64,000 bases of DNA from contig OU015567.1 of the NCBI GenBank assembly GCA_907165135.1, forward strand, positions 14,446,001 through 14,510,000, in the 5' to 3' direction. Numbering within the stretch: the first letter of the stretch is position 1; every line of letters starts with the position of its first letter. Position numbers and translations under genes: made by a program. Below, in pieces: positions 1-64,000 of this stretch. The notes beneath the pieces were generated by a model that was not told the origin of the DNA, did no database searches, and worked only from the letters and a program-made list of their open reading frames with translations. This stretch comes from Oikopleura dioica. Its lineage: Eukaryota; Animalia; Chordata.

Positions 1-1926
1 CAGCATTTGTACATTGTTCAACGATACTTAGGTTAAGTTATTTATTGATAAAATAATATATTATTTAGATATTTATTTGAAATACGTTTCAAATTTACCT
101 TGAATATCATTAGCAGAGTTCGATGCGGAAGTGCTGGTGTCAGGTGGGAAATTAATAAAGAGGGTAAATAAGTCGATCGGGATCGCGGCAAAAAGATCGA
201 TCAGAAACCAGGAGCGGATGTAGTTGCGGGAAATTAGTGAAGGGTTGAAGACCACATTGCCAGATTTGCTCACAAAAGTCGTGCGAAAGTTTAGGATCAC
301 GTCGAAAATAAATACCGCCTGTCGAGTTGGGTGTCATCTTTTATGAAATCATGGAGGAGAATCTTTCGGTTTATACTTCGAAATGGAATTGGACCCATAA
401 ATAGGCTCTAGTGTCATGTTTTTAGATCAATGTTATAACACCCCGGTGCCTCTACAAAAACGTCGAATGAACGATTTATCATGGACAAATCATTTTTAGC
501 AGCTGCACTAAAAGGCATGGCCTCAAGAGAGAAAATAAGAAAGGACTCACGTTTGCAGATCGTAGTCTGAGTCTTTGAAGACTGATTGGTAAGGAACTAA
601 GGCAGCCACGTAAATTGTACAAATGAAGATGAGCAAATCCCAGGTTGATCTGAACGAAGTTTTCTTTGTAATTCTTCATTTTTCATTACCTAAATGTGCC
701 GCAATGCAAGACCACGCCGTAGGGCATCCTTGAGGCCATTTTATATTCCGGAATATCATTTTTCTGCTGCTCCCTGAACTGCCGCAGCCTGAATTAATTA
801 TTGAAATAGCTCAGAAGTAGAAATAAAGTTTGATGTCGAGAGTTGATATAAATGCTCCTTTTATTAATGCCAGATGAATATGTAGTGTTAAAAGAAATGA
901 AAGTGGGCTGATCTCAGCGTTGTATTAATTTTAATTCAACCAAGCCAAACCACATGTTTCGGGGTGGTTTAGAAAACATGCAGCTACTGTTCTTTCAAAG
1001 GGTAAGTAAATGATGTGAAAATATGATGATATGACGTACGTGGCGAGCTGAATTACCGACCGACCGAGAGCTTCAGAAATTGCGCTTTTCTTGGCTGAAT
1101 TTCGCGATTCCACGTCGTCTCGTCCGTGCGATGATTTCATGAATCCCCTAAATTTGGAGGAAATTTTTCACGACTTTCGAAACTTACGCGCTGGAGATAT
1201 TTCCAATATTGCCGGAGATATTGTAGAGGATCGCTCTCGAACGACGTCGCCATTCTTTGAGATCGCGCTAGAATCAACCTTTCAACGCGTTTCATTTTTG
1301 AACTGTTTTACCCCCTCGCGCTCGCGGGCGAAATTGATCTTCGAATTTGACTTGGAAATGTCCTTGACGGATATGAGAAAGAAAACGACAGTGCCAGTCT
1401 CATTTTTAATTGGCACTATAAAATCAGTTAGCTAATGTAGTCGTTTCTTGGCACCTACCAATATCAAGCTGGCAGCTTTGGCTTGTTTGATCACGGCTTT
1501 CGCGATCGCTGTAAAAGTGAAACTTTACTTCGACGCGGTATTCTTCCTTGTTTCGCAGTGCGCGTTCGATCCTCTCCTTGATGTCCTGCCGAGTGTCCTC
1601 GCCGTAGACGAACCTTATCGCGCAAGATCGACGCATAACTGTTCGTGGGTCAATTCGCTAGTTGTGGAGTACCCTAAAGCTTGCTCCAGGAGCTAATTAA
1701 CCGAGCCTTTGCAGCGCGGAAGGCCGCTGAGCTCGCAGAAGCCATCTGAGCAATAGACGATCGGGTACTGATCTGGAATCTGCGCATTTCCAAGAACGAA
1801 GTTTGAGTCTAAGAGACGATCATCCCTCTTTTCTAATTTTCGAAAAAAAAACTTACGCGATCCGTCAAATCTCTCTGCGATCGTGTCAAGAAACGTGTTT
1901 TGCGGTGCGAGCAGGCCTTTTCTCAT
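1..1926 (-). CDS. Elk-subfamily (KCNH3/4/8-like) voltage-gated K+ channel, 5' part; continues off the left edge
   Basis: Spliced exons give [46 protein letters not shown] (PAS-cap/PAS), [61 protein letters not shown] (S1), [26 protein letters not shown] (S2-S3). Introns: 1809-1856 GT-AG, 1639-1706 GC-AG, 1416-1458 GT-AG. Confidence 0.93.
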
Positions 1927-2449
1927 TTCTCTGCCTAAGAAAAATTTTTAACCCAGTTTCAAATTGTGCCAATTTTTTGGCCAAACTCTCAATAAGGCCT
2001 GAATACAGCCAAAATGCCCTAAAAAAGGATATTTACTGTGTTAACCTTCTGCACACTTGGGAAATTGGAAGCACAGCCGTGAGGCCATTCTATTTTGATT
2101 TTTCTTTTTTCAGTCGGCGGTGGGTACTCTCTTCAAAATTAATCAAAACTCTTCGCGTGGAACACGTGCAGCTAATTTATTCAAAAGCTGACAGAATAAT
2201 AAATTCCGTAAACTACCCCAAAAATAAAACACTTGATACTTAGTTCTTCAAGTGCTCGGATTCACAAGCCTGTCTACTTTTTACAGGAGACTGCAAAATT
2301 TAATAAAAATCGAACTCATTTGCTCTTATAAGTCCAGACAGCTGTTTTGAGAGGTAATTTATTTTCTCTTGAAAAAAAAGAAGAAAAAAATTAGCTTTTG
2401 AAAAAAGGCTGGCGAAAAGGATGGAGTGGCAGTCAGCAATCAAAGTGAA

Positions 2450-4150
2450 TGGATAAAGAGATTCTTAATTGTGAAAAGAAATCGGCCATCATTTTAATAG
2501 ACTATTCACGAGTTCCACTTTGCACATTTAAAGAGATCCTCGCGCGACGGGGCGCTTCCGCTCCTTTCAGAAGCGATTCTCTGGGGATCAACACTCAAAT
2601 TCAATGCCTCGCGAGGCGAACTTCGCGGTGCTTTTTTAAAAGAATATTTTTATTTTCGCTGAAATTTTGATATCTTTTGAAAAATCTTTCCTTGGAAAAC
2701 AAAAATTTCTCAACTTTTGGACCAACTTGTTGATCATTTTTCTTAAATTTCTCTCTGAAAATTATTCTCAAAAAAGTCGAAAAATATTTGAAACATATTT
2801 TCAGATCAGACCTGGCTTGCTTAAAATATCCTGGTAGCCGAATCTGCGGATCATTCCCAAGTTCGTTAAACGCATCATTAAACCGCATTAACTGTACTTC
2901 CAATTTTGCCCGTGGATGACTTACTCTTTTATAATTTCGCTTCCATGGGTTCTTTTTCAATTTTCAATTTGCAAGTTCTCGTTTTCAAGTTCACATTTGG
3001 CGCTGCGTTTTGTCTTCCTTTGCTGGCTATTAAAATTCAGCAGCGAAAAAACGCGAGCCAGAGGAAGATCCAAAGGATGGCGCTAGATGCGCCCAAATAA
3101 TGCCTTTTTGGCAATTACGATCCTCCTCCCCATATCCGATAAAAATCGCGCCTCTGGGAATCGAATTGCTCGAATGATGATTTATTCTGCTTTTGCAGCC
3201 ACTGCTGGAGAAAGTTACTGCTGCAATGAAAATTCAATTTTGAATTGTAACTAATTTCGAGTCTAAGTTAAACCCAGACATGCGGGAATAATATTTTGAA
3301 GGGTAGATTGAGGTCGGGAAAAGAAAGACGAGAGAAAGTCGTCGCTTTTTCTGGCAGGAAAATTACTGTATTTCGCGAGAATACAGTCGTCAGTCGATAG
3401 ACATTTTCGACGATTTGGTCGGCAAGAATACTCGATCTTTTTTGCTTGGACGTACGAATCTGGGGAATTCAGTAACTACAGTATTTTCCACTGAAATGGG
3501 ATGAGATGAACAAGCATGAGAATCCGGACAATCCGCTATTTCTTTTTGCCAAATTCCGGATGATCCCGCCACGTTCATGTCCTCCTTCTTCTTTTCATTT
3601 TTTCGAAAATCCTGAATACAGAAACAAGATCCCGATTTTCATAATCATCGATAATCCCCTTTCAACGAGTTCAGATTTGAACGACGAAAGCCCACTATTT
3701 GACAGCCGACCGCATTTTTGGAAGCCTTTCGGATCATTCTGGAATAAGTTAGTGCCTTTGACAAGGTAAAATCTGAACTTTCCATGGGATTCGTCTGACT
3801 TCCAGCCAAAAGAAGAAGAATTCGCCATGACTCTTACCATCAACACTTGCAATCAAGGGGAAATCAAAGCGCTGGAAGATTCCCTGTGAAAGGTAATCGG
3901 AATTAAATTAATCCCATTTGGCTAGAGGTGGCTTCTGAAATTGAGGCTGCGGCAGGTATCTAATTGCGGCGGCGGCTGTTTATTTATAATCGAATATTCA
4001 TCCCAGCAAAGTCTTTCTCGAGTTAACACAAATAAACCTGCCACTGTTTATATGCACGGACAGACTGCATGCGAACATTCTTCCTCGCTATCTGACATGA
4101 AAACAAGCGCTTTTTTGAATCTGCATCGATGATGTTCTCAGGTGAACTCA
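2450..4150 (-). other. Segment U: probable unidentified multi-exon gene(s) between RBKS and KCNH
   Basis: Exon-like open stretches (LFQNDPKGFQKCGRLSNSGLSSFKSELVERG; SILADQIVENVYRLTTVFSRNT; QQWLQKQNKSSFEQFDSQRRDFYRIWGG). Two differences from the 55-56 kb copy are synonymous in these minus frames, and one of them creates a stop in the + frame. No family recognised; gene model unresolved. Confidence 0.35.
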
Positions 4151-4301
4151 GAATTCATCTGTTCTCGAAGGTTCGCAAATGAAGCTTTTTATTGAGAGCG
4201 AAAAGATTTATTGAACAGAAAAGTTGAATCAGGAATCAAATCAATTGAAGAACTGCGTAATAAAGAAGCATAGCCTATGCTGCATAGGAGTTGAATAACA
4301 A

Positions 4302-5358
4302 TCACTCAAGCTCCGCAAGACGGAAGTACGATTTCTGAGTTCCCTTGAAAAATAATAAGAAAGCAACTCATCTGATCTTTTATACCTTTCTTGTTGTCGA
4401 GCGGGAAGCAACCATAGACGCAAATTTGGCATGTTCGATCGTCGTTTTCTGCGCGTTGGTAAGCGAGTAAGAAAAGGCACCGACGAAGGAGTCTCCAGCG
4501 CCGGTTGTGTCGACCACGTCTACTTTTTCAACAACTGGGTGCAATGTCAGCTCTCCTTCGCCTAAAAATTCATTATTGTCAAAGCAACAATCAAAATCTA
4601 GACACTGACTTTTGACGGCGAATCCGTCTCCGCCAAGAGTGACGATTACACTTTTGATTTTGTATTTCTCCTGTAGAGTTGTCGCCGCTTCCTGAATAGT
4701 TTCTTTTCCACTTAGTTCCAGAGCTTCTGTTTGATTCGCGATGAGATAGTCGATCTGTTCAGAGAACGCCTCAAAGTCTTCCCTGCTCGGGCAAGGCGCG
4801 GGTGAGTAGATTGTCTTTGCTCCAGCTGCTCTTCCAAGTTGTAGAGCTCTTTTGGTCGTACTCACTGGAATCTCGTTTTGGCAAATGACAATTTTCGTCC
4901 CCTTGATAGCTTCCTCATCTAAATCTTCTCCAGTTAAACGCATGTTTGCTCCAGGGACAACAACGATCGAGTTTTCGCCGTTTTCCATCGAAACTGTTAT
5001 CGGAGCAACGCCAGTCGAGCAATCAGTTTTCGTTATTATTTTCGAGCAGTCCGTTCCGGTTTTAGCGAGCTCTTCAAGATACCACGATCCATTTTGATCG
5101 TCTCCCACTGCACCTAACAGTCCGACTTTTCCTTCGCCAGATAGTAGAGCTTCCTTGGAATCATGAAAAATATTCACCCTTATTTTATGTGAGTTATTCT
5201 GACTCAATTCCTGCCTGGACCGCTTGGTTCGCTCCTTTACCGCCCAGACCAGTCTCGTATCGTTCGCCAAGAAGGGTTTCTCCTGGTCCTGGCAGCCGAG
5301 AACAGTAAGCGATTTGATCAACATTCAAACTACCGGCGACAAGGATGTCCCAGACCAT
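4302..5358 (-). CDS. RBKS: Ribokinase (PfkB family)
   Basis: [64 protein letters not shown], terminal GTQKSYF. Intron 5150-5210 is GA-AG. Confidence 0.95.
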
Positions 5359-5390
5359 TCTGAATTGAAAACATAGAAGACTCATGTCAA

Positions 5391-6308
5391 TTACTTAGAG
5401 ACTTTAAAACGAGTCCAAGAAAGAAGCTCCGCATTTTGCTCGGCGAGAACATTGAACACAATAGATTGGCCGCCATTGAGTGGCTGATAGAGAAGACGGT
5501 TCTCGTCGGCAGCAAGATCGTCAACGGACAAAGGGCCTTTAGGAATATCTCCAGTGACGTCTGGAAGCTCTAACACGCAGTGCGCGGCTAAATCAGCGCT
5601 CAACTCCGCGCTACCACCAGAAAGGCTAAAATAAACGATAAATAAATGAGATCTTATAAAGTGTTACCTGACAAGCGAGCCATAAGTTCCATTATTTGGA
5701 TATTCTTTGTTGAAATTTCTAACGTAATATCCTAAATTTGGAGCCGCAACAACCTAATAAATACACTTTCTCCACAGCCTCTGTTACTTTCACTTTACCT
5801 TTCCCGATTTAATTTGAATATTTTCTTTCAAAAGTCCAATCGCTTGCGCAAGTGAATCCTTGACGCCATCTAACTCGACGATTGCCTCGCCGGTGAAGTC
5901 TCCAGCTTCCTTGGCGAGGAGAGTGCTAGTGACAGTGTTGACGAGCTTGTTGAATTCGGGCGTCTTCGACACAGGCTCCGATTCACAGTTGATGATCACC
6001 ATTGCACCCTTGTTTCCCTCTGTAGCGACGCCAACGCAGCCTTCGGGAGTCTTTCGCGAAGCTAAGAACATTTGGATGAGAACTCTACTTATATATTTAC
6101 CGAGCGATTCCATCTTCTTCATTCCCAAAGCCTTCGCTTCCTTTTCCAGATGAATGACCGCCTCTTCGAAATTCCAGTTGGTCGCCTGCAGAGCTGATCG
6201 ACAAGTTCCAAGAGGAAGCTGCGACTCTTGACGGAGGCGCATGATCAGTTTCTTCGTATCGACAGCAGCCGTGCGTCGGATAAAAAGGGAGCCGCAATAA
6301 CGAAGCAT
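5391..6308 (-). CDS. TSFM: Mitochondrial elongation factor Ts
   Basis: Short presequence-like N-terminus, then [40 protein letters not shown] (UBA-like), [16 protein letters not shown]; several short introns. Confidence 0.88.
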
Positions 6309-6346
6309 TCTGAAATGGTCATTTTTAACATTTTATCGAACCAATT

Positions 6347-7091
6347 TTATTGTTCTTCTTCTAAATGCTTGGCATTATTAACTGCAATTGCTTTCCCGTC
6401 CCAAGCGCTCATTCTCCCGTATCTCTTCGATTCGATCCAACCAGAGGTCTTCTTGATAACAATATGATGGAATGCCGTATTCTTCATCGTCTCCTTAGCT
6501 TCTGCCTTGTACTCGCCAAAGTCGAAATTCTTGAGTCCAAGGAAATGTCTGAAGAGCATTTTCAACAAGAAACCATGCGCGAAAATCAGTATTGTCTTGT
6601 CAACTTTGGCCTCTTCGATAAGCGACCGGAGAAAATTCACAGCTCTGTATTTGACGTCGGCGTCTGCTTCCATTTCCGGGCTGTTCCAGTCAACTTCGCT
6701 CCTCAACTTGCCCTCGAGTTTGCCCATTCCCTTTTCTTTGAGCAAGTCGTCGCAGATTATGCGTTCTTCCCCGATGTCATTCGTAGCGATTTTAGCTGTT
6801 TCCAGAGCGCGAGAAAGGGGCGAGGAGTAAACGAGATCAGCCTTGGGAAGAACTTTCGCCTCGGCCAAGCGCTTTGCTCATTTGCAGATCAGAAATAAAC
6901 TGAAAATAAACTTGGCGTTCATGAGTGGAAGCACTTTCTTGATCTCTGCCCATTTCGCTCAAAGGAATATCGAGCTAAAAATCTTTACTTGCAGAAATGA
7001 CTATTGCGTCTTTTACCTGCCCTTGCAAAATGCCAGCTTTATTGTACGATGTTTCGCCGTGCCGGATCAAGTACAAATTTAGGACAACCAT
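6347..7091 (-). CDS. Histidine phosphatase superfamily, phosphoglycerate mutase/TIGAR-like
   Basis: LYLIRHGETSYNKAGILQGQ-LDIPLSEMG, YSSPLSRALETA, LKEKGMGKLEGK, ILIFAHG, NTA..NNAKHL. Confidence 0.88.
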
Positions 7092-7157
7092 TCTAGAGCA
7101 CTTGATATTTGTGAGTTTTGCATTTAAAAGACAACTTGAACTGTATTTAAAATTAAC

Positions 7158-8438
7158 TCAGTTTGCGCAAGCTCGAATAGCTTTCTCATCGTCGTCAAGC
7201 CACTGTAAGACTTGTGGAGTAAAATAAGAAAGAATCATTTCTGCGCCAGCTCTTCTACACGCCGTTAGACTTTCGAGCACTCCCTTCTTCAAATCAATCG
7301 CTCCAGCTTTGGCGCCGTGGACGAGTAGCGCGTACTCGCCAGACACCTGATAAGCAGCCACTGGAAAATTCGGAAACTCTTGCTTCGTTCGGTAGATAAT
7401 ATCTTTTATCGGTTTTCATGATTTACAAATTGGATATTTAATTTATAGCGAGAACAGTCCCTAGATAGGCACCGGCCGGTTTTACCATTAAAATATCTGC
7501 ACCTTCGTTCGCATCTCTATCGTTGCATCTCATCGCCAAACTTGATGCTCCTGGTGGAAGCTGAAAAATAAAGTAGAAAATTAGCTAATGTGAATGCTAA
7601 CCTGATAATTTCTTCTATCGCCAAATTTAGGAGCAGAACCAGCTGCTTCTCTGAAAGGCCCATAAAATGCTTCACCCGAGTTATTATCAATTCCGCTCTA
7701 TTTTCAAAGCTTACTCTTTAGTTATTCGATATTTAACCCGCAACAGAACAAAATTTAGCCGAGTAGGACATCACGGCAACTCGTGAGCCAAGCTTGAGTT
7801 CCCGAAGTCTGCTTTTGATCGCTCCTATCCTTCCATCCATCATATCCGAAGGAGCCACGCAGTCAGCACCTGCGAGTCCATAATTGCCTGCGATCTCGGC
7901 TAGTCTATCGATGGACTTCTGGTTGTTCATGCGATCATCTTCGAAAATCCCACAGTGCCCGGTTTCGGAGAAGGGACAAATACAAACGTCAGCCGCGACC
8001 CACAGCTATCATTACTGTAATTTACAATTATAATGCATAGATAATGGGCGTTTATATGAATAATAACTAAAAACTGACCTGTGGATATTTTGACTTGATC
8101 AATTTAATAGCTTCAATGGTAGGGCCCGTCTCGCAATCTGCGCTAGATCCGACAGCATCTTTAGTCGATTTGACATCTACGCCAAAAATGATAACTGAGC
8201 GAAGACCTTTGGCGACTTGTTGGGAAAGGAAGGGAATGAGATTGTTGATTCCATAGCGACTCACTCCGGGCAGCGCATTTATCGGTTCCAGGGCGTCAGG
8301 GGAGCTATTCGTTACGAAAAGCGGCAGCATAAGATTTACAGGCGAGATTTTGGAGTCAAATGCAGCGAGCTCTCGCAAAACTCCATGGCCATATGAAGAA
8401 TGCAGAATGTGTCCGACTGGTGGCTCGTAACCGCTCAT
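7158..8438 (-). CDS. ALAD: Delta-aminolevulinic acid dehydratase (porphobilinogen synthase), Zn/Cys type
   Basis: [66 protein letters not shown]. Confidence 0.97.
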
Positions 8439-8477
8439 TCTGAAAAAAAATCCGTCAAGGAGAAGTAGACTCATGAA

Positions 8478-10672
8478 CTAGAATAGATTCAAAAGGTCAG
8501 TCGCAGCAAGTGAAAGGCGTGGGCAATCAAGCGATTGGCATTCTTCTAGCCACATTTTCCAAGTGATGTCCATCCAGATTTCTTGTTTAGTTGAAGCGAT
8601 GCTCAGCAGACAAACTTGGTAAGATTTGATTATTACAAGTTTCAAATTCGTGTCATCTAAAGATAGAGTTTTATAAGAAAAGCGCTGACAAATTACCAAT
8701 TCTTCTAAAAGTCGCGAGAAAATCTATGGAAGGAAGGACGTATTTCTCGATTTCGGGAATATTATCCAAGAGAGAAATGATCTGGCCGACGAATGCAATC
8801 ATTCTTGACAAGACGTCTTTATCGCACGTCTCCAACATCAACGTTCGTTTATTCGAATCCCAGCTGCGCAAGAAAGGAAAAAGAAAATATCCAGCGGCAG
8901 GATAAAACCGAGACTTGAGCATCTTCTCGCTTTTGGGCGGCTTCCCCAGCGCCGTGATTGTGATTCAACTTTTGCGGAAAGCGCTAATTTTTCAAAGGCG
9001 ATCTCTTCTTCAAGTTCTTCGAAGGGATTGTCCGCCAATTGCTTTACGGCCTTCGATAGAGAGGCAAGAATGATCTGCCGTTTTTCTAGAGGCATTGACT
9101 CGGCATAAAATTCACCTAAAAATTAGAAAATGTTCGTACCAAAAAACTATTATTACCAACAATCGCAGGAGCATAAAATTCCGGAGCCACAACTGCCAAC
9201 GATTCTAGAGCATCACCCACGAGAGCAGCATCATTATCGTTAACAATTTCAAAATAAACGATCCCTTTCAAAATCTCTTCCACAAGCTCCTTCGAAGAAA
9301 CCTGATTGACCTTTGCTAAATACGGAATTGTTTCCAGCGCGGCGAGTTTGCGTTTAGTCTTCTCCGTTTTTGACATTGATTGGGGTAGATTTCTCTCGAC
9401 CAAAATTCCACTGGCTTCCATAAGAAAGCGGGGACTGTATTTTGAAAGGTTCGGCGTTTCGAATTCGAATTGTTCGAATTCCAAGTCGTCGGAATCAAGA
9501 CTTTCTCGATCATCATCATCATCATCATCGTCACAGTTTCCAGCATTGATTCTTTCATCTTCGACTTTTTGTTGGTTACCGTTCAAGAATTCGATTGTTC
9601 GCTCTCTGCTATCTTCGTGAACTTTATTTTGATCCGCTTGAAGGTCTTTATTCGTGATTGGAAAGTCAAGTTTGGCCTCTGAATCAAATACTGAGATGAT
9701 CTTCTTGGCAGAAAGCATTCCAATATCTCGATTGTCGGACGCCGACTGAGCAAAGTGGTTTTGAAGCCCAAAGAAACAGTGTTGATAATCTCCAATCGCA
9801 TTTCATCCGGACATTTAGGAAGATAGTCGACTGAGAAGGCAATGATTTTCGAAACTTGGATTCTTTGATCGACAGAAACCTTGATAACAATGTTTTCGTC
9901 CGCCCAGTAGTCAACTAAATGTTTCCATGTCTCCAGACCTGCGATAGCAACAATTCGTCCCATGTGAAACTGGCCATTTTGATTGAGTAATCGACCGGTG
10001 CATATTCGAAGCAAGTTGAAGTTTTTAGCGAGAAATATGTCGACAAGAGGAAATACCAATGTTTGAAATGAAAAAGGCGGACAGTAGTTTATGAATGATT
10101 CAAGGAAGTTTCTTCTCGCGCGAAAACGGAGATTTTTGGCAACGTCTTTCGCTAATTCAGCTTCGTCTATCACTATCTGAGCAAACTCGTGCAGAAATAG
10201 GGCTGATTCTTTCGATTGTGACACATTCGCGAACGTGAGATCAAGTAACGCACAAGTCTTCTTGACATCTCTCTGGCGTAAAAGGCAACAAGCGAGATTC
10301 TCCAAATTTTGCATAAAATTTTGATGCTTCAAATTCGTCGGTAAAGCTCCTTTATTTACATTTGCAAAGCGAGTTGGTAGATTCCAGATAAAATTGAGGA
10401 AATCAACGAAGACTTTCTGCTGCACGCTACTTAGAGCTATTCTTTCAAGGACTTCGTATGATGAGCAGAAGCCAACGAAGTCGGATAAAACTGGAAAGAT
10501 CAATGTCGAGTCGGCAAGAATATTCTTCAGAGAGCAAATGACTTGGATCATTTTCGCAGGAGAGGATGAAATAAGATCAGCGCAAAGTTTTTCCAGCGCG
10601 TCAGAGTCTGAGCTTTTCCCATTCTTTTTAATTCCAAAAATGTTCCGGAAGTTTTGTCAAAACATCCAACAT
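8478..10672 (-). CDS. TELO2: Telomere length regulation protein TEL2 homolog
   Basis: Acidic ESLDSDDLEF motif, EFYAESMPLEKRQIILASL, SRFYPAAGYFLFPFL. First exon MLD is followed by a 40-nt intron. This copy has single-T homopolymer deletions near 8931 and 9759, probably consensus errors. Confidence 0.85.
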
Positions 10673-10757
10673 TCTTATATTGGGCATTATAAATTTAAGA
10701 AATAAATTATTAAAAGTAAAGATTGTTAAGAAAATAAGAAAGAAAGTTTTGTTTTTA

Positions 10758-12996
10758 TCAAGAACTGTGGCGGAGTGCAATGAATGATTTGAAATCAGCT
10801 TTTGAAAAGCTCAATTTAGACATATTTTTCCATAGAGGTTCCTCGAGCTCTGGAATTTCGAAAGGTAGAGAAGCGCTGAGTAGATTAGATGGAGAGTGTG
10901 ACCCTTCCTCACTCGTGTCGAAGACAAGATCGAAGGATTCCGTACTAAAATGACTATTTCTTATTGTTCCTTGTCAAGGGAACTTACCAGTCTACTGTAA
11001 GATCACAGTACGCATCCAAGACGGCTGAGTCTAGCGAACACGAGCTTCGACCAAGTTGCTCCAATAAGAGCACTAGTTCTTGATTTTTCGGCGTGTTAAC
11101 CATTCTCAGATAATACAGGACTCGTTCGAGGATAACCCTTTCCGGCTTCAGCATGTAATATTTTGATGCCTCTAAGAATGATTAAAGCAGCTCGAATTTT
11201 CGATAAAATATACCTAGTAAAAAGATCCGAGTATTTCTGGAAAGAGTCCAAACATTATCTGACATTTCTGCTAAAATACCAATCACATTCAGCTCTGCCG
11301 AATGAGTGCGATGGAGAATTTGAAACACCGGAATAATTATGTTCTCGTCTATGTCTTCAAGGACAACTCGCATGGATTTCTCCAACACTCTTTGGGTTAT
11401 CAGTTTCATGAATGTTTCAGGGTCCCATGTTTTGAATTGGTCCAGGAAAAATGATTGAATAGTTGATTTACAAGTAGTTTGACAGTTGATAATTTCTTCG
11501 TCAACGAGAATATCACTGTCTTCTCCTGATTTATTGAATAATTCATCAGAAGTAATTGGCAGATAGGCCTCTTCCTCTGGTAACCGGGTTTTCTTAAAAT
11601 CAGGAGACAAAGCAGCTATTTCTTCGGTAGGGCCGAATTGAAGCATTAGTTTTATATACAAACGATAAATTTTTGAACGCAAGTTTTCAGTTTGATTGGT
11701 GATTTTTAGCCGTTGAAGAAGATGAAGATGCTGTGCGCCAAGATGAATAGCTAGTTGAAGGTCTTTTTGAAGATTTGAAGAGCGATTTCTGCTGGAGATA
11801 CTTTGTAGAAGATACTGGAAGATGTAACTGAAGGAGTCGCAAAAAGTGCTCAAATATATTTCCAAATGCGCGAGACATGAATCTTTCGTCAAAGTAGCCC
11901 GAAGAGATGCCAGCTTTCTCCAGTAGAGACGTATCATCGGTGTTGCAGCGTCCCGCTCCATCGGCCTCTTCGGGAATTCTATGTCCAGACTTTCCTGGCA
12001 GTTGAAAATCATCAGAATTGAAGATAAACAAGACTTTTGCAAATAAGCTTCAACAAGAGATAATGAAGATTTGAGCTGATCATGTACGTCTCGAATCCAG
12101 GAGGGAGGATCTTTGAGAGCTCTTCAAGTTTCTTGATCACTAGTCTCAAACTATTCGACAGAATGACCATATTTTTGGTCGTCGTCAAAGGTAGAACTTC
12201 TTTTATCATCCACGAAATACGCTTGCTCGCTTGAATATATTTAAAATCTTAAAAGACTGACTCTTCACCTGATAAAGCTGTCCTTTCGAGAGAAATATTT
12301 GCCCTCGAAAAAGCAATAGGTGAGATTTCATTCAAAAAGAATTCAAATCGCTTGAAAATTATTGGCGGAAAATCATCTGAAGAATTCTTGAACGTCTTGC
12401 AGTCATCCTGCAAGATCCAAAACTCGATTTCTTCTTCTGAAGAGCTTTCCAAAGGTACCAGTTTACTTATTGGCGTATAGTTCGGCGACTCTTCAGAAAA
12501 TATTGATATGACAGCGGCGAGTTGATACAGTTTTGCCTATGGGATGAGGCCGTTACCATCGACAGAAGCTGACAGTAGCTCTCCGATGGATTTAGTTTTG
12601 AACAGCTTGCTCTGCGATGAGAGCAATTTACTGGAAGCGGACTCGCTGAATTGAATGACGTGCTTCATGTAACTGTTAGATATCGGATTCGTTTTCGTAA
12701 AATCACTGGAAAAATGCTTCAGCACGAATTCATCCGTAACAAGCCAGAAGCCGACAAGAAGGAGAAAATATTCTGGAGCAGGGCGATCACGAATAGCATC
12801 AGCAATAACTCGCTCTCTACATCGCTGATAGACTTTGCAAACTTCGCCGTGAGGAGAAAATTGTTTCAGACCTTCAAGAATGACAAGGATCTCGAAGACA
12901 CGCTAAAAGCATTTATAAATTTATCCAAAACTTTAAAAAACGCACATGTTTTTCTGAAGCTCTTAAAATGCAGCCTAAGCTCGAGTTCGACAGGTC
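10758..12996 (-). pseudogene. KIAA0825-like (DUF4495) gene, 5'-truncated copy
   Basis: LEGLKQFSPHGEVCKVYQ, CLSSIL..SRNRSSNLQKDL and LSFSKADFKSFIALR resemble my recollection of KIAA0825 motifs. No native 5' exons; a BMS1 fragment lies directly upstream. Confidence 0.55.
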
Positions 12997-13019
12997 CTGC
13001 GGGATAAAAACTAACTGCT

Positions 13020-13447
13020 TCAAAACTTGTTCACGCCCGCAATCTGTTTCTGCTGATTTTTCATCTTCGTTTTGAAAGGAATATCCTTTTTCAGTTCCTT
13101 GGGCAACACCATTTTGTTGAACACGCGTTTCTTTCGTTGGACAGGTTTGTAAAGCGAGTCTGATCGCTGCTTGAGCTTGATGTCCCGCTCTTTTCGGATT
13201 TCTCCAGCGGTTTACAGTCCTTGCCAGTCGGATTTCTTTGACTCCTCTTATTACCAATAGAATCAGAGAGGCATTAAAAAGGATTAATTACCTGTAACAA
13301 GTTTGTGACCGGCAGATACATCGACGGAATCGCCAAGTTTACCCAAGTCTTGCAGAAGATAATATCAGAGTATTGCACTCGATCTTCGAAGGTAATTCTG
13401 ACAACGCCTTCCGGCTTTCTCAGTGACTTTTTGATGATGTCTCCGAT
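13020..13447 (-). pseudogene. BMS1: BMS1 C-terminal fragment with in-frame stop
   Basis: IIKKSLRKPEGVVRITFEDRVQYSDIIFCKTW..YLPVTNLLQ | 47-nt intron | SDWQGL*TAGEIR..RSDSLYKPVQRKKRVF..LPKELKKDIPFK. TAA at 13214-13212. Confidence 0.85.
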
Positions 13448-13460
13448 TCAAGAAACAGAG

Positions 13461-13556
13461 CAGTTTCCTGGGCGTGAGAAAGTTCGCCGCGCGGCCCGCT
13501 GATTGGCCGTCATTTCAGTTCAAAAAACTGTGGCGGTGGCCACGCCCAGGAAACTG
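13461..13556. repeat. 16-bp perfect inverted repeat enclosing a GC-rich core
   Basis: cagtttcctgggcgtg (13461-13476) and cacgcccaggaaactg (13541-13556); core contains gattgg (reverse CCAAT). Confidence 0.7.
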
Positions 13557-13812
13557 AACAACAGCGCCACTTTGAGCGCAGCGGATCAGAAACCAAGCCC
13601 GGCCGAGATGGAAAAAGATCACCAAGAGCTGAAAAGTTCGAAATGGCCGAAATTCATCATAATTGATAAAAAAAGGGAGGATTTAGGGGTTTTCGGACAC
13701 GGAGAATTTGAATTTGGGATAATTTTTTCAAATAAATCAAGATTTACGGAAAAAAAATAAGTTTTAAAATTGAAATCAAGGAGGAATTTGTAAAATGATT
13801 TATAAAAACAAA

Positions 13813-13855
13813 AGCCCCTCTGGTTGCTTCCTTTTCGGGAGTGACTGGAGGGGCT
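13813..13855. repeat. Small hairpin (agcccctc...gaggggct) with orientation-variable loop
   Basis: Same loop orientation at 13813 and 47429; opposite orientation at 26428 and 34841. Confidence 0.85.
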
Positions 13856-13965
13856 GAGTTTTTTTTTTTCATCAAAATAAGACTGTTTTCATGCTTTTTC
13901 AGACATAAAAGGCACAGTTTTTTCTAAAAGAAGTTTATTTTTAATGAGAAGAGCAGAATATAAGT

Positions 13966-14964
13966 TTAAATGTCGTCGACTTGGTCGCCATTGATCCAGG
14001 AGTGGAGGGTGATGGTGTAGCTGCTTGCTCGTGCGAATCTAGCATGGTTATCGCGGAAGTATTCCTGGATCTGGATCTTCTTAGAGGACGCGTGAACAGC
14101 CTCTCGCATCAGTCGATCAGCTTCGTCGTCGTTATTTCTTACCGCAGCCTTGACATCTTTTCGATGTTTGTCCAGCATGTGCTTGAGTAGCTCGGGCTCG
14201 TCCAGCATCAAAAAGCCGCACTTGCAGCAGTAGAAGTCGGCGAAGACGGCCTTGCAGACGTGGTTAAACCACAGTTCGTCCAGCTTGAAAAGAACAGCTT
14301 GCTCGTTGACGTCGTGAAAGATATCGGGGTTGATCAATATTGCAAGTTGCTTTCCAAGATCGCCCTCGTTCATCATGAGCTTTGTGCGGTCGAGATAATG
14401 AAGGGCAAAAGTTGAGTCTTGTTGAAAATTTGAAATCCTTCGTCGAAGATATTGCCTAGAAGTGCGAAGAAATCTAAAAGGATATGATTAAAATCTTTAA
14501 AGGAAAAATAAGAATCATTACCTCTCATGTTGCAATTCGTCGAATGTATATTGAGGCGTGTAGTCCCAGTTGTGATCATCAAGCCGGTGACGTATCGCTG
14601 CGATTGCTGCTTGTTTTGTGTGCCCAATCATCTCGGAAACGATGGTTCGGCCACCTTTGATAATTGAAAATAGAAGAGCAGGAAGAAGAAACTCGACGAT
14701 TTTCCAGGAGTTTACCTAAAGAAATTGTTATTTTGATAATTTATTATAAATTAAACTTACTTGTTGACTTTGACAGTTTGCCTTGTGCTTTTCCTTGAAT
14801 CCTTTGGCCGTCTGGACATTGTCAATTTCTTCTTGTCGTTCTCTTTGTCGACGCTCCCTTTGACGGCGAATTTCATTTCTCCGTCCATGTTCTAAACGGC
14901 CGTTACTATAGGGTTGATAACGGGCTGGTTGGGCGACTTGTTCTCTGTTTCTTAAAACAGGCAT
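13966..14964 (-). CDS. Orphan 301-aa protein with a single C2H2 zinc finger and a basic N-terminus
   Basis: Exons 14964-14761, 14715-14522 and 14473-13966 with 45- and 48-nt GT-AG introns join in frame (906 nt). Motif C-x2-C-x12-H-x4-H (CCKCGFLMLDEPELLKHMLDKH); RRQRERRQRER. Confidence 0.8.
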
Positions 14965-15179
14965 TCTTTTAAAATTGATTTGAACTTTTTTGAAAAAAAT
15001 TCGAAATAAATACGAGAACAACATCTAGCGCCACCTTTTTTTCTCTAAATTTGATCACCCACTAAGCATCTGATCTCCAACAGAGGAGCGCCCGCTACTA
15101 TTCATAAATTTTATTTTTGTAAAATCTGATTTTAAAAAAATATCTGTCCAATTAAAAGGAAAGAAAAATATTTATTGAT

Positions 15180-15625
15180 TAATTTTTTGTGGTAAACAAG
15201 CAATTAAATGGTATAATTTTAGCAAAAATTGATCAATTGAAACATAAGATATTCGCCATACAAAATCGGGCCTGCAAATTACCTTCAGTATTTTCCTTTA
15301 CGCTCTAACTCGAGTTTTTGTCATCCGATTTCAATGATAAATAGATATCCGAAGAGCTCATGTCCCACATTTATACATGATTTAAAAAATATTTGAAAAA
15401 AATCACTTCCTCAAATAATGCATTAATATTTGAATGTGGGAAAAGAGCTTTTCAAACATCTATTTATCATTAAAATCGGCTCATGAAAACTGGAGTTAGA
15501 GTGTGAAGGAAAATACTGAGGGAAATTTGCAGGCCCGATTTTGTATGGCGAATATCTTATGTTCCAATTGACTAAATTGTAAGAAAATTATACCATTGTA
15601 TTCATTTTTTACCACAATTTTATTT
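15180..15625. mobile_element. Palindromic (foldback/MITE-like) element
   Basis: 40-bp perfect inverted repeat 15241-15280 vs 15524-15563, with imperfect arms extending both ways. Ends and TSD not resolved. Confidence 0.7.
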
Positions 15626-15939
15626 TATTATTCAAATCATAGGCATATTCCAAAAGGGAGCGCCTTTTTTGAAACATGAATAATTAAAAATCCAATAATC
15701 TAGAATTGGAGGGGCGCGCCACTGTGGGACACCGTCTGATCAAAATCTACGACAGTCATGATAAAAAACATCGAACTTTTCCAAGGACTTATCGTTTCAG
15801 GGAGTTTTTACTTTTTGAGCCGAGATTCGCTTGATTTTTGCTCAGGTTTTCTTTTTAGGGCATGCTTGTCGCTAAAATTGTCAGGCATTGTTTTTTGTCA
15901 GAAAAAGACTGAGAGCCGCTAATTAAAAAAATGCAAAAA

Positions 15940-16150
15940 AAAATCTTCCTTGATTTCCAAGAAAAAGAAGTTTTTCAGCTGCCCCAAAGAACAAATCAGT
16001 TTTTCTATCTTCGGCGCGCCGCTGCGGGAGATCAGCTCAAGCTAGCCCCTTTTTCGAGTGATCCCCTGCAGCGGCGCGCCCAAGATCGAAAAAGTGATAT
16101 GTTTTTTGGAGGAGCTAAATAGCTGCTTTCTCGGAAATCGAGAGAAATCT
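15940..16150. repeat. Imperfect palindromic element
   Basis: cggcgcgccgctgc ... gcagcggcgcgcc core, with arms pairing out to about 100 bp each. Confidence 0.65.
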
Positions 16151-16950
16151 CTGTTTTTAATCTTTCACCAAAAGATAGGGGCAATTTTTTGAATCATTTT
16201 GAAAAACGGTAGTAACATCATTCACGCGCTTTGAGCAAACAAGGAAAAAAGGGTGATACCTTGGGAGAAAAGCCGAATGCTTCGTGCTGAGAAAAGAGGC
16301 ACATTTTGTGATTGAAAATGTCTCTAAAATCAGACGAATGCTGTCATGACAAGCTCTTGGGAATTTCGTAGGAGCTTGACCGGATGTTGTTTTCAGAGTA
16401 ACGTTTTTATTACTCCAAGAGTTAAATGTTCCAACTTTCAAGTATTTATTTAGTTACTGGCCAATTTTGACACGTAAAGTGCTTGGAAGCAGAATCACGA
16501 GGAGGGGGAGGAGCAGGAAGCGGCTGGGCGCTGCTATTATTTCCGACATGATAATGTTTATCCACGTGGCTTCTACTTTCGACAGGAGCATACTTTCCAG
16601 CAATAAAGCAATCATTTAAGAGTCTTTTATCGACAGAAAAACGTGGTGGGCGTGTAATTGTTGGCGCCAACAGCAACAAGTAGCCACTGAAATCACTGCT
16701 AGTTTTTTTCGTAATTATGCGCTTGTTTGGCACACGTGCTTCTAGGGCCACGAAAGCTCGATCTTTCATAAGATCAAAAGGGCACGTGAGGAGACTTCTT
16801 TCAAGGTCTGCAATCGCACTTTTAACTTTTTACCTCTCAAAAAAGGGAAAGAATCAATTATACTCCTCGTTGATTTCAAAGAAAAATATGCTCCGCTTCA
16901 TGATCGACTTGATCATCCAGTTCTTTGAGAACTTGAGTGTCTGATTGTCG

Positions 16951-17100
16951 AAAAGCCAGCCCCTCCGGCCATTTCCCCGCGGGGATTTGGCTGGGGGGGC
17001 TTTTTTACGTTTGGAGAGCCTTGGGCCGAAATTGACCAAACGTAGAAAAGCCCCTCCAGCCAAATCCCCTCGGGGAAATGGCCGGAGGGGCTGGCTTTTT
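16951..17100. repeat. GC-rich near-perfect hairpin (about 62-bp arms)
   Basis: aaaagccagcccctccggccatttcccc... vs ...ggggaaatggccggaggggctggcttttt. Confidence 0.85.
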
Positions 17101-17149
17101 AAAATCAAAGAAAGTGCGAAATAGTTTTTTTAATCTTAGCTGAGATTGA

Positions 17150-17469
17150 TATTTTACTTTTGCCCGAAACTGAGGACGATTTCTCAAATATTTTTAAAAG
17201 TCTGCGATCGTGAGAGCGTTGGCTATACCCTTAATAAAGTCCTGATGGAGTGAAAAATATCAGTGGCATACCCTTAATTTTTAAATTCGGGTTGATTAAA
17301 AAGTCGCTGATTTTATTTAATGGCGATTTTAATTTCAACCATATTTTCTTTTGCCCAAAGCTGAGGAAGATTTCTCAAATATTTTTAAAAGTCGGCGATC
17401 GTGAGAGCGTCGGCTATACCCTTAATAAAGTCCTGACGGAGTAAAAAATATCATTGGGCATACCCTTAT
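17150..17469. repeat. Two about 127-bp direct repeats, period about 191 bp, ending at a breakpoint
   Basis: atatttt..ctgagga..gatttctcaaatatttttaaaagtc..gatcgtgagagcgt..ggctatacccttaataaagtcctga at about 17150 and 17341. Confidence 0.85.
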
Positions 17470-17614
17470 TTTGCCAGATTTGCTCACAAGAAGCTCAGAA
17501 GTAGAAATAAAGTTCGATGTCGAGAGTTGATATAAATGCTCCTTTTATTAATGCCAGATGAATATGTAGTGTTAAAAGAAATGAAAGTGGGCTGATCTCA
17601 GCGTTGTATTAATT

Positions 17615-18613
17615 TTAATTCAACCAAGCCAAACCACATGTTTCGGGGTGGTTTAGAAAACATGCAGCTACTGTTCTTTCAAAGGGTAAGTAAATGATGT
17701 GAAAATATGATGATATGACGTACGTGGCGAGCTGAATTACCGACCGACCGAGAGCTTCAGAAATTGTGCTTTTCTTGGCTGAATTTCGCGACTCCACATC
17801 GTCTCGTCCTTGCGATGATTTCATGAATCCCCTGAATTTCGAGGAAATTTCGATTCACGACTTTCGAAACTTACGCGCTGGAGATGTTTCCAATATTGCC
17901 GGAGATATTGTAGAGGATCGCTCTTGAACGACGTCGCCATTCTTTGAGATCGCGCTAGAATCAACCTTTTAAAAGCGTTCCATTTTGAACTGTTTTACCC
18001 CCTCGCGCTCGCGGGCGAAATTGATCTTCGGATTCGACTTGGAAATGTCCTTGACGGATATGAGAAAGAAAACGACAGTGCCAGTCTCGTTTTTGATTGG
18101 CACTATAAAATCAGTTAGCTACTGTCAGTCCTTTCTTGGCAGCTACCGATATCAAGCTGGCAACTTTGACTTGTTTGATCACGGCTTTCGCGATCGCTGT
18201 AAAAGTGAAACTTGACTTCGACGCGGTACTCTTCCTTGTTTCGCAGGGCGCGCTCGATCCTCTCCTTGATGTCCTGCCGAGTGTCCTCGCCGTAGACGAA
18301 CCTTATCGCGCAAGATCGACGCATAACTGTTCGTGGGTTAATTCGCTAGTTGTGGAGTACCCTAAAGCTTGCTCCAGGAGCTAATTAACCGAGCCTTTGC
18401 AGCGCGGAAGGCCGCTGAGCTCGCAGAAGCCATCTGAGCAATAGACGATCGGGTACTGATCTGGAATCTGCGCATTTCCAAGCACGAAGTTTGAGTCTAA
18501 GAGACGATCATCCCTCTTTTCTAATTTTCGAGAAAAAACTTACGCGATCCGTCAAATCTCTCTGCGATCGTGTCAAGAAACGTGTTTTGCGGTGCGAGCA
18601 GGCCTTTTCTCAT
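17615..18613 (-). pseudogene. KCNH partial duplicate: exons 1-6 (PAS domain), broken in intron 6
   Basis: Homologous to about 808-1926, ends at junction 17492. Coding differences from the main copy are almost all synonymous. Confidence 0.85.
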
Positions 18614-19838
18614 TTCTCTGCCTAAGAAAAATTTTAACCCAATGAAAAATTTCTGCCAATTTTTTGGCCAAACTCTCAAGAAGGCATGGATACAGCCAAA
18701 ATGCCCTAGAAAACGATATTTACTGTGTTAACCTTCTGCACACTTGGGAAATTGGAAGCACAGCCGTGAGGCCATTCTATTTTGATTTTTCTTTTTTCAG
18801 TCGGCGGTGGGTACTCTCTTCAAAATTAATCAAAACTCTTCGCGTGGAACACGTGCAGCTGATTTATTCAAAACCTGACAGAATAATAAATTCCGTAAAC
18901 TACCCCAAAAATAAAACACTTAATACTTAGTTCTTCCAGTGCTCGGATTCACAAGCCTGTCTACTATTTACAGGAGACTGCTAAATTTGATAAAAATCGA
19001 ACTCATTTGCTCTTATAAGTCCAGACAGCTGTTTTGAGAGGTAACTTATTTTCTCTTGAAAAAAAAGAAGAAAAAAATTAGCTTTTGAAAAAAGGATGGC
19101 GAAAAGGATGGACTGGCAGTCAGCAATCAAAGTGAATGGATAAAGAGATTCTTAATTGTGAAAAGAAATCGGCCAGCATTTTAATAGACTATTCACGAGT
19201 TCCACTTTGCACATTTAAAGAGATCCTCGCGCGACGGGAAGCTTCCGCTCCTTTCAGAAGCGATTCTCTGGGGATGAACACTCAAATTCAATGCCTCGCG
19301 AGGCGAACTTCGCGGTACTTTTTTAAAGGAATATTTTTATTTTCGCTGAAATTATGATATCTTTTGAAAAATCTTTCCTTGGAAAACAAAAATTTAATTC
19401 AATGCAACTTTTCAACTTTAGGACCAACTGGTTGATCATTTTTCTTAAATTTCTCTTTGAAATTTTTTCTCAAAAAAGTCGAAAAATATTTGAAGCATAT
19501 TTTCAGATCAGGCCTGGCTTGCTTAAAATATCCCGGTAGCCGAATCGGCGGATCATTCCCAAGTTCGTTAAACGCATCATTAAACCGCATTAACTGTACT
19601 TCCAATTTTGCCCGTGGATGACTTACTCTTTTATAAATTCGCTTCCATGGGTTCTTTTTCAATTTTCAATTTGCAAGTTCTCGTTTTCAAGTTCACATTT
19701 GGCGCTGCGTTTTGTCTTCCTTTGCTGGCTATTAAAATTCAGCAGCGAAAAAACGCGAGCCAGAGGAAGATCCAAAGGATGGCGCTAGATGCGCCCAAAT
19801 AATGCCTCTTTTGCAATTACGATCCTCCTCCCCATATC

Positions 19839-20788
19839 TAGGGTAAATCACAAATATTTGAGCTCTTATTTGGACTTTGTAGAAGAGGCATACAATATCT
19901 TTTTATAATCCCCAGAAGCTGAGGATCATTTTGACTATTGATAGTGGGGGGTCATCTCGTACCCTGAGGGCATTTTGGTACCCCGGAAGTCCCAAAATAT
20001 GGCCAACTTCGGAAATTCAAATTTTTGAGGCCGTAACTAAGCTTTTTAGACTGAGCTATCCATACCAGCTTGTAGCTCAGGCTCTGACAGTCATTTTGAG
20101 GGGTAGAAAAATATGTCCCGGGCTACTCTAGAAAGTGGTGGAGGTGGTGCAAAGCTGGGTCAAGACCGGAAGTCAAGCTAAAATGAACTCTTATGTGATT
20201 TTAATGCAGTAACACTTTGAAAAAGCAACTGTAAATACATAATTGGTCACCCGAGGTCAACTTGGGGTCACTCGGGGTCATTTAAGGTCAAGATTTTTAA
20301 AAAAATACGTCTTTAATAAAAAACACCCCCAACTTGACCCTAGATGACCCCAAGTAACCCCAACTTGACCTCTGGTGACCAATTATGTATTTACAGTTGC
20401 TTTTTTAAAGTGTTACTGTATTTAAATCAGATAAGAGTTCATTTTAGCTGGATTTCCGGTCTTGACCCCAGCTTTGCACCACCTCCACCACTTTCTAGAG
20501 TAGCCCGGGACATACTTTTTTACCCCTCAAAATGACCGTCAGAGCCTGAGCTACAAGCTGGTATAGATAGCTCCGTCAAAAAAGCTTAGTTACGGCCTCG
20601 AAAATTCGAATTTCCGAAGTTGGCCACATTTTGGGACTTTCGGGGTACCAAAATGCCCTCAGGGTACGAGATGACCCCCCACTATCAATAGTCAAAATGA
20701 TCCTCAGCTTCTGGGGATTATAAAAAGGTATTATATGCCTACTCTACTTAGCAAGAAAAAAAGTGGAAAATATTAGTGATTTACCCTA
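19839..20788. mobile_element. Non-autonomous hAT-like foldback element (950 bp)
   Basis: TIR tagggtaaatcac(a/t)aatatt; 8-bp TSD cccatatc (19831-19838, 20789-20796). Empty sites near 3128 and 55491. The whole element is an imperfect palindrome. TAGGG termini plus an 8-bp TSD are typical of hAT. Confidence 0.92.
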
Positions 20789-21950
20789 CCCATATCCGAT
20801 AAAAATCGCGCCTCTGGGAATCGAACTGCTCGAATGATGATTTATTCTGCTTTTGCAGCCACTGCTGGAGAAAGTTACAGCTGCAATGAAAATTTAATTT
20901 TGAATTGTTACAGTAACTAATTTCAAGTCTAAGTTAAAAGCAGACATGCGGGAATAATATTTTGAAGGGTAGATTGAGGTCGGGAAAAGAAAGACGACAC
21001 AAAGTCGTCGCTTTTTATGGCAGGAAAATTACTGTATTCCGCGAGAATTCATTGTCAGTCGATAGACATTTTCGACGATTTGGTCGGCAACAATACTCGA
21101 TCTTTTTTGCTTGATATTGGACGGTACAAATCTGGGGAATTCAGTAACTACAGTATTTTTCACTGAAATGGGATGAGATGAACAAGCATGAGAATCCGGA
21201 CAATCCGCTATTTCTTTTTGCCAAATTCCGGATGATCCCGCCACGTTCATGTGCTCCTTCCTTTTTTTCGAAAAAATGCTGAAACAAGATCCCGATTTTC
21301 ATAATCATCGATAATCCCCTTTCAACGAGTTCAGATTTGAACGACGAAAGCCCACTATTTGACAGCCGACCGCATTTTTGGAAGCCTTTCGGATCATTTT
21401 GGAATAAGTTAGTGCCTTTGACAAGGTAAAATCTGAACTTTCCGTAGGATTCGTCTGACTACCAGTCAAAAGAAGAAGAATTCGCTCTTACAATCAACAA
21501 AATCAACACTTGCAATCAAGGAGAAATCAAGGCGATGGAAGATTCCCTGTGAAAGGTAATCGGAATTAAATTAATCCCATTTGGCTAGAGGTGGCTTCTG
21601 AAATTGAGGCTGCGGCAGGTATCTAATTGCGGCGGCGGCTGTTTATTTATAATCGAATATTCATCCCAGCAAAGTCTTTCTCGAGTTAACACAAATAAAC
21701 CTGCCACTGTTTATATGCACGGACAGACTGCAAGCGAACATTCTTCCTCGCTATCTGACAAGAAAACAAGTGCTATTTTGAATTTGCATCGATGATGTTC
21801 TCAGGTGAGCTCAGAATTCATCTGTTCTCGAAGGTTCGCAAATGAAGCTTTTTATTAAGAGCGAAAAGATTTATTGAACAGAAAAGTTGAATCAGGAATC
21901 AAATCAATTGAAGAACTGCGAAATAAAGAAGCAAAGGAGTTGAATAACAA

Positions 21951-23286
21951 TCACTCAAGCTCAGATAGACAGAAGTACGATTTCTGAGTTCCCTTGAAAA
22001 TAATAACAAACGATCTTGGTGTAGTTATTATACCTTTCTTGTTGTAGAGCGGGAAGCAACCATAGACGCAAATTTGGCATGTTCGATCGTCGTTTTCTGC
22101 GTCTTGGTAAGCGAGTAAGAAAAGGCGCCAACGAATGAGTCTCCAGCGCCGGTCGTGTCGACCACGTCTACTTTTTCAACAACTGGGTGCAATGTCAGCT
22201 CTCCTTCGCCTAAAAATTCATCATTTTTTAAGCAACAATCAAAATCTAGACACTGACTTTTGACGGCAAATCCGTCTCCACCGAGAGTGACAATTACACT
22301 TTTGAGTTTGTATTTCTCCTGTAGAGTTGTCGCCGCGTCTTCAATAGTTTCTTTTCCACTTAGTTCCAGAGCTTCTGTCTGATTCGCGATGAGAAAGTCG
22401 ATCTGTTCAGAGAACGTCTCGAAGTCTTCCCTGCTCGGGCAAGGCGCGGGTGAGTAGATTGTCTTTGCTCCAGCTGCTCTTCCAAGTTGTAGAGCTCTTT
22501 TGGTCGTACTCACAGGAATCTCGTTTTGGCAAATGACGATTTTCGTGCCCTTGAAAGCTTCCTCATCTAAATCTTGAGAATCTTGAAATCTTTGATTGAG
22601 TAATCGACCGGTGCATATTCGAAGCAAGTTGAAGTTTTTAGCGAGAAATATGTCGACAAGAGGAAATACCAATGTTTGAAATGAAAAAGGCGGACAGTAG
22701 TTTATGAATGATTCAAGGAAGTTTCTTCTCGCGCGAAAACGGAGATTTTTGGCAACGTCTTTCGCTAATTCAGCTTCGTCTATCACTATCTGAGCAAACT
22801 CGTGCAGAAATAGGGCTGATTCTTTCGATTGTGACACATTCGCGAACGTGAGATCAAGTAACGCACAAGTCTTCTTGACATCTCTCTGGCGTAAAAGGCA
22901 ACAAGCGAGATTCTCCAAATTTTGCATAAAATTTTGATGCTTCAAATTCGTCGGTAAAGCTCCTTTATTTACATTTGCAAAGCGAGTTGGTAGATTCCAG
23001 ATAAAATTGAGGAAATCAACGAAGACTTTCTGCTCCACGCTACTTAGAGCTATTCTTTCAAGGACTTCGTATGATGAGCAGAAGCCAACGAAGTCGGATA
23101 AAACTGGAAAGATCAATGTCGAGTCGGCAAGAATATTCTTCAGAGAGCAAATGACTTGGATCATTTTCGCAGGAGAGGATGAAATAAGATCAGCGCAAAG
23201 TTTTTCCAGCGCGTCAGAGTCTGAGCTTTTCCCATTCTTTTTAATTCCAAAAAATGTTCCGGAAGTTTTGTCAAAACATCCAACAT
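21951..23286 (-). CDS. Chimeric TELO2(N-terminal)::RBKS(C-terminal) ORF, about 400 aa after splicing
   Basis: In-frame ...[25 protein letters not shown]...DTTGAGDSF...GTQKSYFCLSELE*. Start context and introns of both parents are retained. Confidence 0.75.
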
Positions 23287-23371
23287 TCTTATATTGGGCA
23301 TTATAAATTTAAGAAATAAATTATTAAAAGTAAAGATTGTTAAGAAAATAAGAAAGAAAGTTTTGTTTTTA

Positions 23372-25611
23372 TCAAGAACTGTGGCGGAGTGCAATGAATG
23401 ATTTGAAATCAGCTTTTGAAAAGCTCAATTTAGACATATTTTTCCATAGAGGTTCCTCGAGCTCTGGAATTTCGAAAGGTAGAGAAGCGCTGAGTAGATT
23501 AGATGGAGAGTGTGACCCTTCCTCACTCGTGTCGAAGACAAGATCGAAGGATTCCGTACTAAAATGACTATTTCTTATTGTTCCTTGTCAAGGGAACTTA
23601 CCAGTCTACTGTAAGATCACAGTACGCATCCAAGACGGCTGAGTCTAGCGAACACGAGCTTCGACCAAGTTGCTCCAATAAGAGCACTAGTTCTTGATTT
23701 TTCGGCGTGTTAACCATTCTCAGATAATACAGGACTCGTTCGAGGATAACCCTTTCCGGCTTCAGCATGTAATATTTTGATGCCTCTAAGAATGATTAAA
23801 GCAGCTCGAATTTTCGATAAAATATACCTAGTAAAAAGATCCGAGTATTTCTGGAAAGAGTCCAAACATTATCTGACATTTCTGCTAAAATACCAATCAC
23901 ATTCAGCTCTGCCGAATGAGTGCGATGGAGAATTTGAAACACCGGAATAATTATGTTCTCGTCTATGTCTTCAAGGACAACTCGCATGGATTTCTCCAAC
24001 ACTCTTTGGGTTATCAGTTTCATGAATGTTTCAGGGTCCCATGTTTTGAATTGGTCCAGGAAAAATGATTGAATAGTTGATTTACAAGTAGTTTGACAGT
24101 TGATAATTTCTTCGTCAACGAGAATATCACTGTCTTCTCCTGATTTATTGAATAATTCATCAGAAGTAATTGGCAGATAGGCCTCTTCCTCTGGTAACCG
24201 GGTTTTCTTAAAATCAGGAGACAAAGCAGCTATTTCTTCGGTAGGGCCGAATTGAAGCATTAGTTTTATATACAAACGATAAATTTTTGAACGCAAGTTT
24301 TCAGTTTGATTGGTGATTTTTAGCCGTTGAAGAAGATGAAGATGCTGTGCGCCAAGATGAATAGCTAGTTGAAGGTCTTTTTGAAGATTTGAAGAGCGAT
24401 TTCTGCTGGAGATACTTTGTAGAAGATACTGGAAGATGTAACTGAAGGAGTCGCAAAAAGTGCTCAAATATATTTCCAAATGCGCGAGACATGAATCTTT
24501 CGTCAAAGTAGCCCGAAGAGATGCCAGCTTTCTCCAGTAGAGACGTATCATCGGTGTTGCAGCGTCCCGCTCCATCGGCCTCTTCGGGAATTCTATGTCC
24601 AGACTTTCCTGGCAGTTGAAAATCATCAGAATTGAAGATAAACAAGACTTTTGCAAATAAGCTTCAACAAGAGATAATGAAGATTTGAGCTGATCATGTA
24701 CGTCTCGAATCCAGGAGGGAGGATCTTTGAGAGCTCTTCAAGTTTCTTGATCACTAGTCTCAAACTATTCGACAGAATGACCATATTTTTGGTCGTCGTC
24801 AAAGGTAGAACTTCTTTTATCATCCACGAAATACGCTTGCTCGCTTGAATATATTTAAAATCTTAAAAAGACTGACTCTTCACCTGATAAAGCTGTCCTT
24901 TCGAGAGAAATATTTGCCCTCGAAAAAGCAATAGGTGAGATTTCATTCAAAAAGAATTCAAATCGCTTGAAAATTATTGGCGGAAAATCATCTGAAGAAT
25001 TCTTGAACGTCTTGCAGTCATCCTGCAAGATCCAAAACTCGATTTCTTCTTCTGAAGAGCTTTCCAAAGGTACCAGTTTACTTATTGGCGTATAGTTCGG
25101 CGACTCTTCAGAAAATATTGATATGACAGCGGCGAGTTGATACAGTTTTGCCTATGGGATGAGGCCGTTACCATCGACAGAAGCTGACAGTAGCTCTCCG
25201 ATGGATTTAGTTTTGAACAGCTTGCTCTGCGATGAGAGCAATTTACTGGAAGCGGACTCGCTGAATTGAATGACGTGCTTCATGTAACTGTTAGATATCG
25301 GATTCGTTTTCGTAAAATCACTGGAAAAATGCTTCAGCACGAATTCATCCGTAACAAGCCAGAAGCCGACAAGAAGGAGAAAATATTCTGGAGCAGGGCG
25401 ATCACGAATAGCATCAGCAATAACTCGCTCTCTACATCGCTGATAGACTTTGCAAACTTCGCCGTGAGGAGAAAATTGTTTCAGACCTTCAAGAATGACA
25501 AGGATCTCGAAGACACGCTAAAAGCATTTATAAATTTATCCAAAACTTTAAAAAACGCACATGTTTTTCTGAAGCTCTTAAAATGCAGCCTAAGCTCGAG
25601 TTCGACAGGTC
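23372..25611 (-). pseudogene. KIAA0825-like 5'-truncated copy
   Basis: Near-identical to 10758-12996. Confidence 0.55.
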
Positions 25612-25634
25612 CTGCGGGATAAAAACTAACTGCT

Positions 25635-26062
25635 TCAAAACTTGTTCACGCCCGCAATCTGTTTCTGCTGATTTTTCATCTTCGTTTTGAAAGGAATATC
25701 CTTTTTCAGTTCCTTGGGCAACACCATTTTGTTGAACACGCGTTTCTTTCGTTGGACAGGTTTGTAAAGCGAGTCTGATCGCTGCTTGAGCTTGATGTCC
25801 CGCTCTTTTCGGATTTCTCCAGCGGTTTACAGTCCTTGCCAGTCGGATTTCTTTGACTCCTCTTATTACCAATAGAATCAGAGAGGCATTAAAAAGGATT
25901 AATTACCTGTAACAAGTTTGTGACCGGCAGATACATCGACGGAATCGCCAAGTTTACCCAAGTCTTGCAGAAGATAATATCAGAGTATTGCACTCGATCT
26001 TCGAAGGTAATTCTGACAACGCCTTCCGGCTTTCTCAGTGACTTTTTGATGATGTCTCCGAT
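25635..26062 (-). pseudogene. BMS1: BMS1 fragment copy
   Basis: Matches 13020-13447, including the TAA. Confidence 0.8.
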
Positions 26063-26578
26063 TCAAGAAACAGAGCAGTTTCCTGGGCGTGAGAAAGTTC
26101 GCCGCGCGGCCCGCTGATTGGCCGTCATTTCAGTTCAAAAAACTGTGGCGGTGGCCACGCCCAGGAAACTGAACAACAGCGCCACTTTGAGCGCAGCGGA
26201 TCAGAAACCAAGCCCGGCCGAGATGGAAAAAGATCACCAAGAGCTGAAAAGTTCGAAATGGCCGAAATTCATCATAATTGATAAAAAAAGGGAGGATTTA
26301 GGGGTTTTCGGACACGGAGAATTTGAATTTGGGATAATTTTTTCAAATAAATCAAGATTTACGGAAAAAAAATAAGTTTTAAAATTGAAATCAAGGAGGA
26401 ATTTGTAAAATGATTTATAAAAACAAAAGCCCCTCCAGTCACTCCCGAAAAGGGAGCAATCGGAGGGGCTGAGTTTTTTTTTCATCAAAATAAGACTGTT
26501 TTCATGCTTTTTCAGACATAAAAGGCACAGTTTTTTCTAAAAGAAGTTTATTTTTAATGAGAAGAGCAGAATATAAGT

Positions 26579-27444
26579 TTAAATGTCGTCGACTTGGTCG
26601 CCATTGATCCAGGAGTGGAGGGTGATGGTGTAGCTGCTTGCTCGTGCGAATCTAGCATGGTTATCGCGGAAGTATTCCTGGATCTGGATCTTCTTAGAGG
26701 ACGCGTGAACAGCCTCTCGCATCAGTCGATCAGCTTCGTCGTCGTTATTTCTTACCGCAGCCTTGACATCTTTTCGATGTTTGTCCAGCATGTGCTTGAG
26801 TAGCTCGGGCTCGTCCAGCATCAAAAAGCCGCACTTGCAGCAGTAGAAGTCGGCGAAGACGGCCTTGCAGACGTGGTTAAACCACAGTTCGTCCAGCTTG
26901 AAAAGAACAGCTTGCTCGTTGACGTCGTGAAAGATATCGGGGTTGATCAATATTGCAAGTTGCTTTCCAAGATCGCCCTCGTTCATCATGAGCTTTGTGC
27001 GGTCGAGATAATGAAGGGCAAAAGTTGAGTCTTGTTGAAAATTTGAAATCCTTCGTCGAAGATATTGCCTAGAAGTGCGAAGAAATCTAAAAGGATATGA
27101 TTAAAATCTTTAAAGGAAAAATAAGAATCATTACCTCTCATGTTGCAATTCGTCGAATGTATATTGAGGCGTGTAGTCCCAGTTGTGATCATCAAGCCGG
27201 TGACGTATCGCTGCGATTGCTGCTTGTTTTGTGTGCCCAATCATCTCGGAAACGATGGTTCGGCCACCTTTGATAATTGAAAATAGAAGAGCAGGAAGAA
27301 GAAACTCGACGATTTTCCAGGAGTTTACCTAAAGAAATTGTTATTTTGATAATTTATTATAAATTAAACTTACTTGTTGACTTTGACAGTTTGCCTTGTG
27401 CTTTTCCTTGAATCCTTTGGCCGTCTGGACATTGTCAATTTCTT
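26579..27444 (-). pseudogene. C2H2 orphan gene copy lacking start of exon 1
   Basis: Matches 13966 to about 14831; broken at the junction with the phosphatase gene. Confidence 0.8.
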
Positions 27445-28115
27445 ATATCTTCGATTCGATCCAACCAGAGGTCTTCTTGATAACAATATGATGGAATGCC
27501 GTATTCTTCATCGTCTCCTTAGCTTCTGCCTTGTACTCGCCAAAGTCGAAATTCTTGAGTCCAAGGAAATGTCTGAAGAGCATTTTCAACAAGAAACCAT
27601 GCGCGAAAATCAGTATTGTCTTGTCAACTTTGGCCTCTTCGATAAGCGACCGGAGAAAATTCACAGCTCTGTATTTGACGTCGGCGTCTGCTTCCATTTC
27701 CGGGCTGTTCCAGTCAACTTCGCTCCTCAACTTGCCCTCGAGTTTGCCCATTCCCTTTTCTTTGAGCAAGTCGTCGCAGATTATGCGTTCTTCCCCGATG
27801 TCATTCGTAGCGATTTTAGCTGTTTCCAGAGCGCGAGAAAGGGGCGAGGAGTAAACGAGATCAGCCTTGGGAAGAACTTTCGCCTCGGCCAAGCGCTTTG
27901 CTCATTTGCAGATCAGAAATAAACTGAAAATAAACTTGGCGTTCATGAGTGGAAGCACTTTCTTGATCTCTGCCCATTTCGCTCAAAGGAATATCGAGCT
28001 AAAAATCTTTACTTGCAGAAATGACTATTGCGTCTTTTACCTGCCCTTGCAAAATGCCAGCTTTATTGTACGATGTTTCGCCGTGCCGGATCAAGTACAA
28101 ATTTAGGACAACCAT
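27443..28115 (-). CDS. TIGAR-like phosphatase, C-terminally truncated (ends WIESKI*)
   Basis: Matches 6424-7091; about the last 25 aa replaced by a junction-derived TAA. Confidence 0.75.
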
Positions 28116-28181
28116 TCTAGAGCACTTGATATTTGTGAGTTTTGCATTTAAAAGACAACTTGAACTGTATTTAAAATTAAC

Positions 28182-29462
28182 TCAGTTTGCGCAAGCTCGA
28201 ATAGCTTTCTCATCGTCGTCAAGCCACTGTAAGACTTGTGGAGTAAAATAAGAAAGAATCATTTCTGCGCCAGCTCTTCTACACGCCGTTAGACTTTCGA
28301 GCACTCCCTTCTTCAAATCAATCGCTCCAGCTTTGGCGCCGTGGACGAGTAGCGCGTACTCGCCAGACACCTGATAAGCAGCCACTGGAAAATTCGGAAA
28401 CTCTTGCTTCGTTCGGTAGATAATATCTTTTATCGGTTTTCATGATTTACAAATTGGATATTTAATTTATAGCGAGAACAGTCCCTAGATAGGCACCGGC
28501 CGGTTTTACCATTAAAATATCTGCACCTTCGTTCGCATCTCTATCGTTGCATCTCATCGCCAAACTTGATGCTCCTGGTGGAAGCTGAAAAATAAAGTAG
28601 AAAATTAGCTAATGTGAATGCTAACCTGATAATTTCTTCTATCGCCAAATTTAGGAGCAGAACCAGCTGCTTCTCTGAAAGGCCCATAAAATGCTTCACC
28701 CGAGTTATTATCAATTCCGCTCTATTTTCAAAGCTTACTCTTTAGTTATTCGATATTTAACCCGCAACAGAACAAAATTTAGCCGAGTAGGACATCACGG
28801 CAACTCGTGAGCCAAGCTTGAGTTCCCGAAGTCTGCTTTTGATCGCTCCTATCCTTCCATCCATCATATCCGAAGGAGCCACGCAGTCAGCACCTGCGAG
28901 TCCATAATTGCCTGCGATCTCGGCTAGTCTATCGATGGACTTCTGGTTGTTCATGCGATCATCTTCGAAAATCCCACAGTGCCCGGTTTCGGAGAAGGGA
29001 CAAATACAAACGTCAGCCGCGACCCACAGCTATCATTACTGTAATTTACAATTATAATGCATAGATAATGGGCGTTTATATGAATAATAACTAAAAACTG
29101 ACCTGTGGATATTTTGACTTGATCAATTTAATAGCTTCAATGGTAGGGCCCGTCTCGCAATCTGCGCTAGATCCGACAGCATCTTTAGTCGATTTGACAT
29201 CTACGCCAAAAATGATAACTGAGCGAAGACCTTTGGCGACTTGTTGGGAAAGGAAGGGAATGAGATTGTTGATTCCATAGCGACTCACTCCGGGCAGCGC
29301 ATTTATCGGTTCCAGGGCGTCAGGGGAGCTATTCGTTACGAAAAGCGGCAGCATAAGATTTACAGGCGAGATTTTGGAGTCAAATGCAGCGAGCTCTCGC
29401 AAAACTCCATGGCCATATGAAGAATGCAGAATGTGTCCGACTGGTGGCTCGTAACCGCTCAT
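28182..29462 (-). CDS. ALAD: ALAD copy 2
   Basis: Near-identical to 7158-8438. Confidence 0.95.
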
Positions 29463-29503
29463 TCTGAAAAAAAAAATCCGTCAAGGAGAAGTAGACTCAT
29501 GAA

Positions 29504-31701
29504 CTAGAATAGATTCAAAAGGTCAGTCGCAGCAAGTGAAAGGCGTGGGCAATCAAGCGATTGGCATTCTTCTAGCCACATTTTCCAAGTGATGTCCATC
29601 CAGATTTCTTGTTTAGTTGAAGCGATGCTCAGCAGACAAACTTGGTAAGATTTGATTATTACAAGTTTCAAATTCGTGTCATCTAAAGATAGAGTTTTAT
29701 AAGAAAAGCGCTGACAAATTACCAATTCTTCTAAAAGTCGCGAGAAAATCTATGGAAGGAAGGACGTATTTCTCGATTTCGGGAATATTATCCAAGAGAG
29801 AAATGATCTGGCCGACGAATGCAATCATTCTTGACAAGACGTCTTTATCGCACGTCTCCAACATCAACGTTCGTTTATTCGAATCCCAGCTGCGCAAGAA
29901 AGGAAAAAGAAAATATCCAGCGGCAGGATAAAACCGAGACTTGAGCATCTTCTCGCTTTTTGGGCGGCTTCCCCAGCGCCGTGATTGTGATTCAACTTTT
30001 GCGGAAAGCGCTAATTTTTCAAAGGCGATCTCTTCTTCAAGTTCTTCGAAGGGAAGGTCCGCCAATTGCTTTACGGCCTTCGATAGAGAGGCAAGAATGA
30101 TCTGCCGTTTTTCTAGAGGCATTGACTCGGCATAAAATTCACCTAAAAATTAGAAAATGTTCGTACCAAAAAACTATTATTACCAACAATCGCAGGAGCA
30201 TAAAATTCCGGAGCCACAACTGCCAACGATTCTAGAGCATCACCCACGAGAGCAGCATCATTATCGTTAACAATTTCAAAATAAACGATCCCTTTCAAAA
30301 TCTCTTCCACAAGCTCCTTCGAAGAAACCTGATTGACCTTTGCTAAATACGGAATTGTTTCCAGCGCGGCGAGTTTGCGTTTAGTCTTCTCCGTTTTTGA
30401 CATTGATTGGGGTAGATTTCTCTCGACCAAAATTCCACTGGCTTCCATAAGAAAGCGGGGACTGTATTTTGAAAGGTTCGGCGTTTCGAATTCGAATTGT
30501 TCGAATTCCAAGTCGTCGGAATCAAGACTTTCTCGATCATCATCATCATCATCATCGTCACAGTTTCCAGCATTGATTCTTTCATCTTCGACTTTTTGTT
30601 GGTTACCGTTCAAGAATTCGATTGTTCGCTCTCTGCTATCTTCGTGAACTTTATTTTGATCCGCTTGAAGGTCTTTATTCGTGATTGGAAAGTCAAGTTT
30701 GGCCTCTGAATCAAATACTGAGATGATCTTCTTGGCAGAAAGCATTCCAATATCTCGATTGTCGGACGCCGACTGAGCAAAGTGGTTTTTGAAGCCCAAA
30801 GAAACAGTGTTGATAATCTCCAATCGCATTTCATCCGGACATTTAGGAAGATAGTCGACTGAGAAGGCAATGATTTTCGAAACTTGGATTCTTTGATCGA
30901 CAGAAACCTTGATAACAATGTTTTCGTCCGCCCAGTAGTCAACTAAATGTTTCCATGTCTCCAGACCTGCGATAGCAACAATTCGTCCCATGTGAAACTG
31001 GCCATTTTGATTGAGTAATCGACCGGTGCATATTCGAAGCAAGTTGAAGTTTTTAGCGAGAAATATGTCGACAAGAGGAAATACCAATGTTTGAAATGAA
31101 AAAGGCGGACAGTAGTTTATGAATGATTCAAGGAAGTTTCTTCTCGCGCGAAAACGGAGATTTTTGGCAACGTCTTTCGCTAATTCAGCTTCGTCTATCA
31201 CTATCTGAGCAAACTCGTGCAGAAATAGGGCTGATTCTTTCGATTGTGACACATTCGCGAACGTGAGATCAAGTAACGCACAAGTCTTCTTGACATCTCT
31301 CTGGCGTAAAAGGCAACAAGCGAGATTCTCCAAATTTTGCATAAAATTTTGATGCTTCAAATTCGTCGGTAAAGCTCCTTTATTTACATTTGCAAAGCGA
31401 GTTGGTAGATTCCAGATAAAATTGAGGAAATCAACGAAGACTTTCTGCTGCACGCTACTTAGAGCTATTCTTTCAAGGACTTCGTATGATGAGCAGAAGC
31501 CAACGAAGTCGGATAAAACTGGAAAGATCAATGTCGAGTCGGCAAGAATATTCTTCAGAGAGCAAATGACTTGGATCATTTTCGCAGGAGAGGATGAAAT
31601 AAGATCAGCGCAAAGTTTTTCCAGCGCGTCAGAGTCTGAGCTTTTCCCATTCTTTTTAATTCCAAAAAATGTTCCGGAAGTTTTGTCAAAACATCCAACA
31701 T
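29504..31701 (-). CDS. TELO2: TELO2 copy, intact frames
   Basis: 478-aa exon ORF 30143-31579 plus 29697-30122 and the terminal exon. Confidence 0.87.
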
Positions 31702-31786
31702 TCTTATATTGGGCATTATAAATTTAAGAAATAAATTATTAAAAGTAAAGATTGTTAAGAAAATAAGAAAGAAAGTTTTGTTTTTA

Positions 31787-34025
31787 TCAAGAACTGTGGC
31801 GGAGTGCAATGAATGATTTGAAATCAGCTTTTGAAAAGCTCAATTTAGACATATTTTTCCATAGAGGTTCCTCGAGCTCTGGAATTTCGAAAGGTAGAGA
31901 AGCGCTGAGTAGATTAGATGGAGAGTGTGACCCTTCCTCACTCGTGTCGAAGACAAGATCGAAGGATTCCGTACTAAAATGACTATTTCTTATTGTTCCT
32001 TGTCAAGGGAACTTACCAGTCTACTGTAAGATCACAGTACGCATCCAAGACGGCTGAGTCTAGCGAACACGAGCTTCGACCAAGTTGCTCCAATAAGAGC
32101 ACTAGTTCTTGATTTTTCGGCGTGTTAACCATTCTCAGATAATACAGGACTCGTTCGAGGATAACCCTTTCCGGCTTCAGCATGTAATATTTTGATGCCT
32201 CTAAGAATGATTAAAGCAGCTCGAATTTTCGATAAAATATACCTAGTAAAAAGATCCGAGTATTTCTGGAAAGAGTCCAAACATTATCTGACATTTCTGC
32301 TAAAATACCAATCACATTCAGCTCTGCCGAATGAGTGCGATGGAGAATTTGAAACACCGGAATAATTATGTTCTCGTCTATGTCTTCAAGGACAACTCGC
32401 ATGGATTTCTCCAACACTCTTTGGGTTATCAGTTTCATGAATGTTTCAGGGTCCCATGTTTTGAATTGGTCCAGGAAAAATGATTGAATAGTTGATTTAC
32501 AAGTAGTTTGACAGTTGATAATTTCTTCGTCAACGAGAATATCACTGTCTTCTCCTGATTTATTGAATAATTCATCAGAAGTAATTGGCAGATAGGCCTC
32601 TTCCTCTGGTAACCGGGTTTTCTTAAAATCAGGAGACAAAGCAGCTATTTCTTCGGTAGGGCCGAATTGAAGCATTAGTTTTATATACAAACGATAAATT
32701 TTTGAACGCAAGTTTTCAGTTTGATTGGTGATTTTTAGCCGTTGAAGAAGATGAAGATGCTGTGCGCCAAGATGAATAGCTAGTTGAAGGTCTTTTTGAA
32801 GATTTGAAGAGCGATTTCTGCTGGAGATACTTTGTAGAAGATACTGGAAGATGTAACTGAAGGAGTCGCAAAAAGTGCTCAAATATATTTCCAAATGCGC
32901 GAGACATGAATCTTTCGTCAAAGTAGCCCGAAGAGATGCCAGCTTTCTCCAGTAGAGACGTATCATCGGTGTTGCAGCGTCCCGCTCCATCGGCCTCTTC
33001 GGGAATTCTATGTCCAGACTTTCCTGGCAGTTGAAAATCATCAGAATTGAAGATAAACAAGACTTTTGCAAATAAGCTTCAACAAGAGATAATGAAGATT
33101 TGAGCTGATCATGTACGTCTCGAATCCAGGAGGGAGGATCTTTGAGAGCTCTTCAAGTTTCTTGATCACTAGTCTCAAACTATTCGACAGAATGACCATA
33201 TTTTTGGTCGTCGTCAAAGGTAGAACTTCTTTTATCATCCACGAAATACGCTTGCTCGCTTGAATATATTTAAAATCTTAAAAGACTGACTCTTCACCTG
33301 ATAAAGCTGTCCTTTCGAGAGAAATATTTGCCCTCGAAAAAGCAATAGGTGAGATTTCATTCAAAAAGAATTCAAATCGCTTGAAAATTATTGGCGGAAA
33401 ATCATCTGAAGAATTCTTGAACGTCTTGCAGTCATCCTGCAAGATCCAAAACTCGATTTCTTCTTCTGAAGAGCTTTCCAAAGGTACCAGTTTACTTATT
33501 GGCGTATAGTTCGGCGACTCTTCAGAAAATATTGATATGACAGCGGCGAGTTGATACAGTTTTGCCTATGGGATGAGGCCGTTACCATCGACAGAAGCTG
33601 ACAGTAGCTCTCCGATGGATTTAGTTTTGAACAGCTTGCTCTGCGATGAGAGCAATTTACTGGAAGCGGACTCGCTGAATTGAATGACGTGCTTCATGTA
33701 ACTGTTAGATATCGGATTCGTTTTCGTAAAATCACTGGAAAAATGCTTCAGCACGAATTCATCCGTAACAAGCCAGAAGCCGACAAGAAGGAGAAAATAT
33801 TCTGGAGCAGGGCGATCACGAATAGCATCAGCAATAACTCGCTCTCTACATCGCTGATAGACTTTGCAAACTTCGCCGTGAGGAGAAAATTGTTTCAGAC
33901 CTTCAAGAATGACAAGGATCTCGAAGACACGCTAAAAGCATTTATAAATTTATCCAAAACTTTAAAAAACGCACATGTTTTTCTGAAGCTCTTAAAATGC
34001 AGCCTAAGCTCGAGTTCGACAGGTC
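31787..34025 (-). pseudogene. KIAA0825-like 5'-truncated copy
   Basis: Near-identical to 10758-12996. Confidence 0.55.
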
Positions 34026-34048
34026 CTGCGGGATAAAAACTAACTGCT

Positions 34049-34475
34049 TCAAAACTTGTTCACGCCCGCAATCTGTTTCTGCTGATTTTTCATCTTCGTT
34101 TTGAAAGGAATATCCTTTTTCAGTTCCTTGGGCAACACCATTTTGTTGAACACGCGTTTCTTTCGTTGGACAGGTTTGTAAAGCGAGTCTGATCGCTGCT
34201 TGAGCTTGATGTCCCGCTCTTTTCGGATTTCTCCAGCGGTTTACAGTCCTTGCCAGTCGGATTTCTTTGACTCCTCTTATTACCAATAGAATCAGAGAGG
34301 CATTAAAAGGATTAATTACCTGTAACAAGTTTGTGACCGGCAGATACATCGACGGAATCGCCAAGTTTACCCAAGTCTTGCAGAAGATAATATCAGAGTA
34401 TTGCACTCGATCTTCGAAGGTAATTCTGACAACGCCTTCCGGCTTTCTCAGTGACTTTTTGATGATGTCTCCGAT
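34049..34475 (-). pseudogene. BMS1: BMS1 fragment copy
   Basis: Same sequence and same TAA. Confidence 0.8.
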
Positions 34476-34993
34476 TCAAGAAACAGAGCAGTTTCCTGGG
34501 CGTGAGAAAGTTCGCCGCGCGGCCCGCTGATTGGCCGTCATTTCAGTTCAAAAAACTGTGGCGGTGGCCACGCCCAGGAAACTGAACAACAGCGCCACTT
34601 TGAGCGCAGCGGATCAGAAACCAAGCCCGGCCGAGATGGAAAAAGATCACCAAGAGCTGAAAAGTTCGAAATGGCCGAAATTCATCATAATTGATAAAAA
34701 AAGGGAGGATTTAGGGGTTTTCGGACACGGAGAATTTGAATTTGGGATAATTTTTTCAAATAAATCAAGATTTACGGAAAAAAAATAAGTTTTAAAATTG
34801 AAATCAAGGAGGAATTTGTAAAATGATTTATAAAAACAAAAGCCCCTCCAGTCACTCCCGAAAAGGGAGCAATCGGAGGGGCTGAGTTTTTTTTTTTCAT
34901 CAAAATAAGACTGTTTTCATGCTTTTTCAGACATAAAAGGCACAGTTTTTTCTAAAAGAAGTTTATTTTTAATGAGAAGAGCAGAATATAAGT

Positions 34994-35992
34994 TTAAATG
35001 TCGTCGACTTGGTCGCCATTGATCCAGGAGTGGAGGGTGATGGTGTAGCTGCTTGCTCGTGCGAATCTAGCATGGTTATCGCGGAAGTATTCCTGGATCT
35101 GGATCTTCTTAGAGGACGCGTGAACAGCCTCTCGCATCAGTCGATCAGCTTCGTCGTCGTTATTTCTTACCGCAGCCTTGACATCTTTTCGATGTTTGTC
35201 CAGCATGTGCTTGAGTAGCTCGGGCTCGTCCAGCATCAAAAAGCCGCACTTGCAGCAGTAGAAGTCGGCGAAGACGGCCTTGCAGACGTGGTTAAACCAC
35301 AGTTCGTCCAGCTTGAAAAGAACAGCTTGCTCGTTGACGTCGTGAAAGATATCGGGGTTGATCAATATTGCAAGTTGCTTTCCAAGATCGCCCTCGTTCA
35401 TCATGAGCTTTGTGCGGTCGAGATAATGAAGGGCAAAAGTTGAGTCTTGTTGAAAATTTGAAATCCTTCGTCGAAGATATTGCCTAGAAGTGCGAAGAAA
35501 TCTAAAAGGATATGATTAAAATCTTTAAAGGAAAAATAAGAATCATTACCTCTCATGTTGCAATTCGTCGAATGTATATTGAGGCGTGTAGTCCCAGTTG
35601 TGATCATCAAGCCGGTGACGTATCGCTGCGATTGCTGCTTGTTTTGTGTGCCCAATCATCTCGGAAACGATGGTTCGGCCACCTTTGATAATTGAAAATA
35701 GAAGAGCAGGAAGAAGAAACTCGACGATTTTCCAGGAGTTTACCTAAAGAAATTGTTATTTTGATAATTTATTATAAATTAAACTTACTTGTTGACTTTG
35801 ACAGTTTGCCTTGTGCTTTTCCTTGAATCCTTTGGCCGTCTGGACATTGTCAATTTCTTCTTGTCGTTCTCTTTGTCGACGCTCCCTTTGACGGCGAATT
35901 TCATTTCTCCGTCCATGTTCTAAACGGCCGTTACTATAGGGTTGATAACGGGCTGGTTGGGCGACTTGTTCTCTGTTTCTTAAAACAGGCAT
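34994..35992 (-). CDS. C2H2 orphan gene, second complete copy
   Basis: Same exon structure as 13966-14964. Confidence 0.8.
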
Positions 35993-36208
35993 TCTTTTAA
36001 AATTGATTTGAACTTTTTTGAAAAAAATTCGAAATAAATACGAGAACAACATCTAGCGCCACCTTTTTTTCTCTAAATTTGATCACCCACTAAGCATCTG
36101 ATCTCCAACAGAGGAGCGCCCGCTACTATTCATAAATTTTATTTTTGTAAAATCTGATTTTAAAAAAAATATCTGTCCAATTAAAAGGAAAGAAAAATAT
36201 TTATTGAT

Positions 36209-38485
36209 TAATTTTTTGTGGTAAACAAGCAATTAAATGGTATAATTTTAGCAAAAATTGATCAATTGAAACATAAGATATTCGCCATACAAAATCGGGC
36301 CTGCAAATTACCTTCAGTATTTTCCTTTACGCTCTAACTCGAGTTTTTGTCATCCGATTTCAATGATAAATAGATATCCGAAGAGCTCATGTCCCACATT
36401 TATACATGATTTAAAAAATATTTGAAAAAATCACTTCCTCAAATAATGCATTAATATTTGAATGTGGGAAAAGAGCTTTTCAAACATCTATTTATCATTA
36501 AAATCGGCTCATGAAAACTGGAGTTAGAGTGTGAAGGAAAATACTGAGGGAAATTTGCAGGCCCGATTTTGTATGGCGAATATCTTATGTTCCAATTGAC
36601 TAAATTGTAAGAAAATTATACCATTGTATTCATTTTTACCACAATTTTATTTTATTATTCAAATCATAGGCATATTCCAAAAGGGAGCGCCTTTTTTGAA
36701 ACATGAATAATTAAAAATCCAATAATCTAGAATTGGAGGGGCGCGCCACTGTGGGACACCGTCTGATCAAAATCTACGACAGTCATGATAAAAAACATCG
36801 AACTTTTCCAAGGACTTATCGTTTCAGGGAGTTTTTACTTTTGAGCCGAGATTCGCTTGATTTTTGCTCAGGTTTTCTTTTAGGGCATGCTTGTCGCTAA
36901 AATTGTCAGGCATTGTTTTTGTCAGAAAAGACTGAGAGCCGCTAATTAAAAAATGCAAAAAATCTTCCTTGATTTCCAAGAAAAGAAGTTTTTCAGCTGC
37001 CCCAAAGAACAAATCAGTTTTTCTATCTTCGGCGCGCCGCTGCGGAGATCAGCTCAAGCTAGCCCCTTTTTCGAGTGATCCCCTGCAGCGGCGCGCCCAA
37101 GATCGAAAAAGTGATATGTTTTTGGAGGAGCTAAATAGCTGCTTTCTCGGAAATCGAGAGAAATCTCTGTTTTTAATCTTTCACCAAAAGATAGGGGCAA
37201 TTTTTTGAATCATTTTGAAAAACGGTAGTAACATCATTCACGCGCTTTGAGCAAACAAGGAAAAAAGGGTGATACCTTGGGAGAAAAGCCGAATGCTTCG
37301 TGCTGAGAAAAGAGGCACATTTTGTGATTGAAAATGTCTCTAAAATCAGACGAATGCTGTCATGACAAGCTCTTGGGAATTTCGTAGGAGCTTGACCGGA
37401 TGTTGTTTTCAGAGTAACGTTTTTATTACTCCAAGAGTTAAATGTTCCAACTTTCAAGTATTTATTTAGTTACTGGCCAATTTTGACACGTAAAGTGCTT
37501 GGAAGCAGAATCACGAGGAGGGGGAGGAGCAGGAAGCGGCTGGGCGCTGCTATTATTTCCGACATGATAATGTTTATCCACGTGGCTTCTACTTTCGACA
37601 GGAGCATACTTTCCAGCAATAAAGCAATCATTTAAGAGTCTTTTATCGACAGAAAAACGTGGTGGGCGTGTAATTGTTGGCGCCAACAGCAACAAGTAGC
37701 CACTGAAATCACTGCTAGTTTTTTTCGTAATTATGCGCTTGTTTGGCACACGTGCTTCTAGGGCCACGAAAGCTCGATCTTTCATAAGATCAAAAGGGCA
37801 CGTGAGGAGACTTCTTTCAAGGTCTGCAATCGCACTTTTAACTTTTTACCTCTCAAAAAAGGGAAAGAATCAATTATACTCCTCGTTGATTTCAAAGAAA
37901 AATATGCTCCGCTTCATGATCGACTTGATCATCCAGTTCTTTGAGAACTTGAGTGTCTGATTGTCGAAAAGCCAGCCCCTCCGGCCATTTCCCCGCGGGG
38001 ATTTGGCTGGGGGGGCTTTTTTACGTTTGGAGAGCCTTGGGCCGAAATTGACCAAACGTAGAAAAGCCCCTCCAGCCAAATCCCCTCGGGGAAATGGCCG
38101 GAGGGGCTGGCTTTTTAAAATCAAAGAAAGTGCGAAATAGTTTTTTTAATCTTAGCTGAGATTGATATTTTACTTTTGCCCGAAACTGAGGACGATTTCT
38201 CAAATATTTTTAAAAGTCTGCGATCGTGAGAGCGTTGGCTATACCCTTAATAAAGTCCTGATGGAGTGAAAAATATCAGTGGCATACCCTTAATTTTTAA
38301 ATTCGGGTTGATTAAAAAGTCGCTGATTTTATTTAATGGCGATTTTAATTTCAACCATATTTTCTTTTGCCCAAAGCTGAGGAAGATTTCTCAAATATTT
38401 TTAAAAGTCGGCGATCGTGAGAGCGTCGGCTATACCCTTAATAAAGTCCTGACGGAGTAAAAAATATCATTGGGCATACCCTTAT
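36209..38485. repeat. Copy of the foldback/hairpin/direct-repeat block at 15180-17469
   Basis: Offset about 21.02 kb; differs mainly in homopolymer lengths. Confidence 0.85.
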
Positions 38486-38630
38486 TTTGCCAGATTTGCT
38501 CACAAGAAGCTCAGAAGTAGAAATAAAGTTCGATGTCGAGAGTTGATATAAATGCTCCTTTTATTAATGCCAGATGAATATGTAGTGTTAAAAGAAATGA
38601 AAGTGGGCTGATCTCAGCGTTGTATTAATT

Positions 38631-39629
38631 TTAATTCAACCAAGCCAAACCACATGTTTCGGGGTGGTTTAGAAAACATGCAGCTACTGTTCTTTCAAAG
38701 GGTAAGTAAATGATGTGAAAATATGATGATATGACGTACGTGGCGAGCTGAATTACCGACCGACCGAGAGCTTCAGAAATTGTGCTTTTCTTGGCTGAAT
38801 TTCGCGACTCCACATCGTCTCGTCCTTGCGATGATTTCATGAATCCCCTGAATTTCGAGGAAATTTCGATTCACGACTTTCGAAACTTACGCGCTGGAGA
38901 TGTTTCCAATATTGCCGGAGATATTGTAGAGGATCGCTCTTGAACGACGTCGCCATTCTTTGAGATCGCGCTAGAATCAACCTTTTAAAAGCGTTCCATT
39001 TTGAACTGTTTTACCCCCTCGCGCTCGCGGGCGAAATTGATCTTCGGATTCGACTTGGAAATGTCCTTGACGGATATGAGAAAGAAAACGACAGTGCCAG
39101 TCTCGTTTTTGATTGGCACTATAAAATCAGTTAGCTACTGTCAGTCCTTTCTTGGCAGCTACCGATATCAAGCTGGCAACTTTGACTTGTTTGATCACGG
39201 CTTTCGCGATCGCTGTAAAAGTGAAACTTGACTTCGACGCGGTACTCTTCCTTGTTTCGCAGGGCGCGCTCGATCCTCTCCTTGATGTCCTGCCGAGTGT
39301 CCTCGCCGTAGACGAACCTTATCGCGCAAGATCGACGCATAACTGTTCGTGGGTTAATTCGCTAGTTGTGGAGTACCCTAAAGCTTGCTCCAGGAGCTAA
39401 TTAACCGAGCCTTTGCAGCGCGGAAGGCCGCTGAGCTCGCAGAAGCCATCTGAGCAATAGACGATCGGGTACTGATCTGGAATCTGCGCATTTCCAAGCA
39501 CGAAGTTTGAGTCTAAGAGACGATCATCCCTCTTTTCTAATTTTCGAGAAAAAACTTACGCGATCCGTCAAATCTCTCTGCGATCGTGTCAAGAAACGTG
39601 TTTTGCGGTGCGAGCAGGCCTTTTCTCAT
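38631..39629 (-). pseudogene. KCNH PAS-only partial duplicate, copy 2
   Basis: Matches 17615-18613. Confidence 0.85.
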
Positions 39630-40854
39630 TTCTCTGCCTAAGAAAAATTTTAACCCAATGAAAAATTTCTGCCAATTTTTTGGCCAAACTCTCAAGAAGG
39701 CATGGATACAGCCAAAATGCCCTAGAAAACGATATTTACTGTGTTAACCTTCTGCACACTTGGGAAATTGGAAGCACAGCCGTGAGGCCATTCTATTTTG
39801 ATTTTTCTTTTTTCAGTCGGCGGTGGGTACTCTCTTCAAAATTAATCAAAACTCTTCGCGTGGAACACGTGCAGCTGATTTATTCAAAACCTGACAGAAT
39901 AATAAATTCCGTAAACTACCCCAAAAATAAAACACTTAATACTTAGTTCTTCCAGTGCTCGGATTCACAAGCCTGTCTACTATTTACAGGAGACTGCTAA
40001 ATTTGATAAAAATCGAACTCATTTGCTCTTATAAGTCCAGACAGCTGTTTTGAGAGGTAACTTATTTTCTCTTGAAAAAAAAGAAGAAAAAAATTAGCTT
40101 TTGAAAAAAGGATGGCGAAAAGGATGGACTGGCAGTCAGCAATCAAAGTGAATGGATAAAGAGATTCTTAATTGTGAAAAGAAATCGGCCAGCATTTTAA
40201 TAGACTATTCACGAGTTCCACTTTGCACATTTAAAGAGATCCTCGCGCGACGGGAAGCTTCCGCTCCTTTCAGAAGCGATTCTCTGGGGATGAACACTCA
40301 AATTCAATGCCTCGCGAGGCGAACTTCGCGGTACTTTTTTAAAGGAATATTTTTATTTTCGCTGAAATTATGATATCTTTTGAAAAATCTTTCCTTGGAA
40401 AACAAAAATTTAATTCAATGCAACTTTTCAACTTTAGGACCAACTGGTTGATCATTTTTCTTAAATTTCTCTTTGAAATTTTTTCTCAAAAAAGTCGAAA
40501 AATATTTGAAGCATATTTTCAGATCAGGCCTGGCTTGCTTAAAATATCCCGGTAGCCGAATCGGCGGATCATTCCCAAGTTCGTTAAACGCATCATTAAA
40601 CCGCATTAACTGTACTTCCAATTTTGCCCGTGGATGACTTACTCTTTTATAAATTCGCTTCCATGGGTTCTTTTTCAATTTTCAATTTGCAAGTTCTCGT
40701 TTTCAAGTTCACATTTGGCGCTGCGTTTTGTCTTCCTTTGCTGGCTATTAAAATTCAGCAGCGAAAAAACGCGAGCCAGAGGAAGATCCAAAGGATGGCG
40801 CTAGATGCGCCCAAATAATGCCTCTTTTGCAATTACGATCCTCCTCCCCATATC

Positions 40855-41792
40855 TAGGGTAAATCACAAATATTTGAGCTCTTATTTGGACTTTGTAGAA
40901 GAGGCATACAATATCTTTTTATAATCCCCAGAAGCTGAGGATCATTTTGACTATTGATAGTGGGGGGTCATCTCGTACCCTGAGGGCATTTTGGTACCCC
41001 GGAAGTCCCAAAATATGGCCAACTTCGGAAATTCAAATTTTTGAGGCCGTAACTAAGCTTTTTAGACTGAGCTATCCATACCAGCTTGTAGCTCAGGCTC
41101 TGACAGTCATTTTGAGGGGTAGAAAAATATGTCCCGGGCTACTCTAGAAAGTGGTGGAGGTGGTGCAAAGCTGGGGTCAAGACCGGAAATCCAGCTAAAA
41201 TGAACTCTTATCTGATTTAAATACAGTAACACTTTAAAAAGCAACTGTAAATACATAATTGGTCACCAGAGGTCAAGTTGGGGTTACTTGGGGTCATCTA
41301 GGGTCAAGTTGGGGGTGTTTTTATTAAAGACGTATTTTTTAAAAATCTTGACCTTAAATGACCCCGAGTGACCCCAAGTTGACCTCGGGTGACCAATTAT
41401 GTATTTACAGTTGCTTTTTCAAAGTGTTACTGCATTAAAATCACATAAGAGTTCATTTTAGCTTGACTTCCGGTCTTGACCCAGCTTTGCACCACCTCCA
41501 CCACTTTCTAGAGTAGCCCGGGACATACTTTTACCCCTCAAAATGACCGTCAGAGCCTGAGCTACAAGCTGGTATAGATAGCTCCGTCAAAAAGCTTAGT
41601 TACGGCCTCGAAAATTCGAATTTCCGAAGTTGGCCACATTTTGGGACTTTCGGGGTACCAAATGCCCTCAGGGTACGAGATGACCCCACTATCAATAGTC
41701 AAAATGATCCTCAGCTTCTGGGATTATAAAAGGTATTATATGCCTACTCTACTTAGCAAGAAAAAAGTGGAAAATATTAGTGATTTACCCTA
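40855..41792. mobile_element. hAT-like foldback element, copy 2, with inverted core
   Basis: Same TIR and TSD (40847-40854, 41793-41800). Core 41176-41479 is the reverse complement of 20160-20466. Confidence 0.9.
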
Positions 41793-42950
41793 CCCATATC
41801 CGATAAAAATCGCGCCTCTGGGAATCGAACTGCTCGAATGATGATTTATTCTGCTTTTGCAGCCACTGCTGGAGAAAGTTACAGCTGCAATGAAAATTTA
41901 ATTTTGAATTGTTACAGTAACTAATTTCAAGTCTAAGTTAAAAGCAGACATGCGGGAATAATATTTTGAAGGGTAGATTGAGGTCGGGAAAAGAAAGACG
42001 ACACAAAGTCGTCGCTTTTATGGCAGGAAAATTACTGTATTCCGCGAGAATTCATTGTCAGTCGATAGACATTTTCGACGATTTGGTCGGCAACAATACT
42101 CGATCTTTTTGCTTGATATTGGACGGTACAAATCTGGGGAATTCAGTAACTACAGTATTTTTCACTGAAATGGGATGAGATGAACAAGCATGAGAATCCG
42201 GACAATCCGCTATTTCTTTTGCCAAATTCCGGATGATCCCGCCACGTTCATGTGCTCCTTCCTTTTTTCGAAAAAATGCTGAAACAAGATCCCGATTTTC
42301 ATAATCATCGATAATCCCCTTTCAACGAGTTCAGATTTGAACGACGAAAGCCCACTATTTGACAGCCGACCGCATTTTTGGAAGCCTTTCGGATCATTTT
42401 GGAATAAGTTAGTGCCTTTGACAAGGTAAAATCTGAACTTTCCGTAGGATTCGTCTGACTACCAGTCAAAAGAAGAAGAATTCGCTCTTACAATCAACAA
42501 AATCAACACTTGCAATCAAGGAGAAATCAAGGCGATGGAAGATTCCCTGTGAAAGGTAATCGGAATTAAATTAATCCCATTTGGCTAGAGGTGGCTTCTG
42601 AAATTGAGGCTGCGGCAGGTATCTAATTGCGGCGGCGGCTGTTTATTTATAATCGAATATTCATCCCAGCAAAGTCTTTCTCGAGTTAACACAAATAAAC
42701 CTGCCACTGTTTATATGCACGGACAGACTGCAAGCGAACATTCTTCCTCGCTATCTGACAAGAAAACAAGTGCTATTTTGAATTTGCATCGATGATGTTC
42801 TCAGGTGAGCTCAGAATTCATCTGTTCTCGAAGGTTCGCAAATGAAGCTTTTTATTAAGAGCGAAAAGATTTATTGAACAGAAAAGTTGAATCAGGAATC
42901 AAATCAATTGAAGAACTGCGAAATAAAGAAGCAAAGGAGTTGAATAACAA

Positions 42951-44284
42951 TCACTCAAGCTCAGATAGACAGAAGTACGATTTCTGAGTTCCCTTGAAAA
43001 TAATAACAAACGATCTTGGTGTAGTTATTATACCTTTCTTGTTGTAGAGCGGGAAGCAACCATAGACGCAAATTTGGCATGTTCGATCGTCGTTTTCTGC
43101 GTCTTGGTAAGCGAGTAAGAAAAGGCGCCAACGAATGAGTCTCCAGCGCCGGTCGTGTCGACCACGTCTACTTTTTCAACAACTGGGTGCAATGTCAGCT
43201 CTCCTTCGCCTAAAAATTCATCATTTTTTAAGCAACAATCAAAATCTAGACACTGACTTTTGACGGCAAATCCGTCTCCACCGAGAGTGACAATTACACT
43301 TTTGAGTTTGTATTTCTCCTGTAGAGTTGTCGCCGCGTCTTCAATAGTTTCTTTTCCACTTAGTTCCAGAGCTTCTGTCTGATTCGCGATGAGAAAGTCG
43401 ATCTGTTCAGAGAACGTCTCGAAGTCTTCCCTGCTCGGGCAAGGCGCGGGTGAGTAGATTGTCTTTGCTCCAGCTGCTCTTCCAAGTTGTAGAGCTCTTT
43501 TGGTCGTACTCACAGGAATCTCGTTTTGGCAAATGACGATTTTCGTGCCCTTGAAAGCTTCCTCATCTAAATCTTGAGAATCTTGAAATCTTTGATTGAG
43601 TAATCGACCGGTGCATATTCGAAGCAAGTTGAAGTTTTTAGCGAGAAATATGTCGACAAGAGGAAATACCAATGTTTGAAATGAAAAAGGCGGACAGTAG
43701 TTTATGAATGATTCAAGGAAGTTTCTTCTCGCGCGAAAACGGAGATTTTTGGCAACGTCTTTCGCTAATTCAGCTTCGTCTATCACTATCTGAGCAAACT
43801 CGTGCAGAAATAGGGCTGATTCTTTCGATTGTGACACATTCGCGAACGTGAGATCAAGTAACGCACAAGTCTTCTTGACATCTCTCTGGCGTAAAAGGCA
43901 ACAAGCGAGATTCTCCAAATTTTGCATAAAATTTTGATGCTTCAAATTCGTCGGTAAAGCTCCTTTATTTACATTTGCAAAGCGAGTTGGTAGATTCCAG
44001 ATAAAATTGAGGAAATCAACGAAGACTTTCTGCTCCACGCTACTTAGAGCTATTCTTTCAAGGACTTCGTATGATGAGCAGAAGCCAACGAAGTCGGATA
44101 AAACTGGAAAGATCAATGTCGAGTCGGCAAGAATATTCTTCAGAGAGCAAATGACTTGGATCATTTTCGCAGGAGAGGATGAAATAAGATCAGCGCAAAG
44201 TTTTTCCAGCGCGTCAGAGTCTGAGCTTTTCCCATTCTTTTTAATTCCAAAATGTTCCGGAAGTTTTGTCAAAACATCCAACAT
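42951..44284 (-). CDS. Chimeric TELO2::RBKS ORF, copy 2
   Basis: Same junction at 43576-43590; ORF track 43028-44392. Confidence 0.75.
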
Positions 44285-44369
44285 TCTTATATTGGGCATT
44301 ATAAATTTAAGAAATAAATTATTAAAAGTAAAGATTGTTAAGAAAATAAGAAAGAAAGTTTTGTTTTTA

Positions 44370-46610
44370 TCAAGAACTGTGGCGGAGTGCAATGAATGAT
44401 TTGAAATCAGCTTTTGAAAAGCTCAATTTAGACATATTTTTCCATAGAGGTTCCTCGAGCTCTGGAATTTCGAAAGGTAGAGAAGCGCTGAGTAGATTAG
44501 ATGGAGAGTGTGACCCTTCCTCACTCGTGTCGAAGACAAGATCGAAGGATTCCGTACTAAAATGACTATTTCTTATTGTTCCTTGTCAAGGGAACTTACC
44601 AGTCTACTGTAAGATCACAGTACGCATCCAAGACGGCTGAGTCTAGCGAACACGAGCTTCGACCAAGTTGCTCCAATAAGAGCACTAGTTCTTGATTTTT
44701 CGGCGTGTTAACCATTCTCAGATAATACAGGACTCGTTCGAGGATAACCCTTTCCGGCTTCAGCATGTAATATTTTGATGCCTCTAAGAATGATTAAAGC
44801 AGCTCGAATTTTCGATAAAATATACCTAGTAAAAAGATCCGAGTATTTCTGGAAAGAGTCCAAACATTATCTGACATTTCTGCTAAAATACCAATCACAT
44901 TCAGCTCTGCCGAATGAGTGCGATGGAGAATTTGAAACACCGGAATAATTATGTTCTCGTCTATGTCTTCAAGGACAACTCGCATGGATTTCTCCAACAC
45001 TCTTTGGGTTATCAGTTTCATGAATGTTTCAGGGTCCCATGTTTTGAATTGGTCCAGGAAAAATGATTGAATAGTTGATTTACAAGTAGTTTGACAGTTG
45101 ATAATTTCTTCGTCAACGAGAATATCACTGTCTTCTCCTGATTTATTGAATAATTCATCAGAAGTAATTGGCAGATAGGCCTCTTCCTCTGGTAACCGGG
45201 TTTTCTTAAAATCAGGAGACAAAGCAGCTATTTCTTCGGTAGGGCCGAATTGAAGCATTAGTTTTATATACAAACGATAAATTTTTGAACGCAAGTTTTC
45301 AGTTTGATTGGTGATTTTTAGCCGTTGAAGAAGATGAAGATGCTGTGCGCCAAGATGAATAGCTAGTTGAAGGTCTTTTTGAAGATTTGAAGAGCGATTT
45401 CTGCTGGAGATACTTTGTAGAAGATACTGGAAGATGTAACTGAAGGAGTCGCAAAAAGTGCTCAAATATATTTCCAAATGCGCGAGACATGAATCTTTCG
45501 TCAAAGTAGCCCGAAGAGATGCCAGCTTTCTCCAGTAGAGACGTATCATCGGTGTTGCAGCGTCCCGCTCCATCGGCCTCTTCGGGAATTCTATGTCCAG
45601 ACTTTCCTGGCAGTTGAAAATCATCAGAATTGAAGATAAACAAGACTTTTGCAAATAAGCTTCAACAAGAGATAATGAAGATTTGAGCTGATCATGTACG
45701 TCTCGAATCCAGGAGGGGAGGATCTTTGAGAGCTCTTCAAGTTTCTTGATCACTAGTCTCAAACTATTCGACAGAATGACCATATTTTTGGTCGTCGTCA
45801 AAGGTAGAACTTCTTTTATCATCCACGAAATACGCTTGCTCGCTTGAATATATTTAAAATCTTAAAAAGACTGACTCTTCACCTGATAAAGCTGTCCTTT
45901 CGAGAGAAATATTTGCCCTCGAAAAAGCAATAGGTGAGATTTCATTCAAAAAGAATTCAAATCGCTTGAAAATTATTGGCGGAAAATCATCTGAAGAATT
46001 CTTGAACGTCTTGCAGTCATCCTGCAAGATCCAAAACTCGATTTCTTCTTCTGAAGAGCTTTCCAAAGGTACCAGTTTACTTATTGGCGTATAGTTCGGC
46101 GACTCTTCAGAAAATATTGATATGACAGCGGCGAGTTGATACAGTTTTGCCTATGGGATGAGGCCGTTACCATCGACAGAAGCTGACAGTAGCTCTCCGA
46201 TGGATTTAGTTTTGAACAGCTTGCTCTGCGATGAGAGCAATTTACTGGAAGCGGACTCGCTGAATTGAATGACGTGCTTCATGTAACTGTTAGATATCGG
46301 ATTCGTTTTCGTAAAATCACTGGAAAAATGCTTCAGCACGAATTCATCCGTAACAAGCCAGAAGCCGACAAGAAGGAGAAAATATTCTGGAGCAGGGCGA
46401 TCACGAATAGCATCAGCAATAACTCGCTCTCTACATCGCTGATAGACTTTGCAAACTTCGCCGTGAGGAGAAAATTGTTTCAGACCTTCAAGAATGACAA
46501 GGATCTCGAAGACACGCTAAAAGCATTTATAAATTTATCCAAAACTTTAAAAAACGCACATGTTTTTCTGAAGCTCTTAAAATGCAGCCTAAGCTCGAGT
46601 TCGACAGGTC
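44370..46610 (-). pseudogene. KIAA0825-like 5'-truncated copy
   Basis: Includes the continuous 342-aa ORF 44794-45822. Confidence 0.55.
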
Positions 46611-46633
46611 CTGCGGGATAAAAACTAACTGCT

Positions 46634-47061
46634 TCAAAACTTGTTCACGCCCGCAATCTGTTTCTGCTGATTTTTCATCTTCGTTTTGAAAGGAATATCC
46701 TTTTTCAGTTCCTTGGGCAACACCATTTTGTTGAACACGCGTTTCTTTCGTTGGACAGGTTTGTAAAGCGAGTCTGATCGCTGCTTGAGCTTGATGTCCC
46801 GCTCTTTTCGGATTTCTCCAGCGGTTTACAGTCCTTGCCAGTCGGATTTCTTTGACTCCTCTTATTACCAATAGAATCAGAGAGGCATTAAAAAGGATTA
46901 ATTACCTGTAACAAGTTTGTGACCGGCAGATACATCGACGGAATCGCCAAGTTTACCCAAGTCTTGCAGAAGATAATATCAGAGTATTGCACTCGATCTT
47001 CGAAGGTAATTCTGACAACGCCTTCCGGCTTTCTCAGTGACTTTTTGATGATGTCTCCGAT
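46634..47061 (-). pseudogene. BMS1: BMS1 fragment copy
   Basis: Same sequence and same TAA. Confidence 0.8.
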
Positions 47062-47579
47062 TCAAGAAACAGAGCAGTTTCCTGGGCGTGAGAAAGTTCG
47101 CCGCGCGGCCCGCTGATTGGCCGTCATTTCAGTTCAAAAAACTGTGGCGGTGGCCACGCCCAGGAAACTGAACAACAGCGCCACTTTGAGCGCAGCGGAT
47201 CAGAAACCAAGCCCGGCCGAGATGGAAAAAGATCACCAAGAGCTGAAAAGTTCGAAATGGCCGAAATTCATCATAATTGATAAAAAAAGGGAGGATTTAG
47301 GGGTTTTCGGACACGGAGAATTTGAATTTGGGATAATTTTTTCAAATAAATCAAGATTTACGGAAAAAAAAAATAAGTTTTAAAATTGAAATCAAGGAGG
47401 AATTTGTAAAATGATTTATAAAAACAAAAGCCCCTCTGGTTGCTTCCTTTTCGGGAGTGACTGGAGGGGCTGAGTTTTTTTTTCATCAAAATAAGACTGT
47501 TTTCATGCTTTTTCAGACATAAAAGGCACAGTTTTTTCTAAAAGAAGTTTATTTTTAATGAGAAGAGCAGAATATAAGT

Positions 47580-48445
47580 TTAAATGTCGTCGACTTGGTC
47601 GCCATTGATCCAGGAGTGGAGGGTGATGGTGTAGCTGCTTGCTCGTGCGAATCTAGCATGGTTATCGCGGAAGTATTCCTGGATCTGGATCTTCTTAGAG
47701 GACGCGTGAACAGCCTCTCGCATCAGTCGATCAGCTTCGTCGTCGTTATTTCTTACCGCAGCCTTGACATCTTTTCGATGTTTGTCCAGCATGTGCTTGA
47801 GTAGCTCGGGCTCGTCCAGCATCAAAAAGCCGCACTTGCAGCAGTAGAAGTCGGCGAAGACGGCCTTGCAGACGTGGTTAAACCACAGTTCGTCCAGCTT
47901 GAAAAGAACAGCTTGCTCGTTGACGTCGTGAAAGATATCGGGGTTGATCAATATTGCAAGTTGCTTTCCAAGATCGCCCTCGTTCATCATGAGCTTTGTG
48001 CGGTCGAGATAATGAAGGGCAAAAGTTGAGTCTTGTTGAAAATTTGAAATCCTTCGTCGAAGATATTGCCTAGAAGTGCGAAGAAATCTAAAAGGATATG
48101 ATTAAAATCTTTAAAGGAAAAATAAGAATCATTACCTCTCATGTTGCAATTCGTCGAATGTATATTGAGGCGTGTAGTCCCAGTTGTGATCATCAAGCCG
48201 GTGACGTATCGCTGCGATTGCTGCTTGTTTTGTGTGCCCAATCATCTCGGAAACGATGGTTCGGCCACCTTTGATAATTGAAAATAGAAGAGCAGGAAGA
48301 AGAAACTCGACGATTTTCCAGGAGTTTACCTAAAGAAATTGTTATTTTGATAATTTATTATAAATTAAACTTACTTGTTGACTTTGACAGTTTGCCTTGT
48401 GCTTTTCCTTGAATCCTTTGGCCGTCTGGACATTGTCAATTTCTT
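47580..48445 (-). pseudogene. C2H2 orphan gene, 5'-truncated copy 2
   Basis: Matches 26579-27444. Confidence 0.8.
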
Positions 48446-49116
48446 ATATCTTCGATTCGATCCAACCAGAGGTCTTCTTGATAACAATATGATGGAATGC
48501 CGTATTCTTCATCGTCTCCTTAGCTTCTGCCTTGTACTCGCCAAAGTCGAAATTCTTGAGTCCAAGGAAATGTCTGAAGAGCATTTTCAACAAGAAACCA
48601 TGCGCGAAAATCAGTATTGTCTTGTCAACTTTGGCCTCTTCGATAAGCGACCGGAGAAAATTCACAGCTCTGTATTTGACGTCGGCGTCTGCTTCCATTT
48701 CCGGGCTGTTCCAGTCAACTTCGCTCCTCAACTTGCCCTCGAGTTTGCCCATTCCCTTTTCTTTGAGCAAGTCGTCGCAGATTATGCGTTCTTCCCCGAT
48801 GTCATTCGTAGCGATTTTAGCTGTTTCCAGAGCGCGAGAAAGGGGCGAGGAGTAAACGAGATCAGCCTTGGGAAGAACTTTCGCCTCGGCCAAGCGCTTT
48901 GCTCATTTGCAGATCAGAAATAAACTGAAAATAAACTTGGCGTTCATGAGTGGAAGCACTTTCTTGATCTCTGCCCATTTCGCTCAAAGGAATATCGAGC
49001 TAAAAATCTTTACTTGCAGAAATGACTATTGCGTCTTTTACCTGCCCTTGCAAAATGCCAGCTTTATTGTACGATGTTTCGCCGTGCCGGATCAAGTACA
49101 AATTTAGGACAACCAT
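48444..49116 (-). CDS. TIGAR-like phosphatase, C-terminally truncated, copy 2
   Basis: Matches 27443-28115. Confidence 0.75.
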
Positions 49117-49182
49117 TCTAGAGCACTTGATATTTGTGAGTTTTGCATTTAAAAGACAACTTGAACTGTATTTAAAATTAAC

Positions 49183-50463
49183 TCAGTTTGCGCAAGCTCG
49201 AATAGCTTTCTCATCGTCGTCAAGCCACTGTAAGACTTGTGGAGTAAAATAAGAAAGAATCATTTCTGCGCCAGCTCTTCTACACGCCGTTAGACTTTCG
49301 AGCACTCCCTTCTTCAAATCAATCGCTCCAGCTTTGGCGCCGTGGACGAGTAGCGCGTACTCGCCAGACACCTGATAAGCAGCCACTGGAAAATTCGGAA
49401 ACTCTTGCTTCGTTCGGTAGATAATATCTTTTATCGGTTTTCATGATTTACAAATTGGATATTTAATTTATAGCGAGAACAGTCCCTAGATAGGCACCGG
49501 CCGGTTTTACCATTAAAATATCTGCACCTTCGTTCGCATCTCTATCGTTGCATCTCATCGCCAAACTTGATGCTCCTGGTGGAAGCTGAAAAATAAAGTA
49601 GAAAATTAGCTAATGTGAATGCTAACCTGATAATTTCTTCTATCGCCAAATTTAGGAGCAGAACCAGCTGCTTCTCTGAAAGGCCCATAAAATGCTTCAC
49701 CCGAGTTATTATCAATTCCGCTCTATTTTCAAAGCTTACTCTTTAGTTATTCGATATTTAACCCGCAACAGAACAAAATTTAGCCGAGTAGGACATCACG
49801 GCAACTCGTGAGCCAAGCTTGAGTTCCCGAAGTCTGCTTTTGATCGCTCCTATCCTTCCATCCATCATATCCGAAGGAGCCACGCAGTCAGCACCTGCGA
49901 GTCCATAATTGCCTGCGATCTCGGCTAGTCTATCGATGGACTTCTGGTTGTTCATGCGATCATCTTCGAAAATCCCACAGTGCCCGGTTTCGGAGAAGGG
50001 ACAAATACAAACGTCAGCCGCGACCCACAGCTATCATTACTGTAATTTACAATTATAATGCATAGATAATGGGCGTTTATATGAATAATAACTAAAAACT
50101 GACCTGTGGATATTTTGACTTGATCAATTTAATAGCTTCAATGGTAGGGCCCGTCTCGCAATCTGCGCTAGATCCGACAGCATCTTTAGTCGATTTGACA
50201 TCTACGCCAAAAATGATAACTGAGCGAAGACCTTTGGCGACTTGTTGGGAAAGGAAGGGAATGAGATTGTTGATTCCATAGCGACTCACTCCGGGCAGCG
50301 CATTTATCGGTTCCAGGGCGTCAGGGGAGCTATTCGTTACGAAAAGCGGCAGCATAAGATTTACAGGCGAGATTTTGGAGTCAAATGCAGCGAGCTCTCG
50401 CAAAACTCCATGGCCATATGAAGAATGCAGAATGTGTCCGACTGGTGGCTCGTAACCGCTCAT
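49183..50463 (-). CDS. ALAD: ALAD copy 3
   Basis: Near-identical to 7158-8438. Confidence 0.95.
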
Positions 50464-50502
50464 TCTGAAAAAAAATCCGTCAAGGAGAAGTAGACTCATG
50501 AA

Positions 50503-52699
50503 CTAGAATAGATTCAAAAGGTCAGTCGCAGCAAGTGAAAGGCGTGGGCAATCAAGCGATTGGCATTCTTCTAGCCACATTTTCCAAGTGATGTCCATCC
50601 AGATTTCTTGTTTAGTTGAAGCGATGCTCAGCAGACAAACTTGGTAAGATTTGATTATTACAAGTTTCAAATTCGTGTCATCTAAAGATAGAGTTTTATA
50701 AGAAAAGCGCTGACAAATTACCAATTCTTCTAAAAGTCGCGAGAAAATCTATGGAAGGAAGGACGTATTTCTCGATTTCGGGAATATTATCCAAGAGAGA
50801 AATGATCTGGCCGACGAATGCAATCATTCTTGACAAGACGTCTTTATCGCACGTCTCCAACATCAACGTTCGTTTATTCGAATCCCAGCTGCGCAAGAAA
50901 GGAAAAAGAAAATATCCAGCGGCAGGATAAAACCGAGACTTGAGCATCTTCTCGCTTTTTGGGCGGCTTCCCCAGCGCCGTGATTGTGATTCAACTTTTG
51001 CGGAAAGCGCTAATTTTTCAAAGGCGATCTCTTCTTCAAGTTCTTCGAAGGGATTGTCCGCCAATTGCTTTACGGCCTTCGATAGAGAGGCAAGAATGAT
51101 CTGCCGTTTTTCTAGAGGCATTGACTCGGCATAAAATTCACCTAAAAATTAGAAAATGTTCGTACCAAAAACTATTATTACCAACAATCGCAGGAGCATA
51201 AAATTCCGGAGCCACAACTGCCAACGATTCTAGAGCATCACCCACGAGAGCAGCATCATTATCGTTAACAATTTCAAAATAAACGATCCCTTTCAAAATC
51301 TCTTCCACAAGCTCCTTCGAAGAAACCTGATTGACCTTTGCTAAATACGGAATTGTTTCCAGCGCGGCGAGTTTGCGTTTAGTCTTCTCCGTTTTTGACA
51401 TTGATTGGGGTAGATTTCTCTCGACCAAAATTCCACTGGCTTCCATAAGAAAGCGGGGACTGTATTTTGAAAGGTTCGGCGTTTCGAATTCGAATTGTTC
51501 GAATTCCAAGTCGTCGGAATCAAGACTTTCTCGATCATCATCATCATCATCATCGTCACAGTTTCCAGCATTGATTCTTTCATCTTCGACTTTTTGTTGG
51601 TTACCGTTCAAGAATTCGATTGTTCGCTCTCTGCTATCTTCGTGAACTTTATTTTGATCCGCTTGAAGGTCTTTATTCGTGATTGGAAAGTCAAGTTTGG
51701 CCTCTGAATCAAATACTGAGATGATCTTCTTGGCAGAAAGCATTCCAATATCTCGATTGTCGGACGCCGACTGAGCAAAGTGGTTTTGAAGCCCAAAGAA
51801 ACAGTGTTGATAATCTCCAATCGCATTTCATCCGGACATTTAGGAAGATAGTCGACTGAGAAGGCAATGATTTTCGAAACTTGGATTCTTTGATCGACAG
51901 AAACCTTGATAACAATGTTTTCGTCCGCCCAGTAGTCAACTAAATGTTTCCATGTCTCCAGACCTGCGATAGCAACAATTCGTCCCATGTGAAACTGGCC
52001 ATTTTGATTGAGTAATCGACCGGTGCATATTCGAAGCAAGTTGAAGTTTTTAGCGAGAAATATGTCGACAAGAGGAAATACCAATGTTTGAAATGAAAAA
52101 GGCGGACAGTAGTTTATGAATGATTCAAGGAAGTTTCTTCTCGCGCGAAAACGGAGATTTTTGGCAACGTCTTTCGCTAATTCAGCTTCGTCTATCACTA
52201 TCTGAGCAAACTCGTGCAGAAATAGGGCTGATTCTTTCGATTGTGACACATTCGCGAACGTGAGATCAAGTAACGCACAAGTCTTCTTGACATCTCTCTG
52301 GCGTAAAAGGCAACAAGCGAGATTCTCCAAATTTTGCATAAAATTTTGATGCTTCAAATTCGTCGGTAAAGCTCCTTTATTTACATTTGCAAAGCGAGTT
52401 GGTAGATTCCAGATAAAATTGAGGAAATCAACGAAGACTTTCTGCTCCACGCTACTTAGAGCTATTCTTTCAAGGACTTCGTATGATGAGCAGAAGCCAA
52501 CGAAGTCGGATAAAACTGGAAAGATCAATGTCGAGTCGGCAAGAATATTCTTCAGAGAGCAAATGACTTGGATCATTTTCGCAGGAGAGGATGAAATAAG
52601 ATCAGCGCAAAGTTTTTCCAGCGCGTCAGAGTCTGAGCTTTTCCCATTCTTTTTTAATTCCAAAAAATGTTCCGGAAGTTTTGTCAAAACATCCAACAT
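50503..52699 (-). CDS. TELO2: TELO2 copy (one homopolymer frameshift near 51785, probably consensus error)
   Basis: Near-identical to 29504-31701. Confidence 0.8.
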
Positions 52700-52784
52700 T
52701 CTTATATTGGGCATTATAAATTTAAGAAATAAATTATTAAAAGTAAAGATTGTTAAGAAAATAAGAAAGAAAGTTTTGTTTTTA

Positions 52785-54297
52785 TCAAGAACTGTGGCGG
52801 AGTGCAATGAATGATTTGAAATCAGCTTTTGAAAAGCTCAATTTAGACATATTTTTCCATAGAGGTTCCTCGAGCTCTGGAATTTCGAAAGGTAGAGAAG
52901 CGCTGAGTAGATTAGATGGAGAGTGTGACCCTTCCTCACTCGTGTCGAAGACAAGATCGAAGGATTCCGTACTAAAATGACTATTTCTTATTGTTCCTTG
53001 TCAAGGGAACTTACCAGTCTACTGTAAGATCACAGTACGCATCCAAGACGGCTGAGTCTAGCGAACACGAGCTTCGACCAAGTTGCTCCAATAAGAGCAC
53101 TAGTTCTTGATTTTTCGGCGTGTTAACCATTCTCAGATAATACAGGACTCGTTCGAGGATAACCCTTTCCGGCTTCAGCATGTAATATTTTGATGCCTCT
53201 AAGAATGATTAAAGCAGCTCGAATTTTCGATAAAATATACCTAGTAAAAAGATCCGAGTATTTCTGGAAAGAGTCCAAACATTATCTGACATTTCTGCTA
53301 AAATACCAATCACATTCAGCTCTGCCGAATGAGTGCGATGGAGAATTTGAAACACCGGAATAATTATGTTCTCGTCTATGTCTTCAAGGACAACTCGCAT
53401 GGATTTCTCCAACACTCTTTGGGTTATCAGTTTCATGAATGTTTCAGGGTCCCATGTTTTGAATTGGTCCAGGAAAAATGATTGAATAGTTGATTTACAA
53501 GTAGTTTGACAGTTGATAATTTCTTCGTCAACGAGAATATCACTGTCTTCTCCTGATTTATTGAATAATTCATCAGAAGTAATTGGCAGATAGGCCTCTT
53601 CCTCTGGTAACCGGGTTTTCTTAAAATCAGGAGACAAAGCAGCTATTTCTTCGGTAGGGCCGAATTGAAGCATTAGTTTTATATACAAACGATAAATTTT
53701 TGAACGCAAGTTTTCAGTTTGATTGGTGATTTTTAGCCGTTGAAGAAGATGAAGATGCTGTGCGCCAAGATGAATAGCTAGTTGAAGGTCTTTTGAAGAT
53801 TTGAAGAGCGATTTCTGCTGGAGATACTTTGTAGAAGATACTGGAAGATGTAACTGAAGGAGTCGCAAAAAGTGCTCAAATATATTTCCAAATGCGCGAG
53901 ACATGAATCTTTCGTCAAAGTAGCCCGAAGAGATGCCAGCTTTCTCCAGTAGAGACGTATCATCGGTGTTGCAGCGTCCCGCTCCATCGGCCTCTTCGGG
54001 AATTCTATGTCCAGACTTTCCTGGCAGTTGAAAATCATCAGAATTGAAGATAAACAAGACTTTTGCAAATAAGCTTCAACAAGAGATAATGAAGATTTGA
54101 GCTGATCATGTACGTCTCGAATCCAGGAGGGGAGGATCTTTGAGAGCTCTTCAAGTTTCTTGATCACTAGTCTCAAACTATTCGACAGAATGACCATATT
54201 TTTGGTCGTCGTCAAAGGTAGAACTTCTTTTATCATCCACGAAATACGCTTGCTCGCTTGAATATATTTAAAATCTTAAAAGACTGACTCTTCACCT
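52785..54297 (-). pseudogene. KIAA0825-like 3' portion joined to the KCNH leader
   Basis: Junction ttcacct|ttctctgcctaag at 54297/54298. Confidence 0.55.
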
Positions 54298-56600
54298 TTC
54301 TCTGCCTAAGAAAAATTTTAACCCAATGAAAAATTTCTGCCAATTTTTTGGCCAAACTCTCAAGAAGGCATGGATACAGCCAAAATGCCCTAGAAAACGA
54401 TATTTACTGTGTTAACCTTCTGCACACTTGGGAAATTGGAAGCACAGCCGTGAGGCCATTCTATTTTGATTTTTCTTTTTCAGTCGGCGGTGGGTACTCT
54501 CTTCAAAATTAATCAAAACTCTTCGCGTGGAACACGTGCAGCTGATTTATTCAAAACCTGACAGAATAATAAATTCCGTAAACTACCCCAAAAATAAAAC
54601 ACTTAATACTTAGTTCTTCCAGTGCTCGGATTCACAAGCCTGTCTACTATTTACAGGAGACTGCTAAATTTGATAAAAATCGAACTCATTTGCTCTTATA
54701 AGTCCAGACAGCTGTTTTGAGAGGTAACTTATTTTCTCTTGAAAAAAGAAGAAAAAATTAGCTTTTGAAAAAGGATGGCGAAAAGGATGGACTGGCAGTC
54801 AGCAATCAAAGTGAATGGATAAAGAGATTCTTAATTGTGAAAAGAAATCGGCCAGCATTTTAATAGACTATTCACGAGTTCCACTTTGCACATTTAAAGA
54901 GATCCTCGCGCGACGGGAAGCTTCCGCTCCTTTCAGAAGCGATTCTCTGGGGATGAACACTCAAATTCAATGCCTCGCGAAGCGAACTTCGCGGTACTTT
55001 TTTAAAAGAATATTTTTATTTTCGCTGAAATTTTGATATCTTTTGAAAAATCTTTCCTTGGAAAACAAAAATTTCTCAACTTTTGAACCAACTGATGGAT
55101 CATTTTTCTTAAATTTCTCTCTGAAAATTATTCTCAAAAAGTCGAAAAAATTTGAAGCATATTTTCAGATCAGACCTGGCTTGCTTAAAATATCCCGGTA
55201 GCCGAATCGGCGGATCATTCCCAAGTTCGTTAAACGCATCATTAAACCGCATTAACTGTACTTCCAATTTCGCCCGTGGATGACTTACTCTTTTATAATT
55301 TCGCTTCCATGGGTTCTTTCAATTTTCAATTTGCAAGTTCTCGTTTTCAAGTTCACATTTGGCGCTGCGTTTTGTCTTCCTTTGCTGGCTATTAAAATTC
55401 AGCAGCGAAAAAACGCGAGCCAGAGGAAGATCCAAAGGATGGCGCTAGATGCGCCCAAATAATGCCTCTTTGGCAATTACGATCCTCCTCCCCATATCCG
55501 ATAAAAATCGCGCCTCTGGGAATCGAACTGCTCGAATGATGATTTATTCTGCTTTTGCAGCCACTGCTGGAGAAAGTTACTGCAGCAATGAAAATTTAAT
55601 TTTGAATTGTAACTAATTTCAAGTCTAAGTTGAAAGCAGACATGCGGGAATAATATTTTGAAGGGTAGATTAAGGTCGGGAAAAGAAAGACGTCGCTTTT
55701 TATGGCAGGAAAATTACTGTATTTCGCGAGAATACAGTCGTCAGTCGATAGACATTTTCAACGATTTGGTCGGCAAGAATACTCGATCTTTTTTGCTTGA
55801 TATTGGACGTACGAATCTGGGGAATTCAGTAACTACAGTATTTTTCACTGAAATGGGATGAGATGAACAAGCATGAGAATCCGGACAATCCGCTATTTCT
55901 TTTTGCCAAATTCCGGATGATCCCGCCACGTTCATGTCCTCCTTCTTCTTTTCATTTTTTCGAAAATCCTGAATACAGAAACAAGATCCCGATTTTCATA
56001 ATCATCGATAATCCCCTTTCAACGAGTTCAGATTTGAACGACGAAAGCCCACTATTTGACAGCCGACCGCATTTTTGAAAGCCTTTCGGATCATTCTGGA
56101 ATAAGTTAGTGCCTTTGACAATGTAAAATCTGAACTTTCCATAGGATTCGTCTGACTTCCAGCCAAAAGAAGAAGAATTCGCCATGACTCTTACCATCAA
56201 CACTTGCAATCAAGGGGAAATCGAGGCGATGGAAGATTCCCTGTGAAAGGTAATCGGAATTAAATTAATCCCATTTGGCTAGAGGTGGCTTCTGAAATTG
56301 AGGCTGCGGCAGGTATCTAATTGCGGCGGCGGCTGTTTATTTATAATCGAATATTCATCCCAGCAAAGTCTTTCTCGAGTTAACACAAATAAACCTGCCA
56401 CTGTTTATATGCACGGACAGACTGCAAGCGAACATTCTCTGTTGCTATCTGACAAGAAAACAAGTGCTATTTTGAATTTGCATCGATGATGTTCTCAGGT
56501 GAACTCAGAATTCATCTGTTCTCGAAGGTTCGCAAATGAAGCTTTTTATTAAGAGCGAAAAGATTTATTGAACAGAAAAGTTGAATCAGGAATCAAATCA
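54298..56600 (-). other. KCNH 5' leader plus segment U, transposon-free diverged copy
   Basis: Homologous to about 1927-4250; KCNH is absent from the ATG onward. Confidence 0.8.
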
Positions 56601-56644
56601 ATTGAAGAACTGCGAAATAAAGAAGCAAAGGAGTTGAATAACAA

Positions 56645-57709
56645 TCACTCAAGCTCAGATAGACGGAAGTACGATTTCTGAGTTCCCTTGAAAATAATAA
56701 CAAACGATCTTGGTGAAGTTATTTTATACCTTTCTTGTTGTAGAGCGGGAAGCAACCATAGACGCAAATTTGGCATGTTCGATCGTCGTTTTCTGCGTCT
56801 TGGTAAGCGAGTAAGAAAAGGCGCCAACGAAGGAGTCTCCAGCGCCGGTCGTGTCGACCACGTCTACTTTTTCAACAACTGGGTGCAATGTCAGCTCTCC
56901 TTCGCCTAAAAATTCATTATTTTTAAAGCAACAATCAAAATCTAGATTCTAGACACTGACTTTTGACGGCAAATCCGTCTCCACCGAGAGTGACGATTAC
57001 ACTTTTGATTTTGTATTTCTCCTGGAGAGTTGTTGCCGCTTCCTGAATAGTTTCTTTTCCACTGAGTTCCAGAGCTTCTGTCTGATTCGCGATGAGATAG
57101 TTGATCTGTTCAGAGAACGTCTCAAAGTCTTCCCTGCTCGGGCAAGGCGCGGGCGAGTAGATTGTCTTTGCTCCAGCTGCTCTTCCAAGTTGTAGAGCTC
57201 TTTTGGTCGTACTCACTGGAATCTCGTTTTGGCAAATGACGATTTTGGTGCCCTTGAAAGCTTCCTCATCTAAATCTTCTCCAGTAAAACGCATGTTTGC
57301 TCCAGGGACAACAACGATCGAGTTTTCGCCGTTTTCCATCGAAACTGTTATCGGAGCAACGCCAGTCGAGCAATCAGCTTTTGTTATTATTTTCGAGCAG
57401 TCCGTTCCGGTTTTAGCGAGCTCTTCAACATACCACGATCCATTTTGATCATCTCCTACTGCACCTAACAGTCCGACTTTTCCTTCGCCAGATAGAAGAG
57501 CTCCGCTGGAATCATAAAAAATATTCACCCTTATTTTATGTGAGTTATTCTGACTCAATTCCTGCCTGGACCGCTTGATTCGCTCCTTTACCGCCCAGAC
57601 CAGTCTCGTATCGTTCGCCTAGAAGGGTTTCTCCTGGTCCTGGCAGCCGAGAACAGTAAGCGATTTGATCAACATTCAAACTGCCGGCAACGAGGATGTC
57701 CCAGACCAT
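56645..57709 (-). CDS. RBKS: Ribokinase, diverged copy
   Basis: Same motifs. The 7-nt insertion near 56945 lies inside a GT-AG intron (48 nt in other copies). Confidence 0.92.
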
Positions 57710-57741
57710 TCTGAATTGAAAACATAGAAGACTCAGGTCAA

Positions 57742-58678
57742 TTACTTAGAGACTTTAAAACGAGTCCAAGAAAGAAGCTCCGCATTTTGCTCGGCGAGTA
57801 CATTGAAAACAATAGATTGGCCGCCATTGAGTGGCTGATAGAGAAGACGGTTCTCGTCGGCAGCAAGATCGTCAATGAACAAAGGGCCTTCAGGAATATC
57901 TCCAGTGACGTCTGGAAGCTCTAACACGCAGTGCGCGGCTAGATCAGCACTCAACTCCGAGCTACCGCCAGAAAGACTAAAATCAAAGATAAATAAATGA
58001 AATTTTATAAAGTAATACCTGACAAGCGAGCCATAAGTGCCATTATTTGGATATTCTTTGTTGAAATTTCTAACGTAAAATCCTAAATTTGGACCCGCAA
58101 CAACCTAAAAATATTCATAAAATATCCATATACTATTTTCTTTACAGCCTCTGTTCCTTCCGGTTTACCTTTCCCGATTTAATTTGAATATTTTCTTTCA
58201 AAAGTCCAATAGCTTGCGCAAGTGAATCCTTGACGCCATCTAACTCGACGATTGCCTCGCCGGTGAAGTCTCCAGCTTCTTTGGCAAGGAGAGTGCTAGT
58301 GACAGTGTTGACCAGCTTGTTGAATTCGGGCGTCTTCGACACAGGCTCCGATTCACAATTGATGATCACCATCGCACCCTTATTTCCTTCTGTAGCCACT
58401 CCAACACATCCTTCTGGAGTCTTTCGCGAAGCTAAGAATATTCGAGTTCGGCTTCCGTTTCAATATTCACCAAGAGATTCCATCTTCTTCATTCCCAAAG
58501 CCTTCGCTTCCTTTTCCAGATGAATGACCGCCTCTTCGAAATTCCAATTTGTCGCCTGCAGAGCTGATCGACAAGTTCCAAGAGGAAGCTGGGACTCTTG
58601 ACGGAGGCGCATGATCAATTTTTTCGTATCGACGGCAGCCGTGCGTCGGATAAAAAGGGAGCCGCAATAACGAAGCAT
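57742..58678 (-). CDS. TSFM: Mitochondrial EF-Ts, diverged copy
   Basis: Exon peptides match 5391-6308; introns differ. Confidence 0.88.
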
Positions 58679-58716
58679 TCTGAAATGGTCATTTTTAACA
58701 TTTTATCGAACCAATT

Positions 58717-59460
58717 TTATTGTTCTTCTTCTAAATGCTTGGCATTATTAACTGCAATTGCTTGCCCTTCCCAAGCTCTCATTCTCCCGTATCTCTTCGA
58801 TTCGATCCAACCAGAGGTCTTTTTGATGACAATATGATGGAATGCCGTATTCTTCATTGTCTCCTTAGCTTCTGCTTTGAACTCGCCAAAGTCGAAGTTC
58901 TTGAGTCCAAGAAAATGTCTGAAGAGCATTTTCAACAAGAAACCGTGCGCGAAAATCAGTATTGTCTTGTCAACTTTGGCCTCTTCGATAAGCGACCGGA
59001 GAAAATTCACAGCCCTGTATTTGACATCCGCGTCTGCCTCCATTTCCGGGCTGTTCCAGTCGACTTCGCTTCTCAACTTGCCCTCGAGTTTGCCCATTCC
59101 CTTTTCTTTGAGCAAGTCGTCGCAGATTATGCGTTCTTCCCCGATGTCATTCGTAGCGATTTTGGCTGTTTCAAGAGCGCGAGAAAGGGGAGAGGAGTAA
59201 ACGAGATCAGCCTTGGGAAGAACTTTCGCCTCGGCCAAGCGCTTTGCTCATTTGCAGATCAGAAATAAACTGAAAATAAACTTGGCGTTCATGAGTGGAA
59301 GCATTTTCTTGATCTCTGCCGATTTCGCTCAAAGGAATATCGAGCTAAAAATCTTTACTTGCAGAAATGATTTTTGCGCTTTTACCTGCCCTTGCAAAAT
59401 GCCAGCTTTATTGTACGATGTTTCGCCGTGCCGGATCAAGTACAAATTTAGGACAACCAT
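58717..59460 (-). CDS. TIGAR-like phosphatase, full-length diverged copy
   Basis: RHG motif; few amino-acid changes and many synonymous changes vs 6347-7091. Confidence 0.88.
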
Positions 59461-59526
59461 TCTAGGGGACATTACAGTGGTGAGTTTTGTATTTGAAGGA
59501 CAACTTGAACTGTATTTACAATTAAC

Positions 59527-60807
59527 TCAGTTTGCGCAAGCTCGAATAGCTTTCTCATCGTCGTCAAGCCACTGTAAGACTTGTGGAGTAAAATAAGAAA
59601 GAATCATTTCTGCGCCAGCTCTTCTACACGCCGTTAGACTTTCGAGCACTCCCTTCTTCAAATCAATCGCTCCAGCTTTGGCACCGTGGACGAGTAGCGC
59701 GTACTCCCCAGACACCTGATAAGCAGCCACTGGAAAATTCGGAAACTCTTGCTTCGTTCGGTAAATAATATCTTTTATCGGTTTTCCATGATTTTCAAAT
59801 TAGATATTTAATTTATAGCGAAAACAGTCCCTAGATAGGCACCGGCCGGTTTTACCATTAAAATATCTGCACCTTCGTTCGCATCTCTATCGTTGCATCT
59901 CATCGCCAAACTTGATGCTCCTGGTGGAAGCTGAAAAATAAAATAGAAAATTGTCTGATGTGAATGCTAACCTGATAATTTCTTCTATCGCCAAATTTAG
60001 GGGCAGAACCAGCTGCTTCTCTGAAAGGCCCATAAAATGCTTCACCCGAGTTATTATCAATTCCGCTCTATTTTCAAAGCTTACTCTTTAGTTATTCGAT
60101 ATTTAACCCGTAACAGAACAAAATTTAGCCGAGTAGGACATCACGGCAACTCGTGAGCCAAGCTTGAGTTCCCGAAGTCTGCTTTTGATCGCTCCTATCC
60201 TTCCATCCATCATATCCGAAGGAGCCACGCAGTCAGCACCTGCGAGTCCATAATTGCCTGCGATCTCGGCTAGTCTATCGATGGACTTCTGGTTGTTCAT
60301 GTGATCATCTTCGAAAATCCCACAGTGCCCGGTTTCGGAGAAGGGACAAATACAAACGTCAGCCGCGACCCACAGCTATCATTACTGTAATTTACAATTA
60401 TAATGCATAGATAATGGGCGTTTATATGAATAATAACTGAAAACTGACCTGTGGATATTTTGACTTGATCAATTTAATAGCTTCAATGGTAGGGCCCGTC
60501 TCGCAATCTGCGCTAGATCCGACAGCATCTTTAGTCGATTTGACATCTACGCCAAAAATGATAACTGAGCGAAGACCTTTGGCGACTTGTTGGGAAAGGA
60601 AGGGAATGAGGTTGTTGATTCCATAGCGACTCACTCCGGGCAGCGCATTTATCGGCTCCAGGGCATCGGGGAGCTATTTGTTACGAAAAGCGGCAGCATA
60701 AGATTTACAGGCGATATTTTAGAGTCGAATGCAGCGAGTTCTCGCAGAACCCCATGGCCATATGAAGAATGCAGAATGTGTCCGACTGGTGGCTCGTAAC
60801 CGCTCAT
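59527..60807 (-). CDS. ALAD: ALAD copy 4 (diverged)
   Basis: Same motifs; 1-nt G-run deletion near 60670 is probably consensus error. Confidence 0.9.
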
Positions 60808-60846
60808 TCTGAAAAATAATCCGTCAAGGACAAGTAGACTCATGAA

Positions 60847-63043
60847 TTAGAATAGATTCAAGAGGTCAGTGGCAGCAAGTGAAAGACGTGGGCAATCAAG
60901 CGATTGGCATTCTTCTAGCCACATTTTCCAAGTGATGTCCATCCAGATTTCTTGTTTAGTTGAAGCGATGCTCAGCAGACAAACTTGGTAAGATTTGATT
61001 ATTACAAGTTTCAAATTCGTGTCATCTAAAGATAGAGTTTTATAAGAAAAGCGCTGACAAATTACCAATTCTTCTAAAAGTCGCGAGAAAATCTATGGAA
61101 GGAAGGACGTATTTCTCGATTTCGGGAATATTATCCAAGAGAGAAATGATCTGGCCGACGAATGCAATCATTCTTGACAAGACGTCTTTATCGCACGTCT
61201 CCAACATCAACGTTCGTTTATTCGAATCCCAGCTGCGCAAGAAAGGAAAAAGAAAATATCCAGCGGCAGGATAAAACCGAGACTTGAGCATCTTCTCGCT
61301 TTTTGGGCGGCTTCCCCAGCGCCGTGATTGTGATTCAACTTTTGCGGAAAGCGCTAATTTTTCAAAGGCGATCTCTTCTTCAAGTTCTTCGAAGGGATTG
61401 TCCGCCAATTGCTTTACGGCCTTCGATAGAGAGGCAAGAATTATCTGCCGTTTTTCTAGAGACATTGACTCGGCATAAAATTCACCTAAAAATTAGAAAA
61501 TGTTCGTACCAAAAAACTATTATTACCAACAATCGCAGGAGCATAAAATTCCGGAGCCACAACTGCCAACGATTCTAGAGCATCACCCACGAGAGCAGCA
61601 TCATTATCGTTAACAATTTCAAAATAAACGATCCCTTTCAAAATCTCTTCCACAAGCTCCTTCGAAGAAACCTGATTGACCTTTGCTAAATACGGGATTG
61701 ATTCCAGCGCGGCGAGTTTGCGTTTAGTCTTCTCCGTTTCTGACATTGATTGGGGTAGATTTCTCTCGACCAAAATTCCACTGGCTTCCATAAGAAAGCG
61801 GGGACTGTATTTTGAAAGGTTCGGCGTTTCGAATTCGAATTGTTCGAATTCCAAGTCGTCGGAATCAAGACTTTCTCGATCATCATCATCATCATCATCG
61901 TCACAGTTTCCAGCATTGATTCTTTCATCTTCGACTTTTTGTTGGTTACCGTTCAAGAATTCGATTGTTCGCTCTCTGCTATCTTCGTGAACTTTATTTT
62001 GATCCGCTTGAAGGTCTTTATTCGTGATTGGAAAGTCAAGTTTGGCCTCTGAATCAAATACTGAGATGATCTTCTTGGCAGAAAGCATTCCAATATCTCG
62101 ATTGTCGGACGCCGACTGAGCAAAGTGGTTTTTGAAGCCCAAAGAAACAGTGTTGATAATCTCCAATCGCATTTCATCCGGACATTTAGGAAGATAGTCG
62201 ACTGAGAAGGCAATGATTTTCGAAACTTGGATTCTTTGATCGACAGAAACCTTGATAACAATGTTTTCGTCCGCCCAGTAGTCAACTAAATGTTTCCATG
62301 TCTCCAGACCTGCGATAGCAACAATCCGTCCCATGTGAAACTGGCCATTTTGATTGAGTAATCGACCGGTGCATATTCGAAGCAAGTTGAAGTTTTTAGC
62401 GAGAAATATGTCGACAAGAGGAAATACCAATGTTTGAAATGAAAAAGGCGGACAGTAGTTTATGAATGATTCAAGGAAGTTTCTTCTCGCGCGAAAACGG
62501 AGATTTTTGGCAACGTCTTTCGCTAATTCAGCTTCGTCTATCACTATCTGAGCAAACTCGTGCAGAAATAGGGCTGATTCTTTCGATTGTGACACATTCG
62601 CGAACGTGAGATCAAGTAACGCACAAGTCTTCTTGACATCTCTCTGGCGTAAAAGGCAACAAGCGAGATTCTCCAAATTTTGCATAAAATTTTGATGCTT
62701 CAAATTCGTCGGTAAAGCTCCTTTATTTACATTTGCAAAGCGAGTTGGTAGATTCCAGATAAAATTGAGGAAATCAACGAAGACTTTCTGCTGCACGCTA
62801 CTTAGAGCTATTCTTTCAAGGACTTCGTATGATGAGCAGAAGCCAACGAAGTCTGATAAAACTGGAGAGATCAATGCCGAGTCGGCAAGAATATTCTTCA
62901 GAGAGCAAATGACTTGGATCATTTTCGCAGGAGAGGATGAAATAAGATCAGAGCTCAATTTTGCCAACGCGTCAGAATCCGAGCTTTTCCCATTCTTTTA
63001 ATTCCAGAAAATGTTCCGGAAGTTTTGTCAAAGCATCCAACAT
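60847..63043 (-). CDS. TELO2: TELO2, diverged copy
   Basis: 493-aa exon ORF 61486-62967; first intron has a GC donor. Confidence 0.87.
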
Positions 63044-63132
63044 TCTAGTTTAAGGTATTCAAGTTTTATCAAATTAAGAAATGAATTATTAAAAGTAAAG
63101 ATTGTTAAGAAAATAAGAAAGTTTTGTTTTTA

Positions 63133-64000
63133 TCAAGAACTGTGGCGTAGTGCAATGAATGATTTGAAATCGGCTTTTGAAAAGCTCAATTTAGACATAT
63201 TTTTCCATAGAGGTTCCTCGAGCTCTGGAATTTCGAGAGGTAGAGAAGCGCTGAGTGGATTAGATGAAGAGTGTGAGCCTTCCTCACTCGTGTCGAAGAC
63301 AAGATCGTAGGATTCCGTACTAAAATGACTATTTCGTATTGTTCCTTGTCAAGGGAACTTACCAGTCTACTGTAAGATCACAGTACGCATCCAAGACGGC
63401 TGAGTCTAGCGAACACGAGCTTCTACCAAGTTGCTCCAATAAGAGCACTACTTCTTGGTTCTTCGGCGTGTTAGCCTTTCTCAGATAATACACGACTCGT
63501 TCGAGAATAACCCTTTCCGGCTTGAGCATGTAATATTTTGATGCCTCTAAGAAAGGTTGAAGCATCTCGAATTCAGACAAAACAAACCTAGTAAGAAGAT
63601 CCGAGTATTTCTGGAAAGAGTCCAAACATTATCTGACATTTCTGCTAAAATACCAATCACATTCAGTTCTGTCGAATGGGTGCGATGGAGAATTTGAAAC
63701 ACTGGAATAATTATGTTCTCGTCTATGTCTTCGAAGACGACGCGCAAGGATTTCTCCGCTACTCTCTGGGTAATGAGTTTCAAGAATGTTTCTGGGTTCC
63801 ATGATTTGAATTCGTCCAAGAAAAATGATTGAATAGTCGATTTAGAAGTGGTTTGACAGTTGATAGTTTCTTCGTCAACGAGAATATCAATATCTTCTTC
63901 TGATTTATTGAATAATTCATCAGAAGTAATTGGCAGATAGGCTTCTTCCTCTGGTAACCGGGTTTTCTTAAAATCAGGAGACAAAGCAGCTATTTCTTCG
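63133..64000 (-). CDS. KIAA0825-like gene, 3' end of diverged copy (continues off the right edge)
   Basis: Homologous to about 10758-11620; 41-nt intron before EASKYYMLKPER. Confidence 0.6.

Follow-up and report, generated by a model that had tools for sequence, protein, structure and literature searches.

A TELO2–ribokinase fusion gene at a duplication junction in Oikopleura dioica, a probable by-product of nested duplication and end joining

The window analyzed here is a 64,000-nt stretch of the Oikopleura dioica genome, and it contains two copies, 21 kb apart, of a gene that fuses the front third of TELO2 to the back 60% of a ribokinase (RBKS). We consider this to be most likely a real, young and polymorphic fusion, selectively neutral or slightly deleterious, to which nested duplication together with end joining gave rise as a by-product. 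TELO2 codons 1–232, a 15-nt filler and the last 177 codons of the PfkB ribokinase follow each other in frame on the minus strand (Table 1). An earlier note on this DNA had reported an in-frame TELO2::ribokinase ORF present twice, and it lies where the note had placed it, on the minus strand; the 15-nt insert that the note had described at the junction, giving RFQDSQ, proves on alignment to the parental copies to be a filler unlike either of them. The TELO2 part is 232 aa long (231 in copy 2) and not ~218 aa as given there. In copy 1 a 378-aa ORF at 22028–23164 (minus strand) runs from TELO2 (...RLLNQ) across RFQDSQ and then through the ribokinase DTTGAGDSF. Base-level alignment against the parental copies in the window extends TELO2 identity to ...CTCAATCAAA and has RBKS identity begin at AAGATTTAGATG, and it agrees with the self-BLAST boundaries at 22575/22591 and 43575/43591, which mark the junction to the base.

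Table 1. Features of the chimeric genes, their parental genes and the repeat units (window coordinates).
Feature	Coordinates	Strand	Remarks
Chimeric TELO2::RBKS gene, copy 1	21951–23286	-	
TELO2-derived 5′ part of exon 1, 232 codons	22591–23286	-	1-nt homopolymer shortfall at 23238–23242 as assembled
15-nt filler, GATTTCAAGATTCTC	22576–22590	-	RFQDSQ encoded with the edge codons; unlike either parent
RBKS-derived part of exon 1	22258–22575	-	From RBKS residue 126 (DLDEEAFK...); NEIP motif inside
GT-AG intron, 48 nt, phase 1	22210–22257	-	Stop-free
RBKS exon with DTTGAGDSF	22034–22209	-	
GT-AG intron, 41 nt	21993–22033	-	
RBKS terminal exon, GTQKSYFCLSELE and stop	21951–21992	-	AATAAA signals beyond at 21870–21875 and 21851–21856
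Chimeric gene, copy 2	42951–44284	-	Filler 43576–43590; TELO2 part 231 aa
Intact TELO2 in unit V1	8478–10672	-	Site homologous to the TELO2-side breakpoint of the chimera, 9978
Other intact TELO2 copies	29504–31701; 50503–52699; older copy near 60.9–63.05 kb		
Intact ribokinase copy a	4302–5358	-	Site homologous to the RBKS-side breakpoint, 4927
Intact ribokinase copy b	56645–57709	-	RBKS part of public model P0002 / g8082
21-kb repeat unit V1	6420–27444		6420–22575, filler and second copy of 9978–14831
Further units	V2 27444–48445; V3 48445–54297		V3 partial

The two copies of the chimera differ solely by 2 nt in the length of one T run. As assembled, copy 2 is a single uninterrupted ORF that starts at the TELO2 ATG at 44284, its run lengths compensating each other, whereas copy 1 meets a stop 41 codons after the TELO2 ATG and is open from the internal ATG at 23164. 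The reading frame of about 400 aa without stops that had been proposed is therefore continuous in copy 2 but interrupted in copy 1, and the predicted spliced product would comprise ~415 aa, made up of 232 TELO2 residues, RFQDSQ and 177 ribokinase residues. The frame break of copy 1 is a 5-A run at 23238–23242; both the parental copy at 52699 and a contig of the sequencing run X1 have six A here. More generally, the near-identical TELO2 5′ copies (23238–23254, 10624–10640, 44236–44253 and 52651–52667) differ in nothing but the length of two homopolymer runs, one of A and one of T, and these differences look like residual Nanopore errors; they break ORFs, with the result that public models begin at an internal Met (g8070 at 23164, and a TELO2 model at 30991).

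As regards splicing, the earlier description of the introns as parental was borne out for the two RBKS introns and the terminal exon, both introns being spliced alike in the public models P0001 and P0002. Because the 48-nt intron is open in all of its length, the raw ORF continues across it and gains a 16-aa insert that no homologue shares; the protein searches reported here used ORF translations. The same description erred in placing a 41-nt first intron in the TELO2 part, where it would have mended the early stop of copy 1, and this candidate was rejected because the stretch is conserved coding sequence, coding for VLTKLPEHFLELK and aligning with P0121 and P0122, two Oikopleura relatives of TELO2, at their N-termini. 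The motif checks agreed in all three respects with the claim that DSDD and the sugar-binding half are gone and that DTTGAGDSF is kept: across the whole window GGKGAN occurs in the two parental RBKS copies only, GGKGAN and DSDD are missing from both chimeras, and DTTGAGDSF is retained in them, where it aligns with the invariant DTxGAGD anion-hole/catalytic motif of homologues.

The N-terminal 320 aa of the parental TELO2 were modeled with AF2 (pLDDT 78.6, pTM 0.78), and in an exhaustive VIA search with this model the best three among 48,161 PDB chains are all TELO2/Tel2. Two are human TELO2, 7ole_K at Z 15.2 over 284 aligned residues and 7f4u_A at Z 14.1; the third is yeast Tel2, 3o4z_A, at Z 11.9, and the chain ranked fourth has Z 9.2. 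The modeled fold, which is the N-domain solenoid of TELO2/Tel2 as seen in the human (7OLE, 7F4U) and yeast (3O4Z) structures, confirms the TELO2 identity. Foldseek against the PDB with the TELO2 model returned generic ARM/HEAT repeats only. In Pfam, no family matched the window's own TELO2 ORF pieces, and the relatives P0121 and P0122 fell below threshold on TELO2_ARM (E=0.038 and 0.0039, cut-off 27 bits). When the PDB was searched with a profile, human TELO2 chains alone came up, at marginal E-values of 0.04–0.11 and with the matched region downstream of the breakpoint. All four parental TELO2 copies carry the acidic LDSDDLEFE and the C-terminal domain, and both chimeras end at TELO2 residue 232 without them; unlike TELO2/Tel2, the chimera breaks off two-thirds of the way through the N domain and so has neither the DSDD linker nor any of the C-terminal part. 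TELO2 contacts TTI1 chiefly through its N-terminal domain (PMC8278493), and about two-thirds of this TTI1-binding domain make up the TELO2 part of the chimera. Because the domain is the main TTI1 interface, a dominant-negative effect is conceivable, and a dominant-negative TELO2 role for the chimera would at this point be speculation. A literature search retrieved no papers on Oikopleura together with TELO2.

On the ribokinase side, Pfam PfkB matches the chimera with E=2e-27 at profile positions 107–292 of 302 only, and the parental ribokinase matches solved ribokinases at E ~1e-49. The chimera enters at residue 126 of the 302 residues of the parental RBKS. Its last 177 residues, including GTQKSY, are typical of PfkB-family ribokinases (5ZWY, 5BYC, 1GQT), but unlike these enzymes it is without GSLNVDQ, GGKGANQ and the lid strands, so that its PfkB domain is incomplete, lacking the N-terminal GG motif and the lid. 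Half a PfkB domain is not known to fold as a unit of its own. The suggestion of an inactive kinase fusion fits this anatomy, in which the first 125 RBKS residues are absent.

The two halves also differ in age. The RBKS side of the chimera is 3–5% different from both intact ribokinase copies, with 54 mismatches to copy b, its nearest relative, and 88 to copy a over 1.8 kb, and with 36 sites unique to the chimera; by its sequence the fragment is an old paralogue or a divergent allele, of which the window contains no intact counterpart. Alleles specific to the chimera include those at 22136, 22292, 22306, 22337, 22340, 22342, 22395, 22421 and 22514. The TELO2 side, compared with its sister copies, has 0–1 mismatch in 810 nt and 1–15 mismatches in 4.85 kb (99.7–99.98% identity). 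Since the TELO2 side is near-identical and the RBKS side 3–5% diverged, the join appears to be young and the ribokinase fragment an older paralogue. The word 'young' in the earlier note therefore suits the junction, the filler of which is also absent from run X5 (see below), but not the ribokinase fragment. Five nonsynonymous and five synonymous changes fall on the RBKS branch of the chimera, against 6 and 17 on the parental branches, a difference that is not significant at these few sites, and the 5 versus 5 changes give no sign of constraint on the branch leading to the chimera.

The window has six TELO2 5′ halves, four of which continue as TELO2 and two as chimeras, and four RBKS 3′ halves, of which two belong to the parental genes and two to the chimeras; the parents are retained, with four TELO2 and two RBKS genes intact within the window. 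In the intact order, the genes run head to tail on the minus strand as TELO2, ALAD, a His_Phos_1 gene, EF-Ts and RBKS, and the chimera links the 5′ part of the first gene of this cluster to the 3′ part of its last. It retains ~4.1 kb upstream of the start codon, including a divergent promoter region of ~107 bp, as well as the RBKS 3′ end with its AATAAA signals. Seen in this way, the chimera equals the cluster minus its interior, and it might have come from an old internal deletion of the TELO2-ALAD-His_Phos-EF-Ts-RBKS cluster within one paralogous unit, with the TELO2 side homogenized later by gene conversion, an origin with which the age of the 3–5% diverged RBKS fragment agrees. Such a deletion is unlikely, since the 4.85-kb near-identical tract ends exactly at the filler, so that gene conversion would have had to stop right at the junction, whereas a duplication join accounts for the end of the tract without an additional event.

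The course of events that we favor is a germline rearrangement on chr2 of the Okinawa lineage that would have arisen during nested segmental duplication, when the TELO2 promoter and first 232 codons were copied and linked, in the same orientation, to an older ribokinase paralogue at a point midway along it. End-joining repair would have made this link, leaving the 15-nt filler and keeping the frame by chance, and the 21-kb unit with the junction would have been duplicated afterwards, giving two chimeras that are identical bar the one T-run length. The caveat in the earlier note that the intact frame may be due to chance was correct, the probability of an in-frame, stop-free join being roughly 0.25–0.3; with both copies from one event and the frame within chance, the frame itself is no evidence of selection.

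The filler occurs nowhere in the window but at the two junctions (22576–22590 and 43576–43590), with ~0.04 chance matches expected. Considered as a possible templated insertion of the polymerase-theta type, it shows only 5–7-nt matches to its flanks (AAGATT, GATTT, TTTCAAG), with AAGATT(T) from the adjacent RBKS flank reiterated three times within 30 nt, and no longer template for it was found in the window. The other unit joins, J2 (27444 and 48445) and J3 (54297), have small filler or microhomology. At J3 (54288–54297) the partial third unit, at a point equivalent to 12270, is joined to the 18604/1917-equivalent with microhomology of at most 1 nt, and the sequence immediately after the join is of the 18604 type, not the 1917 type. 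J2 truncates the 3′ end of His_Phos_1, the ORF at 27443–27892 ending in ...GWIESKI and a stop, 24 residues short of the intact copy at 6347–6868. The public 616-aa ALAD+His_Phos_1 model (26579–29462) crosses J2 into an unrelated 136-aa ORF (26579–26989), and J2 in this model is a possible second chimera.

According to Deng et al. 2018, as cited in PMC11067885, O. dioica is without c-NHEJ and repairs induced breaks by MMEJ. The scars of MMEJ or alternative end joining in this species likewise comprise short fillers or microhomology with pieces of the flanks reiterated; unlike those scars, the joins described here belong to a natural germline rearrangement with no induced break, and templating is confined to matches of 5–7 nt. 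Chimeric genes at duplication breakpoints are a known class, for example in Drosophila yakuba (Rogers et al. 2017, PMC5460883), and like the D. yakuba chimeras the present gene takes its promoter and 5′ part from one gene and its 3′ part from another, in the same orientation and at a duplication junction, with the parents intact and with an allele that is young and polymorphic. Unlike the D. yakuba cases, it is found in an operon-rich tunicate, its parents stand first and last among five genes clustered on one strand, it lies within nested duplications with three distinct joins, and it is known here from DNA.

Evidence on the junction that is independent of the long-read assembler comes from the Logan contigs of run X1, which may derive from the assembly's own individual. 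Contigs of this run match the chimera-specific RBKS alleles at 0 mismatches. One contig stops at 22575 and another, 739 nt long, begins at 22591, the loose ends at these points being parental continuations, and among the contigs listed none bridges the filler. In the bin 22556–22609 the depth is 51.3, of which the listed and parental contigs give ~34, rising to ~46 when a bridging contig is added; this excess implies a bridging contig, and the junction is supported in this run by depth arithmetic together with the contig ends. In X1, copy a has a depth of 5.99, copy b of 13.1 and the chimera type of 11.4–14.7, and the shared 5′ part of TELO2 reaches 36.6; these values would fit one haplotype with two copies of the chimera and another of simpler structure. 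In run X5, from another study, the contigs listed sum exactly to the depth of 95.8, with none of it on the filler, and all chimera-specific sites read the a or b allele, which indicates that the chimera is absent from X5, bearing in mind that rare variants are dropped from contigs. The 37-nt junction also had no match in a metagenome scan, which is uninformative.

The assembly itself was made with Canu, Racon, Pilon and HaploMerger2 from Nanopore reads of median 840 bp, from an individual with ~3.6% heterozygosity, and because a heterozygous array was merged by HaploMerger2, the copy number and the status of the copies as alleles or paralogues are uncertain. The four 4.85-kb copies (9978–14831, 22591–27444, 31006–35859 and 43591–48445) pair out of register: 22591–27444 matches 31006–35859, and 9978–14831 matches 43591–48445, with 1 mismatch each, and the two copies within one unit have 15. 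Such a pattern could stem from gene conversion, from the presence of two alleles or from a mosaic in the assembly. With such reads and such merging, the junction, or its second copy alone, could have come from mis-assembly or haplotype merging, as the out-of-register similarity, the near-identical copies that differ chiefly in homopolymer lengths and the lack of a bridging contig among those listed would also allow. An artefact of this kind is improbable nonetheless, as assemblers do not make up a 15-nt filler foreign to both parents, and the X1 contigs stop and start exactly at this filler while the excess depth over it needs the bridging contig; in addition, the chimera-type RBKS depth is about twice that of copy a, which fits two chimera copies.

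With regard to expression, we infer from the duplicated promoter region and the retained RBKS 3′ end that transcription from the TELO2 promoter is plausible, and a transcript would probably be terminated at the RBKS 3′ end. Two oligo-dT RNA-seq runs, X11 and X12, which probably come from a different cryptic lineage, had 0 and 1 read over 1.6 kb that includes the parental-identical TELO2, so they say nothing either way on the chimera. Copy 1 is already annotated in GenBank, with wrong splicing, as g8070 (P0001, Oidioi.mRNA.OKI2018_I69.chr2.g8070, 215 aa), and the locus of this model corresponds exactly to window positions 11951–33164, which places the window on OKI2018_I69 chr2, OU015567.1, at about 14,446,001–14,510,000. 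Besides starting at the internal ATG, the model has a 477-nt GT-AG 'intron' at 22567–23043 that removes the junction and most of TELO2. This intron could in principle reflect a real spliced transcript; as evidence of transcription it was set aside, having no parental counterpart, and it could stem from repeat-masking hints. In a collection of 5.8 billion sequences no protein with both halves was found other than the g8070 model of the present locus.

The earlier note had proposed structure prediction as one check, and the AF2 model of copy 2 consists of two uncoupled modules (pTM 0.52). In the final ~40 TELO2 residues pLDDT is 54–72, against 82–93 for the same residues in the parental model, a comparison that is only suggestive because the alignments behind the two models differ. 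The predicted product would have, on the TELO2 side, about two-thirds of the N-terminal solenoid, with neither the DSDD/PIH1D1 linker nor the C-terminal domain, and, on the RBKS side, a PfkB fold reduced to its C-terminal half with the ATP site, with neither the lid nor the ribose-binding GGKGAN. As this product is without essential parts of both parents, the gene is most likely a neutral or slightly deleterious fusion and not a working new gene.

A functional new gene, expressed and kept by selection, in which the TELO2 fragment binds TTI1 and titrates or modulates the TTT co-chaperone or the fusion takes on a new role, would suit the intact frame, the retained promoter and 3′ end, the TTI1 interface of the TELO2 N-terminal domain, the presence of two copies and the existence of a public gene model. 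It is very unlikely, given that a frame like this is no more than chance would allow, that a single event accounts for both copies, that the RNA runs yielded next to nothing, on the parental-identical TELO2 as well, that the only sequence with both halves in the large collection is the locus's own model, that the fusion is absent from X5 and that both modules are cut within a domain. The most far-reaching version of this idea, a segregating and expressed gene, born in one step by end joining and then amplified, whose TTI1-binding TELO2 part and ATP-binding half-kinase would act on TTT/PIKK maturation as a dominant-negative or a regulator, is likewise very unlikely. Any bearing of the fusion on TELO2 or ribokinase biology would depend on expression or selection.

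As a probable by-product of duplication, the fusion illustrates, in a form that can be cleanly dissected, how two unrelated genes may become fused in frame in a single step through duplication plus error-prone end joining, at a polymorphic locus with three distinct joins and in a species with extreme genome scrambling and without c-NHEJ. The array also brings out problems in the OKI2018_I69 annotation, in which homopolymer errors truncate models, operon neighbors are merged and the fusion is labeled as an ordinary PfkB protein. The merged models of same-strand neighbors are EF-Ts+RBKS (P0002, 542 aa) and ALAD+His_Phos_1 (616 aa; L001 3703–6586). The intergenic gaps in the cluster are small, which leads the public annotation to fuse neighbors into single models, and since EF-Ts has its own stop at 5391, the EF-Ts+RBKS model is a typical operon mis-annotation.

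Two further repeat structures were observed in the array. A foldback element of ~950 bp is present at 19839–20788 and at 40855–41792, where it splits segments that are contiguous at 3125–3136 in the older copy, and it matches itself in reverse at 88–89% and the copy in the other unit in reverse at 93.6%. Each 21-kb unit also has a self-complementary (palindromic) stretch of ~430 bp, at 15187–15617 and 36216–36644, with ~81% identity.
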